From NCBI GenBank assembly GCA_041917295.1, contig JAYRXX010000063.1:21583-85582 (forward strand): 64,000 bases of DNA, in the 5' to 3' direction. This document shows, in pieces, positions 1 to 64,000 of this stretch. A program made the translations under genes and the position numbers. Every line of letters starts with the position of its first letter. The first letter of the stretch is position 1. The notes beneath the pieces are model-generated. The model was not told the DNA's origin. It worked only from the letters and a program-made list of their open reading frames with translations, and did no database searches. This stretch comes from Elusimicrobiota bacterium. GTDB taxonomy: Bacteria; Elusimicrobiota; Elusimicrobia; FEN-1173.

Positions 1-480
1 TTCGAGGGCCCGGCGATCGGGAACAGTGAACCCGTCCGCGTCAATTTTGTTGATCCCTTCCAGGACACCCACCAACCGCCCTTGGTGAAGGAGAGGCACC
101 GCCACCACGTGGCGGGTCACGAAATCGCTTCGGGTGTCCACGCGGGTGGTCCAGCGGGGATCGTTTTGGACGTCGTTGACCACCACCGGCACGCCGTTGG
201 CCGCCACCCAACCGGCCACGCCTTCGCCCGGTTTCAACCGAACAGATTTGACCTTATCGCCCGCCGTTCCCAGCGCCACGTCGAACACCAGTTCGCCCGT
301 GGTTTCGTCTTTCAGGAGGATGGATCCCGATTGGGCCCGCACCACCCGAGCGGCCAATTCCATGACGGTTTTGAGAAGAGAAGGAAGATCCAACGTGCCC
401 GCTAACGCGCGGCTGGCTTCGAGCAACGTTTCAAAATCCGCCGCGGTCAGCGGCCCCGGCTCGTCGCGAGGATCAATCAT
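1..480 (-). CDS. GAF domain-containing protein, partial (N-terminal ~160 aa; gene continues beyond window start); possible regulatory protein
   Basis: Not in the ORF track because there is no stop codon inside the window. Reverse-strand translation from the ATG at 480-478 gives MIDPRDEPGPLTAADFETLLEASRALAGTLDLPSLLKTVMELAARVV...GVAGWVAANGVPVVVNDVQNDPRW, a typical GAF-domain N-terminus. The ATG directly abuts the gltD TAA stop. Confidence 0.55.
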   Translation of the reverse strand, partial: MIDPRDEPGPLTAADFETLLEASRALAGTLDLPSLLKTVMELAARVVRAQSGSILLKDETTGELVFDVALGTAGDKVKSVRLKPGEGVAGWVAANGVPVVVNDVQNDPRWTTRVDTRSDFVTRHVVAVPLLHQGRLVGVLEGINKIDADGFTVPDRRALE

Positions 481-1989
481 TTAGGGCAGATCGGAACGTC
501 CCATGAGGTAACGGTCCACTTCCCGGGCGGCGCCGCGTCCCTCGTTGATAGCCCACACCACCAGGCTTTGGCCCCGGCGCGCGTCGCCGGCGGCGAACAC
601 GCCCGGAACACTGGTGGCAAACCGCCCGTGATCGGCTTTAATGTTGGAACGAGAGTCGCGTTCCACGTTAAGATCTTTCAAAAGTTTCTCTTCCGGACCC
701 AAAAACCCCAGGGCCAACAAAACCAGTTGGGCGGGCCACACTTTTTCCGTGCCCTGAACCGGCACGGGTCCTTTCGGACCCCATTCCACCTGAACCGTGT
801 GGAGTTCCTTCACGCGTTTGGAGTTTTCGCCCCCCTCAAAACGCGTGGTGGAAATCAAAAACTGGCGCGGGTCCGCCCCAAAAACCGCCGCCGCCTCTTC
901 TTGGCCGTAATCGGTGCGGAAAATTTTCGGCCATTGGGGCCACGGATTGTCGGCGGCCCGTTTTTCCGGCGGGCGAGGCATGATTTCAAACTGGACCACG
1001 CTTTTGGCCCCCTGACGCAGGGCCGTGCCCACGCAGTCGGTGCCCGTGTCGCCGCCGCCGATCACCACCACGTCTTTGCCCGACGCGGAAATGGATCGGC
1101 CGTCCATGAGTTTGGAATCCAACAAGCTTTTCGTGTTGGCGTGCAAATACTCCATGGCAAAATGAATTCCTTTCAACTCCCGGCCGGGCGCCTTCAAGTC
1201 CCGGGGCGCGGTTGCGCCCAGGGCCAACACCACGGCATCAAACTCTTTCTTGAGCTTTTCCGTCGGAAACGCAGCCGACCCCACCTCGGTGTTGGTCAAA
1301 AACGTGACCCCTTCTTTGGCCAACAAATCCACGCGCCGTTGGACCACGTTCTTGTCCAGTTTCATGTTGGGAATGCCGTACATGAGAAGACCGCCGATCC
1401 GGTCGGCCCGCTCGAACACCGTCACCGTGTGGCCCGCCCGGTTCAATTGGGCCGCCGCCGATAGGCCCGCCGGGCCCGATCCCACCACCGCCACTTTTTT
1501 TCCGGTGCGTTTTTTGGGGGGCTCGGCCTTGACCCACCCTTCGGCGAACCCGCGATCAATGATCGACACCTCGATGTTTTTAATGGTCACCGGGGGCTCG
1601 GAAATTCCCAACACGCAGGACCCTTCGCAGGGCGCGGGACAAACGCGGCCGGTGAATTCCGGGAAATTATTGGTTTTGTGCAACCGGTCCAGGGCGTCTT
1701 CCCACAAACCGCGAAACACCAAGTCGTTCCATTCCGGAATAAGGTTGTTGATGGGACATCCCGACGCCATCCCCGCCACCAAATTTCCCGTGTGGCAAAA
1801 AGGAACTCCGCAATCCATGCACCGGGCGCCCTGTTTGCGCAAAGATTCTTCGGGCATGTGCTGGTGGAACTCGTCCCAATGGCGAATTCGTTCCGTGGGA
1901 GAGGCGTCCGCGGGAAGCTCCCGTTGAAATTTCATAAACCCCGTCGGTTTGGCAACCCCCAACGGTTTCGGCGGATTCACGGCACTCAT
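481..1989 (-). CDS. gltD: glutamate synthase (NADPH) small subunit
   Basis: 502 aa with Fe-S cysteine motifs ([13 protein letters not shown]) and an FAD/NAD dinucleotide-binding motif [14 protein letters not shown]. Its start overlaps the gltB stop by 1 nt (TAATG). Confidence 0.9.
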
Positions 1990-4900
1990 TAGTTCCCCCC
2001 CACCCGCGAGAGGTCGCGGGCGTTTTCTTCGAACGCGGCCATGATGGCTTGGTCGCCCGTCATGCCGGCTTGGTGCATTTTTTTGATGGTGGAAATCATC
2101 CGTTTGTAGTCCCGGGGCATGATTTTAACGAAGGTTCGAATCAACGCGGGACCCTCTTCCAAAATGCGTTTGGCCACCGTGCTGGTGGTGTGCAACAAAT
2201 GTTTCACCAACAACCCGTGGACTTCCTGCACATCTTCTTCTTCCATGGGTTCGACTTCCACCATTTCCTTGTTCACCTTGCTGCGGAAATCGCCGTTGAC
2301 GTCCCAGACATACGCCACGCCGCCGGTCATGCCCGCGCCGAAATTACGCCCGGTGGGCCCGATCACCACCACCCGGCCGCCGGTCATGTATTCGCACCCG
2401 TGGTCCCCCACGCCTTCCACCACGGCGTGAACGCCGGAATTGCGGACCGCAAAGCGTTCCCCCGCCAACCCGCGGATGTAGGATTCGCCCGACGTGGCCC
2501 CGTAAAACGCCACGTTGCCGACGATGATGTTTTCTTCCGGCACATACCCCGCGGCCCGGGGCGGCGTCAAAATCAGCTTGCCTCCCGAGAGCCCCTTGCC
2601 GAAATAATCGTTGGCGTCGCCTTCCAGCGCCATCGTCATGCCCCGGGGGATGAACGCCCCAAAACTTTGTCCCGCCGATCCCTGGAACGTCAGCTCAATG
2701 GTATCGTCGGGCAACCCCTTGGCGCCGTAGCGGCGCGTCAACTCACTGCCCAGCTGGGTGCCGACCACCCGGTCACGGTTGCGAATAGGCACAACCGCTT
2801 TCACTTTTTCTCCCTTTTCCAAAGCCGGTTTGCACAAATCCAACAACACCCGTCGGTCCAAGGACCCATCCAGTCCGTGATCCTGCGCCATTTGACAGTA
2901 CCGACCCACCTCCGGCCCCACCGGCGGAGAATAAAGAATGTTGGAAAAATCCACCCCTTTGGCTTTCCAATGGTCCACCGCTTTGCGCCCTTCCAACCGA
3001 TCCACGCGGCCGATCATCTCGTTGAGGGACCGGAACCCCATTTGGGCCATGTATTCCCGGGCTTCCTGGGCGACAAACCGCATGAAATGAACCACGTGGG
3101 ACGGATCCCCCGTAAACTTTTTGCGCAGTTTGGGATCCTGCGTGGCCACGCCCACCGGGCACGTGTTCAAATGGCACACGCGCATCATGACGCACCCCAA
3201 CACCACCAGGGGCGCCGTGGCAAAACCAAACTCTTCGGCCCCCAACAACGCGGCGATCACCACGTCGCGGCCTGTTTTCAACTGACCGTCGGTCTCGACG
3301 ACAATTCGACTGCGCAGGTTGTTTAACACCAACGTTTGGTGCGTTTCCGCCAACCCCAATTCCCACGGCAGGCCCGCGTGTTTGATGGACGATTGGGGCG
3401 ACGCGCCCGTTCCACCGTCGAACCCCGAAATTAAAACCACGTCGGCGTGGGCTTTCGCGACCCCCGCGGCCACCGTGCCCACGCCCACCTCGGCCACCAG
3501 TTTCACGCTGATGCGGGCCTGGTGGTTGGCGTTTTTAAGGTCGTGGATGAGTTCGGCCAAATCTTCAATGGAATAAATGTCGTGGTGCGGCGGCGGTGAA
3601 ATAAGCCCCACGCCGGCCGTGGTGTGGCGCGTGCGCGCCACCCAGGGATACACTTTTGTGCCGGGCAGTTGGCCGCCTTCGCCGGGTTTGGCCCCTTGGG
3701 CCATTTTGATCTGGATTTCCCGGGCGTTGACCAAGTAGAGGCTTGTCACACCAAACCGGCCGGACGCAACCTGCTTGATCGCGCTGTTTTTGGAATCGCC
3801 GTTGGGCAACAGTTTGTATCGCTCCGGATCTTCGCCGCCTTCGCCGGTGTTGGATTTTCCGCCCACGCGGTTCATGGCGATGGCCAACGATTCGTGGGCC
3901 TCCTGAGAAATGGACCCGTAACTCATGGCGCCGGTCTTAAACCGTTTCATGATGGATTCCACCGATTCCACTTCCTCGATGGGCACCGGCCGATCGGCCG
4001 GTTTGAGATCCAACAAACCCCGCAACGTATAGTGTTCCCGGGCTTGATCGTTGACCAACGCCGCGTAACTTTGATACACATCGTATCGGTTGGTGCGGCA
4101 CGCCAACTGGAGGCGATGAATGGTTTCCGGGTTAAACAAATGCCGTTCGCCTTCTTTGCGCCACTGGTAATTGCCCCCCGCGTCCAGCACGTGGGCGTCC
4201 GCCGACACGGCGGAAAACGCCCGGTGATGACGCCGCCGAGCCTCCTCGGCGATCACGTCCAGACCAACCCCTCCCACCCGGGACGGAGTCCAGGTGAAAT
4301 ACCGATCGATCACGTCTTGCTTTAACCCCAGCGCCTCAAAAATTTGCGCGCCGCCGTAACTTTGGATGGTGGAGATCCCCATTTTCGAAATGGTTTTAAC
4401 GACGCCTTTGGTGGCCGCTTTAACATAATTTTTAATCGCCGCTTTGTGGTCGACGCCCACCAACATCCCCTGCTGGATCATGTCGTCAATGGTTTCGTAG
4501 GCCATGTACGGATTAATGGCTCCCACGCCATATCCCAACAACACGGCGAAATGGTGGGTTTCCCGGGGCTCGCCGGATTCCAGAATCAAACCCACTTTCA
4601 TGCGGGTGCCTTTGCGGATCATGTCGTGGTGCAGTCCCGCCACCGCCAACAACGCGGGGATGGGCGCCTTTTTCTCGTTGACGCCCCGGTCGGACAGAAT
4701 CAAAATGTTCACCCCGCCGGCCACGGCCTTGTCCGCCGCGGCAAACAAATCGTCCATGGCGCGACGAAGCCCGTCGCCGCCCTGGGCGGGATCAAACAAG
4801 ATGGGAAGGGTCAACGACCGGAACCCCGGCTCTTTGACTTGGCGAAGTTTTTCCAACTGCTCGTTGGTCAAAATCGGACTTTTCAATTCGATCAGTCGGC

Positions 4901-6593
4901 AACTTTCCGCCGTGGGGTCGAGCAGGTTGCGCTCGCCGCCGATGGCGGTGGACGACGACGTCACAATTTCTTCCCGCAAACAGTCGATGGGCGGGTTGGT
5001 GACCTGGGCGAACAATTGCTTGAAGTAATTGGACAGCAACTGAGGTTTGTCCGACAGAACCGCCAAAGGCGTGTCGGTGCCCATGGCGCCCACGGGTTCC
5101 ACCCCGTTTTTGGCCATGGGTTCCATCACCACGCGCAAATCTTCATACGAGTAACCGAACACCTGCTGGCGTTGGACGACGGTGCTGTGTTCTTCGTGAA
5201 CCGGTTTGTCCTGGTCCACCAAATCGTCCAGGGCGATCAGATTCTTATCCAACCAAGCGCGGTAAGGATGTTCCGCGGCCACGGATTTTTTGATCTCATC
5301 GTCGGCGATGATGCGTCCCTGTTCGGTGTCGATCAACAACATGCGACCGGGCTGAAGCCGGCCCTTTTGGACCACCCGTTCCGGAGCGATGTCCAACACG
5401 CCCACTTCGCTGGCCAAAACGATGAAATCGTCGTTGGTGACCACATACCGGGACGGCCGCAATCCGTTGCGGTCTAACACCGCGCCCACCCGGACGCCAT
5501 CGGTAAATCCGATCGAGGCCGGACCGTCCCACGGTTCCATCAAACACGCGTGGTATTCGTAAAACGCTTTTTTGTCTTCCGACATGCTTTCGTGGTTCGC
5601 CCAAGGTTCGGGGATCATCATCATCATGGCGTGGGGCAGACTGCGCCCGGACAACACCAAAAATTCCAGACAGTTGTCGAACATGGCCGAATCGGACCCA
5701 TCGGTATCGATGATCGGCATGAGCCGTTTCAAGTCGTTGCCGAACACGTCGGACTTGAGCAGAGCCGAGCGGGCGTGCATCCAGTTGACGTTCCCGCGCA
5801 AGGTGTTGATCTCCCCGTTGTGGATAATGTAACGGTACGGGTGGGCCCGGTTCCAGTTGGGAAACGTGTTGGTGGAAAACCGCGAGTGGACCAACGCCAA
5901 CGCCGATGTCAGGTCGGGGTCGCGCAGTTCCGGGTAATAGTCTTCCATCTGGCCGGCCAACAACATGCCTTTGTAAACGATGGTGCGCGACGACAGGCTG
6001 GGGATGTAAAACCGGTTGGACCCGTTTTCGTTCAAGAATTTAATGGAATGTTCGGCCCGTTTGCGGATGATGTAAAGAACCCGCTCAAACGCCCAGGCAT
6101 CGCCGTCCTTCACATTCTTTCCTTTCGCGATGAAGGCCTGGCGCATAAACGGTTCGCCGGCCCGGGCCGTCAGGCCCAGGGCGCTGTTGTTGGTGGGCAC
6201 CGTGCGCCACCCCAAAAACGTTTGGCCCTCTTCGGCCACCAACTGTTCAAATTGTTTTTCGGCGTTGCGGCGGTCGTCGACGTTTTGCGGAAGAAACATC
6301 ATCGCCACGCCGTACAGGCCGGGGTCTGGAAGAACGATCTTTTCTTTGGCGGCGGCCTTTTTCAAAAATCCGTGGGGCAATTGGATCAACACCCCCGCTC
6401 CGTCGCCGGTGTTGGCTTCGCACCCGCACGCGCCGCGGTGGTTCAAATTGTTCAATACTTCCAACGATTGGGCCACGATCTCGTGGGACTTTTTGCCCTT
6501 GATGTTGACAACAAACCCAATCCCGCAGGCGTCCCGTTCAAATTGCGGATCGTACAAACCCTGTTTTGATGGCGCTTCGTTTAGTGTCGTCAC
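1989..6593 (-). CDS. gltB: glutamate synthase large subunit (ORF extends to 6902; GTG start near 6593 proposed)
   Basis: The N-terminal Ntn-amidotransferase signature ...[11 protein letters not shown] places the catalytic Cys shortly after a GTG ([27 protein letters not shown]). FMN-binding and GltS C-terminal GXGXG motifs follow. The ~100 upstream codons of the ORF look like non-coding read-through. Confidence 0.85.
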
Positions 6594-6701
6594 CTTATCA
6601 CCTTCACAATGTATTACCCGACAGGAAACTTCGGAAACAGCTATTATAATATTTTTACAGAGCTCGATCACGCCGGCTCCATCGTTCCCGGGAGAAAATT
6701 T
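6594..6701. promoter_or_regulatory. AT-rich divergent intergenic region between gltB and the DUF486 gene (likely promoters for both)
   Basis: ctattataatatttttacagag stands out against ~63% GC background. GGAG lies 8 nt upstream of the ATG at 6702. Confidence 0.3.
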
Positions 6702-7043
6702 ATGTCCGTGTTCGTCCGCACGGTTGGACTGCTCATCTTGTCCAACCTGTTTATGACCTTCGCCTGGTACGCCCACCTGAAAAATTTGAGCCACCGCGGT
6801 TGGCTCACCGCCGCCGTCATCAGTTGGGGCGTGGCCTTTTTTGAATATTGCCTGCAGGTCCCCGCCAACCGGATCGGTTACACCGTCATGAGCCTGGCCC
6901 AATTAAAGATTCTCCAAGAAGCAATTTCGTTGACCGTCTTTGTCCCGTTCGCCGTTTTTTACATGGGCCAACCGCTTAAATGGGATTACCTCTGGGCGGC
7001 GCTGTGCATGATGGGAGCGGTTTTTTTCATTTTCCGCTCATGA
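6702..7043 (+). CDS. small DMT-like membrane protein (DUF486 family)
   Basis: 113 aa with three predicted TM helices and the motif [20 protein letters not shown] upstream. The stop overlaps the photolyase start (ATGA). Confidence 0.6.
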
Positions 7044-8392
7044 GCGTGGATCCCCGCCGCGTCCGTTCTCTTTCTCCCCGCCCTCCCGGGTCGGGGCCGG
7101 TGCTCTACTGGATGAGCCGCGACCAGCGGGTGGCGGGCAACTGGGCCTTGCTTCGGGCCCAAGCAATGGCCTTGGAACGCCGCGTCCCGTTGGCGGTGGT
7201 TTTCACTCTCGCCCCGGAATTTTTAGGCGCGCCGCTGCGGGCCTACGACTTCATGCTGAAAGGACTGGCCCTGGTGGAAGGGCGGCTTAAGGCGGCGGGG
7301 ATCTCGTTTCATCTCCTGTTCGGCCCGCCCGACGAAACGCTTCCCAACTTCGCCGCCCAGCACACGGCGGGCGCCGTGGTCGCCGACTTCGATCCGCTTC
7401 GGCTCAAACAAACCTGGAAAACAAAAATAGCCCGGAAACTGCCGGTTTTGTTTGAGGAGGTGGACGCCCACAACATCGTGCCCGCGTGGGTGGCCTCCCC
7501 CAAGCAGGAGTACGGGGCTTACACCTTGCGGCCCAAACTACACAAACTGCTTCCGGATTTTCTGACAGACTTTCCGGCGTTGGTCCGCCACCCTTTCCCG
7601 TGGGCCAAATCCGTTGAGCCAGTTAATTGGGCCGATGTCCTGAACCGCTTGAAACCAGACAACTCTGTTGGTCCAGTGAGCTGGACGGATCCCGGGGAAG
7701 CCGCTGGCGCCAAAGCCCTGGGTCTGTTCATCAAAACCCGGCTCTCTTCTTACGCGGACACCCGAAACGACCCGCAACAAGACGGGCAGTCCGACCTGTC
7801 GCCTTACCTGCATTTCGGCCAGGTGTCGGCCCAGAAAGTAACGCTGGGCGTTCGGGCCCACGCCTGGGACACCCCCTCCGGCCAAACCTTTTTGGAAGAA
7901 CTGATTGTCCGGCGGGAACTGTCCGACAATTATTGCCTTTACAATTCCCATTACGATTCGTTTGACGGGTTTCCCGCATGGGCCCAAAAGAGCCTCCACG
8001 CCCACCGACGGGACAAACGGCCTTTTCTTTATCGGAGGGCGGAATTTGAACAAGCCGCCACCCACGATCCGTTGTGGAACGCGGCCCAAACCGAAATGGT
8101 GAAACGGGGCAAAATGCACGGATACCTGCGCATGTACTGGGCCAAAAAGATTCTGGAGTGGTCCCCCAGCCCCGAGGAAGCCCAATCCACGGCGATCCAC
8201 TTAAATGACCGTTACGAGTTGGACGGCCGTGACCCCAACGGCTACGCGGGCATCGCCTGGTCTGTGGGCGGGGTACACGACCGGCCCTGGTTTAACCGGC
8301 CGGTGATCGGTTCGATCCGCTGGATGACGGCCAACGGGTGCAAATCCAAATTCGACACGGACGGGTACATTCGGCGCGTCGCGTCGCTGTAA
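7040..8392 (+). CDS. phr: deoxyribodipyrimidine photolyase, class II-like
   Basis: 450 aa. The N-terminal photolyase alpha/beta domain (PVLYWMSRDQRVAGNWALLRAQ) and C-terminal FAD-binding region resemble class II CPD photolyases. Confidence 0.8.
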   Translation: MSVDPRRVRSLSPRPPGSGPVLYWMSRDQRVAGNWALLRAQAMALERRVPLAVVFTLAPEFLGAPLRAYDFMLKGLALVEGRLKAAGISFHLLFGPPDETLPNFAAQHTAGAVVADFDPLRLKQTWKTKIARKLPVLFEEVDAHNIVPAWVASPKQEYGAYTLRPKLHKLLPDFLTDFPALVRHPFPWAKSVEPVNWADVLNRLKPDNSVGPVSWTDPGEAAGAKALGLFIKTRLSSYADTRNDPQQDGQSDLSPYLHFGQVSAQKVTLGVRAHAWDTPSGQTFLEELIVRRELSDNYCLYNSHYDSFDGFPAWAQKSLHAHRRDKRPFLYRRAEFEQAATHDPLWNAAQTEMVKRGKMHGYLRMYWAKKILEWSPSPEEAQSTAIHLNDRYELDGRDPNGYAGIAWSVGGVHDRPWFNRPVIGSIRWMTANGCKSKFDTDGYIRRVASL

Positions 8393-8397
8393 CGCCG

Positions 8398-8426
8398 TTG
8401 ACCTCATCGACGGAAAAGTGCTAAAT
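8398..8426 (+). promoter_or_regulatory. sigma70-like promoter for dnaX
   Basis: TTGACC (8398-8403), 17-nt spacer, CTAAAT (8421-8426). GGAGGGGG RBS at 8441-8448. ATG at 8454. Confidence 0.4.
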
Positions 8427-8453
8427 TGATTCGGCTCCCCGGAGGGGGCCCTT

Positions 8454-10259
8454 ATGTCTTATCTCGTTCTTGCTCGCAAATACCGCCCCCAAGGGTTCAG
8501 CGATTTGGTGGGCCAAGAAGCCGTGGCCAAAACCCTGCAAAACGCGTTGGCCAGCGGACGGATTGCCCATTCCTACGTTTTATCGGGCCCGCGGGGGTGC
8601 GGCAAAACCACCACCGCCCGAATTTTGGCCCGGGCGCTCAACTGTGTCCAGGGTCCCACCCTGACGCCCTGCGGCACGTGTCCCCAGTGCGTGGACATCG
8701 CCGGCGGGACCTCGACCGACGACGTTTTGGAAATCGACGGCGCCTCCAACCGCGGCATCGATCAAATCCGGGAACTGCGCGAAACCGTCAAATACGCCCC
8801 GGCCCGATCGCGCTATCGGGTGATCATTATCGACGAAGCCCACCAAATTTCGAAAGACGGATTTAACGCCCTGTTGAAAACCCTTGAAGAACCCCCGCCC
8901 CACGTGGTGTTCATGATGGCCACCACGGAATCGCAAAAAATTCCCGAAACCATTTTATCGCGCTGTCAGCGGTTTCAATTGCGATCGATCACGTTGGCGG
9001 ACATTGTCGAGCGGTTGAAATGGATTGTGTCCCAGGAAAAACTGCCGGTTCAAGACGCCGCCTTGCGGGAAGTGGCTCGGTCGGCCCACGGATCCTTGCG
9101 CGACGCGTTGTCCTTGTTGGACCAGGTGATTGCCTTCGCCCCCCAGGGAGCGACGGTGGAGGACGTGCGGCGTTTGCTGGGGTTGTTGCCGGGCGAGTTT
9201 GTTCGATCGTTCAGCGAGACGGTTCGACAAGGCGAGCCGGGGCCTGTTTTGCAGGCGATACAAAAAGCGGTGGAAGACGGGTTGGACTTGTCCCAGTTGG
9301 CGGAGGATTTTTTGGATCGGCGCCACCGTCTTCTGCTCTGGAAAGCGGGCGTTCGCGACGCCCGAGACCCCGACGGGGCGGAAATGGAATCGGAGTCGGC
9401 GCTTTATTCCGAGTCCCGCCTGGAACGGGATTTAAGCGTTCTGTCGCGGGCGGTGGCGGACATGCGGCGAAGCGAGTCGCCCCGGGTCACCTTTGAGTTG
9501 GCTTGCTTGGAAATGGCCCAAGACGCCCTGCCCGTGGCGGAAATTTTAGAACGGCTGGAAACCCTCGAAAAATCCCTGCGGTCGGGGATACCCGCGCCGG
9601 TTGTGATCTCGCCGCCGCCGCGGGAATCAAAACCTGTTTTCTCTCCCCCTCCCCAACCTCCTGTGACGGCCGTACCGGCTCCGCCGACGGCCGTGAAACA
9701 GTCCGAACCGGCGTCGCCCGCAACCGGGCCCTGGAGCGCGGATACGGTGCGAACCGCCTGGGCCACCATGGTCAACGAGATCGGCCATAAAAAACCGTCG
9801 CTGGAAACGTTTCTTCACACGGCGCGCTGGTCCGCTTTGCCGGGAACCATTTTAAAATTGGCTTTTGACCAGGAATTTCAGAAAAACCAGGTGGCCGCCC
9901 AAGAATCGGTTTGGTTGACTTGTCTGAAACAAAAGATCGGCGCCGCGTTTTCCATCCAATATGCCGTGGACCCCCCCACGGCTCGACCTTCCACCGACCC
10001 GACCCCCGTTCGCAGCGCCGCGTCCTTGAAACCGGCGGCCCTCCCCCAAAATGAACCCCGGGGACCCGTGCCGCCCGAGGCGGCGGAAGCGCACGAGGAA
10101 GCCGTTGTGGACGACGAGGACGAACCGGAATCAAGCGAACCGGTTGTGGAAGGCACGGACGAGTCGCCGGAATCGGCGGCGGCCTTGGACCCCGGCATTC
10201 GCAAAGTGTTGGACAAGTTCCCGGGGCGGGTTCGGCGGGTTGACGCGCCGGCGCGGTAA
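8454..10259 (+). CDS. dnaX: DNA polymerase III subunit gamma/tau
   Basis: Walker A GPRGCGKTT, zinc-binding CGTCPQC module, and a Pro/Ala-rich tau linker in the C-terminal half. Confidence 0.9.
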   Translation: MSYLVLARKYRPQGFSDLVGQEAVAKTLQNALASGRIAHSYVLSGPRGCGKTTTARILARALNCVQGPTLTPCGTCPQCVDIAGGTSTDDVLEIDGASNRGIDQIRELRETVKYAPARSRYRVIIIDEAHQISKDGFNALLKTLEEPPPHVVFMMATTESQKIPETILSRCQRFQLRSITLADIVERLKWIVSQEKLPVQDAALREVARSAHGSLRDALSLLDQVIAFAPQGATVEDVRRLLGLLPGEFVRSFSETVRQGEPGPVLQAIQKAVEDGLDLSQLAEDFLDRRHRLLLWKAGVRDARDPDGAEMESESALYSESRLERDLSVLSRAVADMRRSESPRVTFELACLEMAQDALPVAEILERLETLEKSLRSGIPAPVVISPPPRESKPVFSPPPQPPVTAVPAPPTAVKQSEPASPATGPWSADTVRTAWATMVNEIGHKKPSLETFLHTARWSALPGTILKLAFDQEFQKNQVAAQESVWLTCLKQKIGAAFSIQYAVDPPTARPSTDPTPVRSAASLKPAALPQNEPRGPVPPEAAEAHEEAVVDDEDEPESSEPVVEGTDESPESAAALDPGIRKVLDKFPGRVRRVDAPAR

Positions 10260-10265
10260 TCGGAC

Positions 10266-10874
10266 ATGAAAGGCGCTTGGGACAATTTGGTATCCTCGAT
10301 TCTGGGTTTGCCCGGGGTCGGCCCGAAAATGGCGGAACGAATCGCGTTGCATTTGCTTCGCCACCGCGCCGAGGCGCGCCAACTTAGCGAGAGCGTGACC
10401 AACGCGCTGGCTCGGATCCGCCGCTGTCCCCAGTGCGGAAACCATATGGAAGCGGACGAATCGGTGGAATCCTGCGGGCATTGCCAGGATCCCCGGCGGG
10501 ACCGGACGGTGGTGTGCGTGGTGGAAGAGTCCGGCGACGTGGCGGCGCTGGAACGGTCACGGGCGTTTCGGGGGCGGTATCATGTACTGGGAGGCGTTTT
10601 GTCGGCGTTGGACGGCGTGGGCCCGGACGAATTGAGGATCGAATCGTTGCTCACGCGGGTGCGCGACCAGGGGGCCAACGAGGTCATTTTGGCCACAAAC
10701 CCCACGGTGGAAGGGGAAACCACGGCGGCTTATTTGGCGGATTTATTAAAAACCGCCGGGGTGCGCGTGACCCGGCTGGCGGCGGGCCTTCCGTCGGGAA
10801 GCGCGATCCAATACGCGGACGAATACACCCTGGCCCAAGCGGTGACGGGCCGGCGGGACATGAGGACACCATGA
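10266..10874 (+). CDS. recR: recombination protein RecR
   Basis: HhH motif LPGVGPKMAERIALHLL, C4 zinc finger CPQCGN...CGHC, and a Toprim domain. Lies 6 nt after dnaX. Confidence 0.9.
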   Translation: MKGAWDNLVSSILGLPGVGPKMAERIALHLLRHRAEARQLSESVTNALARIRRCPQCGNHMEADESVESCGHCQDPRRDRTVVCVVEESGDVAALERSRAFRGRYHVLGGVLSALDGVGPDELRIESLLTRVRDQGANEVILATNPTVEGETTAAYLADLLKTAGVRVTRLAAGLPSGSAIQYADEYTLAQAVTGRRDMRTP

Positions 10875-11242
10875 CGAACGGAAAAATTGTGATCGCCGAC
10901 GACGAAAAAGAAATCACTTTCTTCGTGCGGCGGCTTTTGGAAATGGCGGGCTACACCGTGTGGGCGGCCAACGACGGCGACGGGGCCATCGAGCTTTACC
11001 GGAAAGAAAAACCCGATTTGTTGATCTTGGACGTCTTCATGCCGGGCAAAACCGGCGTGATGGTGTGCGAAGAGATCCGTAAACAAGATGAAAAAGTGCT
11101 GATCCTGATGTTGACCGGCCAAAAAAAAGACGACGACAAAGTGGTGGGCCTCACGGCGGGAGCCGACGATTATCTCACCAAACCGTTCGGCGAAAAAGAA
11201 CTTCTGGCGCGGGTGCGATCGCTTTTCCGACGGCCTGTGTAA
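10871..11242 (+). CDS. single-domain response regulator (CheY-like receiver)
   Basis: 123 aa: KIVIADDEKEI...LLILDVFMPGKTG...LTGAGADDYLTKPF. ATGA overlap with the recR stop. The longer ORF-track call (from 10433) is an in-frame extension overlapping recR. Confidence 0.75.
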   Translation: MTNGKIVIADDEKEITFFVRRLLEMAGYTVWAANDGDGAIELYRKEKPDLLILDVFMPGKTGVMVCEEIRKQDEKVLILMLTGQKKDDDKVVGLTAGADDYLTKPFGEKELLARVRSLFRRPV

Positions 11243-11932
11243 ATGAAACGGAAGGTTTTGGTCGTGGAAGACGACGCGGCCATCGCAAAACTCCTGGCGT
11301 ACAATCTCGAAAAAGAAGGGTATGAGCCGTTGCTGGCCAAGGACGGGGAAACGGCGGTGGCGCTGTTTCGAAGCCGCAAACCCCGGGTGGTCCTCTTGGA
11401 CCTGATGATTCCGAAAGTGGACGGCCTGGAGGTGTGCCGGTTGATTCGCGCCACGGACCGGTCCGTTCCGATTCTGATGTTGACGGCGAAAAGCGGCGAA
11501 GTGGACAAAATTGTCGGGCTGGAAATGGGCGCCGACGATTACGTGACAAAACCGTTTTCGGTTCGGGAAGTGATGACGCGGATAAAAACCCTGTTGCGCC
11601 GCACCTCTGCCGACAGCCCGGCCGCCGGGGCGGTTTTTCAAGTTGGCGCGTTGGTTTTGGATTCCGAAAAGCACACGGTTCATGTGGACGGAAAACCAAT
11701 CACGCTGACGGGCAAAGAATTCGATCTGCTTCGAACCCTGTGGGCGGCCCGGGGCAAAACCATGTCCCGGGAAGACATGCTGGAACAGGTGTGGGGCATC
11801 GACCGGGCGGCCGACATCGATACCCGAACCGTGGACCAGCACGTGGCGCGACTGCGGGGTAAATTGGGTGGCGAAAAAAACCGGTTGGTGACCGTCAAAA
11901 ACGTCGGGTATCGATTGGTCACGGAACCATGA
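11243..11932 (+). CDS. OmpR/PhoB-family response regulator
   Basis: REC domain (VLVVEDDAAIAKLL...LDLMIPKVDG) plus a winged-helix trans_reg_C domain (LTGKEFDLLRTLW...VDQHVARLRGKL). Starts immediately after the preceding stop. Confidence 0.85.
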   Translation: MKRKVLVVEDDAAIAKLLAYNLEKEGYEPLLAKDGETAVALFRSRKPRVVLLDLMIPKVDGLEVCRLIRATDRSVPILMLTAKSGEVDKIVGLEMGADDYVTKPFSVREVMTRIKTLLRRTSADSPAAGAVFQVGALVLDSEKHTVHVDGKPITLTGKEFDLLRTLWAARGKTMSREDMLEQVWGIDRAADIDTRTVDQHVARLRGKLGGEKNRLVTVKNVGYRLVTEP

Positions 11933-13020
11933 TCCGGCTGTTTCGCCGCCGCGTCCCCCCCGCGTCCCCCCCTGAAACAAAACCCGCCTCGGCCCGTCCC
12001 GATTTCATGAAAAATCTCGTCCATTCTTTAACCGACGGGGTTGTGGCGGTGGACGACCAACGGCGCGTTTTGCTGGCCAACCCGGCGGTGGACGGGCTTT
12101 TTAACCAGCCCTCGGCCAGCGCCGTGGGCAAACCCCTGTGGGAAGTGTTTCGCCATCGGGAGTGGGGCGCCCTGGTGGACCGCGTCTTTCAGACGGGCCA
12201 ACCCGAAAACAAAGAAATGGCGTTCGGACCGGCCAACGATCGGATTTACGACGTGAAAGTGGTCCCCATTATGGAGGGAGGCACCGTCCGCCACGTGGTG
12301 GCCACGTTTCATGAGGTGACCGCCTTGCGCCGGTTGGAACAGGGGCGGCGGGAATTTGTGGCGAACGTGTCCCACGAACTGAAAACGCCGTTAACCGCCC
12401 TCAGCGCCGCGCTCGAAACCCTGCTTGATGGCGCCCTCACGGACCCCGACCACGCCCGCGACTTTTTGATCACCGCCCAGGAACAGACCGCGCGGTTGCA
12501 ACGATTGATTGAGGATTTACTGGCTCTGTCCCGGCTGGACCGGCCCCAATCGAACCCATCGCCCGCTTCGTGCGTTCTTCAAGAAACCGGCCGGCGTGTG
12601 GTGAAAGCGCTGTCCCCCTTAGCCCAGAAATCCGGGGTGGCGGTGGGGCTGGATTTGCCAACAGATCCCTTGATCGTTGCCATGGCCGAAGACGAACTCA
12701 CGCAGGTGCTTGTTAATTTATTGGACAACGCCATTAAGTTTAACAGGCCCGACGGTCGGGTGGAAGTGCGCGCCCGGGCGGACGGCGTCAACACGGTGAT
12801 CGAAGTCAAAGACAGCGGTGTGGGCATTTCGGCGAACGATCAAGCGAGGGTGTTCGAGCGATTTTATCGGGCGGACAAATCCCGGGGCTCCGATCGGGGC
12901 GGAACCGGACTGGGCCTGGCTATTGTCAAACACATCGTCGAAAATCGAGGGGGAACTGTCGCGGTAACCAGCCGAACGGGAGAAGGGAGCGTTTTTTCCG
13001 TCCGGCTCCCGCGCCCGTAA
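11929..13020 (+). CDS. PAS-domain sensor histidine kinase (PhoR-like, no transmembrane segment)
   Basis: PAS region, H-box ANVSHELKTPLTAL, and HATPase_c N/G boxes (LLDNAIKFN, GTGLGLAIVKHIVE). ATGA overlap with the upstream regulator. Confidence 0.85.
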   Translation: MIRLFRRRVPPASPPETKPASARPDFMKNLVHSLTDGVVAVDDQRRVLLANPAVDGLFNQPSASAVGKPLWEVFRHREWGALVDRVFQTGQPENKEMAFGPANDRIYDVKVVPIMEGGTVRHVVATFHEVTALRRLEQGRREFVANVSHELKTPLTALSAALETLLDGALTDPDHARDFLITAQEQTARLQRLIEDLLALSRLDRPQSNPSPASCVLQETGRRVVKALSPLAQKSGVAVGLDLPTDPLIVAMAEDELTQVLVNLLDNAIKFNRPDGRVEVRARADGVNTVIEVKDSGVGISANDQARVFERFYRADKSRGSDRGGTGLGLAIVKHIVENRGGTVAVTSRTGEGSVFSVRLPRP

Positions 13021-13037
13021 ACTTCGGCCGACGCCAT

Positions 13038-13052
13038 CCCGGTGAAACCGGG
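13038..13052. terminator. hairpin between convergent genes (possible terminator)
   Basis: CCCGG-TGAAA-CCGGG stem-loop in the 47-nt gap. A T-run (TATTTTT) lies 16 nt downstream. Confidence 0.2.
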
Positions 13053-13067
13053 ACAGCGTGCGAGGTG

Positions 13068-14153
13068 CTATTTTTCCGCCACGATGAGGATGTGATCCAC
13101 GGGCAAGCCGGTCACCGTGTGTAATTTACGGAACCCCACTTTACGCAACCAGGCTTCGTATTCCCCCACTGAATAGAGATAGCCTGTTCCGGTGGCAATC
13201 CCCAAAAAGTAAGGGTTTCCCAACGCGGTGCTGACGGGCCCCTTTTCTTCCGCGTCCATGGCCATTCCGAACAACGCCAACGCACCGCCGGCCGGCAGGG
13301 CGTCGAACGCCTTTTTCATCAGGCGTTGGTCCGTGGCTTCCTCCCAAATGGAAAAGAGGTGGCAAAACAGGATCAAGTCGGCCCCTTGGGGGAAAGGATC
13401 TTCCAACAGGTTTCCCGGGTGCGTACTGACACGAGCCTGAAGACTGTGACTTTCGATGTTTTGGCGAGCCATTTCGCACACGGAGGGAAGGTCCATGATG
13501 GTGGCTTTCAAATGGGGATAATGCCGGGCAAAGGCCAGGGCGTTGGTCCCGTTTCCGCCCCCGATATCCACCAAATGTTTGAAACGGGAAAAGTCAAAAG
13601 ATTCCAACAGGGCCTCGTTGGCTTGGCGGGACAAACCCTCCATGGCCCGGGCAAAAACCCGTTCTTTGAAGGGGTCCGAACGCAAACGGGCGTAAAGCGA
13701 GTCGCCTTGCCCGGGAAACTTGTCGAGACCGGTGTTCTTGTTGGCGCGCAACGAACCGGCAAAATCTTCCAGACCGGGATAGACGATGTAACGTTGCCAC
13801 GCCATGGTGTCGCCCAAATATTCGGGTCTTCCTTCCACGAGACAGCGGTCGGCCCAGGCGCTGAGCGAATAGAGGTCGCCCTCTTTGAGAAGAACCCCCA
13901 AACTGACAAGTCCCGTGACCAACACGCGCACGGGCCGTTCCTGCAGGTTAAGGCCTTCGGCGATCTCTTTTCGCGTCAGCCCGGGCCGAGCCGACAGCAA
14001 ATTGTAAAGTCCCAGTTCCACCCCGGCCCACAGACATTGAAACGCCGCGTGACCTTCAATCAATAAATTTAGTTTTTCTTCGGTTAAATTGTCTCGAAAA
14101 AGCTCGTTGTTGGCGAACCGCATGGGCGTCTTTTCGTCCGCGTCCTTGTTCAT
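13068..14153 (-). CDS. class I SAM-dependent O-methyltransferase (family 2 OMT; CrtF / hydroxyneurosporene-OMT-like fold)
   Basis: N-terminal dimerisation/winged-helix region plus the SAM motif LVDIGGGNGTNALAFARHYPHLKATIMDLPSV. Confidence 0.75.
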   Translation of the reverse strand: MNKDADEKTPMRFANNELFRDNLTEEKLNLLIEGHAAFQCLWAGVELGLYNLLSARPGLTRKEIAEGLNLQERPVRVLVTGLVSLGVLLKEGDLYSLSAWADRCLVEGRPEYLGDTMAWQRYIVYPGLEDFAGSLRANKNTGLDKFPGQGDSLYARLRSDPFKERVFARAMEGLSRQANEALLESFDFSRFKHLVDIGGGNGTNALAFARHYPHLKATIMDLPSVCEMARQNIESHSLQARVSTHPGNLLEDPFPQGADLILFCHLFSIWEEATDQRLMKKAFDALPAGGALALFGMAMDAEEKGPVSTALGNPYFLGIATGTGYLYSVGEYEAWLRKVGFRKLHTVTGLPVDHILIVAEK

Positions 14154-14267
14154 GAGTCACTCCTTTGGGTCGGATTGGGTGTTTCCTTTCTTCAGTATAG
14201 CTCACCTCCGAAAAACCCGTGTAAAGAAGATGTCACATTCGTGTAAAATTTTTCCCATAAAAAACCA

Positions 14268-14295
14268 TTGATTTATGACGAAATCTGAGTATACT
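14268..14295 (+). promoter_or_regulatory. sigma70-like promoter
   Basis: TTGATT (14268-14273), 16-nt spacer, TATACT (14290-14295), in an AT-rich gap. AGGAGG lies 5 nt before the TTG start at 14327. Confidence 0.4.
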
Positions 14296-14326
14296 GAAAG
14301 GGAACACCCTGGGCAAGGAGGCCCGC

Positions 14327-16093
14327 TTGCGCCGGCACCTGTTTTTCTTGATTTCCACCGTCTTCTTTTCTCGAAGCCCCGCAATGGGCCTGGAATTTTT
14401 CTCAGACCGAACCATCGCCACGAAAGGGCCGGAAATTTTGAACCGCAACATCGGCGCCGGACCCGCTTCCCGGGGAGGGACCGGCGTGGCGTTGGGAGAA
14501 GATTCCAACTCACTTTTTTGGAACCCCGCCTGGGTTCAGGAACAAAAGCGTTCTGAAATCCTGTTGACCCACGAAACCGGTTTTGCCGGAGAACGATTGG
14601 ATAGTTTGGCCTGGGTTCGGCCCTACTGGGCCCGGGGCCGACGACGGACGTGGGGGGTGAGCGCGGCTTATTTGTCCCAAGACTCTTTTGAGATAAAATC
14701 AAATGACCAATCCATGGGCCAGGCCAACCCTTACGATTTGGCGGCGGGTCTGACTTACGCCCACCCCTGGGGACGAAGCCATGTTGGTTTGACCGCCAAA
14801 TACGTTCGCCAAGAACTGTTCAGTACCCACGCCCAAGCCATTGCCGCGGACATCGGCTGGGCCTTGACAGGAACGCGGTTCCGGACGGGGGCCGCTTTGG
14901 CCAATTTGGGGACACCGCTCCAGGGGTCGGGCGAAAGCGTGGGCCTTCCGCTGTCGGTGAAAGGCGGGGGCGCCTACCGTATTTTCTCTCAACCCCGCCA
15001 ACGCTGTTGGCTTGTGGGCCAACTGGACGCCCCGGCCGACGATCGGCCGATTGTCCATGGGGGATTGGAATACACCGCCCTTTTTTCAGACCGATGGACA
15101 TTGTCGTTACGGGGAGGATATCAAACCCTCGGTGCGGGGGAAGGGGTTTCATCCGGGTTCGGGCTCCAACGGGAGAACTGGGGGTTCAATTACGGGTTCC
15201 AAATGCAAAAAGATTTGGGCGACCTGCACCGGCTGGACCTTTCGTTCCGTTTCGGAGATCCGATCCGACAGGAACAGCAACGGGCCGAACTGCTTCAGGA
15301 CGCCGAGAAAAATTTGATCCAAAGCGACCTCTTGTCCGCGCGAAAAAAACTGATTGAACTGAACACGCTATCGCCCGGCGACCCGGCCGTAACCCGGTTA
15401 CGTCAAAAGCTGGAATCGCGCCTGGCCGAAAGTGTCGACCCGGCCACCCTGTTCGCCCAAGGGGTTCAATTGTTCGAATCGGGAGAAACGGAAAAGGCGT
15501 TGACCCTTTTTGAAAAAGTGTCGGTCATTGAGCCAAAATTTCCCCACGCACAAGCCTGGCTGGATCGGTGCCGATCCAAAATCGAAGACCAACGGGTTCG
15601 GCAATTGAAAAAAGATTTGGCCCGGGCCAAAGAAAAAGAAATTTCCAAGCTTATGGTCCAGGCCCGGGACTTGGAATCCGCCAAAAAGTGGGAAGAAGCC
15701 GCTCAGGTCTGGAAAAAGGCCCGGGAAACGGGAGCGCCGGTATCGGTGGCGGACAACGGCTTGGATCGGTGCCGTGGGGCGTTGGTGGCGATCGCGGACC
15801 GGCGGGAAAAAGAGTCCGACTGGGACGGCGCCCTGGCGGCTCTTCGGTCGGCACAAACTTGCGGCGATCCCGACAAAGAATTGTCCGGCCGAACGGCCCG
15901 TTTGGAAAAAACAAAAACGGAATTCCAAAAACGTTTGGCCCAATCCACCTACACCGAAGGGATGGACGCCTATCAGGCCGGAGATATGTCCCGCGCCCGA
16001 ACTCTGTTTCAAAAAGCGGTCACACTGGACCCCGCCAATTCCACGTATCAACGGGCCCTGGACCGCACCCGAGCGGACCGGACCAATCCATGA
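14327..16093 (+). CDS. secreted protein: N-terminal beta-barrel-like domain (PorV/PorQ/FadL-like glycine motif) fused to C-terminal TPR/coiled-coil repeats
   Basis: TTG start with strong RBS and signal-like N-terminus. N-terminal motif GAGPASRGGTGVALGEDSNSLFWNPAW with alternating beta-strand pattern over ~300 aa. The C-terminal ~280 aa are TPR-like helical repeats. Stop ATGA-overlaps the downstream histidine kinase. Confidence 0.6.
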   Translation: MRRHLFFLISTVFFSRSPAMGLEFFSDRTIATKGPEILNRNIGAGPASRGGTGVALGEDSNSLFWNPAWVQEQKRSEILLTHETGFAGERLDSLAWVRPYWARGRRRTWGVSAAYLSQDSFEIKSNDQSMGQANPYDLAAGLTYAHPWGRSHVGLTAKYVRQELFSTHAQAIAADIGWALTGTRFRTGAALANLGTPLQGSGESVGLPLSVKGGGAYRIFSQPRQRCWLVGQLDAPADDRPIVHGGLEYTALFSDRWTLSLRGGYQTLGAGEGVSSGFGLQRENWGFNYGFQMQKDLGDLHRLDLSFRFGDPIRQEQQRAELLQDAEKNLIQSDLLSARKKLIELNTLSPGDPAVTRLRQKLESRLAESVDPATLFAQGVQLFESGETEKALTLFEKVSVIEPKFPHAQAWLDRCRSKIEDQRVRQLKKDLARAKEKEISKLMVQARDLESAKKWEEAAQVWKKARETGAPVSVADNGLDRCRGALVAIADRREKESDWDGALAALRSAQTCGDPDKELSGRTARLEKTKTEFQKRLAQSTYTEGMDAYQAGDMSRARTLFQKAVTLDPANSTYQRALDRTRADRTNP

Positions 16094-17469
16094 CGATACG
16101 GACCCGCGTGACCGGACTGATGTTGATGTTTGTGCTGGGAATTGTTTTTCTTTCGGGCTCGGCCCTCTACGTCTCGGAAAAAAAGGCGCTTCGGGCCGAA
16201 GCGCTGTCGACTCGAACCAGAACGGCGGACCAATTTGCGCGGGCGTGCCGGGACGCGTTGAAAGTGGGTGACGAACTGGCCGCCCTGAACGCCGCCCAGT
16301 ATGTGGGCCAGGTTCCGGGTGTTCTGCAAGCCTACGCGGTGGACGCCGCAAACAGGGTCGTGGCGCACACGGTGAAAGGTCGATTGGGCCGTTCGCCGAT
16401 CCAGGATCCGCCCCTGGCGGACCGGTGGCGGGTGGTTCGGTCCTTGGGGCTGGCTCGTTCAAAAGACAAGCCCGACGCCCAAGCGGTTGTGGATTTTTCT
16501 CGATCCACGTTGGAGGACGACATCGCCGCGGCTCTACGGCCGGCGGCACGGCGCATTGCGGGGGTCACGGCGGCCGCGTCGATTCTGAGTCTGTTGGGGG
16601 CGGCTTTGTTGGCTGGGAGCATCACCCGCCCCCTCGATCGAATTGCCCAAGCCACCCGGGCGTTGGCCGATGGGCGGTTAAACCACGTCATCGAACCGCT
16701 CGGACACGACGAAGTCGGCGCGTTGGCCAACGATTTTAATCGAATGGCGGCCCGGTTGGGCGAAGTGGAACAAATGAAAAGCGCCTTTGTGGCCAACGTC
16801 ACCCACGAGTTGCGATCGCCGATTTCCGCCATCGAAAGTTGCGCGCGGCTGATTGCCGAAGAAGTTCGCGCCGGCGATTTGGCGGACGTAACGGAGCAAC
16901 TGTCGTCGGTCCGCAACAACGCGAGTCGACTGGGACGGTTTATTAATAATTTGCTTGACTTATCCAAGATCGACGCGGGCGCAACCGGGGTGGATCCGGA
17001 ACGGTTGTCGGCGCGGGAGTCCCTTGACGAGGTGGCAAACCTGTTTCACGCCAAAGCCCTGGAAAAAAACATCGCGCTGGCACTGGATGTGACGGACGGG
17101 TTGGAGATCTGGGCCGACCCCGACAAGCTGGGGCAGATCATCACCAATTTGGTGGGAAACGCCCTAAAGTTCACCCCGCCCAACGGCCGCATTACGTTGC
17201 GGGGTCGGGCGGACGGGTCCGGCACCGTGTTGAGCGTGGCGGACACCGGTCCGGGAATCCGGCCGGAAGATCAAGCCCGTATTTTTGACCGGTTCGAGCA
17301 GGTTCGGGAAACCCGCGATCGGGTCAATGGCCCGAAAGGAACGGGCCTGGGATTGGCCATTGCGCGGGGTCTGGCCGAAGCCCATGGGGGCCGTTTGACG
17401 GTTCGTTCCGTGGTCGGACAGGGAAGCGAATTTATACTCTGGTTACCCAAGGAGGTAGAGAATGGTTAA
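16090..17469 (+). CDS. sensor histidine kinase (2 TM, periplasmic sensor domain, HAMP, HisKA, HATPase_c)
   Basis: Starts MTIRTRVTGLMLMFVLGIVFLSG (TM1), with a second TM at AAASILSLLGAALLAG. H-box VTHELRSPISAIE, N box GNALKFT, G box GTGLGLAIARGLAE. The ORF-track N-terminus (15568) is an in-frame extension through the upstream gene. Confidence 0.85.
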   Translation: MTIRTRVTGLMLMFVLGIVFLSGSALYVSEKKALRAEALSTRTRTADQFARACRDALKVGDELAALNAAQYVGQVPGVLQAYAVDAANRVVAHTVKGRLGRSPIQDPPLADRWRVVRSLGLARSKDKPDAQAVVDFSRSTLEDDIAAALRPAARRIAGVTAAASILSLLGAALLAGSITRPLDRIAQATRALADGRLNHVIEPLGHDEVGALANDFNRMAARLGEVEQMKSAFVANVTHELRSPISAIESCARLIAEEVRAGDLADVTEQLSSVRNNASRLGRFINNLLDLSKIDAGATGVDPERLSARESLDEVANLFHAKALEKNIALALDVTDGLEIWADPDKLGQIITNLVGNALKFTPPNGRITLRGRADGSGTVLSVADTGPGIRPEDQARIFDRFEQVRETRDRVNGPKGTGLGLAIARGLAEAHGGRLTVRSVVGQGSEFILWLPKEVENG

Positions 17470-18160
17470 TCAACGCGTGTTGGTGGTGGACGACGAACCG
17501 GACTTTCGCATGGTGATCGGGAAGATATTGCGGGACGAACAATTTGTGGTTTTGGAAGCGGCCAACGGCGAAGAGGGGGAAAAAATGGCCCGAGAATCCC
17601 GTCCCGACGCTCTGCTTTTGGATTGGAACTTACCGCACAAAGATGGAATTGATGTGTGCAAAGCGTTGAAGTCGGATCCCGCCACGCGGTCGATCCCGAT
17701 TTTAATGTTGACATCCCGGTCCCGGGAAGAAGACGCCGTGCTGGCCCTGGAAATTGGGGCCGACGATTTTGTGGTCAAAAAGGCGTTGCGCCGAAAAGAA
17801 GTGATCGCGCGGGTTCGCGCCCTGATCCGGCGGGCCGCCGCGCCGGTGGACACGTCCGGAGAAATCATCGAGGTGGGCAAGATCCGCATCGACACCGCCC
17901 GGCGCGTCGTGACGGTGCAAGGAAAACCCGTGGCCCTTCGGCTTAAAGAGTTCGACCTGCTTCACGTCATGGCCAAACGACCGGACCGGGTGTTGACCCG
18001 CAACTTTCTGAGTGAAACCGTGTGGGGCGATCCCTATTTCGGCACCACCCGCACCATCGACATGACCGTCGCCCATTTGCGGGGCCAACTGGGGCCGGAA
18101 GGGCGGCGCATCGAAAGTTTGATCGGGGTGGGCTACAAATTTCTCGGACCCAACAGCTAA
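17462..18160 (+). CDS. OmpR-family response regulator
   Basis: REC domain (VLVVDDEPDF...LLLDWNLPHKDG) plus winged-helix output domain. AGGAGG RBS. 8-nt overlap with the kinase. Confidence 0.85.
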   Translation: MVNQRVLVVDDEPDFRMVIGKILRDEQFVVLEAANGEEGEKMARESRPDALLLDWNLPHKDGIDVCKALKSDPATRSIPILMLTSRSREEDAVLALEIGADDFVVKKALRRKEVIARVRALIRRAAAPVDTSGEIIEVGKIRIDTARRVVTVQGKPVALRLKEFDLLHVMAKRPDRVLTRNFLSETVWGDPYFGTTRTIDMTVAHLRGQLGPEGRRIESLIGVGYKFLGPNS

Positions 18161-18167
18161 CCCCAAT

Positions 18168-18240
18168 GCACTTTAGATAAGCCGTCATCCCGGCAAAAGC
18201 CGGGATCCAGTCATTGGAATGATGGCTAAAGTGCGGTTTT
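18168..18240 (+). terminator. nested-hairpin rho-independent terminator after the regulator gene
   Basis: Outer stem GCACTTTAG (18168-18176) / CTAAAGTGC (18226-18234) encloses an inner hairpin ATCCCGGC-AAAA-GCCGGGAT, then GGTTTT. A second hairpin CCCCGGC-TTTC-GCCGGGG at 18251-18268 could serve the convergent minus-strand gene. Confidence 0.4.
18183..18215. repeat. short palindromic element, copy 1 (REP-like)
   Basis: CGTCATCCCGGCAAAAGCCGGGATCCAGTCATT. Closely resembles the 33563-33600 element. Confidence 0.35.
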
Positions 18241-18308
18241 AAACCCTGGCCCCCGGCTTTCGCCGGGGAGACAATCCTTATTTGAACCGCATTGCAGCTA
18301 ACCCGAAA

Positions 18309-20237
18309 TTACCATTCCACCAGAACTTCGCCCCGGTCGGTTCGGCCGTCGGCCTCAACGGCAATGACGTACATCCCGGCGCGCACGCGTTCCTGAGCCT
18401 CGTTGCGGCCGTCCCACACAACGACCGCCGTTCCGTTGACCTCCTCATCAAGAAGAGTCCGCACTTTTCGTCCGCTCCGCTCAAACACCGTCGCCCGCAA
18501 TCGGCCACCGGACGAAAAACAGTCCCACTGGGCACGCTCCGCCCCGCCCCGTCCCACCCGGTTGGTCACCACCGCCATTCGTGATCCCGCGTTCGCAACG
18601 GTGAGGGCCACCGAAGCCGGAGCGCTTTCCCGTCCGGATGCCTGCCGAAAGACAACCGACACCGTTTTGGGCCCGGGCGTTCCAACGATCTCAACGGTTC
18701 GCCGAGTCTGGTAAGGCATCCACCGATCTTTATCCGGACCGTCTATGGCGCCCGACAATTTCATTTCCGTTGGGGAACCCCGAACCGCGAACTCCAAGTC
18801 CGCTCTTTTTGTTGACCCGCTTTGCCCGACGATCCGCACCGTCGGATCCGTGAGGGGTTCAAACCCATAAAACAAGTTGATGTGCCACCGATGGAGGGAA
18901 GGTCCGGGTTTTTGGATGATCCACAGATCGTCGCGGCCGTCCAGGTCCATATCCACCAGATGGATTTCGTCTTGTTCGTGGGATTCGCCGTCAATGGTTA
19001 AGCTGGGCGTGTTCGACAGGGACCCGTCCGCCAACGCGTCGTCGGCCAAAAAGAGGGCGGTCACCGTTTTCACTCCCCCCGTGGAAGACCAAACCAAATC
19101 GTCATGCCCGTCGCCATCAAAATCCCCGGCGGCGGCCAGGGTGTCCACCTGGCCCGCCTGCCGGAGGAACGTGGGGGACAGCCCATCGATGGACACAGTC
19201 CCATTCTGGGCTCCCAGCACCGGTCCGGAGAGAAGTCGCCAGCGAACGGTTGACCCGGACTGTTCGCGGACCACCGCGTCCAAGCGGCCGTCTCCATTTC
19301 GGTCCGCGGCCAATACAAAATCCAAAGACCACCCGGGCGACGCCGTAACCCGCAAGGGCGGGTTGCTGGACGCGTTCCACGTGGACGGCAAAGTAGTCGC
19401 TCCCCAAAAAATGTCCAAGCCGGTTCCCCGGCTAAGAACCAGATCGGCGACGCTGTCTGCGTCTAAATGGAAAACAGGGTTACGTCCTTTCAAACAACCG
19501 GAATAGCCTTGCCATTTCTTCACATCGGGCATCGAGTCCAACAGCACAGATCCGGCCAAACGGGTTTTCATGGGCAAAATGTAAAGCACGTCATGAACAG
19601 CGGAAAAACCGGTGCTGGTCATAACAAGATCTATTTTTCCGTCGTCATCAACGTCCCCCGCGTGGAGAGATAACGCGGACGGGAACTGGGAGGAAGGCCA
19701 TCTCGCCTGAAAATCAGGGCTCTCTTTATCCCGAGTCGTCCAGGCCTCGCGACCCCAAAACACCCCGAGGGTGGTGTCGTAGAGGACGAAATCCAATTTC
19801 CCATCACCGTCCCAATCGGACAGGTTATGCAATAGACTGAAATGCCCTTGACCGGATTGATTAAAAAAAGACGATTCATACAACACAAAAGACCGAGCCT
19901 CGTTTAGATTAATTGTTTCGGACAACCGCTGGCCTGGGCGGCTCAACACCGAAACATTCGAATACACCCATCGGCCTGAAAAAATGGGCGGTGATTCCAA
20001 AACATGAAAAAAAACCGCGTCGGGCTTGCCGTCCTGATCCACATCACCGAAAACGGCCTGCCGGCCCGCCAATGAGCCATGCTGGCCTGTTTCAATGCGC
20101 GCATCTTGGTCGCCGTCTTCCAGGGAATAATTTGGGAAAGTGCCGGCGTAGACCGAAACGAATCCGACCGTCGCCGCGACAACCGCGGGAAACAAGGGCC
20201 TACTCCAGCAACACATTGACTTTCTCCTGGCGTCCAT
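18309..20237 (-). CDS. secreted FG-GAP/VCBS-repeat beta-propeller protein with C-terminal FlgD-Ig-like (T9SS-CTD-like) domain
   Basis: Signal peptide. Repeated Ca-binding-like motifs (DVDQDGKPD, DWDGDGKLD, DVDDDGKIDLV, GDFDGDGHDDLV, DMDLDGRDDL). C-terminal ~80 aa ...VVWDGRNEAQERVRAGMYVIAVEADG... matches the FlgD Ig-like pattern. ORF track starts at 20246; M4 at 20237 is preferred. Confidence 0.65.
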   Translation of the reverse strand: MDARRKSMCCWSRPLFPAVVAATVGFVSVYAGTFPNYSLEDGDQDARIETGQHGSLAGRQAVFGDVDQDGKPDAVFFHVLESPPIFSGRWVYSNVSVLSRPGQRLSETINLNEARSFVLYESSFFNQSGQGHFSLLHNLSDWDGDGKLDFVLYDTTLGVFWGREAWTTRDKESPDFQARWPSSQFPSALSLHAGDVDDDGKIDLVMTSTGFSAVHDVLYILPMKTRLAGSVLLDSMPDVKKWQGYSGCLKGRNPVFHLDADSVADLVLSRGTGLDIFWGATTLPSTWNASSNPPLRVTASPGWSLDFVLAADRNGDGRLDAVVREQSGSTVRWRLLSGPVLGAQNGTVSIDGLSPTFLRQAGQVDTLAAAGDFDGDGHDDLVWSSTGGVKTVTALFLADDALADGSLSNTPSLTIDGESHEQDEIHLVDMDLDGRDDLWIIQKPGPSLHRWHINLFYGFEPLTDPTVRIVGQSGSTKRADLEFAVRGSPTEMKLSGAIDGPDKDRWMPYQTRRTVEIVGTPGPKTVSVVFRQASGRESAPASVALTVANAGSRMAVVTNRVGRGGAERAQWDCFSSGGRLRATVFERSGRKVRTLLDEEVNGTAVVVWDGRNEAQERVRAGMYVIAVEADGRTDRGEVLVEW

Positions 20238-22074
20238 CAAAATCAACCACCACCACGTACACTCCGGGCCGAACCCGTTCTCCGGCGTCGTTTCGCCCGT
20301 CCCAACGAACGGTCAGTAGTCCCTGGCCATCCAGCGCATTCAATTGCCGAACTTTCCGCCCGTTCCGTTCAAACACCGATGCCCGAATGGGGCCCATTTC
20401 CACCCGGCAATCCAATTCCACATCCGGTTGCGATCCGGACATCCGGTTGGTCACCGCCCGCAAGCGGGGCCCATCCGAGGAAACAGTAAGCGCGGCTGAA
20501 ACCGGCGCGCTTTCGCGGCCATCGCGGGTTCGATAAACGACCGTCACGCTTTTGGGCGCCGGATTTGATGTGAACCGGACAGATCGTTGAGATTGAAACG
20601 GGATCCACGCACCCGCCCATTCCTCATCCAAATCGCCGGTCAATTTCATTTCGGCGGGGTTGCCATTAACGGAAAATTCCAGCCGGGCCCGTTTGGCGCC
20701 GGGATCGTGACTCACCACCGAAAGAGACGGATTTTCCAGCGGGAGAAACCCATAAAAGGTGTTGAGGCTTGCCACGATGGGGTTGAGAAAACTGGAAGAC
20801 CAAATAAAAATGTCTTTGATCCCATCGCTGTCCCAATCCGCCGAAAAAATGTTTACTCCGGAAACAAATTCATCCCCCGCTGTTTGGATGCTAAAACGGG
20901 AAGAACCGAGCGGAAACGAAGAGGCCGTGCCGCCTTTGAAAAATTCAAAGAGGGTGGTGCCGCCGGCCGTCATGGCCGCGGGATCGTCTTTGGTGTCCCC
21001 GTCCACATCGGAAAACAAACGGAGGGATTGGTTGTTGCCGGTTTGCATAACCAACGTCGGGGACAACGCGGACAAAGCGATGGTGCCGGTTCCGATATTG
21101 AGACTAAAACCGTCTACCCACCACCAGGTGGCGGGGGTCCCACTTTGGCGAAGAATCAGATCCACCATCCCATCTTCGTTTTGGTCCGTCACGAATCCCG
21201 GAGTTAGGGAAACGCCGACCTGCCCGCTGGTTACTTTTAAGACTTCCGTGGACCCGGCCCAATCCCATCCCATGCGAGGGGCGGCGGTTCCGTAAACAAT
21301 CGTCACGTTGTCTTGGTTCCCAAACAACAGATCGTCCCGCCCGTCGCGGTTGACATCCATGACCGTTGACCCCATCTCGCGAACGCCCGCCAGCCATCGT
21401 TGGGCGTTTGCGGGATCGGTCGGATCGATGGTTTCCGGTAAATCCTCTTTTCCAAAAACAATAAGGGTTTCCATATCACCGGAAATGGACGGCCACGTTA
21501 AAACCAAATCATCCCGATCGTCCCCGTTCACATCGGCGGAGGTCATTCCGATACGGGACAAGAAACTCCCCTGGGGAGAGGGCGACAGAGGGACGGTCCA
21601 ATCCGCCTCAAGGCGCGTCGAATCGTCCGTCCACACCGGCCGCCCCCGTAACACCCGAACAGCCGAGGATCCATAAAAAACAAGGTCTTGCCGTCCGTCT
21701 TTATTGAGATCAATGGTTCCCAGAAGCACTTCGTCCGGGTTTAAGAAAAACCGAAAAGGATTGTTGGAGAGCGCCTGGGAAGGACTCCCCGAACGGGTTC
21801 CATTTCCTTGGCCCAATATCACATTGGGCGCCAGTACGCTGTCGCCGCGAAACGCCACGATCAAATCAGGATGATCGTCCCCCATCACATCGGCCACCTG
21901 AACAGAATCGACGGTGGCCATCAGGGTAGCCCGGTCGTCCTGGTCCCCCCCCGCGCCCACAACGTAATGGGGAAACACCCCCGCCCCGGCAGGGAAAGAC
22001 CACATAAGAAAGGCACAGGACACCCATTCCAACGGTTTCAATGAATCCTCCCCCGACCTTCTTCTCGCGCCCAT
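20200..22074 (-). CDS. paralogous secreted FG-GAP/VCBS-repeat protein with C-terminal FlgD-Ig-like domain
   Basis: Same architecture as its neighbour (DLNKDGRQD, DVNGDDRDDLV, DVNRDGRDDLL, DWDSDGIKDIF; C-terminus ...LTVRWDGRNDAGERVRPGVYVVVVDFDG...). The ORF track extends to 22170. The start at 22074 has a GGGGG RBS and leaves the upstream promoter intergenic. Confidence 0.65.
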   Translation of the reverse strand: MGARRRSGEDSLKPLEWVSCAFLMWSFPAGAGVFPHYVVGAGGDQDDRATLMATVDSVQVADVMGDDHPDLIVAFRGDSVLAPNVILGQGNGTRSGSPSQALSNNPFRFFLNPDEVLLGTIDLNKDGRQDLVFYGSSAVRVLRGRPVWTDDSTRLEADWTVPLSPSPQGSFLSRIGMTSADVNGDDRDDLVLTWPSISGDMETLIVFGKEDLPETIDPTDPANAQRWLAGVREMGSTVMDVNRDGRDDLLFGNQDNVTIVYGTAAPRMGWDWAGSTEVLKVTSGQVGVSLTPGFVTDQNEDGMVDLILRQSGTPATWWWVDGFSLNIGTGTIALSALSPTLVMQTGNNQSLRLFSDVDGDTKDDPAAMTAGGTTLFEFFKGGTASSFPLGSSRFSIQTAGDEFVSGVNIFSADWDSDGIKDIFIWSSSFLNPIVASLNTFYGFLPLENPSLSVVSHDPGAKRARLEFSVNGNPAEMKLTGDLDEEWAGAWIPFQSQRSVRFTSNPAPKSVTVVYRTRDGRESAPVSAALTVSSDGPRLRAVTNRMSGSQPDVELDCRVEMGPIRASVFERNGRKVRQLNALDGQGLLTVRWDGRNDAGERVRPGVYVVVVDFDGRQEKVNVLLE

Positions 22075-22158
22075 AAGCATACCCCCGAATAACCCAATTG
22101 AAAACCCCCCGACCCGCACGCAAAGGGGACATGGTTGACCAATTGGTTTTTCCAATAT

Positions 22159-22188
22159 TTGACATCCCATTACAAGCCAATGTAGAAT
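22159..22188 (+). promoter_or_regulatory. strong sigma70-like promoter oriented toward amtB
   Basis: Perfect -35 TTGACA (22159-22164), 18-nt spacer, -10 TAGAAT (22183-22188). Confidence 0.4.
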
Positions 22189-22317
22189 TCATCTCCCGGC
22201 ACGGTGTTGTGCCCGGTTGCGTAAAATTCAGACCCCGTTTTCAGAGACACCGACGTCTCGACGCGCGGCGACGACCGTGCGCGGGGCGTCTTTTATTTTC
22301 CGGAGGTCAATGTCGAC

Positions 22318-23649
22318 ATGAAACCCTTGAAACGCTGTTTGGCTGTCCTGGCCGCTCTTGGCGCGCCCGCTCTTTGGGCGGAAACAATCGCTGAAACTGT
22401 TCCGCCGCCCGCGGCGTCCGTCAATTCGGGCGACACCGCGTGGGTGCTGGTGTCCGCCGCGTTGGTCCTGATGATGACGCCCGCTCTGGCTTTCTTTTAC
22501 GGGGGCCTTGTGCGGCGAAAAAACATGCTTTCCGTTCTCATGCAATGTTTCGCCGTCATGGGTTTGGTCACCGTTCAATGGGTTTTCGTGGGATACAGCC
22601 TGTCGTTTGGCCCCACGATCGGCGGATGGATCGGCAATCTGCAATGGTTGGGCCTCAACGGGGTCGGCACGCAACCCAACCCCGACTACGCGGCCACCAT
22701 CCCCCACCAAGCGTTTATGATCTACCAATGCATGTTTGCGGTCATCACGCCGGCGCTCATCCTGGGAGCCTTCGCCGAACGAATGAAATTTTCAGCCTAT
22801 GTCCTTTTTTCGCTTTTGTGGACCACGGTGGTCTATGATCCCGTGGCCCATTGGGTGTGGGGCGTGGGCGGGTTCCTGCGCCAAACCGGTGCCTTGGATT
22901 TCGCCGGAGGCGCCGTGGTTCACGTGAACGCCGGAATGGCGGCTTTGGCCGCGGCACTGATCTTGGGAAAACGACGGGGGTATCCCACCCGGCTTTCTCC
23001 CCCGCACAATTTGCCGTTTGCCGTTTTGGGAGCGGGCCTGTTGTGGTTCGGCTGGTTTGGGTTTAACGGCGGCAGCGCCCTGGGCTCCGGCAGTCTGGCC
23101 ACCACGGCGTTTGTGTCCACCCACATCGCCGCGGCCACGGCGGGTCTTGTGTGGGCGGTTTTGGACGTTCTGGTCAACCGTCACGCCACCATGCTGGGCA
23201 CCATCACCGGCGCCGTCGCCGGGTTGGTTGCCATCACACCGGCGGCCGGTTTTGTCACGCCCTTGGGCGCCATGGCCATCGGAGTGACGGTCGCTGGCAT
23301 TTGTTTTGGTTCGGTGATGTTCGTGAAAGTGAAGCTGGGCTACGACGATTCTTTGGACGCCTTTGGCGTTCACGGCGTGGGCGGAATTTGGGGCGCCATC
23401 GCCACCGGCCTGTGGGCCACCACGGCCGTCAACCCCGCCGGAGCCAACGGCTTGCTGCACGGCAACCCGGGCCTCCTGTGGATTCAAACCAAGGCGGTTC
23501 TTGTCACAGGCCTCTATTCGTTTGTGGTAAGCGTCGTCCTGTTTAAGCTGGTGGACGTTCTGGTGGGTCTGCGGGTATCCGATCAAGATGAGCGCATCGG
23601 GTTGGACCTCACCCAGCACCGGGAAGCCGCTTATACGGTCATTGACTGA
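22318..23649 (+). CDS. amtB: ammonium transporter (Amt family)
   Basis: Signal peptide MKPLKRCLAVLAALGAPALWA and 11 TM helices with conserved Amt residues. Followed 20 nt later by a P-II gene. Confidence 0.9.
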   Translation: MKPLKRCLAVLAALGAPALWAETIAETVPPPAASVNSGDTAWVLVSAALVLMMTPALAFFYGGLVRRKNMLSVLMQCFAVMGLVTVQWVFVGYSLSFGPTIGGWIGNLQWLGLNGVGTQPNPDYAATIPHQAFMIYQCMFAVITPALILGAFAERMKFSAYVLFSLLWTTVVYDPVAHWVWGVGGFLRQTGALDFAGGAVVHVNAGMAALAAALILGKRRGYPTRLSPPHNLPFAVLGAGLLWFGWFGFNGGSALGSGSLATTAFVSTHIAAATAGLVWAVLDVLVNRHATMLGTITGAVAGLVAITPAAGFVTPLGAMAIGVTVAGICFGSVMFVKVKLGYDDSLDAFGVHGVGGIWGAIATGLWATTAVNPAGANGLLHGNPGLLWIQTKAVLVTGLYSFVVSVVLFKLVDVLVGLRVSDQDERIGLDLTQHREAAYTVID

Positions 23650-23669
23650 TCCAAAGGAGAACTAATTTT

Positions 23670-24011
23670 ATGAAATACATTGTAGCCATCATTCAGCCGG
23701 ACCGTTTGGACGACGTGTTGGACATTTTGGAACAAAAAGAAATTCACCTGGTCACCGTGACTAACGTCATGGGCCGCGGGCGCCAAAAAGGCATCTCTGA
23801 AGTTTACCGAAGCCACAAAGAGGGCGGCAGTCTGCTGAAAAAAGTGAAGGTGGAAGTGGCTGTCAACGAAGAGTATGTTCAGCCCACAGTGGAAGCCATC
23901 CAGGCGGCCGCTCGGACAGGCAACGTGGGGGACGGGAAAATTTTTGTGCTCGACTTGGGCCAAGTTATCCGAATCCGCACCGGCGAAACCGGCCGCATGG
24001 CCATCGGTTAA
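23670..24011 (+). CDS. glnK: nitrogen regulatory protein P-II
   Basis: 113 aa. Conserved B-loop and C-terminus (TGNVGDGKIFVLDLGQVIRIRTGE). T-loop GRGRQKG...Y46 present, but position 51 is Glu, not Tyr. Confidence 0.85.
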   Translation: MKYIVAIIQPDRLDDVLDILEQKEIHLVTVTNVMGRGRQKGISEVYRSHKEGGSLLKKVKVEVAVNEEYVQPTVEAIQAAARTGNVGDGKIFVLDLGQVIRIRTGETGRMAIG

Positions 24012-24096
24012 CCCGAAAAATTCAGTTGACCCCAGTTTATCGCCGACAAGGGCGGGAAAATTCTGTTCGGCATCCTGTCGACGAGAGCCCTGTGCC

Positions 24097-24114
24097 AACC
24101 GGGGAATCCCGGTT
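24097..24114. terminator. hairpin between convergent glnK and the regulator gene
   Basis: AACCGGG-GAAT-CCCGGTT. The T-run is weak. Confidence 0.3.
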
Positions 24115-24129
24115 AACCGCAATTTCAGG

Positions 24130-24714
24130 TTAAGAGAAGGCCCGGGGGAGAAGTTTTTTCACTTCGGATTGGAGCTGGTCGGGACGGAACGGTTTGGCTA
24201 AAAACACGTCCGCGCCCGCGGACAACGATTCCGGCCCGGTCGTGGATGCGTCGTATCCGGAAATGGCCAAAATGGCGATGTCTTTGAGCCGGTCGTCGGC
24301 TCGAACAGATTCGCACACTTTGGCTCCGTCCAGGCCGGGGATGCGAAGGTCCAGTATGACCAAGGTCGGCACCAGCTCCGATATTTTTCGGCCGGCTTCA
24401 AACCCGTCGCCCGCTTCGTGGTATTCCACGTCGGGCAAGATGCGCCGCAAGGTTCGAACCACCAGCTTGCGGATACGGTCTTCGTCGTCCACCACCAAAA
24501 TTCGCACCGGCCCCCGCGGACCCGCCATTTCCGGCGGAACCGGGATGTTGTGCGCCTTTAAAAAAGCCAGCAAGTCTTCGTCCCACACCCGGCGGTGCCC
24601 GCCGCCCGTGGTGAACGACGGCAGAAGGCCGTCCGCGATCCACCGTCCAACGGTCGGGGGCGTCACGTGGCACACGCGGGCAATATCGTGGGTTCCGTAT
24701 GCTTTCGTTTTCAT
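24130..24714 (-). CDS. response regulator with N-terminal MerR/excisionase-type HTH and C-terminal receiver domain
   Basis: HTH HDIARVCHVTPPTVGRWIADGLL, then REC VRILVVDDEDRIRKL...LVILDLRIPGLDG...FLAKPF. Confidence 0.7.
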   Translation of the reverse strand: MKTKAYGTHDIARVCHVTPPTVGRWIADGLLPSFTTGGGHRRVWDEDLLAFLKAHNIPVPPEMAGPRGPVRILVVDDEDRIRKLVVRTLRRILPDVEYHEAGDGFEAGRKISELVPTLVILDLRIPGLDGAKVCESVRADDRLKDIAILAISGYDASTTGPESLSAGADVFLAKPFRPDQLQSEVKKLLPRAFS

Positions 24715-24759
24715 GCCGGGGAATCCTCGACCTCTTTTTATCCCCGGATCGGCCGACTG

Positions 24760-27700
24760 TCAAGGGCTGACAATAACCCGCTGTTGGGCGCGCAAAAAAA
24801 TAACTTCAAAACCGCATTTTTCGCCTAGCGCCGACTCCACCGCTTTGCGATAAGCCGTTCCTTGAGCTTCGTAATTCCGCGCCTGTTCCTCGACGTGTGC
24901 GGCGTCCACCCGGTCGGTTTTGTAATCGGCCACCCACAGGCCCCCGTCCCGACGATAAAGAAGGTCGATGACCCCCCGCACAATCACGTCGCCGTCCGGG
25001 TAAAGAAACGGGGCTTCCCGGGCCAAAATGTCCGCGCGATCAAACGATCGCCCCAGCGGCGACGAAAAATAACCAGACAAAATGACCTTCGCTTCCCGAA
25101 GAACTTCCGGGTCGGATTGGATCTCCGGCCCCAACCGTCGCAGGGCCCGCTCCAACACCGACGCAAGATCGGATTTTCCCCATTCCCACAATTCCAGAAC
25201 CCCGTGGCACAATTGGCCCACCCACGCCGACCGAGCCCCCGCGCCGGGAGACGAATCGTCGGCCCAGACCGCGCGCGCCCGAGGGTGCTCCCCATCAGAG
25301 GGACGGCCGAACAACGGCCGGCCCTGGAGGCGCTGTCCGTTAGCCCGGCGGACCGCCCACAGGTGTTCCAGCTCGCTGGTGAGGAGCGGCGGGCTCGGAC
25401 TTTTTTGTTCGGACCACAACGGAAGCGGGGCGTTTTCGGGGCCGATTTGGCGGGGCACCAGGGCAAGTTGGGATTGGCCCGACAGCATTTCCATAAACGA
25501 TCCCGTGGACGATTTCTCCCCGCCCACCAAAATCACACGCTCCCGGGCCCGGGTGGCGGCCACGTAGAATAACCGGATGGCCTCTTCCTTTTCCCGTCGG
25601 CGTTCGTCGAGATCCATGAACGCCATGGCCAGGTCGGCCCATTTTCGCTTCACCAACCGATGGCCCGCCCGGCCTTCGGCCCAATCCAACCGAAACGCCG
25701 CCGGGCGATGGGCGGCCCCCCGCACAGTCGCGGACAAGTTGGGCAATATCACCACTTTGTATTCCAACCCTTTCGCCTTGTGAACCGTCAACAGGCGGAC
25801 CGCCGCGGTTCGGTCTTCCCCCAGAGGATTTTCGCCCTCTTCCACGCCCCGCCCCACGTCGCCGGCCACCCGTCGAACAAACCCGCCAACCGTTTCGCCC
25901 CGGGTTTCGCCGGCCTCGGCCGCCAACCGGGCCACCTTATGCAGATTGGCCACGGTTTGTTCCCCATGATACGCCGCCGCGCAGGCCGCCACGAACTCCG
26001 TCTGTTCCACCACCCGAGCCGCCAGGGCCCCCAAGGACTCCGTGCGCGCGGCCTGTCTCAAATCCGTGAGCGTTTTAACCAATTCCGCGATTCGGCTGTT
26101 TACCTCCGGCGGAACCGACGGGCCCCCTTCCCAGGAACCGGCGTCGGCCAGGGCCATCACGTATCGGTCTTCCACCATCATCCAAGGTGACCGCAGAAGG
26201 CCCACCCACGACACACGATCATTCGGATCGTCCAACACCCGCAACACATTTAAAAAATCCGTGACTTCCGGCGTGCCATAAAACGCCCGGTCGCTTTCAA
26301 CCCGATAGGGGATTTTGGCGTCTTTTAAGGCCGCCATATAGGCCGACAGCGGCGACGTGGATCGAAACAACAGGGCCACATCCCCCAACCGCCATGGCCG
26401 GCCAGACCCCTCCGGCCCGCACTGGCCGACGATCCACCGGGCGATCCAACGGGCCTCGGCGGCCACACCGCCGTCAACCACGACCAGGTCCACGTCTCCG
26501 CCGGAACCAGGGACCCCAAGAGATGGACGCTCCTCCCCTGCCCTGTCGTTTTCTTCGGGCCGAGGCAACAACGGCAAGTAGGCCGGCTGAAGGCCTTTTT
26601 CTTCACGCATCAAGCCGGAAAACAGCCGGTTGACCGGATCAACGATCCGCTCGTGGGTGCGGAAACTTGTCTGCAAGTCGCATTTGATTCCCCCCTGGGA
26701 AATGACCAAGGACACAAACGCTTCGTAGGCGCGTATGTCCGCTCCCCGGAACCGATAAATCGATTGTTTTGGGTCGCCCACAATGAACAGTTTTCCCGGC
26801 TCTAATTTGACGTCGCTCCACCGATCCGCTGCGGAGTTGGGCCCTTCCGCCAAAAACAGCAACATTTCACCTTGGAGTGGATCGGTGTCTTGAAACTCGT
26901 CCACCATCACGGCGCCGAAACGCTCCTTCAATTCCCGCCGCACCGCCGGATGGCGGGCCAACAGGTCCCGCGCGCCGCGCAACAAATCATCAAAACCCAA
27001 CCACCCCTGGGCCCGATAGTGTCGGCGGCACAGGTCGGCAAACGGCGCCAACAACCGACGAGCGCGAACCAACACCGCTTCCCCTTCCGGCGAAATTCGG
27101 TTGGCCAATTCCCCGGCTTGGGTATAAACGTCGACCCCGGGCAACCCCTTCCATTCACCGGGCCACTTTTTTAACGATTCTTTCCAATCCGACGGTTCCG
27201 AAATCGGACCGTCCGGATCCCGGACCACCTGCTCCACCGCACGCAGGCGTTGGGCGATGGAAGAAATGGACTTTAACATGTCTCCCCGGGCGGGTTTGGG
27301 TTTTCCTTCCGGCAACCGCTCCAGCGCTTCCCGAAGTTCCACCAGCCGATGAAGGAGCGGCGCCGTGTCTGTTTCGCAGGGCGGGTATTTTGACAAGGCC
27401 CGGGCCAACAGACCCAGGTCTCCCACCCCCGCGTGGGCCAACACGTCCCGCCACTGTTGTTCCCGGGGACTATCCAGAACCAATTCCTTTTCCAACCACA
27501 GCGACCATTGCGCCTGAAAAACGTCTTCGAACCCGCTTCCTTTATCCACTTGAAAATGGGGGTTCACCCCCGCTTCCACCGGGTAAAGTTGGATCAATGT
27601 TTTACAAAAGCTGTGGATTGTTCCGATGGGCGCGCGGTCCAGATCGCGCAACGCCTCGTGCGCCATGCGCCGCAACCGATCGTCGTCGGCCCCAAATTCG

Positions 27701-28017
27701 GTTCGCGCTTCGGCCAACCAGAATTTCATCCGCGCCGCCCGCTTGTCCGGAACAGGCAGGTCTTGAAGAACGCGCAACAAATCGTTCAACCGTTCGGCCA
27801 ACCGGATTTTTATTTCCCCCGCGGCTTTCTCCGTGAACGTGAGCGCCACGATGCGGGTGATGGACAACCCCGCCCGGTCCGGACCCCCGGCCAAGAGCAG
27901 GAACATCAACCGGTCTGTTAACAAGGTCGTTTTCCCGGTTCCCGCGCCGGCTTCAACCACGATGTTGGCGTCCAAGATTTTCCGCGCGGTGTCGCGGGAT
28001 TGTTGGTCCGCCGTCAT
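24760..28017 (-). CDS. addA: ATP-dependent helicase/nuclease subunit A (UvrD-family helicase + RecB-type PD-(D/E)XK nuclease)
   Basis: Walker A EAGAGTGKTT in a UvrD/Rep-like N-terminus. The C-terminal nuclease motif GVIDLLYRRDGGLWVADYKTD. 4-nt overlap with the upstream addB-like gene. Confidence 0.8.
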   Translation of the reverse strand: MTADQQSRDTARKILDANIVVEAGAGTGKTTLLTDRLMFLLLAGGPDRAGLSITRIVALTFTEKAAGEIKIRLAERLNDLLRVLQDLPVPDKRAARMKFWLAEARTEFGADDDRLRRMAHEALRDLDRAPIGTIHSFCKTLIQLYPVEAGVNPHFQVDKGSGFEDVFQAQWSLWLEKELVLDSPREQQWRDVLAHAGVGDLGLLARALSKYPPCETDTAPLLHRLVELREALERLPEGKPKPARGDMLKSISSIAQRLRAVEQVVRDPDGPISEPSDWKESLKKWPGEWKGLPGVDVYTQAGELANRISPEGEAVLVRARRLLAPFADLCRRHYRAQGWLGFDDLLRGARDLLARHPAVRRELKERFGAVMVDEFQDTDPLQGEMLLFLAEGPNSAADRWSDVKLEPGKLFIVGDPKQSIYRFRGADIRAYEAFVSLVISQGGIKCDLQTSFRTHERIVDPVNRLFSGLMREEKGLQPAYLPLLPRPEENDRAGEERPSLGVPGSGGDVDLVVVDGGVAAEARWIARWIVGQCGPEGSGRPWRLGDVALLFRSTSPLSAYMAALKDAKIPYRVESDRAFYGTPEVTDFLNVLRVLDDPNDRVSWVGLLRSPWMMVEDRYVMALADAGSWEGGPSVPPEVNSRIAELVKTLTDLRQAARTESLGALAARVVEQTEFVAACAAAYHGEQTVANLHKVARLAAEAGETRGETVGGFVRRVAGDVGRGVEEGENPLGEDRTAAVRLLTVHKAKGLEYKVVILPNLSATVRGAAHRPAAFRLDWAEGRAGHRLVKRKWADLAMAFMDLDERRREKEEAIRLFYVAATRARERVILVGGEKSSTGSFMEMLSGQSQLALVPRQIGPENAPLPLWSEQKSPSPPLLTSELEHLWAVRRANGQRLQGRPLFGRPSDGEHPRARAVWADDSSPGAGARSAWVGQLCHGVLELWEWGKSDLASVLERALRRLGPEIQSDPEVLREAKVILSGYFSSPLGRSFDRADILAREAPFLYPDGDVIVRGVIDLLYRRDGGLWVADYKTDRVDAAHVEEQARNYEAQGTAYRKAVESALGEKCGFEVIFLRAQQRVIVSP

Positions 28018-31004
28018 GGGACGATGTCCTCCTCCGATTCAATGGAGCCCAGGGCCCGACGTCGCGTGGGTCCGTGGGCCTTTCGGCACGCCCGGGCAAA
28101 CCCGCACAGGGAACAGTGGGAACCCGGCCCATCGGTCGGACGAATCACAAACTCGCCGTTGCGGATTTTTGATAACAGCTCCCCTCGCGCTTTAACGAGA
28201 GCGGGACCGTGTTTGTCCCAATCCTCCGCCGACAAAATGTCGGTTTCCGGTGCGGTCAACGATTCAAACCGAACGCCCCCGCACACCGCCCCGGGGCCCC
28301 ACAGGCCCTGGGCCGACACCATTTCCAAATAGGCGGGAGCTTGGTGAGCCTGACCGGCGGCCACCCGTTTCAGCAACGGCTCTTTCATGATTTTGTTTTT
28401 GTAATCCACCACGGTCCATCGGCCGGTCTGGGAAGAATAATCCACCCGGTCGATGCGTCCGTTCCAAAAAAAATCGGTGCCCGTCATGGGGGCTTTGATA
28501 ACCCACTCCAATTTCTCGGGCCGGGCGCCCTCTTGGATTAAGCGCGCCACGTCACGGCGAACAAAATCCGCCAATCGGCGGGTCACCCGATCGACCACCG
28601 TGCGCCACACCAACGGATAGGGGCCCGCTCCCTCGCCGACCGCGTCGGCAAAAAACGGGCCCGCCTCCTTTTGAAGATGGTCCGCGGCCGTGGCCGGGTC
28701 GGGAATCCCCTGAGCGGCAAAATCCCCATACACCCGATTCAACAAAGCGTGTTGAAGGGACCCCAACGCGGCGGGGAGAGGCCCCTCTTCGTCATAAAAA
28801 GGTCGAGGTTCTCGAATGCTCAACACCTGGGCCATAAAAAACTCGAACGGGCAATTTGCCGCCGTTTCCAACGCGCTCGGGGACAAACCCCGGCGAACGC
28901 ATCGGTCCAAAAAGGCCTCCGGTGCCTCCACGCGACCGTCCCACGGGCCTGGATGGTTCCCTTTAACCAGATGGGTCGCCCGTCGAACCGTTTCGCCCAA
29001 GGAACCCGTTGGATCCCGCCCATCTAAAATGTCCGCCAGGGCCGCTTCCCGGAGGGTCAATGTGTTTGCCGAAACAGACGTCCATTTGGCCAAGGGAGGA
29101 CGGGGTACCCGTTCGGCCTCGTCCACGTCGAGACCCAGAGCGCTCGCCAGGGTTCGCAGATACAAAGACGGAATTTCTGTCCGTCCTTCTTCTCCGGACC
29201 GGGAATAGACCAAATACAACCGCTCTTGAGCCGACGAAATTAACAGGGTGAACAACAGTTTTTCTTCATCGTGCCCTTCCCGTTTAGGCAAAATCCAATA
29301 TCCACCCGGGTCCCGCAAAAACCGTCGGGCGTCGTCGTTCAACAAGGGATCTTCCCGAATCACCCGGGGAAACACGCCTTCCTTCAGGCCAATCAAAAAC
29401 AAAACCCGGAAAGATTCTCCCCGGGCGTCCATGGCGCCCATGACCCGAACGCCCTGGACCGGCCCCGTCCCGTCGGCCCGGGCTTGACGCAGGGCCTCTG
29501 AAAAGGCCGAAACAAATTCGTCATTCTTTACCGGAGGCGAAAACCGATCCAATTCCGCTAAAGAATCAAGTGTTCGCGACACGGGATCCAGCGTATCCAG
29601 AACCGACGGATCCACCAGCCTTTGCCACTGTTCGCGAAGGGCATCGGCGTGGGCTTTCCACGATCGTTCCCCCTCATCAAAATCAAGCCCGGCTGACCCC
29701 TTGGAAGCCCCCCCGACTTGAAGAAACAATTCGGCAAGCGCCGGAATTTTTTGAGCGGCGGGCGCAAGAAGATGGTTGAACCCCGCCCGGGGCCCCGCCG
29801 TGATCAAATAGCTTCGGGCTTCCCGAACAGCCGCGGAGGTAAAGAGATCGGCCCGAAGGAGCGGAGAGGACAACAAATCAAGCAAAACGGTGCGATCGTG
29901 GCCGTGAGTCCGAACCCCCGCCAGGTTTAAAGCAAACCGAGCCGCGGGTTTGGCCAACAGGGGTCCCCCGTCAGTCAGAGAAAATGGGATCCCATGGGCG
30001 AAGAAAATTTCATGAACCAACCCGGTGTAATTTTCCACCCCGCGCGCCACCACGCCCATGTGGTTCCAATCCACAGGATTGGATCCTTCCCGCAACGTCA
30101 GGATTTCTTTGGCCACGCGCCAAACTTCGTCCCGTTCTCCGGAGACATTCAAAATGCGGACATTTCCCTCCCCCTGTTGCGTTAAGAACCCCGGATCGAA
30201 AATACGATCTGCCAGGACACCCAACACCCGCGGTTCGCGGGACGTTCCACTTTGAATTCGGGCCCCCCCCCACGGAATGTTGACGTCCAAAAATCGCTCG
30301 GCAAACGACCACCCCGGGCTCCCCTTGACGCAGGGGAAAAAAAGCGTGACCGGAGCCGATTGGGCCATAGCCCGGAAAAAATCCGACTGGGCCCCGTTTA
30401 AATCGTAAAACCCGTAGTAGAGGAATTCGTCGTAGACAGACAAGAGGGCCGGGTCGGATTCCACGGCGATCGCGGCCCGACGGGCCACATCGGCGGACCC
30501 CGCTACGTTCGCTTGGTCCAACCGGGCCCGATAGGCGTCGGCCATGTCAATCAACCGGTCCAGTTTTTCTTTGCCGGAAAAATTCAAATCAGAGAAATGC
30601 TCGCGGAAATGGCTACCCACCACGCCCGCTTCCACCAAATCCCGCAACGTGGACCGATACGCTCCCGCCAGTGCCCGGGCCCGCTCGGAACCCATTTGAT
30701 ATTCTTTCAACAAAATCCGTTCCACAACCCGTTCATGAAAAAGGTCGTCGTTGATCACGGTCGGCAACGGTCCACCGGCCAACCGCAACACATCCAACGC
30801 CAAGCTGTTTAAAGTATGGAACCGAATGTTGAACAAAGAAAGGCCCCGCTCGGCCGACAACAACCGCTGGAGTCGTTCGGCCATCCGCTGAGACGCCGTG
30901 ACCACCGCCACCCGCCGCCCTGGTCCCGGGGGGGTTGTTGTCAGATAGGAAACGAAGGATTCTTCAAGATAAGAAAACGAACCCACCTGAAGGGAAAGGG
31001 ACAT
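28014..31004 (-). CDS. addB: helicase/nuclease subunit B-like (inactivated helicase + RecB-type nuclease with Fe-S cluster)
   Basis: Nuclease motif GRIDRVDYSSQTGRWTVVDYKNK. C-terminal Cys cluster ...NCPFEF... and CSLCGFARAC (C-x2-C-x5-C), typical of the AddB iron-staple. Confidence 0.75.
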   Translation of the reverse strand: MSLSLQVGSFSYLEESFVSYLTTTPPGPGRRVAVVTASQRMAERLQRLLSAERGLSLFNIRFHTLNSLALDVLRLAGGPLPTVINDDLFHERVVERILLKEYQMGSERARALAGAYRSTLRDLVEAGVVGSHFREHFSDLNFSGKEKLDRLIDMADAYRARLDQANVAGSADVARRAAIAVESDPALLSVYDEFLYYGFYDLNGAQSDFFRAMAQSAPVTLFFPCVKGSPGWSFAERFLDVNIPWGGARIQSGTSREPRVLGVLADRIFDPGFLTQQGEGNVRILNVSGERDEVWRVAKEILTLREGSNPVDWNHMGVVARGVENYTGLVHEIFFAHGIPFSLTDGGPLLAKPAARFALNLAGVRTHGHDRTVLLDLLSSPLLRADLFTSAAVREARSYLITAGPRAGFNHLLAPAAQKIPALAELFLQVGGASKGSAGLDFDEGERSWKAHADALREQWQRLVDPSVLDTLDPVSRTLDSLAELDRFSPPVKNDEFVSAFSEALRQARADGTGPVQGVRVMGAMDARGESFRVLFLIGLKEGVFPRVIREDPLLNDDARRFLRDPGGYWILPKREGHDEEKLLFTLLISSAQERLYLVYSRSGEEGRTEIPSLYLRTLASALGLDVDEAERVPRPPLAKWTSVSANTLTLREAALADILDGRDPTGSLGETVRRATHLVKGNHPGPWDGRVEAPEAFLDRCVRRGLSPSALETAANCPFEFFMAQVLSIREPRPFYDEEGPLPAALGSLQHALLNRVYGDFAAQGIPDPATAADHLQKEAGPFFADAVGEGAGPYPLVWRTVVDRVTRRLADFVRRDVARLIQEGARPEKLEWVIKAPMTGTDFFWNGRIDRVDYSSQTGRWTVVDYKNKIMKEPLLKRVAAGQAHQAPAYLEMVSAQGLWGPGAVCGGVRFESLTAPETDILSAEDWDKHGPALVKARGELLSKIRNGEFVIRPTDGPGSHCSLCGFARACRKAHGPTRRRALGSIESEEDIVP

Positions 31005-31050
31005 ACGATGATTATAAAACTTCGATTAATTTATTTCAGAAGTCTCTCTA

Positions 31051-31965
31051 TCAGGCGGCGCCGGTGGCGGGCAAGCGGGATTCGGAGCTGGAGGAACGCA
31101 CTTCGGTCGTCAGCGTTGCTTCCAGATCGGAAAAAGAGGCCCCCGCTTTGTAGGAAAATCCGATCCGGACAACGTCCCCCAGCCCGACGGGGAAGGCTTT
31201 CGGCAGCGGTAAGATCAAATAGTGGCTGTGCCAATCAATGGTTTTTTTTGTTTCGGACACAACCGCCAGGATGTTTTTCGTAATAAACCGGAGGGCATTC
31301 AGGGCCCCTTCTTTTTCAATCTCAATTTCGCCGCTCCAATCGCAGCGGGCCGGGATGGAGTCTTTGTACGTATGCAACTGATACACTTTCGGCATCCCCA
31401 ACTCCCGTGTTTTTTCGTGCAAAACATTGGGATTTTGAAGAATAGGGATCGGGGCGTAATACCCATCGAAGGTAAAATCGTGTTCCACCGGTTGCACGGC
31501 CTGGATAAAGGCCTCGGGAACAAACTGGGGCAACGGGTTCCCAAACCGAGCCAGATATCGTTCTTTAAATGAATTGAGAATAGGAATTTGTTTTTCCCTC
31601 AACATGGCCACATGGATCATTTCACAGATCACCACGTCCACGGGTTCCGGGGGCAGGTATTTGAACGCGTCCGCTTTGATCACCTTTATTTTATTGCCGC
31701 ACTCGTTCATTGAAAGGATCTGTCTTGCTTTCGACACGAGTTCCGGATTGCGCTCAACGCACCACACTTTTCCGGCTTTGAGTCCCGCGAAATAGGAAAG
31801 AACCCCGGTTCCACCACCCAATTCCAAGACCTTCCCCCCCAGCGGAACCAAATAATCAATAGCGGTTTTAAACCCGCGCATGCGGGTGACGTCGCTGAGC
31901 ATGTTGTGATGGTAGTGCAGGGGGATAAACTGCCCCAGCACCGAGGAGTCGTCCGCTCGAACCAT
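31051..31965 (-). CDS. PRMT-like (protein arginine N-methyltransferase fold) class I SAM-dependent methyltransferase
   Basis: Motif I VLELGGGTGVLS, post-I VDVVICEMIHVAMLREKQ (PRMT double-E-loop-like), and an N-terminal ...HHNMLSDVTRMRGFKTAI pre-motif. GC is lower than in flanking core genes. Confidence 0.6.
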   Translation of the reverse strand: MVRADDSSVLGQFIPLHYHHNMLSDVTRMRGFKTAIDYLVPLGGKVLELGGGTGVLSYFAGLKAGKVWCVERNPELVSKARQILSMNECGNKIKVIKADAFKYLPPEPVDVVICEMIHVAMLREKQIPILNSFKERYLARFGNPLPQFVPEAFIQAVQPVEHDFTFDGYYAPIPILQNPNVLHEKTRELGMPKVYQLHTYKDSIPARCDWSGEIEIEKEGALNALRFITKNILAVVSETKKTIDWHSHYLILPLPKAFPVGLGDVVRIGFSYKAGASFSDLEATLTTEVRSSSSESRLPATGAA

Positions 31966-32090
31966 GCGAGCCTTCTTTACTTAAGTTGGGGACACGGCCA
32001 AACCGCTTCCGGGACCCAACGTAAGTATCGGACGAATTGGGAATTTCTTAACGGAGAGAAAAATAAAAATGGCAAAAACGTTGCTTGTAT

Positions 32091-32099
32091 GTGAAACAA
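32091..32099. repeat. target-site duplication, left copy (GTGAAACAA)
   Basis: Identical 9-mer directly flanks both IS ends. Confidence 0.6.
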
Positions 32100-33387
32100 C
32101 ACACCTGTCCGGGGAAAAAATAAGGGAATCCCCCGTTATTGGTAAAATGATTGTGCGAACAATTCATTTTATCGACGGAGGATTCCCGTGGCCCATTATA
32201 ACACGATTTTAAATCAGTTGCTGTTCCATGTCCCCCGACATCAATTCGACCGACTGGTCGAAACCCACCAAGCGGACCGCTACGCGAAAACGTTTAGCAC
32301 CTGGAACCAGCTAACGGTGATGCTCTATGCCCAATCGAGCGGTAAAGAGAGCTTGCGTGAAATTGAACAAGGACTGGAAACCCAAGAGAGCAAAACCTAT
32401 CACGTGGGATTGGCAGGGCCTGTTCGGCGGACGACGTTGGCGGATGCCAACGGGCGGCGAAAGTGGGAAATATTCAGGGGAGTGTTCGGAGAGTTATTGA
32501 CCCGGTGCCGATCGGTGACGCCAAAGCACAAATTTCGGTTTAAAAACCCACTGTATAGCATTGACTCGACGGTCATCAGCCTATGTTTGAGCCTTTTCCC
32601 CTGGGCGCGGTATCGAACGGCGAAGGGGGGCCTGAAACTTCATTACCAGCTGGATTACGCGGGCCATATCCCGAGCTTAATGGTGATCACAGAGGGTCGA
32701 GAAAATGATGTGTCCGTGGCGAAAAAGGATATACCGATTGAACCGGACAGCATCTATTGCTTTGATCGGGGGTATGTGGACTTCGGGTATTTCCGACGGT
32801 TGGAGAATATGGGGTGCACGTTCGTGACACGGGTGAAAAAGAACCTGTCCTATTGGGTTACCGGACAGCAGGAATGCTTGAAAAACCGCGGTGTTTTGAT
32901 GGACGCGACGATTGAGCGAGGGCAGGGGGAGTATGTGGGCAAGGATTGCCCGCTACGGCTGATCCGTTACTACGATAAGGAGAACGATCGGACGCTGGAG
33001 TTCCTGACCAACAACATGACGTTTGCAGCAACGACGATTGCGGAGATCTACAAAGCCCGCTGGCAGATCGAGGCATTCTTCAAGTGGATCAAGCAGAACT
33101 TGAAGATCAAGACGTTCCTTGGCACGACGGAAAACGCGGTGCTAAGCCAGATCTGGGTGGCGATGATTTATTACTTGTTGTTGGCTTACATCAAATATCA
33201 AACCAAATACGGCCGTTCGCTGTTCTATTTGCACCGGGTGATTAAGGAGACCTTGTTGGATCGGATCTCCCTGATGGATCTTCTCAACTTAAACGAAGCC
33301 AGGCTTAAAAGATTGAAGCGACTTGACCCGCAACTCCATTTTTCCTTTATCGCCACCTAATTTCCAAACTTTCCCCGGACAGCTGTG
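32100..33387 (+). mobile_element. intact IS4-family insertion sequence (1288 bp)
   Basis: 18-bp terminal inverted repeats CACACCTGTCCGGGGAAA (32100-32117) and reverse-complement CACAGCTGTCCGGGGAAA (33370-33387), 17/18 identical, starting with CA. 9-bp direct repeats flank it. A single DDE transposase ORF lies inside. GC is ~50%. Confidence 0.75.
32188..33360 (+). CDS. IS4-family DDE transposase
   Basis: 390 aa. N-terminal DUF4372-like region and a DDE domain with CFDRGYVDFGYF and ...YKARWQIEAFFKWIKQNLKIK (the YREK-like IS4 signature). Confidence 0.85.
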   Translation: MAHYNTILNQLLFHVPRHQFDRLVETHQADRYAKTFSTWNQLTVMLYAQSSGKESLREIEQGLETQESKTYHVGLAGPVRRTTLADANGRRKWEIFRGVFGELLTRCRSVTPKHKFRFKNPLYSIDSTVISLCLSLFPWARYRTAKGGLKLHYQLDYAGHIPSLMVITEGRENDVSVAKKDIPIEPDSIYCFDRGYVDFGYFRRLENMGCTFVTRVKKNLSYWVTGQQECLKNRGVLMDATIERGQGEYVGKDCPLRLIRYYDKENDRTLEFLTNNMTFAATTIAEIYKARWQIEAFFKWIKQNLKIKTFLGTTENAVLSQIWVAMIYYLLLAYIKYQTKYGRSLFYLHRVIKETLLDRISLMDLLNLNEARLKRLKRLDPQLHFSFIAT

Positions 33388-33396
33388 GTGAAACAA
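33388..33396. repeat. target-site duplication, right copy (GTGAAACAA)
   Basis: See the left copy. Confidence 0.6.
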
Positions 33397-33562
33397 TAGT
33401 TTACAAAAGATTTACAAGTTGTTAAGGCGAAATTAACTTGGTTCAGTTACAATATCCTCGTTAAAATTGTTTCACCTATTTTCCAAAGATAATTAATGGC
33501 TTATTTGCTTATGTCAATGCGCTACTGCATAGTTATACAGGAACGAAAGGCATTTCCATGCC

Positions 33563-33600
33563 CGTCATTCCGGCGTGGGGTTAGCCGGAATCCAGTCGTT
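33563..33600. repeat. short palindromic element, copy 2 (REP-like), just upstream of the giant gene
   Basis: CGTCATTCCGGCGTGGGGTTAGCCGGAATCCAGTCGTT. Shares the CGTCAT(C/T)CCGGC...GCCGG(G/A)ATCCAGTC(A/G)TT frame with 18183-18215. Confidence 0.35.
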
Positions 33601-33620
33601 TCTGTCTTGAGGGGGCCACA

Positions 33621-36600
33621 GTGATGTCGTTATTCTTTTCGGTTTCCGGGATTCGCAGGCGTTGGTCGGTCTTCGCGCTCAGTGTGATATTTTTTGGGTC
33701 CAATGTCCTTGCCGTCCATGCGGGAGAGGCCAGTTTTTGGGCGGAGCGTCGCAATGTCTCCCGACGAATGCATGGGGTGGAAGCAAAATCCGGGGCCACC
33801 GGGTTCGGGCTGACGGCGGAACAGTATCAGACCCTGACCCAACTGCCGAAGGCTGGCCAGTTGAACCCCGGCAGCATTCAGGGCGGTTCATCCGTCGGCT
33901 CTGGACGGGCAGTGTCCCCCCCTGTTTCGAACGTCTTTCGACCTTTTGAACACCCGACCCTTTTGGGTGACACCCCCACGTGGGTGTCACAGCTTATCCT
34001 CCCTTACGGGTCCATCCTTGAGGCGCATCTCGCCAAAAAAACCAACGCGCCCTTCATCGTCCACATCCAGGACGCCCACGGGATCGAGGAAGCCCAAAAG
34101 AACATGGCGGCCATGATCGAGGGGCTGAGCGAAAACCGCGGGGTGAGCCTGGTCGGGGTTGAAGCCGCCCAGGGCCCTTTCAACATGGGACCCTACCGGG
34201 ACTGGCCGGACGCAAATGTGACCCGTGACGTGGCCACCTATTTCCTCAAAGATGGCACAATCGGCGGAGCGGAATTCGCCGGGATCACCGCCCCCAAGCC
34301 TCTGACACTTTGGGGGATCGAGGATACAGACCTTTACCTCGCTAACGTTCATGCCTTAATAGACGCCAACAAGCTGAAACCGGAACTAACAAAAGCCTTA
34401 GCCGGTATCAAAAGGTCCGTTTCTTCCCTCAAGGAAACGATTTATTCCAAGGAACTGAAAGACTTTGACAAGCATTTCCAGGCCTATCAAGACCAACGGG
34501 AAGGGCTGGGAGCCTATGTCCGATTTTTAACGGCCGGATCACTGTCAAACAAAAAGGGGTTGCCGAACCTCCACCTTCTGGTCAAGGCTCTCATGGCCGA
34601 AGAGGCCCTGGACTTCAAGCAAGTGGAGAAAGAACGGCTCAAGCTGGTGGAAAGGCTGGCCCTTCGCCTTGCCAAGGATAAGCTGGACCTCCTTGTGCAA
34701 AAGAGCTTCCAATACCGCGCCGGTCAAATTGGCTACGGCGATTATCATCGGTTTCTAAAATCTCTGTGCCGTGAAAACGGGATCTCCCTGGGCGACCTGA
34801 ACCAACTGGACAATTATATCGAATACGTCCTCCTGGCAGACAAGATTGACCGAAACAACCTATTGAACGAGTTGACCCGCGCCGAAAAGGCCTCTCAAGA
34901 CCGGCTGGCGATCACGTCCGAACAAAAAAAACTACTGGCCGTCGCTCGGCGCCTGGCCCTCCTTGAAAAACTCTCGACCCACACCATGACGCCAGACGAT
35001 TGGGCGGCCTTCGAGAAAGAAAGAGAACATATTCTGACCATCGCCTCCGACCTTGCCACCCTTTCCGGCGAAGAACAGGCGCTACCCCTTGACACCCTGG
35101 CCGGTCTGATCAGTCCGTCAGAAAGTTTTTGCCGTTTTGCCATCGACCGCAACGCCGCTTTCATTGACAACCTTTCCGCCCAAATGGAAATGAAAAAAGC
35201 ATCCTCGGCAGTCCTCGTAGCCGGAGGCTTCCATTCCGACGGCCTAACCCGCCTTCTCCGGGAAAGAGACTTATCATATGTGGTGGTCACCCCCAAAATC
35301 AGCGAAGTCCCCAAAGAGAATAATTACTTGGATGTATTTGCCCGTGACCCATTGCCCCTAGAAAAACTGTTCGCGGGGGAAAAGATTTCGTTAAACAGCG
35401 CTAGGCTGTCCGGTGGAACGATGAGGGGGTTTGAGGGCCCGGCGTCCGCTTTTCGGCGCGAAGGGGTGGCCACCATGGCCGCCACGGCTTCTCTTGAACC
35501 GAACGTGGATCACACAGCTCTCAGTCGGACGGCGGAGAGCACCGCGGCGGAGCTTAGCGCACCCATGTCGATCAAGATTTCCGGCAGTTCCAACCGTACG
35601 TGGACAACCATCGACACCAATGGGGACGGTCAAGTCGACCTGAAAATGATAGCGACTCCTTCGGGACGTTCGCTGCCGCCGCAGGAAGATTCCCCTCCCT
35701 TGTCAACAGTGGAGATCGACGGCCGCGCCAAAATTACCTTTCACCAAATCCGTCCAGGTTTATTCAAAAAAGTTTGGGCTTCGATCCGGAAAATATTTCC
35801 CATCCGCAGTCCGGTGAACAGCCGTGGTGGGGTCGAACAAACACCTACATCGAACACCGCTTTCCCCATCCTTCATGTCCCCCAGGGGGGCCTGATTGGG
35901 AAGTTTCGTCTTTTGTCCGACCCTCAATGGGATCCCGCTTCAAAAACTGTCTCTTTTGTGGGGCAAGACATTGAAAACCCGGGCAAACCACCCGAAACAA
36001 TTCGCCTTGAGGCTGAAATCGTTGATCGAGAGGAATGGGCCGACCGCCTTTATTCGAGTCTATCTGGTAGGGAAAACGACTTGGTGACTGAGATCATGGA
36101 TTGGTTTCAAGACGCTTTCCATGGTCCATTGATCGTTTTAAGAGACAATCCCATCACCCAAGGCATAGGGACCCAGGTGGGAGAGCAAGGCGGATTCGTA
36201 GCCGTTTCTGAACGCTACGCTAATAATCACATCGCTTGGTTTCACGAGATTGCGGAAGCCATGGCCCCGAATGCCGATGAAATCCTCTCACGACTTTCCC
36301 CAAACTCACAGGCCTGGTACAAGGCCCATATGTCCAAACCGGGCCGACAGGGTATGGAACGGCACTACGCCATCCGGGCTCTCCAACGTGAAGTATTTCG
36401 GCAATCTGACTTAAGTTTGACCTATGAAATCAAGGGCCGATTGTCCGCCACGGATATCTCGAAAAAACTCAGTTCGGCCAAATTAAAAAAAGGGTTTGTC
36501 GTTCGGAATGAGTTTTCCCGGCAACGCTCTTCGCAGAACAGCCGGGAGGGTGAAATATCTTTATTGGAAGATCTGATCAAGACCCAGAGGAAGGCCGAGG

Positions 36601-39600
36601 AAGAAGAAATTGAAAGACAACGGATTGAACAAGAAGAGATCGAACGGCGCCATGCCGAAGAAACAGCTGTAAGGGTTAAAATTCGATCTCTTCTCGATCG
36701 AGCAAAGGGGATTATCGAAGCCCCCTTGGCTTCGGATTTGGCGCACGAACACCGGTTAATAGAAAAAGACAAGGCCGCCCTCGCCGCCGTTTCCGTTCTT
36801 CGGCCGTTATTCGAAATGAATCCCGAATGGGTGGCGGAGGCACTGGTTGAAGATTTGATGGCTGGTGGCGCAACGCCGGCGGACCTCTATTCCCTCATGG
36901 GGAAAGACTCATTTGGGGTATACCTTGCGAAGAATGTTGTCCCCCAGTTGGGAGAGAGGGCCTTATCGCAAACATTATTAAAGCTGATGGAGAAACGATC
37001 GACATTGCAATGGAATAGACGAGCATTCAAAGCCCACGCTGCCGTCGTCACCCTTTTCGTCGACCATGCGCCAAGACTGGGGGAACGTGTAACCGCTGAG
37101 GTCGCCGGGCCGCTTCTCATGGCCCTACGAAAGGAATTTAGGGCTCGGCCGTACACGCGCTTGAGTTTTGTTCAAGGCATTCCTGATTACAGGAGATACT
37201 TCGACGTGGATGGAGACGTGGTCTTCTTTAAAGACGACTTCTTGAATAGATTGCTGGTGCGAGACATGGGAGCCCGCCGGAACCTACACACGCTGTACCA
37301 TGAGGCCATTCGCGAACAGGAATATTTGTCAAGTTTAACCGACAACTTGCTGTCAAAGGACACCGAGGGGCATCTTTTTAACGCCCTCCTTTCAGCGCTC
37401 CATCAAGAGGGAAACCCGCTCGTGCGTGCTCATTTGGAGAGTAGTCTGATCCGCGCCTGGAGAACCACCCTCCCCTCCGCGCATGAGAGGTTATTAAACC
37501 TTGTCAAGGAGATTCAAGCAACACATCACAATGGCGATGAGAGATTAAAAGAAGACGCGATAGGACGCTTGTTAATGATCGCACACAAAGATGGTTGGGA
37601 TTCTGGAATTTCCTCTGACATTCTTTTTTCAATGGCCATGGATGGCTTGCCGGGATTATTCGAAGCGGTTCGATCCCAATCTTCGGAAATAGACAAAATG
37701 CCTCGCGGTATTGAAAGGGATATGGCAAACAGGCAAATGGGAGAGACGATGACGGCGGTGAAAAAGAGACTCGCCATTTTGTGGAGGGTGGCTTTAAGCG
37801 CGACGTCCCAATCATCCGTTCCGGCATCGATCTCCGTGGCGGGACGAGCCATGGCTTACCTTGTTGAAGTGGCGCAAATGGAAGGGGACATCGCCATCCG
37901 GTCCGAAACCATCGCTCTCCTTGGGATCGCGGTCGAAAAAGGTTACCCAGCCGCGGTTCGTGCGTTCCTTCCCTCAATACAGCCGTCTTCCCAACAATTC
38001 GAAAACCTTTTTTATGACAACCCCAGTGATGAGGTCATTCTTAACGCCCTACGGTCAAAGGCCATGTCTGTTCGTCTGGGGTTCCTCTTATTGCGTCGAT
38101 ACAAAAATGATCCAAGCCGCGCGGGGTTGCTGAAAGCCATCGTATTGGATAGGAAAACAAACGAGGGGGATTCCTTGGGCATTAATGCCCAAATTCGTTT
38201 CTATGCCTTTGCGCTCTACGGCAGTCAGTATTTGAAAACAACGAATGAAGATGGGATAACCTCTTCTTACGACGAGAATCAATTTCAAGAAATGGCCGGT
38301 GCGCTTGCGCCGCATGCACACGGTTTTATCGGGACCGCCATCGATGATTCAATACTCATCGACCGGCTGTTTGATGGTTGGCCTGGGCAGGACGAAGAGT
38401 TGGGAGCGTACGCAATCGCCACGGTCCTTGATGCCTTTCATGGGAATTTGACCGGTTTGAAAGCGAAGGGTTTTGTGGCGGTGGCAGAGAGAGTGGTTAA
38501 CGCCCGCGCCAGCTCCTATCTAAATAATGCCTATGATGATCTCTCGTTCGGAGGTCACTTTCTCCGAAGAGCTCAAAACCCCGTTCAATTCTTTTTTCAA
38601 GTAATGGTCCACGAACTCACGCACATCTTGTTGAAGAACCAACATGATTATTTGGCGGGGGAATTAGTCGGTGGGACGATTCATGAATGGTTGGCTGATT
38701 TGGCCGCGGAGGATTTTTCCAGGAGAAGGGGTTTATCCCTGGAGGATTACCGAGATATCTTAGGGTTTGATAGGGATTTATCATTTGTTGAAGAGGATTC
38801 GTTCCATACCATTGAGGTTCATGAGGGTGCACGGGCCCAGCAGTTGCTGATTGCAGGGTGGCTTTCGGAAAACGGTCTCACGCTTGATCCGTCAAAAATG
38901 GTTCGTGCGGCATTGGATGTTCTACCGGGAACGTCGGGCGATGACCTGGACGTTGTGGTAAGAAAGGTCCTTGAGAGGTTTGCGGGACGTCCGCTGGAGG
39001 ACTCAGAAACAGCGGGGATGAATCGTATGTTTCTGTCTTTGTTTGATTATAGATTCGATGAATTTATTGAGGGGAAGTATCGGCAAAGAATTCTTTCTTT
39101 GCCCGTTTTGCGTGAAATATTGAGCCCCTTGTTGGATGGGTTGGCCACCTCTCTTCAATCGGTGTTCCCTTCCGGACAGGAGGAAGGGGTTTTGGCGGAG
39201 GCGACCGCTCGCTCCCTGGCCGGAGCCGGCCTATGGACCGGGGGCCTCTTTCCATTGTTATCCCTGGGAACCAAAAACGTTTTGGACGCTGTCGCGAAGA
39301 GCCTTGCGGCATGGGGATTGGAACCAATAAAAGACATGAGTCCACGACTTTGGCCGCAAATGATTCAGGAGGCGATGGCGGGGGGACTTCAGTTAGAGCT
39401 GATACAATCCATCGTGGGCGCCCTGGCGAGGGACGGATTCATGGAAGAGCGTGCGTGGACTGCGAAGGAAAACGCCGCTCTTGAGAAGGTCCAAAGACGA
39501 TTGGCGTCGGACCTCCCGGGGGTTCGCGCCATTGAGTATGTGCGACTGGGATTTGGCAAAAAGGCCGTGGATCCCTCCACGGGGGCCGAAGTATCATTGG

Positions 39601-40562
39601 ACACAAGCTTGTTTATGGGGTTTGACATGAAACCGGATGGGACGTTAAGAGTTTTTGTCCATCCCGACGTTTTCAATGGGGCCGCCGACCCGGCCGCGTT
39701 TCTTCTCGATGCCATGATGCACGAGATTCTTGAAGGACCAGGGGGTGTGGAACACTCGATCCTTGAGGACGAAGGCATCGGAATGGACCGAAATATCGAT
39801 TGGCAGACAGCGGAGGCGCGAATTTCATCAGTCCAGTTGAGGTTGGCAACGAACTTATTGGAGCGATGGTCACGGGATGGTGATCCAGATGCCCTAATAA
39901 AATTGGCGATGGTTGGGGCTCATGGGGTGAATTGGGATGGAGCGCGGCCAGCGACCCCTGTCGGGGCCATGGGGCCGACGTTCGCTCTGGCGGGGGACCG
40001 TGGACAGCGGGCGTTGGCTCACCTCATGGCTGTGGCGGAGGATGTCGGAATGGATTCCACCCTGGTCGAACGATTGTTGCATCGGGGCCTTTTGGTGGCG
40101 GGTTGGCGGGCGGTATTGGCCGAGGCCCCCGGCGCGTTCCACTATGTGGACGTTTCCCCTCTGGATGAGGCTCCGGAATCCGAAAATCGGTTGGCCTGTG
40201 AAACGCTTCTTTCCGCTTTGGAGGTTGTTGTGGCCGCCGACCCAAATCCAACAAAGAGGGCCCAACAGATTTTTATCGGATGCGACAACCAGGGTCAAAA
40301 AACCTTCGTTGAGTCGCGGTTTCCGACCTTAAAGGGCTCTCGGTTTAAAACCAATCGATTTGAGGGAAAGGATATCGCTGTCGGATGGGCGGCAACCGAG
40401 GTCGACGAGGCCGGGTCGTCCTCTTTGCACGTTCACACGGTGCGGGAGTTGAACACCGACGGCACGCCTCCAGGGATCGACGTGGTGCCCAGCCCCTACA
40501 ACTTGAGCACGATCATGCAAAAAGCATTGGATTCCATTATCCGCGTCTTGATTGCCGCTTAA
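33621..40562 (+). CDS. giant secreted protein (2313 aa) of unknown function with HExxH zincin-like motif
   Basis: GAGGGGG RBS, then GTG at 33621 / ATG at 33624. Signal peptide MMSLFFSVSGIRRRWSVFALSVIFFGSNVLAVHAGEA. One HExxH (VMVHELTHILL, ~residue 1660) with a downstream Glu (GTIHEWLAD). Charged coiled-coil stretch EEEIERQRIEQEEIERRHAEE. No Walker motif or other recognisable domain. GC is clearly below genome background. Confidence 0.7.
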   Translation: MMSLFFSVSGIRRRWSVFALSVIFFGSNVLAVHAGEASFWAERRNVSRRMHGVEAKSGATGFGLTAEQYQTLTQLPKAGQLNPGSIQGGSSVGSGRAVSPPVSNVFRPFEHPTLLGDTPTWVSQLILPYGSILEAHLAKKTNAPFIVHIQDAHGIEEAQKNMAAMIEGLSENRGVSLVGVEAAQGPFNMGPYRDWPDANVTRDVATYFLKDGTIGGAEFAGITAPKPLTLWGIEDTDLYLANVHALIDANKLKPELTKALAGIKRSVSSLKETIYSKELKDFDKHFQAYQDQREGLGAYVRFLTAGSLSNKKGLPNLHLLVKALMAEEALDFKQVEKERLKLVERLALRLAKDKLDLLVQKSFQYRAGQIGYGDYHRFLKSLCRENGISLGDLNQLDNYIEYVLLADKIDRNNLLNELTRAEKASQDRLAITSEQKKLLAVARRLALLEKLSTHTMTPDDWAAFEKEREHILTIASDLATLSGEEQALPLDTLAGLISPSESFCRFAIDRNAAFIDNLSAQMEMKKASSAVLVAGGFHSDGLTRLLRERDLSYVVVTPKISEVPKENNYLDVFARDPLPLEKLFAGEKISLNSARLSGGTMRGFEGPASAFRREGVATMAATASLEPNVDHTALSRTAESTAAELSAPMSIKISGSSNRTWTTIDTNGDGQVDLKMIATPSGRSLPPQEDSPPLSTVEIDGRAKITFHQIRPGLFKKVWASIRKIFPIRSPVNSRGGVEQTPTSNTAFPILHVPQGGLIGKFRLLSDPQWDPASKTVSFVGQDIENPGKPPETIRLEAEIVDREEWADRLYSSLSGRENDLVTEIMDWFQDAFHGPLIVLRDNPITQGIGTQVGEQGGFVAVSERYANNHIAWFHEIAEAMAPNADEILSRLSPNSQAWYKAHMSKPGRQGMERHYAIRALQREVFRQSDLSLTYEIKGRLSATDISKKLSSAKLKKGFVVRNEFSRQRSSQNSREGEISLLEDLIKTQRKAEEEEIERQRIEQEEIERRHAEETAVRVKIRSLLDRAKGIIEAPLASDLAHEHRLIEKDKAALAAVSVLRPLFEMNPEWVAEALVEDLMAGGATPADLYSLMGKDSFGVYLAKNVVPQLGERALSQTLLKLMEKRSTLQWNRRAFKAHAAVVTLFVDHAPRLGERVTAEVAGPLLMALRKEFRARPYTRLSFVQGIPDYRRYFDVDGDVVFFKDDFLNRLLVRDMGARRNLHTLYHEAIREQEYLSSLTDNLLSKDTEGHLFNALLSALHQEGNPLVRAHLESSLIRAWRTTLPSAHERLLNLVKEIQATHHNGDERLKEDAIGRLLMIAHKDGWDSGISSDILFSMAMDGLPGLFEAVRSQSSEIDKMPRGIERDMANRQMGETMTAVKKRLAILWRVALSATSQSSVPASISVAGRAMAYLVEVAQMEGDIAIRSETIALLGIAVEKGYPAAVRAFLPSIQPSSQQFENLFYDNPSDEVILNALRSKAMSVRLGFLLLRRYKNDPSRAGLLKAIVLDRKTNEGDSLGINAQIRFYAFALYGSQYLKTTNEDGITSSYDENQFQEMAGALAPHAHGFIGTAIDDSILIDRLFDGWPGQDEELGAYAIATVLDAFHGNLTGLKAKGFVAVAERVVNARASSYLNNAYDDLSFGGHFLRRAQNPVQFFFQVMVHELTHILLKNQHDYLAGELVGGTIHEWLADLAAEDFSRRRGLSLEDYRDILGFDRDLSFVEEDSFHTIEVHEGARAQQLLIAGWLSENGLTLDPSKMVRAALDVLPGTSGDDLDVVVRKVLERFAGRPLEDSETAGMNRMFLSLFDYRFDEFIEGKYRQRILSLPVLREILSPLLDGLATSLQSVFPSGQEEGVLAEATARSLAGAGLWTGGLFPLLSLGTKNVLDAVAKSLAAWGLEPIKDMSPRLWPQMIQEAMAGGLQLELIQSIVGALARDGFMEERAWTAKENAALEKVQRRLASDLPGVRAIEYVRLGFGKKAVDPSTGAEVSLDTSLFMGFDMKPDGTLRVFVHPDVFNGAADPAAFLLDAMMHEILEGPGGVEHSILEDEGIGMDRNIDWQTAEARISSVQLRLATNLLERWSRDGDPDALIKLAMVGAHGVNWDGARPATPVGAMGPTFALAGDRGQRALAHLMAVAEDVGMDSTLVERLLHRGLLVAGWRAVLAEAPGAFHYVDVSPLDEAPESENRLACETLLSALEVVVAADPNPTKRAQQIFIGCDNQGQKTFVESRFPTLKGSRFKTNRFEGKDIAVGWAATEVDEAGSSSLHVHTVRELNTDGTPPGIDVVPSPYNLSTIMQKALDSIIRVLIAA

Positions 40563-40677
40563 AAATTCAACCTATTTGCCCCACCCGGGTTAAGGGGACT
40601 ATAGTGAGCATTTTACAATGCAAAATGCTCACTATCTATACGAAATGCACGGTCCACAACCGACCGGCCAGATGTTT

Positions 40678-41022
40678 CTAACGGCCCAGGATGATGTCGA
40701 TACCGGTCAGAACGAGGTTCAGTTGGCGGGATGACAGTTTTCCCGCCCGCTCGGTCAAAAGGGTTCTGTCGAGAGCGATGATCTGGGAGACGTTGGCGAC
40801 GGAATCTTTTGGGAGGTCCGTCTCGTTTGCGGACAAAAAGACGTTCCCGGGAGCCTCCGCCCACTGGAGATTGCTTGTCAACGGGACACAAACAATAGTC
40901 GCGATTCGGCTCCTGTTCAAAGGGTCGCCCTGGACGACGGCGACGGGACGTCGAAAGCCGGGCCCCGACCCCGTAGGGTCGGGAAGATCGGCCCACCATA
41001 TCTCCCCCTGGGCGACTTTCAC
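40678..41022 (-). CDS. type II toxin, PemK/MazF family endoribonuclease
   Basis: ...GEIWWADLPDP...RPVAVVQGD...VCVPLTSNLQ... fits MazF/PemK. The GTG start overlaps the antitoxin stop (GTGA). The ORF-track TTG start at 41097 would overlap the antitoxin by 79 nt. Confidence 0.7.
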   Translation of the reverse strand: MKVAQGEIWWADLPDPTGSGPGFRRPVAVVQGDPLNRSRIATIVCVPLTSNLQWAEAPGNVFLSANETDLPKDSVANVSQIIALDRTLLTERAGKLSSRQLNLVLTGIDIILGR

Positions 41023-41255
41023 CAGGACGAAGTTTTTAGACGACGGCGGCCCGCTTCTTGAAGAAAAGGATCGAGCGGTTCGCTCATTTCCCCGCAAACC
41101 CTGTTCATGGCTTCCGTGACTTCATTGGGGGAATGACGGTACAAGTATTCCTGCATGGCCTCGCTGAGGAGGCGGCTTCGTGATTTCTTTACTCGGCGCG
41201 TGTATTCCTCCACCTGGCGAAACAGGCGGTTCGGCATGGAAATGGCTGTTTTCAT
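41019..41255 (-). CDS. ribbon-helix-helix (CopG/MazE-like) antitoxin
   Basis: MKTAISMPNRLFRQVEEYTRRVKKSRSRLLSEAMQEYL has an RHH beta-strand + two helices pattern. Lies upstream of and overlapping the toxin. Confidence 0.6.
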   Translation of the reverse strand: MKTAISMPNRLFRQVEEYTRRVKKSRSRLLSEAMQEYLYRHSPNEVTEAMNRVCGEMSEPLDPFLQEAGRRRLKTSSW

Positions 41256-41369
41256 ACCATTAGTATGACTCACACACATACGGCTGTCAAGGCCTGACAG
41301 AGCATTTTTTCCACGTTGGCAATTCCCTCATCCGGCCCTTCGGGTCGGCTTCGAGTCCCACGCTAAAAC

Positions 41370-41453
41370 TGCCCGGGGCGGGACTCGAACCCGCACGAGC
41401 CTTTGGCTCACGGCATTTTAAGTGCCGTGTGTCTGCCGTTCCACCACCCGGGC
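41370..41453 (-). tRNA. tRNA-Leu (anticodon UAA), type II with long variable arm
   Basis: Reverse strand reads GCCCGGG-TG-GTGGAACGGCAGACAC-A-CGGCA-CTTAAAA-TGCCG-TGAGCCAAAGGCTC-GTGCGGGTTCGAGTCCCGC-CCCGGGC-A. Full cloverleaf. Anticodon loop CTTAAAA. CCA is not encoded. Confidence 0.85.
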
Positions 41454-41987
41454 CAAATTAATTTGTTTTCTTCTGTTCTTACCGCGATGAGTCGGTTTAA
41501 GACTGTGACAGTTGGGACAGAGGATCCTTAGATTCACAAGCCGATTGTCCGTTCGATCACCATTAATGTGATCCAATTCGAGCGGCAGATAGCCATCGGC
41601 CGTTTTTTTTGCCCACCCGCATTCTTCACACGCCTTGCTTTTTAAACCCTCAGAAAACAACCTTTTTTTTAGCTTAAAAATTTGAAAATCACTCCCCATG
41701 ACAAGAATTTTACTCAGTGGAAGCCGGGGCTTTCCAATGCCTCGAAGACCGCGATTCCAGGCTTGGTGTTTAAAATGTGAGATATCCAACCCCAACTCGG
41801 CAATATACTTTCGGAGCTGAGAATAATTCCCCCCAGCCTCCCTAAGCCCCAGACGCATCAACAACTGGCGGTAGCTGTAAACTGCGGGGACAGCGGACTT
41901 CAATGTCTCCTCGGACCACTTACGCTCTCGCATGGACCGAATCATACAATTCGGCAAAGGCATAAACAACGGCACACGCAAAAACAT
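41418..41987 (-). CDS. HNH endonuclease family protein
   Basis: HNH motif ...LELDHINGDRTDNRLVNLRILCPNCH..., plus upstream zinc-finger-like CEECGW. The last 36 nt of the ORF overlap the 5' half of the tRNA-Leu. Confidence 0.55.
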   Translation of the reverse strand: MFLRVPLFMPLPNCMIRSMRERKWSEETLKSAVPAVYSYRQLLMRLGLREAGGNYSQLRKYIAELGLDISHFKHQAWNRGLRGIGKPRLPLSKILVMGSDFQIFKLKKRLFSEGLKSKACEECGWAKKTADGYLPLELDHINGDRTDNRLVNLRILCPNCHSLKPTHRGKNRRKQINLARVVERQTHGT

Positions 41988-42005
41988 CGCCTTCGGAGAT
42001 GCGAT

Positions 42006-43370
42006 TTATCCCCTTACCGGCGGCAACCCCGCCAGGGCCATGGCCAGTTCGCCTTCGTCCAATTTTTGGTCCACCAACTTTCCGGCGTTGTAATCCATGT
42101 AGGCCTGCATATCGAAATGACCGTGCCCGCACAAATTGAACAGGATGGCCCGGGAAACCCCTTCGGCCTTGCATTTCAACGCCTCGTCAATGGCGCCCCG
42201 GATGGCGTGGTTGGCTTCCGGCGCCGGCATGATTCCTTCCGCCCGGGCAAACTGGACCCCCGCCGAAAAACACGCCGTTTGATGGAACGCCGCCGCCTCG
42301 ATCAGCCCCAATTCTTTCACGTGACTGACCAACGGCGCCATCCCGTGATATCTCAACCCCCCGGAATGGAACCCCGGCGGCGTGAACGTGGACCCCAGGG
42401 TGTGCATTTTGGTTAATGGAGTCAAATGGGCCGTGTCGCCGAAATCGTAAGCGAACTTGCCGCGCGTCAAACTCGGACAGGCCGCGGGTTCCACCGCCAC
42501 CACGCGGACTTTTTTTCCACCCCGCAGTTGGGCCCCCAAAAACGGAAACACCAGGCCACCGAAATTCGACCCGCCCCCGGTACACGCCACCAAAATGTCG
42601 GGATAATCGTCGGCCATCGCCATCTGTTCCATGGCTTCCAACCCGACCACCGTCTGATGAAGGAGAACGTGGTTTAACACCGAACCCAAAGCGTAGTTGG
42701 TGTCGTCGCGCTGGGCGGCCACTTCCACGGCCTCGGAAATGGCAATACCAAGGCTTCCCGGATGTTTGGGATTCTTGGCCAAAATGTCCCGGCCCGACTG
42801 GGTTTCGTTGGAGGGCGAGGCCACACAGCGGGCCCCATAGGTTTCCATTAACGCCCGCCGGTATGGTTTTTGATCGTAAGACACCCGCACCATAAAAACC
42901 TGAACATCAATGCCAAACAACGCCCCCGCGAACGCCAACGACGATCCCCATTGGCCCGCGCCGGTTTCCGTGGCGATTTTTTTGATGCCCGCTTCTTTAT
43001 TGTAAAACGCTTGGGGAACGGCGGTGTTGGGTTTATGGCTCCCGGCGGGGCTGACACCCTCGTACTTGTAATAAATCCGCGCGGGCGTATCGAGCGCTTT
43101 CTCCAAACGGCGCGCTCGGAAAAGCGGCGACGGCCGCCATTGGCGATAAATGTCTCGGACCGGCTCGGGGATTTCAACATCCCGCTCCCGGGTCACTTCC
43201 TGCTGGATCAACGACATGGGGAACAGAGGTTCCAGGTCGCCCGGCGTCACCGGCGCGTGGGTGCCCGGGTGCAACACCGCCGGCGGCGGCGCGGGCAAAT
43301 CGGCCACCAGGTTATACCAGTGTTTCGGAATTTTTGATTCGTCGAGAAAATACTTAACGGTTTCGCTCAT
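42006..43370 (-). CDS. trpB: tryptophan synthase beta chain, TrpB2-type (PLP-dependent)
   Basis: 454 aa, typical TrpB2 length. PLP-lysine region and GGGSNFGGLVFPF glycine loop. Confidence 0.85.
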   Translation of the reverse strand: MSETVKYFLDESKIPKHWYNLVADLPAPPPAVLHPGTHAPVTPGDLEPLFPMSLIQQEVTRERDVEIPEPVRDIYRQWRPSPLFRARRLEKALDTPARIYYKYEGVSPAGSHKPNTAVPQAFYNKEAGIKKIATETGAGQWGSSLAFAGALFGIDVQVFMVRVSYDQKPYRRALMETYGARCVASPSNETQSGRDILAKNPKHPGSLGIAISEAVEVAAQRDDTNYALGSVLNHVLLHQTVVGLEAMEQMAMADDYPDILVACTGGGSNFGGLVFPFLGAQLRGGKKVRVVAVEPAACPSLTRGKFAYDFGDTAHLTPLTKMHTLGSTFTPPGFHSGGLRYHGMAPLVSHVKELGLIEAAAFHQTACFSAGVQFARAEGIMPAPEANHAIRGAIDEALKCKAEGVSRAILFNLCGHGHFDMQAYMDYNAGKLVDQKLDEGELAMALAGLPPVRG

Positions 43371-43402
43371 GGGATCTCCTTGTCCATGGAGCCCCTATTC
43401 TA

Positions 43403-44497
43403 TCAAAACGTGTTGAGCGCGTTGATCAAAAGCCGCAACCGGCCGAAATTAAACCGATTGAACGGAAACACCAGCCGCGGAAGGTTTAAGAAATCCGATT
43501 CTTCTTCCAGCGGGCCCTGATTGACGAAATGGGCGCCTTTCAACAAAATGTCCTTAAACTGGGTTTCAAGACGATCCAACCCCGACTGGGGAATGGGCCG
43601 TTGAAGTCGAATAACCATTCGGTCCCGAACATAGCGAACCGAGTGGTAATTTTTATAAAAGCCCGCGATTTCCTCGGCCGCTTTATTGACCGAATCGGTG
43701 ACCAAAAACAGGTTGAAATCTTCCTCGGCGATCTTGCCCCGTTTCAACAAATGTTTGCGAACGTAGCGTTCCCAATCTTTCCAATACTCGCCGCCGGGCG
43801 TATCAATGAAAACGATCGGCATCGGGTCGGCCTTGCCGGTTTGAACCAACGTCAACACTTCCATTCCTTCGTCGTGGGTGCCGAACCCGCCGGGGAACAA
43901 CGCCACGGCGTTCGCTTCTTTAACGAACATCAGTTTACGCGTAAAGAAAAACCGACAGTCAATAAACCGGTCTCCTTTGTCCACGTAGGCGTTGGTGCTT
44001 TGCTCGTAGGGCAAGCGGATGTTGATGCCGAAACTGTTTTCCGGCCCCGCGCCCTGGTTGCCCGCCTGCATGATGCCCGGCCCCGCGCCGGTGATCACCA
44101 TAAACCCCCGCTGAACCATTTTGCGCGCGAAGGCCCGGGCCTGCTTGTAATCCATTTCCGACGGACGGGTTCGAGCCGATCCAAAGATCGTCACTTTCCG
44201 GCGATTGCGATAGGGGCCGAACACCCGAAACCCATACCGCAGTTCCCGCAACGACCGGCTTAAAATTTTCGCGTCCCCCCGGGGAAGTTGGGAATGTTGT
44301 GTTTTCAACGCCGTCACCACGATTTCCCGCACCAAGTCGCTGATGTCTTCTTCCGGAACGTTGGACACCCGCGCCCGCTGAACCAGCGCGTCGATTTGAG
44401 CGGTGATTTCCGGGTCCCAGGCGTTGAACGATTCGGTGCGGGGCTCCTCGGGAAATCGCATTTCGTTTTGCGGCGAAGGAACAGGTTCTTGAGTCAT
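43403..44497 (-). CDS. LOG-family nucleotide 5'-monophosphate nucleosidase (PpnN/YgdH-like, two-domain)
   Basis: VTIFGSARTRPSE...GGFGTHDE LOG motifs, with an N-terminal extension as in PpnN. Confidence 0.75.
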   Translation of the reverse strand: MTQEPVPSPQNEMRFPEEPRTESFNAWDPEITAQIDALVQRARVSNVPEEDISDLVREIVVTALKTQHSQLPRGDAKILSRSLRELRYGFRVFGPYRNRRKVTIFGSARTRPSEMDYKQARAFARKMVQRGFMVITGAGPGIMQAGNQGAGPENSFGINIRLPYEQSTNAYVDKGDRFIDCRFFFTRKLMFVKEANAVALFPGGFGTHDEGMEVLTLVQTGKADPMPIVFIDTPGGEYWKDWERYVRKHLLKRGKIAEEDFNLFLVTDSVNKAAEEIAGFYKNYHSVRYVRDRMVIRLQRPIPQSGLDRLETQFKDILLKGAHFVNQGPLEEESDFLNLPRLVFPFNRFNFGRLRLLINALNTF

Positions 44498-44510
44498 AAA
44501 AACGTCCTTT

Positions 44511-45884
44511 TTAATGATCGTAATGCCGAGCGGTTTCTTCCGCGGTCCATTCCCGCGGCCGAACGAAGGCCCGTCGTAAACTTTGTTTTACATAGGCCGC
44601 GCCCAAAAACGCCAGCGCATGCCACTCCCGCAACCGGGGATGCGCGTCCCAGAACGCTCTCCGCCGGGCCGAGGGAGGCGATCCCGCATTCGAAACATCG
44701 ACTTTGTTTCCATCGAAATCCATCGCCGCCGTGCACGACGGCGTCGAACAGCCCAGCCAGCGGACAACCGCGTCGGCCGCTTCCTGCCCCATCAAACGGA
44801 AGTCTGACATTTTTCCCCCGGCCACGGTGAACATCCCCGGCACAACAGGGGCGTGATTAAACACCCGGTATCCGCGAGACAGCAATTTTTCCGGACCCGA
44901 TTGCCCCAACAGCGGCCGTGCCCCCACCGTGGTGGAATCAAATCGGGTTGGAAAATCGGGGAAATAGCGACGGCAAGAAGCCAGGAGATAGTCGATTTCG
45001 TCCGCGGTTGTCCGCAACGAGGTTGGATCTCCGTGGAACGCCAGGTCCGTGGGACCCACCAAGGTTTTTTCCCTTCCCGGAAGAATGAAAATGTATCGGC
45101 CTCGGTCCGTTGCTTCCAACAGCAACCCCAATGGGAATGGCGTCCGCCCCAAGATAGGCAAAGACCGATACACCAAATGGGAGCCTTTTTGTAACCGTAA
45201 CGGAACCCGCCCGCTTGCGCCCTGGGCCACGGCATCGGCCCACGGTCCCGCCGCGTTAACCACCGATCGGGCGGACACCGTTTGGACAACGCCATCGGCT
45301 CGACGCAACGACACCGAAAGCCCTCCGTTGATGGGAGTTATTTTCTCCGCTTCCGTATGCTCTTCTACCCGGGCCCCGGCCCGAATTGCGTGATCCACGT
45401 TGGCGCGTGTGAGACGCACAGGATCGACCCAATATTCATCAAAAATCAGCCCCCCCACCAAGCCCGCGGGGGACAACCCCGGCACCAACCGAAGGGTCTC
45501 CGACGCGTTCAGACGCACATGGCTTTTTCCGAATTTTAATTGTTGAAACGTGTCGTAGGAGAACAACAGGGCTTCCACGGTGCCGATCCCCCGGCGATGC
45601 CATCGGTACACAGGCCACAAAATGGGCAATCGCGTTAGAAATTGGTTCGCCAAACGAACAATGTGCCCCGCGTCCCAACAACTGGCGTGGGTGGTGAGGC
45701 GGTCGTAGAGCAGGTATCTCAATCCGCCGTGGATCAAATGGCTGGACGCGGCCGTGGTGGCGCGGCCGAGAGTGTTTTTTTCCACCAGCAAAGAGCGGAC
45801 GCCCCGCAAAGAGAGGTCCCGCAACACCCCCGCTCCCGTGATCCCGCCGCCGATCACGAGGGCGTCATACACGGAAAGGCTCAT
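44511..45884 (-). CDS. FAD-dependent glycerol-3-phosphate dehydrogenase-like oxidoreductase (GlpA/GlpD family)
   Basis: N-terminal DALVIGGGITGAGVLRDLSLRG...SSHLIHGGLRYL dinucleotide-binding signature. Confidence 0.7.
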   Translation of the reverse strand: MSLSVYDALVIGGGITGAGVLRDLSLRGVRSLLVEKNTLGRATTAASSHLIHGGLRYLLYDRLTTHASCWDAGHIVRLANQFLTRLPILWPVYRWHRRGIGTVEALLFSYDTFQQLKFGKSHVRLNASETLRLVPGLSPAGLVGGLIFDEYWVDPVRLTRANVDHAIRAGARVEEHTEAEKITPINGGLSVSLRRADGVVQTVSARSVVNAAGPWADAVAQGASGRVPLRLQKGSHLVYRSLPILGRTPFPLGLLLEATDRGRYIFILPGREKTLVGPTDLAFHGDPTSLRTTADEIDYLLASCRRYFPDFPTRFDSTTVGARPLLGQSGPEKLLSRGYRVFNHAPVVPGMFTVAGGKMSDFRLMGQEAADAVVRWLGCSTPSCTAAMDFDGNKVDVSNAGSPPSARRRAFWDAHPRLREWHALAFLGAAYVKQSLRRAFVRPREWTAEETARHYDH

Positions 45885-45990
45885 TGCCTCACCTGTCCCT
45901 TCGGGACATCCTCTCCCAGGAGGAGAGGAACGCCTCAGTCAATTTTCGCCTGCACCGTCCAACCGCGGAAGAAACCCCGTCCTGCAAATC

Positions 45991-47826
45991 CTAATGGCCC
46001 GCTTTTTTTGCGGCGTCTTCGGCCACTTCCGACGCGCCGCCCAACACTTCCCGCACGGTGGTTTGGCCTTCCAAGGCTTTCTGCAATCCGTCCACCAAAA
46101 TAGAACGCATTTTTTGCGTCGATTTATTGGCGGCCGAATCCCGAATGGAATCGGCGGTCATCTCTTTTAACATGCCCGTCCGCACCGTGTCGTCCACGAT
46201 CAGCAGTTCGTGAATACCCAACCGGCCTTTAAATCCACTGCCGTTGCAGGTCCGGCACCCGGTCCCTTGAAAAATCTGCGCGCCCGCCGGCAACGGGAAA
46301 TGATTGGTTTTATACACTTCGACCTCTTCCACGGTCGGCGCATGGGGGGTTTTGCAGTCGGGACACAAGCGGCGGCACAACCGTTGCGCCAACACGCATT
46401 TGAGCGTGCTGGCCACCATGAAGGCCGGAATCCCCATGTCCACCAACCGCGTGACCGTTGACGGAGCGTCGTTGGTGTGGATGGTGGAAAAAACCAAGTG
46501 GCCCGTCATGGCCGCTTCCATGGCGATGTGGGCGGTTTCCTGGTCGCGGATTTCCCCCACCATGATCACGTCGGGATCCAACCGCAAAAAGGACCGCAGG
46601 GCCGTGGCAAAATCGAAACATTTGTCTTCGCCCAACTTCAAATCGGGATTAACCTGGACCTGCACAATTCCGTCCAGGTTGTATTCCACGGGGTTTTCGG
46701 CCGTTAGAATTTTGATGTCGTCGCGATTGATGTGGTTGAGCGACGCATACAACGTGGTGGATTTTCCCGACCCGGTGGGTCCGCACACCAACACGATACC
46801 GAAGTTCTTTTTTCCACCCACGCCGGCCATGAGCCCCAGGTAACGGTCCAACGTCTCTGGAAAAAACCCCAACTTTTTAATGTCCACCTGCACCGCTTTT
46901 CGGTCCAAAATCCGCATGACGACCGATTCGCCATAAACCGTCGGAACAATTTCCACGCGGAATTCGATCGGGTTGCCCTTGGCCATCACCTGGATACGCC
47001 CGGACTGGGGGATTCGCCGTTCTGTGATGTTCATGGAATTCGTCATGATTTTAATTTTGGCGATCACGGCGCTTCGGTAGGTCCAGGGGATTTGGAATCC
47101 GGCTGGCTTTAAAAACCCGTCGACCCGGAAACGCACCAACACTTTCGACGACCGGCCCGCGGGGTCTTCGAACGGCTCGATGTGAATGTCCGACGCTTTT
47201 TGCCCCAGGGCGGACAAGATAATTCCATTGACGATTTTTTCCACTTCCGGGGCCGACGCGTCCACCTCGGTCACGTCGGTTTTTTCCTGCATTTTTTCCA
47301 GCGTGCCGTCCACGTCCGGGATCGCCGCGGCGTCGGTCACGGACTTCAACAGTTCCGCGCCTTTGCCGCTTCCGGAAATGCCGTACACTTTGTCCAATTC
47401 CCGAATAATGTCTTCGGGCATGGCCAAATACCGCTGGACCTCAAGTCCGGTTTTGATGTGGATGTCTTCCGAGACCATGAAATCCCTTGGGTCGGCCATG
47501 GCCAGCAGAAGCACCTGGTCTTCTTTGGCGAACGGAATCACCAAATGTTTGCGGGTGACGTTTTCGGCGAGCAAATGAACCACGTCGGCGTCGATTTCCA
47601 TTTCGGCCAGGTCCACGGCCTTGGTTCGCCATTCGCGGGAGAGGACCTGAAGCACGTCCACTTTATCGGCCCATTTTTTTTCCACGACAATTTGTTGAAT
47701 GGGACGGCCGGTTTTAAGGGATTCTTGCTCGGCCAACACAAGGTTTTCCGGAGACACCAGACGGGCCTCCAGGATCACCTCCTGAGCGGTTTTACGCCCG
47801 GCGCTGGGACGCGGCGCGGTGCTCAT
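45991..47826 (-). CDS. type II secretion / type IV pilus assembly ATPase (GspE/PilB family)
   Basis: N-terminal GSPII_E_N domain, Walker A LVCGPTGSGKSTT, and a tetracysteine motif (CRRLCPDCK...CRTCNGSG). Confidence 0.85.
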   Translation of the reverse strand: MSTAPRPSAGRKTAQEVILEARLVSPENLVLAEQESLKTGRPIQQIVVEKKWADKVDVLQVLSREWRTKAVDLAEMEIDADVVHLLAENVTRKHLVIPFAKEDQVLLLAMADPRDFMVSEDIHIKTGLEVQRYLAMPEDIIRELDKVYGISGSGKGAELLKSVTDAAAIPDVDGTLEKMQEKTDVTEVDASAPEVEKIVNGIILSALGQKASDIHIEPFEDPAGRSSKVLVRFRVDGFLKPAGFQIPWTYRSAVIAKIKIMTNSMNITERRIPQSGRIQVMAKGNPIEFRVEIVPTVYGESVVMRILDRKAVQVDIKKLGFFPETLDRYLGLMAGVGGKKNFGIVLVCGPTGSGKSTTLYASLNHINRDDIKILTAENPVEYNLDGIVQVQVNPDLKLGEDKCFDFATALRSFLRLDPDVIMVGEIRDQETAHIAMEAAMTGHLVFSTIHTNDAPSTVTRLVDMGIPAFMVASTLKCVLAQRLCRRLCPDCKTPHAPTVEEVEVYKTNHFPLPAGAQIFQGTGCRTCNGSGFKGRLGIHELLIVDDTVRTGMLKEMTADSIRDSAANKSTQKMRSILVDGLQKALEGQTTVREVLGGASEVAEDAAKKAGH

Positions 47827-47964
47827 GGGTAAACCCCCGTGATCAACGGACGCAAACCGTTGCCCTGACTATTCCGTTGGGGGGAGCATTTCCGTCCGGG
47901 AGGACTCGCCAATTCTGTCCCCCGCACAAGAAACGGGAGTCCCGTTCCAGCCGGGGAATTCCGG

Positions 47965-48579
47965 TTACATTTTCTGTGGTGTCGGATCGATGGCATCATC
48001 ACGAGTATTTACACCCAAAACGCCATTTTGTCCAGCCCACAAAGAGGTGACGAGCCCAATTCCGCCCGCCAGAGCCCACCACGCCCACGCCATTGTTAAG
48101 CCGCGCCGACGCCGTTGGGTGTCGGTCTGAAGAGAATGACATCGCCTGACCCACACCAGATCTCCGGCGCGCCGTCCGTCCACCCACATCGGCGCCCGAA
48201 ACAGCCAGCTGTCGAGACCCATCCGTTTGTCGTTGATTTTTGATTGAGTTGAAAAGGAAGGGACATCCACCGCCGGACCCGCCCGAAACACCCACTGCCC
48301 ATCCAAATCGATGAGACCGGTGGTCCATGAATCCGATTCCGCCGACAAACGCCGAATCAATCGGTCTTGGGCATCCGGTTGACCAACGTGGTCCGCCAGG
48401 CGATCGGCCCACAGTTCAACGTAACGGCGCCCTTCCCGGCGAAAATCACGTTGCGCGTTGCGCGCCCAAAAGAGATTGACGAACACCAAAACAACCCCCA
48501 CCCACACCAGCGACAACGCATACCCGCCCCCCAACACAATTCGCCACCGCGGGCGCGGGTTACCGTCGAAACGCGACAC
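47965..48579 (-). CDS. hypothetical membrane protein
   Basis: ORF track 47965..48705 overlaps the pyrG 3' end by 118 nt. The GTG at 48579 gives a 204-aa product with an N-terminal TM helix (IVLGGGYALSLVWVGVVLVFVNLF). No recognisable domain. Confidence 0.35.
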   Translation of the reverse strand: MSRFDGNPRPRWRIVLGGGYALSLVWVGVVLVFVNLFWARNAQRDFRREGRRYVELWADRLADHVGQPDAQDRLIRRLSAESDSWTTGLIDLDGQWVFRAGPAVDVPSFSTQSKINDKRMGLDSWLFRAPMWVDGRRAGDLVWVRRCHSLQTDTQRRRRGLTMAWAWWALAGGIGLVTSLWAGQNGVLGVNTRDDAIDPTPQKM

Positions 48580-48587
48580 CCGCGAAA

Positions 48588-50919
<2,332 letters not shown>

Positions 50920-50923
<4 letters not shown>

Positions 50924-51900
50924 GGGCGTTTGCGAAGGGCCGTCGTGAGTTCCGACGGACTGACCGTGGCGGTGCCCAGTTTGCCGACGACCACGCCGGC
51001 GGCGGCGTTGGAAATTCGCGCCGCGTCGGCCAAGGGGATTTTGGCCGCCAAGGCCAAACTGAGCGCGGCGATCACCGTGTCCCCGGCCCCGGTCACGTCG
51101 AACACTTCCTGAGCCTGAGACGGTATATGCATCGGCGGTTGGCCTTCCCGATAGAGGCTCATGCCCCGTTCACTGCGGGTGATCAACACCGAACGGCACC
51201 GAAGCCGCCGCAAAATACGTTGACCCAACTGGTCCACCTCCGCATCGGTTTGGGGCGGCAACGCGCGAACGCCTTCGGTGGCTTCTTTCAGGTTGGGCGT
51301 GATGCAGTCCACCCCGCGGTAACTGAGGAAATGTTCGATTTTGGGGTCCACGGTCACCGGTTTTCCTTGACGGTGGGCCCAGCCCAACACCGTTTTCAAC
51401 AACCGACGGTTCACCATGCCTTTTCCGTAATCGGAAATCACCACAGCCCGGGCGTCTTTCAGTTTTTCGTGGATATTTTCCAACAGGCGATCCACCAAGC
51501 CTTTGGGGAACGGGGACCGATTTTCACGGTCGAACCGAACCACTTGCTGGTGTCCGGCCAACACCCGGGTTTTGAGAATAGTGGGCCGGTTCGGGTCCGC
51601 CACAACGGAAGACACGTCAACGCTTCGATCGCGCAAGGTGCTTAACAGGCGGTCGCCGTCAGGGTCTTCCCCCACCAACGAGACCAGGCTGGGTTTGCCC
51701 CCCAACGCGGCGATGTTGGACGCCACGTTCCCGGCGCCGCCCGGCATGAATTCCTCGTGATGGACGTCCACCACGGGCACCGGGGCCTCCGGAGAGATCC
51801 GGTTCACCGACCCGCGAATGTAACGGTCGACCATCAGGTCCCCGATAATCAACACGGGCAACCCGGCCATGGGCCGTATGCGGGAAACCAAATCGCTCAT
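50920..51900 (-). CDS. hldA: D-glycero-beta-D-manno-heptose-7-phosphate kinase (RfaE domain I only)
   Basis: Ribokinase-like pfkB fold: VLIIGDLMVDRYI...PEAPVPVV, and C-terminal GAGDTVIAAL. No adenylyltransferase domain is fused. Confidence 0.8.
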
Positions 51901-51931
51901 GGGGCGAGACGCAAAACGATTGAATTTAGGA

Positions 51932-52555
51932 CTAGACCGCGGCCGAAACAGCTTTGGTCCGTTGACGATAAACGTGAGCGATGGCGAAATAAGTGATCGG
52001 CAAGGTCACAAACAATCCCAACCCCACCACCAACAAACCCAGCAAATTGATCCCTATGCTGACCAACGAAAAAAGGAACAACCCCCCTTTCGCCCCTGCG
52101 GTCAACGCCTTGCTGGCTTTCAAGGCCTGGATGGGCCCCAAATTATGCTCGATCTGGGTGTAACCATAAAACATGAACATAAGCCCCCAAATCACACCGG
52201 GCACCACCAGCAACAACACCCCGCCCGCGGTGATCAGTCCATAAAGGATCGTGGCCAAAACGTAGAACCAAAAGGGCCCCTGGGGCGTCCACAAATCGGC
52301 GTAACCGGTCTCTTTATCGTCGACAATTTTAATGGAAATACCCAGAGCGTTAAACGTCATGAACCAATTTAACACTTGAAACCCAAGCCCCAAAACAACC
52401 TTCACCGCCACCGCATCGATGGCCTTGTCCAGAAAAAACCGAACCGCCCCAATGGCCAAAAACGTTCCCGCGTAGGCCAAAATCAAGGGATACCGCGACT
52501 TCGTCATCCGCCATCCGGCGGCCAGGGACTCTTTTATTGCAATCGTTTGGGACAC
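51932..52555 (-). CDS. hypothetical polytopic membrane protein
   Basis: 207 aa with ~5 TM helices. AT-rich putative promoter region at 52556-52684. Confidence 0.5.
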   Translation of the reverse strand: MSQTIAIKESLAAGWRMTKSRYPLILAYAGTFLAIGAVRFFLDKAIDAVAVKVVLGLGFQVLNWFMTFNALGISIKIVDDKETGYADLWTPQGPFWFYVLATILYGLITAGGVLLLVVPGVIWGLMFMFYGYTQIEHNLGPIQALKASKALTAGAKGGLFLFSLVSIGINLLGLLVVGLGLFVTLPITYFAIAHVYRQRTKAVSAAV

Positions 52556-52684
52556 AGGAATTCCTCCTTAGTAGGTGCGCGCGTAAAAATTTACTCTCTT
52601 TGGAAACGAAACCAGACCATCCGTCAACCGAGTCGATTATACAAACATTCCAACCCAGGCTGAACATCCAATTTTTAAAAAAAG

Positions 52685-53482
52685 TCACTCCGGCAATGTC
52701 ATCTCCGCGTCAAAAGCCCCCACCATCACTTTGGATCGGAGCAGGACCGGGGTGTGGGGCGGGGCTTCGGTGACCCAGACTTCCAGTTTGCCACTGGCTT
52801 GAAAAATACCGTCGCCGGCCAAAATGGGTTCCAGCCGATAACAGTCGAACCGCCCGGCGGGGACTTTCACGGTTTCTTTGCGAAGCACATGGACCGATAG
52901 CGGCCAGGTCGCCGCCCCGGAATTGGCGTCGAGCGTGAAATTCTTTCCCACCTCCAACGGTTGGGTTCGAATGTAATACAAACTCGATAACACATCCTGC
53001 ACAAAAGGTGGAATGGCTCCCTCGTGGACGGTCTCTTTTCCTTTGCGCCATTTTTTGTACAGGAACCGCCGATTGGGATGATCGTACGTCGTCTCCACCC
53101 GGCGCGTGTAACGCCCTTCCCGAATGTCCTGACGAAATTGGAGGGAACACAGGCTTTCCGCGTCGATCCACGACTCGTTGAGGTCGCGCACCTTAAAAAG
53201 GACGTCCATGGTTTTGTTGGTCCGGGCCTCGGAAATGACCTTGTAGGCCAACCGACCGGACACGGTTTCGGTGGATTTCACTTCCAACGTGGCGAACCCG
53301 GCGTGGATCACGCCGTATTTAATGACGTACAGGATCGATTCGCCAACGGCAAATGGAGGCGGCGGTTCGGTCCGCCATTGAAAAGCGAAAGCAGGCGCGG
53401 TGGACACCGCCGGCTCTTCCCCCCACGCCCCGGCGGCGGTGACCAACAAGAAAAAGACCGCCGCCGGACGAAATCGAATCAC
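52685..53482 (-). CDS. DUF3108-like secreted protein
   Basis: The GTG start overlaps the upstream stop (GTGA). Signal peptide MIRFRPAAVFFLLVTAAGAWG. The ORF track's longer N-terminus (to 54019) runs out of frame through the ICMT gene and is rejected. Confidence 0.45.
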   Translation of the reverse strand: MIRFRPAAVFFLLVTAAGAWGEEPAVSTAPAFAFQWRTEPPPPFAVGESILYVIKYGVIHAGFATLEVKSTETVSGRLAYKVISEARTNKTMDVLFKVRDLNESWIDAESLCSLQFRQDIREGRYTRRVETTYDHPNRRFLYKKWRKGKETVHEGAIPPFVQDVLSSLYYIRTQPLEVGKNFTLDANSGAATWPLSVHVLRKETVKVPAGRFDCYRLEPILAGDGIFQASGKLEVWVTEAPPHTPVLLRSKVMVGAFDAEMTLPE

Positions 53483-54030
53483 AGATCGAATAGTCCCTTC
53501 ACAACCAAGACGGCCACTCCCGCCGCCCACCCGATCGCGGCGTTGTATTCCTTGTTTTTTTGATAACGGGCCCACTGGAATTGGTCGGGGTTTTCCCGTC
53601 GGGCGGGATGGAGGTTCGGCAAAAATCGGTGGTTTTTGGCCACAAAATTTCGCCACGCGTCGCCGAAATAGCCTTCCAACGCCTTTTCTTCGGTTTTGAT
53701 GCGGGACGGATAAATAAACCCGAAAAGGAGGACGAACACCCCCCACAGAATCCACGTTGCCACCGGTACCACGCCGGTGCCCGCCCAACAAAATCCCAAG
53801 GCCATTATGAAACTCCCCGTGTAAAGGGGATGGCGCACCCACGCGTAGGGCCCGTCCTGGGCCAAGCGTTTGCCTTTTTCCAAATAGCCCGCGGCCCATC
53901 CGCGCAACAGCAGGCCGGCCAAGGCAATCAACAGACCCGACACCGCCCGCGGCCAACTCGACACGTGGGCCACGAACAAAAAGACAGCGCCCGCCATAAA
54001 CCCCATAAACACTCGCCACCGTGCAATCAC
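53479..54030 (-). CDS. isoprenylcysteine carboxyl methyltransferase (ICMT/PEMT) family membrane methyltransferase
   Basis: 183 aa, multi-TM, C-terminal motif VRHPLYTGSF...EEKALEGYFGDAWRNF. Confidence 0.7.
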   Translation of the reverse strand: MIARWRVFMGFMAGAVFLFVAHVSSWPRAVSGLLIALAGLLLRGWAAGYLEKGKRLAQDGPYAWVRHPLYTGSFIMALGFCWAGTGVVPVATWILWGVFVLLFGFIYPSRIKTEEKALEGYFGDAWRNFVAKNHRFLPNLHPARRENPDQFQWARYQKNKEYNAAIGWAAGVAVLVVKGLFDL

Positions 54031-54031
54031 G

Positions 54032-54220
54032 TTAAGTCACCTCGTTTGTTGGTGTATGGGACAGCCGCCAAGCCGTTCCCACCAAGAAAAACAGACACAA
54101 CAATATTTCGGAATCGTTAAACCACGATTCCGTCACACCGGCCACCATCAGTCCAAGAAACCCAAATTGACGACCCCGAGAGACCGTCACGGTTTCCATC
54201 GGTTGTGGATCCAAAGCCAT
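54032..54220 (-). CDS. small hypothetical membrane protein (doubtful)
   Basis: 62 aa with one hydrophobic helix. Overlaps the lpxL-like gene start by 34 nt. Confidence 0.2.
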   Translation of the reverse strand: MALDPQPMETVTVSRGRQFGFLGLMVAGVTESWFNDSEILLCLFFLVGTAWRLSHTPTNEVT

Positions 54221-55092
54221 TGGGCGGGACGCTCCTTAATCCAACGCTCCAGCATATCATTCAATTGCCGGGTCACGGCGTCCACCCGTTCGGGTGTGGC
54301 GGGACCCGGTTCGATTTCCAACGGCGGGAAAAATTCCACGGTAATTTGCCCGTTTTCCCGCCAACTGCGCAACGGCACGATCGGGCACCCCATCCGAAGC
54401 GCCAGCAGGGCCGGCATCCCGGTGGTGTGAGCGGGCCGACCGAAAAACGGCACTTGAAGGCCCCCCGCCGTGATGCGCTGGTCGAACAACAACCCCACCA
54501 CGCCGCCCGATCGAAGGTGCCGCACCGATTCGCGCACGGCGTTTTTGTGCATGATCACCTCACATCCCGACCGCGCCCGAAGGGCCGTGATCCAGCCGTT
54601 CACCCAAGGATTTTTCATGCGCCGAGCCACGGCCATAATTGGAACCCCGGTCAACGCCGCGGCCCAAGAAGCGTATTCCCAGTTTCCCAGATGACCGGTG
54701 ACCAAAACCACCCCTTTTCCCCGGGCGTGGGCGGCGCGCAAATGTTCTTCCCCCAGCACGCGGACCTCGTTACGAAATTGGTCTTTGGACAAACATCCCA
54801 GCCGAGCAAACTCGTAGATGCCCGCTCCCAGATCGGACCAGACATCCCGAATGAAATCAGCTCGTTGCCCAGGCGTTTTGTCCGCAAACGCGTTGGCCAC
54901 ATTCTGGTCCGCCACGCGAAACCGTTTGCGCGAAACGAATCCGACCAGGATACCCAAACCCCGCCCGACCGCCAAACCCGCCGGTCGGGGAAACCGCCCC
55001 AACACGCCGTAGAAGGCCCGCACCGCCAGGTATTCTATGAAAAAACGGATTCGATCTCCGACACCCACGTTTCCTCCTCGTTCACATGCCAA
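54187..55092 (-). CDS. lipid A biosynthesis lauroyl/myristoyl acyltransferase (LpxL/LpxM, HtrB/MsbB family)
   Basis: LPLAT fold with H(X)4D-like region ...VVLVTGHLGNWEY.... The N-terminus overlaps the lpxK 3' end by 58 nt, so the true start may be later. Confidence 0.75.
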   Translation of the reverse strand: MACERGGNVGVGDRIRFFIEYLAVRAFYGVLGRFPRPAGLAVGRGLGILVGFVSRKRFRVADQNVANAFADKTPGQRADFIRDVWSDLGAGIYEFARLGCLSKDQFRNEVRVLGEEHLRAAHARGKGVVLVTGHLGNWEYASWAAALTGVPIMAVARRMKNPWVNGWITALRARSGCEVIMHKNAVRESVRHLRSGGVVGLLFDQRITAGGLQVPFFGRPAHTTGMPALLALRMGCPIVPLRSWRENGQITVEFFPPLEIEPGPATPERVDAVTRQLNDMLERWIKERPAQWLWIHNRWKP

Positions 55093-56084
55093 TCCAATCG
55101 CGCCACCCAGGGCGAAAAGCCCGCAGGCAATCGTTCCCGATCTTTTTCGGTCACAATCACGCGGCGATGTTCGCGTTGGGCCCGTTCAAAGGCCCGAGCC
55201 GTTTCCTGTTCGGAAAAAACGTGATGGTCTCGGTATCGGATGGCCGCCACATCCGAGCCGTCCCGCGCCAAAGATTGCTCAAACGAAGCAGGATCCCCCA
55301 ACCCCGATAGGGCCAACCACCGCTGGGGACCCGTCGATTGGGTTCCATCCGGACTTGCCCAGGTCACCCGGCTTTCCACGAACGAAAAGCGAATTCCCCT
55401 TTTTATTAATTGGTTGGCCAACGCCTCCCGTTGGGAAACGGACAATCGTTCGGCCCGGGTTATAAAAATTCCGTGAGCCCGATCCATCCCGCTAAGGGGT
55501 TCCCGCCAAGGTCCCGCCGGCAAAAGGGGAGCGGGCCGGTTATCCACCACTGTTTCGTAGGCCCGGCGACCGTCAAAACAAAGCCAGTCCCGGTCCCGGT
55601 AAATGCGCCGATGTTGAAATCCGTCGTCCATCACCAAGCAGTCCGGCCGAAACTCATCATAGGCCCGCTCGCCGGCCAAGGCCCGGTCCGTACCCACGGC
55701 CAGGGGCACGCCGGTCCGGCGGGCGATCAGGCGGGGTTCATCGCCCATCTGGTCCACCGTTGGGAGCGGTTCTCCCCGGTTGGGAACCAACAACGGGCCC
55801 GTTTCCCGTCGACCATATCCCCGGCTGATCACCGCCGGGCGATGCCCGAGCCGTTGAAGAAGACCCACCAACCACAGAACCCCCGGTGTTTTTCCCGACC
55901 CACCCACCGTGAGGTTTCCCAGACAAAAAACCGGAACAGGAACACGCACGATCTCAATCCATCCCCTGCCATAGGCGGCGGAGCGAACCCGCATGCCGAC
56001 TCCGTAAACCCACGCGGGTCCGCCAAACACCCCGCGCCACAAATAACCCACCAAAGAAGTCGGTTGGGGAAAAGAAAAAGCCAT
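55035..56084 (-). CDS. lpxK: tetraacyldisaccharide 4'-kinase
   Basis: P-loop GNLTVGGSGKTP. Start taken at the ATG at 56084, 4 nt after the upstream stop. The ORF-track extension to 56270 runs into the GT9 gene. Confidence 0.8.
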   Translation of the reverse strand: MAFSFPQPTSLVGYLWRGVFGGPAWVYGVGMRVRSAAYGRGWIEIVRVPVPVFCLGNLTVGGSGKTPGVLWLVGLLQRLGHRPAVISRGYGRRETGPLLVPNRGEPLPTVDQMGDEPRLIARRTGVPLAVGTDRALAGERAYDEFRPDCLVMDDGFQHRRIYRDRDWLCFDGRRAYETVVDNRPAPLLPAGPWREPLSGMDRAHGIFITRAERLSVSQREALANQLIKRGIRFSFVESRVTWASPDGTQSTGPQRWLALSGLGDPASFEQSLARDGSDVAAIRYRDHHVFSEQETARAFERAQREHRRVIVTEKDRERLPAGFSPWVARLDWHVNEEETWVSEIESVFS

Positions 56085-56088
56085 GGTG

Positions 56089-57081
56089 TCAGCGCCCCGC
56101 CAGAGCGGCTTCCACCTCTCGGGCCACCCGATCGGCGGACACCCATTCCATGCACTCGTGCCCGAAGGGGCACCGGTCCCGGTTGCACACCAAACAAGAC
56201 AGGCCTTCCGCCTGGACATAGCGGTGGGGCGGACGGCGGGGGTTCCAGGACCCCGGCGAGGTGGGGCCATAGACGGTCACCGTGGGGGTGCCCACCGCCA
56301 CCGCCAAATGCATAAGCCCGGAATCGTTGGTGATCGCCACCCGGCAACGGGCCAAGGCCGCCGCCGCCCGGTGCAGAGAGGTGGGAGGCAGAACCCAGGC
56401 TTTCCCCGGAAACTCTTTTGCGATCCCTTCCAGATACCCTTTTTCGTCCGGGCCGCCGACCAAAACGGCTTGACGCCCGGGAACCGCCAATACGAGCCGA
56501 AGCAATTCGATAAACCGGTAGGCGGGCCACTGGCGAATTTCGTGTCGGTGTTTCGGCATCACGGCGATGGGTTGGGCGGCCCGATCAATTCCGCACTCAC
56601 GCCACCAGTCGTCCAGCGGCTGAGTTTCGGACGGATCCAACGCCAACCGGGGCAAGGCGAAATCGGGAACCGGCACGCCCAACCGGCGCAAAATTAGAAA
56701 CTTATTTTGGACAGCGTACAGGTCTCCGATCGGGCGGGGCACCCGGTGCGTGTAGACAAGGCTCCAAAAAGGCACCACAAACCCCGCCCGAACCGGCGCG
56801 CCGCTGATCCACGTCAACTGGGCGGTTCGCGGGTTGTTCATAAAGTCCAAAACCCAATCGTAACGGCGCCGACGGATTTCCCGCACCCAAAACCAAAACT
56901 TGGATTTTTCAAACACCAGCCGTTGCGTTAGTCCCGGGTAACGGTCCAACACCGGCGCCATCCCCGGTTCCACCAAAAAATCAATTTGCGCTTCGGGAAA
57001 ATGGCGGCGCAACACGTCGATGACCGGCGTGGTCACGATCACGTCCCCGATCCGCCGCGGTTGAATGATAAGTATTTTCAC
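56089..57081 (-). CDS. glycosyltransferase family 9 (ADP-heptose:LPS heptosyltransferase, WaaC/WaaF-like)
   Basis: MKILIIQPRRIGDVIVTTPVIDVLRRHFP... N-terminus and C-terminal GT9 motifs (LVGGPDE..., SGLMHLAVAVGTPTVTVYGPT). Confidence 0.8.
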   Translation of the reverse strand: MKILIIQPRRIGDVIVTTPVIDVLRRHFPEAQIDFLVEPGMAPVLDRYPGLTQRLVFEKSKFWFWVREIRRRRYDWVLDFMNNPRTAQLTWISGAPVRAGFVVPFWSLVYTHRVPRPIGDLYAVQNKFLILRRLGVPVPDFALPRLALDPSETQPLDDWWRECGIDRAAQPIAVMPKHRHEIRQWPAYRFIELLRLVLAVPGRQAVLVGGPDEKGYLEGIAKEFPGKAWVLPPTSLHRAAAALARCRVAITNDSGLMHLAVAVGTPTVTVYGPTSPGSWNPRRPPHRYVQAEGLSCLVCNRDRCPFGHECMEWVSADRVAREVEAALAGR

Positions 57082-57273
57082 GACAACCGCAACCCGAGCG
57101 AAGGATCCAAAGCAAGAGCGGAATTTAGCAAGGACAAAATGACCTCAATGACCCATTTGAAATATCAACGAATCCGTATTGAGGAGGGCGAAAGGAAAAT
57201 GACGCGCTCTTTGAATTCTTCGATGCGGCGATTTTTGAAAAAGGATTCCACCAGGTCAGCTTCCTCGGAACCC

Positions 57274-57498
57274 CTAAGATTTCCATCGGATATGCGGAAA
57301 CCGAACAGAATTGGTGAAATGGCGATCACGGGAAATCAGAATCCGTTGCTGAGCGGACGCCAGCGCAAAAACATCGTCATCGGGGATGCCTCGGGTGAAT
57401 TCCATATTGGCCACAACCGCCACATCCATTCCGAGCGCCCGAAGACGTTCACCGACGTCCAGACTGACGTTTTCGTCAAGAAGAACGCGGACGTTCAC
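57274..57498 (-). CDS. DUF5615-like (PIN-like) putative toxin, possibly C-terminally truncated
   Basis: MNVRVLLDENVSLDVGERLRALGMDV...ILISRDRHF matches the DUF5615 start. Only 74 aa, with an aberrant tail. Confidence 0.5.
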   Translation of the reverse strand: MNVRVLLDENVSLDVGERLRALGMDVAVVANMEFTRGIPDDDVFALASAQQRILISRDRHFTNSVRFPHIRWKS

Positions 57499-57710
57499 GC
57501 CGCGCGTTCGGATGCCAGGAACGCCGCGTATTCAAGGCACGCTTTGATGTCGAGACTCACCGCGCGGGGAAATTGCCGAAGAATTTCCGCCTCCGTTTCC
57601 CCGGCGGCCAAATGACTGAGGATAACCCGCACTGGAATCCGAGTTCCCCGGATGCACGGTTCCCCGGCGCAAACCGCGGGATCGGAGACGACGCGATCAG
57701 GAACATTCAT
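57495..57710 (-). CDS. DUF433 domain protein (putative antitoxin partner)
   Basis: ...PCIRGTRIPVRVILSHLAAGETEAEILRQFP...IKACLEYAA is the DUF433 signature. 4-nt overlap with the downstream DUF5615 gene. Confidence 0.55.
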   Translation of the reverse strand: MNVPDRVVSDPAVCAGEPCIRGTRIPVRVILSHLAAGETEAEILRQFPRAVSLDIKACLEYAAFLASERAA

Positions 57711-57786
57711 AAACACCCCACCCCTTCCGAAACACACTCAACAGATTACACACAGAAAAATAGTAGCACTTTTTCGAAAATGGAAA

Positions 57787-58593
57787 TCAAAACCGGCTTT
57801 GGCCGCGGGTGAGGTTGAGGTGGAAGTCCCAGCGGGTGTCGTCGCCCCGGACAAAAATGCGTTTGAGGCAAAAGGGGGCCGCCGCCACGTCCGCCAAGCC
57901 CCGATGCACCGAACACGCGGTCTGATAACCCGACTTTTGGATCAGGCGACGAATGTCGCCGTTGTCGGCCCCGTCGCCGTAGGGGTGGGCGAACGACACG
58001 GGGGCCATGCCGATTTTTTCGCCCAAAATCCGACGGCTGTCCACCAACTCATTTTCCACCTCGGACAAGGGCAGGCGTGTCAACCGAGGATGATTGAGCG
58101 TGTGCGACCCAATGTCCCACCCCGCCTTGGCGAGAGCCATCACCTCGTCCCAACTCAGCATGGGCAAACGGGTTTCCGTGGCGGGGTCGTGCCAAAAGTT
58201 GTCCCGGCCCACGGCGTTGACCACGATGTAGAGGGTCGCCGAAAAACCAAACTCGTTGAGGATTGGAAACGCGTTTTCGATATTGTTCCGATACCCGTCG
58301 TCGAAGGTCAACACCACGGCGCGGGCGGGCAAGGGCGGGCCGCCGTTGATGGATTCGGCCACACGCCGCAGGGTCACGGGGGCATAATTGTGTCGTTTTA
58401 AATAGCCCATCTGCCAGCGAAACTCGTCTTTGGACACCCACAGTTTTTTGAGCCGCGACCCCTCCGGCGGCGTCCCCACCTTGTGGTACATCAAAATCGG
58501 CATCCCCGAAGCGCGGGGTCGCCACCAGTTCCACCGGGCCGACACGCCCAGGGCGGCCAAGCCCGCCGCCACGCCGATCCCTTCAGCGAACAT
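57787..58593 (-). CDS. polysaccharide deacetylase family protein (NodB-homology domain)
   Basis: ...ILMYHKV...VLTFDDGYRNN... NodB motifs (TFDDG; HxxxH region further on). Confidence 0.8.
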   Translation of the reverse strand: MFAEGIGVAAGLAALGVSARWNWWRPRASGMPILMYHKVGTPPEGSRLKKLWVSKDEFRWQMGYLKRHNYAPVTLRRVAESINGGPPLPARAVVLTFDDGYRNNIENAFPILNEFGFSATLYIVVNAVGRDNFWHDPATETRLPMLSWDEVMALAKAGWDIGSHTLNHPRLTRLPLSEVENELVDSRRILGEKIGMAPVSFAHPYGDGADNGDIRRLIQKSGYQTACSVHRGLADVAAAPFCLKRIFVRGDDTRWDFHLNLTRGQSRF

Positions 58594-59335
58594 GGCCTTC
58601 TCCTTCCATGACGCGGACCAACTTCAGCCAGGTGTAATAGGCGCTCAAGACCGCGTAAATCAGTCCAGGGTTTCCGTCTAAAAATCCCAATTTAAGCACA
58701 TAACGGGAAAAAAAGTCCCAGGGCAAACGCGCGTGGCTCCAGAGGGTAAACCGCCGCCCTTTGCGGTACTTGTCCCGGGCGATCAAGCCCGTGTAGCGGT
58801 TACACTTTTCCAAATATTCCGCGAAATTTTTATAACTTTCGTGCAACACCGGGCCGCGCAATCGCCCGTAAGGGGGGACCACCGAAATGCCTTCATGAAT
58901 CTCGCGCCCCTCGTAATGGGCCTTGTCCCGGCGAAACAAACGCAAATGCCATTCGCTCCAGTGCCCGCCGAAACGCAACCGGCGGCCCAAAAACAGGTTG
59001 TGGTAGCGCAGATGAAACCCGTTCACCGTCGGTGATCCAGCCAACACGGCCCGGATCTCTTGGCCCAACGCGGGGCTGAGCCGCTCGTCGGCATCGATGT
59101 TGATCACCCAGTCCCCGGTGGCCTGTTCCAAGGCGAACTGTTTTTGAGGGCCAAACCCCGCGAAATCCCGTTCGATCACCCGGGCGCCTTTTTCCCGGGC
59201 GATGTCCCGGGTTCGGTCGGTGGAATGGCTGTCAACCAGGACAATTTCGTCGGCGACACCGTGAAGGCTGTCGAGACAACCGGGCAAATCCCGTTCTTCG
59301 TTGCGGGCAATGATAATGGCCGAAAGTCGTGTCAT
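58583..59335 (-). CDS. glycosyltransferase family 2 (LPS core, WaaE/KdtX-like)
   Basis: MTRLSAIIIARNEERDL...LVDSHSTDRT...DADE. ATG at 59335 ATGA-overlaps the upstream stop. The ORF-track N-terminal 156 aa (to 59803) run out of frame through the GT4 gene. Confidence 0.8.
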   Translation of the reverse strand: MTRLSAIIIARNEERDLPGCLDSLHGVADEIVLVDSHSTDRTRDIAREKGARVIERDFAGFGPQKQFALEQATGDWVINIDADERLSPALGQEIRAVLAGSPTVNGFHLRYHNLFLGRRLRFGGHWSEWHLRLFRRDKAHYEGREIHEGISVVPPYGRLRGPVLHESYKNFAEYLEKCNRYTGLIARDKYRKGRRFTLWSHARLPWDFFSRYVLKLGFLDGNPGLIYAVLSAYYTWLKLVRVMEGEGHVR

Positions 59336-60432
59336 GAGGGGGTCCCCCACACCTCGTTGTAGAGTGATTCGTATCCGTCCGCCATGGCCCGGGCGGTGAA
59401 CCGCGCCGCCGTTTGGCGTCCCTGTTCCACCCGACGCCCGGCCTCCGCCGGGTCTTGCAAAACCCACAGAACGTTTTTCGCCAACGCCTCCGCATCCCCC
59501 GCGGGTGTGAGTTCGGCCGCGTTGGGACCTTCGTAAAGGTCCGCCAACCCGCCCACGCGGGTGGCCGCGGTAGGCACCTCCACCGCCATGGCATCGATTA
59601 ATGCCCCGCCGATTCCTTCCGCCACGGAAGATAATACGAAAACATCGGCCAGGGCCGTACACGCCACCACGTCCGTTCGGTGCCCCCACAGGAAAACATG
59701 GCCGGACAAACCCAGATCCACGATGCTTTTTTCCAACACCGGCCGAAGAGGGCCTTCCCCGCAAATAACAAATTTGATTTTGGGAACCCGCGCCTGAAGC
59801 CATTTCGCCGCCCGCAAAAACGTGGCCTGATCTTTTTGGTCCACCAACGCCCCGGCGGTGAGGACCACCACATCGTCCACAGCCAACCCGCGTTCTTGAC
59901 GTAACCGAACCCTGTCGGCCGACGTGGGATAGCCTTCCCGGTTGACTCCGCTGTGAATCACCCGAATCTTTTGTTTCGGAACCCCGCCCTGAACAGCGAT
60001 GTCCCCCACCGCCGTGGCCACCACGGCCATGCCGTCCACCGCGGCGTACTTCCAGCGGCTGAACGGATTATGAGCCAAGGGCGTATCCACCCGTCGGGTG
60101 GCCACCAGCCTAAACCGACCACGACCCAATTTTTTGGCCAAAGCCCCCAGCCCCGCCGCATGCCCCGTGTGGGCGTGCAAAATAGAAATGTTTTCTGCCT
60201 TCGCGTACCGTGCCAGACGGTAAGCCAAAACCGGGTCCCACTCGCCCCAGGGTCGAACGGGCAAAACACGGAGGCCTTCTTTCTGCGCGGCCACGGCCAA
60301 CGGCTCGCCAGGTCGTGCGGCGATGGTGTTGCGGTATCCGCGCCGGGCCAACTCCACCGCCAGCAAAAACGTTTGACGTTCTCCGCCTCGCCAGCCCCGT
60401 TCCGTGTTGATGTGCAAAACGCCCCAGCTCAC
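59332..60432 (-). CDS. glycosyltransferase family 4
   Basis: GT-B fold with C-terminal EGIGGALIDAMAVEVPTAATRVGGL (E-x7-E-like). Confidence 0.8.
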   Translation of the reverse strand: MSWGVLHINTERGWRGGERQTFLLAVELARRGYRNTIAARPGEPLAVAAQKEGLRVLPVRPWGEWDPVLAYRLARYAKAENISILHAHTGHAAGLGALAKKLGRGRFRLVATRRVDTPLAHNPFSRWKYAAVDGMAVVATAVGDIAVQGGVPKQKIRVIHSGVNREGYPTSADRVRLRQERGLAVDDVVVLTAGALVDQKDQATFLRAAKWLQARVPKIKFVICGEGPLRPVLEKSIVDLGLSGHVFLWGHRTDVVACTALADVFVLSSVAEGIGGALIDAMAVEVPTAATRVGGLADLYEGPNAAELTPAGDAEALAKNVLWVLQDPAEAGRRVEQGRQTAARFTARAMADGYESLYNEVWGTPS

Positions 60433-61484
60433 CGAAAGGATCTCCGTCGATGAGCCACGGCCTCGTCGTAGGCCTTTTCGGTTTTTTCTCCCATGACCGC
60501 CAGGCCAAACTGGGTCTCGGCCAAACGACGGGCCCGCTCGCCCATTTTCCGCCGCCGATCCGCGTGCTCCATAAGAAGGCCGATGGTTCGGGCCAACGCC
60601 CCCGGATTCTTAGGTGGGACCAGATACCCGTTGTCGCCGTTCAACACCATTTCCGGCAACGCGCCAACAGCGGTGGCCACCAACGGCCGCCCGTGGGCCA
60701 TCCATTCCAGAGCGGCGCGGCTAACCGCTTCGCTTTCCACGGACGCGATGATCCCCCCATGGCAGTCGTCCATAAAAGCACCCGCGTCCGGCACGCGCCC
60801 TATCACACGAACCCATCGGGACAGTCCCAAGCGGGCCGCCCGTCGTTCCAATTCGGGCTTGGATATTTTTTTATCTTCCCCCGCGACCAAAAATGTTTGA
60901 TCGGTCAGCCGGGGGATCAACAGTTTAATGGCCTGAAGAAGGTAATCGTGCCCTTTGACCGGATCCAAACGGCCCAGCAACCCAAACCGCAACGGGCCCG
61001 GCGGAGGCGGGAGAGTGGGATGAATTTCGACCCCCGGATAAATGACCGACAGCCGTTCCATAAGAAAAGGAAACCGCCCGTTGTAGACCTCCGCCAACGC
61101 TTTGGACGCCACGATGACGCCGTCCGTTTGGCGAAACAAAATAGATTGGCCTGGCCGGGGGGACGCAACCCGCGCTTCGCCCCGGGTTCGCACGAGAGCG
61201 GTGGGTTTAAACCGCGTGGCGAAAAAACCCACGCTGTGGCCCGCGCCCGTGTGGGCGTTCACCACATGAAATCCGTTCGCGCCGACCCACCGTCGAAGCC
61301 CCACGGGCGATCCCAAAAGATAAACCGGAAAACCCAAGGACTCGGCCTGACGCGCCGGCGCCAGACCGGGCCGCGCCGCGACCCAAATGTCGTGCCCGCG
61401 CTGTTTCATGGAACGGGCCGCTGCTAACCCGTAGGCGGTCAAACCCGAGTCCCAGCGTTCGTCGAGAATATGGAGAATTTTCAT
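60429..61484 (-). CDS. glycosyltransferase family 4
   Basis: MKILHILDE... and a C-terminal GT4 motif (SVESEAVSRAALEWMAHGRPLVATAVGALPEMV). ATGA overlap. The ORF-track 5' extension is rejected. Confidence 0.8.
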   Translation of the reverse strand: MKILHILDERWDSGLTAYGLAAARSMKQRGHDIWVAARPGLAPARQAESLGFPVYLLGSPVGLRRWVGANGFHVVNAHTGAGHSVGFFATRFKPTALVRTRGEARVASPRPGQSILFRQTDGVIVASKALAEVYNGRFPFLMERLSVIYPGVEIHPTLPPPPGPLRFGLLGRLDPVKGHDYLLQAIKLLIPRLTDQTFLVAGEDKKISKPELERRAARLGLSRWVRVIGRVPDAGAFMDDCHGGIIASVESEAVSRAALEWMAHGRPLVATAVGALPEMVLNGDNGYLVPPKNPGALARTIGLLMEHADRRRKMGERARRLAETQFGLAVMGEKTEKAYDEAVAHRRRSFR

Positions 61485-62506
61485 GCGGTCACCGGTGAAG
61501 GACGGGTCAATAGGCCCCGAACCGCGCTCACCACCCGATCCACGCTCACGTCGTTCATGCATCGAAAGTGTCCTTTCGGACACGTTTTCGCGCCATGGAG
61601 AGAACAGGGCCGACAATCCAGTCCTTCCGACTCCACAACCGTCGTCCAGTGCCCTTTAGGAAAGAAGCCGAACGGCTTCACGGTGGGACCAAAGATTGCC
61701 ACGGTGGGAACACCCAACGCGGCCGACACATGCAAAGCGCCGGAATCGTTGGTCAACACCACGCGGCATTGGCTCAGGACAATCATCAGGTCCCGCACCG
61801 ACGTTTGTCCGGCGACGCTGACGGCCGGGGATTCCAACGTGCGCAGGACCCATTCGACCGCTCCCCTATCCGATTTTGAACCCAATAATACAACCGGTAA
61901 ATTCAGTTCCCGGGACAGTCGATCCGCCGCCTGGGCAAACCGGTCCGGGAACCACCGTTTGGTGGCGTGCAAGGCCCCCGGGGCCACGCCGATGAACGGG
62001 CCGGGCCCCAACCGACGTTCAAGGTCGTCCGCCAACCGGTCTCTGGGCGGCACAGGGAGGCGGGGAACCATGTCCGTGGCCGCCACGCCGAGAGGCGCCA
62101 AGGATTCCACGTATCTTTCCACAACACCGTCGTTCAGCCGATCCGACGGCTTTTTAAACCACACCAACAGACGCCGTTCCCAGGCGCGTTTGTCGTAGCG
62201 CACGCGCCGGCCCGCGCTTGACACCAAAGACCACAAACGGGACCGAAACGTTCCATGCAAATCCACCACCAGGTCAAACCGTCTTCGCCGAATTTCCCGC
62301 GCCCACCCCCAAACACCGAGGGATTCGAATTCCGCCACCTCATCGACGTGAGGATGTCCAACCAAAACTGGCGCGAACGATTTTTTAACCAAAAAAGTTA
62401 TGTGCGCCTGGGGCCAGGCGGATTTAAGCGCCGATAGGGCCGGCAAGGTCAACACCACATCGCCCAGGGACGACAACCGAATAACCAAAATTCTTTTGGG
62501 TGTCAT
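61481..62506 (-). CDS. glycosyltransferase family 9 (heptosyltransferase WaaF/WaaQ-like)
   Basis: MTPKRILVIRLSSLGDVVLTLPALSALKSAWPQAHITFLV... ATGA overlap with the waaA stop. The ORF-track 5' extension is rejected. Confidence 0.8.
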   Translation of the reverse strand: MTPKRILVIRLSSLGDVVLTLPALSALKSAWPQAHITFLVKKSFAPVLVGHPHVDEVAEFESLGVWGWAREIRRRRFDLVVDLHGTFRSRLWSLVSSAGRRVRYDKRAWERRLLVWFKKPSDRLNDGVVERYVESLAPLGVAATDMVPRLPVPPRDRLADDLERRLGPGPFIGVAPGALHATKRWFPDRFAQAADRLSRELNLPVVLLGSKSDRGAVEWVLRTLESPAVSVAGQTSVRDLMIVLSQCRVVLTNDSGALHVSAALGVPTVAIFGPTVKPFGFFPKGHWTTVVESEGLDCRPCSLHGAKTCPKGHFRCMNDVSVDRVVSAVRGLLTRPSPVTA

Positions 62507-63759
62507 GAGCGAAGGGCTCCTTCCAACAGGAGCACGTTGGATTCCAACGCGCCCCGCTGGCCGTCGGCCACTGTGCGGGCGGCCGAGCCCACGTGGTCGC
62601 GCCGAGCGCTCGACGACAACAACAAATCGATTTGCACCGCCAAATCGTCCCCGTTGGAGACCGACACGGCGGCTTGATTTTCCACGAACAGCGCGGCCAC
62701 TTCCCTGAAATTTTCCATGTGGGGGCCGAACAGGGTGGGAACACCCCACCGAGCGGGCTCCAACGGATTTTGCCCTCCCCGGGGAACAAGGCTTCCCCCC
62801 ACGAACGCCACGGTGGCGGTTGCGTAGAGGTCGGACAACTCGCCCACCGTGTCCAAAACAAGGACGTCCGCTGACCCCGAATAAGACGACAACCGGCTTC
62901 GCGGACAGACACGAAAACCGCGTTCGGAGAAAAGCCGAGCCACGTCTCCCGCCCGTTCCGCGTGTCGGGGCGCGGCCACCAGCCGGAGAGCCGAATGCTT
63001 TTTTCGCAGAGCGGTAAAAACGTCCAACAGGGTTGATTCTTCACCGGGATGGGTGCTTCCCGCCACCCACACAGGGTCGTTACCGGAAAAACCGTAGGCG
63101 GCCCGCAACGCCGATCGCCGAGACAAGTCGGGCAAGGGCACGTCGAATTTGAGGTTGCCCGTAATGACCACGGATTGAGGTGACGCGCCCAGCTGAATAT
63201 ACCGGGACGCGTGGGTTGGACTTTGAACACCGACCCGGGCCAAGGTCGACAGAAGCGGCCCGAACAGCCCCCTCGCCCGGTAATACAGCGGAAATGCCTT
63301 ATCTGAAATGCGCCCGTTGATGACCACCACCGGAACCCGGTGCCGCGCTAAGGTTTGGATCCAGTGGGGCCACAGTTCGGTTTCCACCAGAACCACCGCT
63401 TTGGGTTTCACGTTGTGAATGAGCCGGCTCACCGGACCCGGCCGATCCAAGGGAGCCAAGCGAACGGTTTCCGCCAACCCCAACCGCTGAGCCAGTTCTT
63501 TGCCGTTGACAGTGGTCGTTGTAAGCAGACGCGCTACACCCGGGAACCGACCGGGCAATGCCCGCAAAAAATTCTCCGCCGCGCGCACTTCGCCCACGGA
63601 CGCCGCGTGGACCCATACCACACCTGTCGGCGACGGTTCGACGCGCCACGACAACCGTTCCGGCAACCCTTTCACCGTTCGTCTAAACCCGTAGCGCCAA
63701 ACAAAAACAAGAAAAAGGAGCGGCGACAAAAGGAAAAACAAAATCGAATAAAGCGTCAT
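62503..63759 (-). CDS. waaA: 3-deoxy-D-manno-octulosonic acid (Kdo) transferase
   Basis: N-terminal TM anchor, then GVVWVHAASVGEVRAAENFLRAL... typical of KdtA/WaaA. Confidence 0.85.
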   Translation of the reverse strand: MTLYSILFFLLSPLLFLVFVWRYGFRRTVKGLPERLSWRVEPSPTGVVWVHAASVGEVRAAENFLRALPGRFPGVARLLTTTTVNGKELAQRLGLAETVRLAPLDRPGPVSRLIHNVKPKAVVLVETELWPHWIQTLARHRVPVVVINGRISDKAFPLYYRARGLFGPLLSTLARVGVQSPTHASRYIQLGASPQSVVITGNLKFDVPLPDLSRRSALRAAYGFSGNDPVWVAGSTHPGEESTLLDVFTALRKKHSALRLVAAPRHAERAGDVARLFSERGFRVCPRSRLSSYSGSADVLVLDTVGELSDLYATATVAFVGGSLVPRGGQNPLEPARWGVPTLFGPHMENFREVAALFVENQAAVSVSNGDDLAVQIDLLLSSSARRDHVGSAARTVADGQRGALESNVLLLEGALRS

Positions 63760-64000
63760 AGGGACGAGAGGACCGACTGGGCTTGGGTTTCAACAGCGAT
63801 CAGTAGGTTTTTCAATTTTTCCTCCGCGGCGGGGCCGGATTCGGAAAAAAATGTCGGTTCGCCGTAAACCACGGCGTAACGGCCAAAGGGTTTGGGCACC
63901 AAGAATCGATCCCAACTGCCCAACTCTTTGACACGGCGGCCGGCCCACGCGAGCGGGACGACGGGCACTTCCATTTTGGCCGCCAGGGCCAATACGCCTG
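63756..64000 (-). CDS. lysophospholipid-acyltransferase-like / DUF374-type protein, partial (N-terminus beyond window end)
   Basis: C-terminal 78 aa ...EVPVVPLAWAGRRVKELGSWDRFLVPKPFGRYAVVYGEP... 4-nt overlap with waaA. These proteins commonly sit next to kdtA. Confidence 0.45.
   Translation of the reverse strand, partial: GVLALAAKMEVPVVPLAWAGRRVKELGSWDRFLVPKPFGRYAVVYGEPTFFSESGPAAEEKLKNLLIAVETQAQSVLSSL

Follow-up and report, generated by a model that had tools for sequence, protein, structure and literature searches.

The characterised Tiki, TraB and PrgY domains and the characterised thermolysin-type proteases are extracytoplasmic. The first three belong to a superfamily (Tiki/TraB/PrgY/GumN-EreA/ChaN, with TIKI1/2, RRSP, Ere, Bcr135/136 and HopBA1) in which RRSP, Bcr135 and Ere use an acid-x-His, Glu (+28) and distal GxxH set for catalysis; a further member, ChaN, is a haem binder and not an enzyme. 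Giant and very large proteins have been reported repeatedly from Omnitrophota, Elusimicrobia and related phyla and are described as having little conservation and obscure functions (PMC10066038; 10.1101/2023.11.21.568195; 10.64898/2026.06.07.730766). It has been proposed that the giant proteins of these phyla act on other cells (10.1101/2023.11.21.568195, PMC10066038) and, often, that the giant open reading frames (ORFs) of related phyla are adhesins (PMC10066038), and a 2026 preprint on Omnitrophota predicted many long proteins to be TM-anchored, with their bulk in the cytoplasm (10.64898/2026.06.07.730766).

Here we describe a giant gene of an uncultivated Elusimicrobia bacterium, the locus in which it lies and the family to which its 2,312-residue product belongs. 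The window is the whole stretch of DNA analysed, 64,000 nucleotides of contig JAYRXX010000063.1 (assembly GCA_041917295.1), and all positions are counted from its first letter. The product is probably a Sec-exported, extracytoplasmic multi-hydrolase protein that would be periplasmic, surface-associated or released. In a preliminary description of the same DNA, it had been taken for a signal-peptide-bearing protein with a single zincin-like motif and no other recognisable domain.

Gene and N-terminus

The giant ORF (33621 (GTG) or 33624 (ATG)..40562, + strand) is one uninterrupted frame of 2313 or 2312 aa, intact over 6.9 kb, and the single ORF of about 7 kb described earlier stands. A Shine-Dalgarno-like GAGGGGG is located 8 nt 5' of the ATG at 33624, from which residues are numbered throughout. 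Promoter and terminator scans around the gene gave nothing informative. Its GC content is 0.536 and its GC3 0.59, compared with 0.65-0.73 in the neighbouring genes, which confirms the low GC noted before.

Residues 1-33 (33624..33722, +) have, in a heuristic reading, the layout of a Sec signal peptide of the SPase I type: a basic n-region (RRR, aa 11-13), an h-region (aa 14-30) and V31-H32-A33 before G34, with small residues at -3 and -1. The position after VHA and before GE is a candidate signal peptidase I site, and from this layout we infer export and cleavage. A conserved motif, FWAERR (aa 38-43; 33735..33752, +), follows; [FWIL]W..R occurs after the h-region in 48 of 100 members of the family described below. 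An h-region is present in 86 of these 100 members and is followed by an AXA-like site in 75 of the 86. The flanks of the h-region show a positive-inside bias, with family charges of +2.8/-0.3 on the N-terminal and +2.1/-1.9 on the C-terminal side. On this reading the layout of the claimed signal peptide is confirmed, and together with the charge bias and the family-wide h-region it makes an exported location plausible.

The N-terminal helix might also be an uncleaved anchor of a scaffold facing the cytoplasm, the bulk of the protein staying in that compartment. We consider this very unlikely, although the cargo of the family needs ATP, NAD or CoA, basic residues (ERR...RR) follow the hydrophobic segment, and TM anchoring with a cytoplasmic bulk is what the 2026 Omnitrophota preprint predicts (10.64898/2026.06.07.730766). 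The net charge across the family (+2.4 in the N-flank versus +0.2 in the C-flank) predicts N-in, C-out, and the AXA-like sites also argue against an anchor. The query is without a further hydrophobic segment beyond the N-terminal h-region, and the extracytoplasmic nature of the characterised Tiki/TraB/PrgY domains and thermolysin-type proteases speaks for export.

Head domain

Searches of the whole protein against Pfam and NCBIfam gave 0 matches, and ten tiles of it had no meaningful match in Pfam at E <=10; the lack of a Pfam match on the query itself counts against the preferred reading. A scan of the protein for Walker A, GxGxxG and internal or tandem repeats was negative, which bears out the earlier statement that nucleotide-binding and repeat motifs are absent. 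That no domain other than the zincin motif can be recognised is correct for Pfam and NCBIfam only. Structure prediction and family alignment place a Tiki/TraB/EreA/ChaN-type hydrolase fold at residues ~120-560 (33981..35303, +), here called the head, and at least three further conserved modules are common to other giant proteins.

The predicted structure of the head is a three-layer alpha/beta fold with a parallel beta-sheet core, in which a helical insertion of ~290 aa (aa ~235-525) separates the two catalytic halves. In the family alignment (A1), H152, E180, R509 and GGFH534-537 are invariant and D150 is near-invariant; the head thereby has the acid-x-His, the Glu (+28) and the second His in GxxH of the superfamily. 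The spacing is that of RRSP and Bcr135 (PMC6254334), an equivalence that is drawn from motif and spacing and not from a residue-level superposition. The query had no significant match to the curated models PF01963, PF04187 and PF05139, and PF04187 was weakly matched by 4 of 22 relatives (best E 1.9e-4). A search of PDB sequences with the head alone gave nothing relevant, and Foldseek against the PDB was not significant; the structural matches to the head include RRSP and HopBA1. PDB matches of profile A1 to EF-hand proteins fall on the helical insertion and were rejected as spurious. On the model and the alignment, the head appears to be a Tiki/TraB/Ere-type hydrolase that retains its catalytic set, with predicted activity. 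No match pointing to a plasmid or phage origin of the head was found.

The head is followed by a conserved motif, '...DPLPLEKLFAGEKISL' (aa 565-590; 35316..35393, +), within a region predicted to be disordered. This motif does not recur further along the family proteins, nor are the head-adjacent patterns enriched there: patterns of the PLEKLF type gave 1 and 0 matches (~0.5 and ~0.9 expected) and FWxERR gave 9 (~19 expected). There is thus no sign of repeated cleavage sites.

Thermolysin-like domain and other modules

The zincin idea holds. HExxH occurs exactly once in the protein (chance expectation 0.09), as HELTH at residues 1663-1667 (nt 38610-38624, +), within a domain at aa ~1521-1795 (38184..39008, +) whose predicted fold is that of thermolysin and other gluzincins. 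Glu1688, the putative third ligand, lies 21 residues past the second His, in HEWLAD, which also contains D1692 (nt 38685-38699, +). Across distant homologues H1663, E1664, H1667 and E1688 are invariant and D1692 is near-invariant; further motifs are the invariant HEGARAQ (aa 1733-1739; nt 38820-38840, +) and 'YxxNAxxxFxxGG'. In hhalign, HELTH falls on H142-H146 of thermolysin (E143 included) and ExxxD on E166-D170, a correspondence from which we infer metal binding and catalysis.

The domain does not belong to peptidase family M4 proper: its tiles had no match to the Peptidase_M4 and M4_C models of Pfam even at E <=10, and an FTP/PepSY propeptide is absent. The zincin profile (A2) matched no PDB sequence and retrieved 0 proteins in a word-indexed homologue search, in which aa 621-2312 retrieved only two; the zincin family was found by exhaustive HMMER search. 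As far as sequence can tell, the domain is probably a new family within clan MA(E); the signature HExxH…HExxAD…HEGARAQ would then mark a family of thermolysin-like metallopeptidases that had no annotation.

The peptidase domain is preceded by a helical HEAT/ARM-like region (aa ~1166-1520; 37119..38183, +). Upstream of it, module M (aa ~755-965; 35886..36518, +) has the conserved motifs GLIGKY, NPYGIxGIG, 'WFHEIAEAM' (with H874 and E875) and 'HYAIRALQRE'; its HE motif is HExxE in the query and HExxH in 3 of 12 relatives, and it has no match among Pfam models or PDB sequences. In relatives too, module M ends in a charged, probably coiled-coil stretch (aa 974-1013; 36543..36662, +), which at 58% charged residues is the most charged 40-aa stretch of the protein and corresponds to the charged segment seen earlier. 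Two small conserved modules (aa ~1860-1981 and 1989-2077; 39201..39854, +) are common to relatives P0010, P0086, P0128 and P0129. The C-terminal module (aa ~2080-2312; 39861..40559, +), always at the extreme C-terminus in relatives and with the conserved end ...[FYA]-A-COOH, has no match in the PDB or Pfam and no toxin match. PDB sequence searches with the family profiles A4, A2, A5 and A6 gave nothing relevant.

These contents make the adhesin role offered in the preliminary description hardly credible, even in the form of a surface adhesin with an accessory protease domain. A large exported protein would suit such a role, which has often been proposed for the giant ORFs of related phyla (PMC10066038), but repeats are absent, as are modules of the Ig, cadherin, beta-helix, dockerin or lectin kind, and the two modelled regions, mostly helical, are enzyme folds and helical repeats.

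The locus

The giant gene lies in a near-identical block (33388..41800) that shares 95-100% identity with two sister-species MAGs and contains the giant gene, a MazEF module and part of an HNH gene. This block of ~8 kb has low GC3 and is 99% identical to the sister species, compared with 83-89% in the flanks; by side, the values are 78-93% (left) and 88-89% (right). The block with the giant gene and MazEF has been recently exchanged.

An IS4-family element of 1,288 bp (32100..33387, +) lies upstream of the giant ORF, with 233 bp between them, and is missing from the sister species, whose genome has an empty site. It contains a DDE transposase (ORF 32188-33360; NF033592, E 4e-79), and terminal inverted repeats of 18 bp, CACA(C/G)CTGTCCGGGGAAA, and is flanked by a target duplication of 9 bp, GTGAAACAA, at 32091-32099 and 33388-33396. 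Downstream and convergent with the giant gene is the MazEF module (40678..41255, -), which consists of a MazF/PemK toxin (40678-41022; PemK_toxin, E 1e-22, for the frame 40678-41097) and an adjacent upstream antitoxin-like ORF (41019-41255/41279, -; 86 aa) that overlaps the toxin gene and has weak RHH/HicB-like matches; this is the composition of a type II module. The island between an IS element and MazEF was therefore correctly seen, and a 99%-identical block in a species with less similar flanks strengthens that reading. The 'PRMT-like' enzyme suggested to modify the giant protein is a generic class I SAM methyltransferase with weak PrmA matches; it lies on the opposite strand, beyond the IS and outside the block (in the 87%-identity flank and not in the 99% block), and the link was dropped for lack of any evidence.

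The copies at 99% identity differ by 18 synonymous and 49 non-synonymous codons (omega ~0.9). The copies in the two sister-species MAGs share two frameshifting indels inside the head, with the first stop at codon 109; one indel is in the gene's 5' part, where a C7 homopolymer tract (33916..33922, +) is C8 in both and the frame shifts, and the other is at 34366. Recent constraint on the giant gene thus looks weak. The gene might be a dispensable or decaying accessory gene, a recent passenger kept by the linked MazEF with no current function, and the omega value and the indels common to two independent MAGs are in keeping with this, as are the IS in the promoter region, the atypical GC3 and the failure of the promoter scan to find a + strand sigma-70-like promoter upstream. 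We give this explanation little credence, however: the window copy is open for 2,312 codons and keeps every invariant catalytic residue of both domains, and the indels, one of them in the C7/C8 homopolymer, may be systematic long-read errors. Elevated dN/dS is, moreover, expected at very short divergence.

The family of head-bearing proteins

The head defines a family of at least 237 loci in reference genomes, with 5-8 paralogues per Elusimicrobia genome, some in tandem arrays, and further members in Omnitrophota and Auribacterota; homologues numbered 77 plus 41. Members measure 0.7-7 kaa (median ~3,000 aa), and the query is a small one. The head is constant and strictly N-terminal: it is preceded by a signal-peptide-like segment and starts <=76 residues from the N-terminus in 100 of 100 family proteins. 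The remainder is a recombining array of shuffled modules, among them kinases, phosphatases (including SpoIIE and LMW phosphatases), PPDK, AAA/Lon, dehydrogenases and glycosidases; in one genome, paralogues have a kinase, phosphorylase-like or GH5-like domain behind the head. The family is large, lineage-specific, mosaic and apparently previously undescribed, and it is rapidly diversifying and horizontally exchanged. Among the neighbours of 78 loci, the only recurrent one was an outer-membrane beta-barrel (TraF_2/PorP_SprF/UPF0164-like) in ~11, at a variable distance, which is too weak for a partner.

Behind this same signal peptide, many members have 'cytoplasmic' enzyme domains that depend on ATP, NAD or CoA, which are hard to square with a simple periplasmic or extracellular function. 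A rival reading is a MARTX-like, delivered array of enzymes, exported to another cell (prey, host or partner), in which the constant head would autoprocess or mature the polypeptide, or be a site-specific endopeptidase like RRSP, and the variable modules, here the zinc protease, would act inside or on the target. A constant head with variable and recombining cargo of cytoplasmic type behind a signal peptide agrees with such delivery, as do the many paralogues and tandem arrays, the recently exchanged block with its linked toxin-antitoxin module and omega of ~0.9, the structural matches of the head to the delivered effectors RRSP and HopBA1, and the proposals that giant proteins of these phyla act on other cells (10.1101/2023.11.21.568195, PMC10066038). 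We nevertheless regard it as rather unlikely. The analysis turned up neither a translocation apparatus nor RTX-type repeats, a cysteine protease domain or type I secretion genes. The motifs next to the head are not repeated along the proteins, no conserved secretion gene was seen nearby, and nothing points to predation or host association of the source bacterium. The 'effector or toxin' role of the preliminary description is possible but unproven.

The corresponding proposal for the whole family is similarly doubtful: in Elusimicrobiota, Omnitrophota and Auribacterota, signal peptide and Tiki-like head would be the hallmark of exported, modular 'enzyme-array' proteins, a class not recognised before, whose cargo would be delivered to other cells and act inside or on them. 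The head would then be either a protease dedicated to processing or maturation, or a hydrolase coupled to secretion, and the kinases, phosphatases, PPDK, dehydrogenases, glycosidases and, here, the thermolysin-like protease would be interchangeable. If true, a MARTX-like effector platform was invented independently, and the enigmatic giant proteins of these phyla would have a first functional handle.

Proposed function

The preferred reading, an exported multi-hydrolase, is in agreement with the intact frame, the signal-peptide layout, the positive-inside bias and the family architecture. After export, the protein would have two catalytic units, the N-terminal head and a thermolysin-like zinc endopeptidase. 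In the head, D150-x-H152, E180 and H537 (with R509) would activate a water molecule to attack a peptide or ester bond. In the peptidase, H1663, H1667 and E1688 would be the Zn ligands and E1664 the general base; D1692 would brace the first His, H1733 of HEGARAQ would be the likely transition-state stabiliser, and the backbone of the substrate would bind to the 'NAxxxF..GG' edge strand. The HEAT-like helical arm before the zinc domain could serve to hold a substrate protein or a partner. Most likely, the protein cleaves or processes proteins or peptides outside the cytoplasm; as targets, proteins from other cells or from the environment come into question, as do those that the bacterium itself exports.

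For the giant gene itself the result is the more modest one of a two-hydrolase protein, probably exported, encoded on a recently exchanged, toxin-antitoxin-linked block. At the level of the family, hundreds of proteins of 0.7-7 kaa share one well-conserved, catalytically intact-looking head directly behind a signal peptide. The head provides a family definition, a searchable marker and a small expressible domain for tests of activity and substrate, and it sharpens the paradox of why ATP-, NAD- and CoA-dependent enzyme domains stand behind an export signal.

Comparison with known systems

The head resembles the Tiki superfamily in its acid-x-His, Glu (+28) and distal GxxH and, like TIKI and PrgY, is predicted to be extracytoplasmic. 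It differs in its lack of a significant Pfam or NCBIfam match, the helical insertion of ~290 residues, an Asp in place of the first Glu, and its fusion to the N-terminus of mosaic proteins of 0.7-7 kaa. The peptidase domain shares with thermolysin and pseudolysin (family M4, clan MA(E)) the HExxH with ExxxD ~20 residues on, a downstream invariant His and an 'NAF'-type edge strand, whereas the identity is only 16-17%, most of the beta-rich N-domain gives way to a HEAT-like helical arm, no FTP/PepSY propeptide is found in the giant protein, and the domain lies mid-way in giant proteins with its own 'HEGARAQ' signature.

The giant 'multi-enzyme' proteins of Omnitrophota and related PVC phyla (West-Roberts et al. 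2023; 10.1101/2023.11.21.568195; 10.64898/2026.06.07.730766) come from the same phyla and likewise begin with a signal peptide or TM anchor, behind which stand many enzyme Pfams unrelated to one another (PPDK_N, kinases, HATPase, radical SAM, HEAT and others). Those studies cover proteins of >=10 kaa, whereas the present family is defined by its head; a shared N-terminal Tiki-like head is not reported in 10.1101/2023.11.21.568195 and 10.64898/2026.06.07.730766 (0 occurrences of 'Tiki').

MARTX toxins are also secreted proteins of several thousand residues with a constant framework and recombining enzymatic effector domains, and the head shares its fold with one of their effectors, RRSP. The present locus differs in having no RTX/glycine-rich repeats, no CPD and no type I secretion genes within ~10 kb, and what stays constant here is the signal peptide at the N-terminus together with the Tiki-like domain. 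Polymorphic toxin systems share the constant N-terminal region, the variable downstream modules, the many paralogues and the horizontal exchange. Here, in contrast, no C-terminal toxin with an adjacent immunity gene is recognisable, the downstream MazEF being convergent, and in place of a single toxin tip the variable part consists of metabolic and signalling enzymes in an array.

The giant open reading frame and its N-terminus

The giant open reading frame (ORF) runs uninterrupted on the forward strand from a GTG at 33621 or an ATG at 33624, the latter with a GAGGGGG motif 8 nt upstream, to a stop at 40562, and encodes 2313 or 2312 residues (numbered here from the ATG). The protein begins with MSLFFSVSGIRRRWSVFALSVIFFGSNVLAVHA followed by GEASFWAERR; here a basic n-region leads into a hydrophobic core, which is closed by a VHA/G site, and no other 19-residue stretch of the protein is strongly hydrophobic. 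Charge peaks in the 40 residues at aa 974-1013, and a single HExxH is present (H1663-H1667; chance expectation about 0.09). The motif-level account in the preliminary description (intact ORF, signal-peptide layout, single HExxH, charged stretch) was accurate, and neither internal stops nor frameshifts were found in the window copy. Walker A, GxGxxG, internal repeats and tandem repeats were sought in the protein and none were found; Pfam and NCBIfam yielded 0 matches for the whole sequence or for overlapping tiles. The gene has a GC content of 0.536 and a GC3 of 0.59, compared with a GC3 of 0.65-0.73 in neighbouring chromosomal genes.

N-terminal head domain

The preliminary description recognised no domain besides the zincin-like motif, but a domain very probably of the Tiki superfamily, here termed the head (aa ~120-560), was found at the N-terminus. 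A first homologue search gave 77 proteins of 1,400-4,000 aa from MAGs of Elusimicrobia and Omnitrophota. Except in two close relatives, the region common to these and the query was residues ~19-590 alone, and it was N-terminal in every homologue. In an alignment of 22 sequences (identity down to 21%) the invariant residues were H152, E180, G231, F502, R509, G534-G535-F536-H537 and P557, and the near-invariant ones Q149, D150, A157, Q158 and E217. The best structural matches to the head, in order of score, were HopBA1 (10.7), Bcr135 (10.2), a TraB-family protein (9.9), 2qgm (a Bcr135/136-type 'succinoglycan biosynthesis protein'; 9.1), 1v9a (an unrelated methyltransferase; 9.0), ChaN (8.9), EreC (8.6) and RRSP (8.4). 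Seven of these eight belong to the Tiki/TraB/EreA/ChaN superfamily, of which we take HopBA1 to be a member. A Foldseek search of the PDB with the head was not significant, with EreC first (E 0.15) and Bcr135 sixth; the ChaN model PF04187 of the same superfamily was weakly matched by four of the 22 head-family members (best E 1.9e-4). Judged from the model, the head very probably has a Tiki/TraB/EreA/ChaN-type fold, split into two halves by a helical insertion of ~290 residues (aa ~235-525).

The residues essential in RRSP are E3900, H3902, E3930 and H4030, and the His-Glu pair of Bcr135 is H85/E113 (PMC6254334). The query head has D150-x-H152, E180 exactly 28 residues past H152, and H537 within GGFH. 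The His-to-Glu spacing of 28 is thus common to the query head, RRSP and Bcr135, an equivalence of motif and spacing and not of superposed residues. Because the catalytic residues are invariant, the head is likely to be catalytically competent.

Head-defined protein family

The main interest lies in the family defined by this head, and less in the single giant gene. The head occurs in 100 of 130 collected proteins (median length 3,029 aa, maximum 6,992 aa) and starts within the first 76 residues in all 100. An N-terminal hydrophobic segment is present in 86 of the 100 and is directly followed in 48 by a ΦW..R motif (FWAERR-like). The charges flanking the segment (N side +2.8/−0.3, C side +2.1/−1.9) predict an N-in orientation with the bulk of the protein exported.

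At least 237 head loci were confirmed using two short peptide patterns and one genome per GTDB species; 78 of the 237, from about 32 genomes, were listed, and all locus statistics refer to these 78. Among the matches listed, eight Elusimicrobia MAGs have 5-8 head loci each, and others come from Omnitrophota, from Ca. Theseobacter exili and from Ca. Auribacter fodinae. Two or three head ORFs stand in tandem on the same strand at L025, L027, L032, L041, L064 and L079, and two further loci (L019 and L052) lie 16 kb apart on one contig. Downstream of the head, Pfam content (precomputed annotation) varies by protein and includes PPDK/PEP-utilising domains, Ser/Thr kinases, SpoIIE and LMW phosphatases, M48 with ABC1, malate synthase/isocitrate lyase, Glu dehydrogenase, phosphoglucomutase, proline dehydrogenase, glycogen phosphorylase, AAA/Lon, radical SAM, HEAT, dockerin and LysM. 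Three head paralogues of one sister-species genome carry protein kinase, phosphorylase-like and GH5-like domains. The head is also present in 16 relatives of the zincin domain; the query is thus a small family member consisting of the head, a supermodule of module M, charged coil, HEAT-like arm and zincin domain, and tail modules.

Zinc protease domain

When the last 1,200 residues were used as query in an exhaustive HMMER search, 41 proteins were recovered, most of them aligned over aa ~1370-1790. About 33 of the 41, at 24-43% identity, have (H)ExxxD about 21 residues after HExxH. In a 22-sequence alignment R1525, A1599, G1643, H1663, E1664, H1667, E1688, H1733 and R1737 were invariant and H1687, D1692, G1735 and A1738 nearly so, from which we derive the family signature HExxH … HExxAD … HEGARAQ. 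The structural model matched thermolysin best (11.3 and 11.1; 200 residues aligned), followed by pseudolysin/LasB (9.9 and 9.6) and by M1 aminopeptidases, LTA4 hydrolase, DPP III and M36 (8-9). Profile-to-sequence comparison of the family with a thermolysin sequence (hhalign, E 2e-4) paired 'YxxNAxxxFxxGG' with the substrate-binding strand YNNAFWNG, HELTH with H142-H146 and HEWLAD with NE166AISD170. The zincin guess made from the motif is confirmed by the conserved HExxH…ExxxD, the thermolysin-like fold and the hhalign match. The Peptidase_M4 model of Pfam was not matched by overlapping tiles, and a PDB sequence search gave no relative. By sequence the domain, a thermolysin-like gluzincin, falls outside family M4; it probably represents a new family of clan MA(E). 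Ahead of it lies a HEAT/ARM-like helical arm, which comprises the initial ~150 residues of the model and the region of homology reaching back to aa ~1166.

Other modules

Module borders were set by iterative searches against all collected proteins, different modules being shared with different relatives. A linker module (aa ~600-725) is followed by module M (aa ~740-1090), the conserved part of which (aa 755-965, window 35886-36518) contains GLIGKY, NPYGIxGIG, 'WFHEIAEAM' and 'HYAIRALQRE'. Its HE motif takes the form HExxE in the query and in most relatives; three of 12 have HExxH and one has lost it, and an invariant 'HYAxRA' lies downstream. The HE motif hints at another, possibly degenerate, metal site, so that module M may be a third, partly degenerate, metal-dependent domain. 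Module M had no match in Pfam or the PDB. It ends in the charged coil, and the unit of HEAT-like arm and zincin domain comes next, an order kept by many proteins. Two small modules (aa 1860-2077) precede the C-terminal module (aa 2080-2312, window 39861-40559), which has no known relative in Pfam or the PDB and forms the extreme C-terminus of six relatives. It occurs in relatives at this position only, also in short proteins of 277 and 725 aa. Its conserved [FYA]-A end, with a carboxy-terminal Ala, resembles a tail used for sorting or recognition.

Genomic setting

The window is chromosomal, encoding glutamate synthase, DnaX, CTP synthase, AddAB-like helicase-nucleases and a T2SS/T4P ATPase. 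Two adjacent paralogous FG-GAP repeat proteins with C-terminal FlgD Ig-like domains, probably surface proteins, are encoded at 18309-22170 (−), and an AddA/AddB-type pair (UvrD helicase and PD-(D/E)XK nuclease) at 24760-31004 (−), upstream, has a syntenic counterpart in the sister species (identity about 83%).

Synteny with the window is seen in JAGPDP01 and JADJZR01, two MAGs of one sister species that share 99.2% identity. Their flanks are 78-93% (left) and 88-89% (right) identical to it, whereas 33388-41299 is 95-100% identical (99.0% overall) and the HNH gene is 96-98% identical as far as about 41800. The block of ~8.4 kb (33388-41800) holds the giant gene, MazEF and part of the HNH gene. 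Because it is near-identical while the flanks have diverged, the giant gene and MazEF look to have undergone a recent interspecies exchange at a homologous site, which suggests homologous recombination. MazF is encoded at 40678-41022 (−; PemK_toxin, E 1e-22) and overlapped upstream by an antitoxin candidate at 41019-41255/41279 (−) with weak RHH/HicB-like similarity. A longer ORF at 40613-40999 (−), without family match, overlaps MazF and is easily confused with its gene. An unalignable stretch of ~100 bp (41300-41399) separates MazEF from the HNH endonuclease gene (41418-41987, −; GC 0.477, GC3 0.52), which has the lowest GC of the region.

A complete IS4-family element (32100-33387) is bounded by inverted repeats of 18 bp and flanked by a 9-bp target duplication, GTGAAACAA, at 32091-32099 and 33388-33396. 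It is missing from the sister genomes, which have an empty site. The insertion is intergenic, its end lying 233 bp ahead of the giant ORF, the transcription of which it may affect. The methyltransferase at 31051-31965 (−), suggested earlier as a possible PRMT-like modifier of the giant protein, is encoded in the diverged flank and represents a generic class I methyltransferase, weakly similar to PrmA; no connection to the giant protein was found. The 47%-identical homologue P0002 is encoded directly downstream of a phage-integrase fragment (L001 314-598, −), a hint that head-family genes are located in mobile or variable regions.

Recent constraint on the giant gene looks weak. Its 99%-identical copies differ by 18 synonymous and 49 non-synonymous codons (omega roughly 0.9). 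Both sister MAGs (L002, L003), which are independent of each other, share two single-base indels 451 nt apart, C7 to C8 at 33916-33922 and a 1-bp deletion (GCC to GC) at 34366, which together shift the reading frame of the head's catalytic half, the first stop falling at codon 109. These may reflect real inactivation (a pseudogene) or phase variation in the sister lineage, or else systematic errors of long-read sequencing. In the window the gene is intact, with all invariant residues retained.

Proposed function and comparison with known systems

The best-supported reading of the sequence is that the giant protein would be Sec-exported and would act extracytoplasmically through two hydrolytic centres; the earlier idea of an adhesin found no support. 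By standard gluzincin chemistry, H1663, H1667 and E1688 would bind zinc and E1664 would act as general base; D1692 would brace the first His and H1733 would stabilise the transition state, as their thermolysin counterparts do. In the head, the His/Glu set would activate water, a mechanism proposed for Ere, Tiki and RRSP enzymes, and the substrate could be a peptide or an ester. Because the head is invariant and fixed in position, we infer that it may have a role common to all cargoes, such as processing, maturation or a secretion-coupled step. However, head-adjacent motifs are not repeated along the family proteins. The main rival, a MARTX-like array of delivered enzymes, would account for the cytoplasm-type cargo in relatives; we consider it unlikely and favour the exported hydrolase. 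No conserved secretion partner was found near the head loci among the 78 listed. About 11 of these (L016, L017, L020, L026, L031, L033, L049, L053, L056, L064, L078) have an outer-membrane beta-barrel gene at variable distance, with weak matches to TraF_2, PorP_SprF, UPF0164 or FadL and in some copies a FlgD_ig/CHU_C-like C-terminus. A TPR-fused homologue lies at 14327-16093 (+), 17 kb upstream of the giant gene, and a link of the barrels to surface export of head proteins is possible.

Giant multi-enzyme proteins, often bearing a signal peptide or TM segment, have been reported from Omnitrophota and related phyla, their function being termed obscure (bioRxiv 10.1101/2023.11.21.568195; 10.64898/2026.06.07.730766; PMC10066038). 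The word 'Tiki' is absent from the preprints 10.1101/2023.11.21.568195 and 10.64898/2026.06.07.730766, and the searchable literature held no work tying Tiki, TraB or erythromycin esterase to these phyla; so far as that literature shows, the head-defined family is apparently undescribed. As read from its sequence, the giant protein combines known kinds, a Tiki-superfamily hydrolase and a thermolysin-like gluzincin, and belongs to this head-defined family of large mosaic, probably exported proteins.
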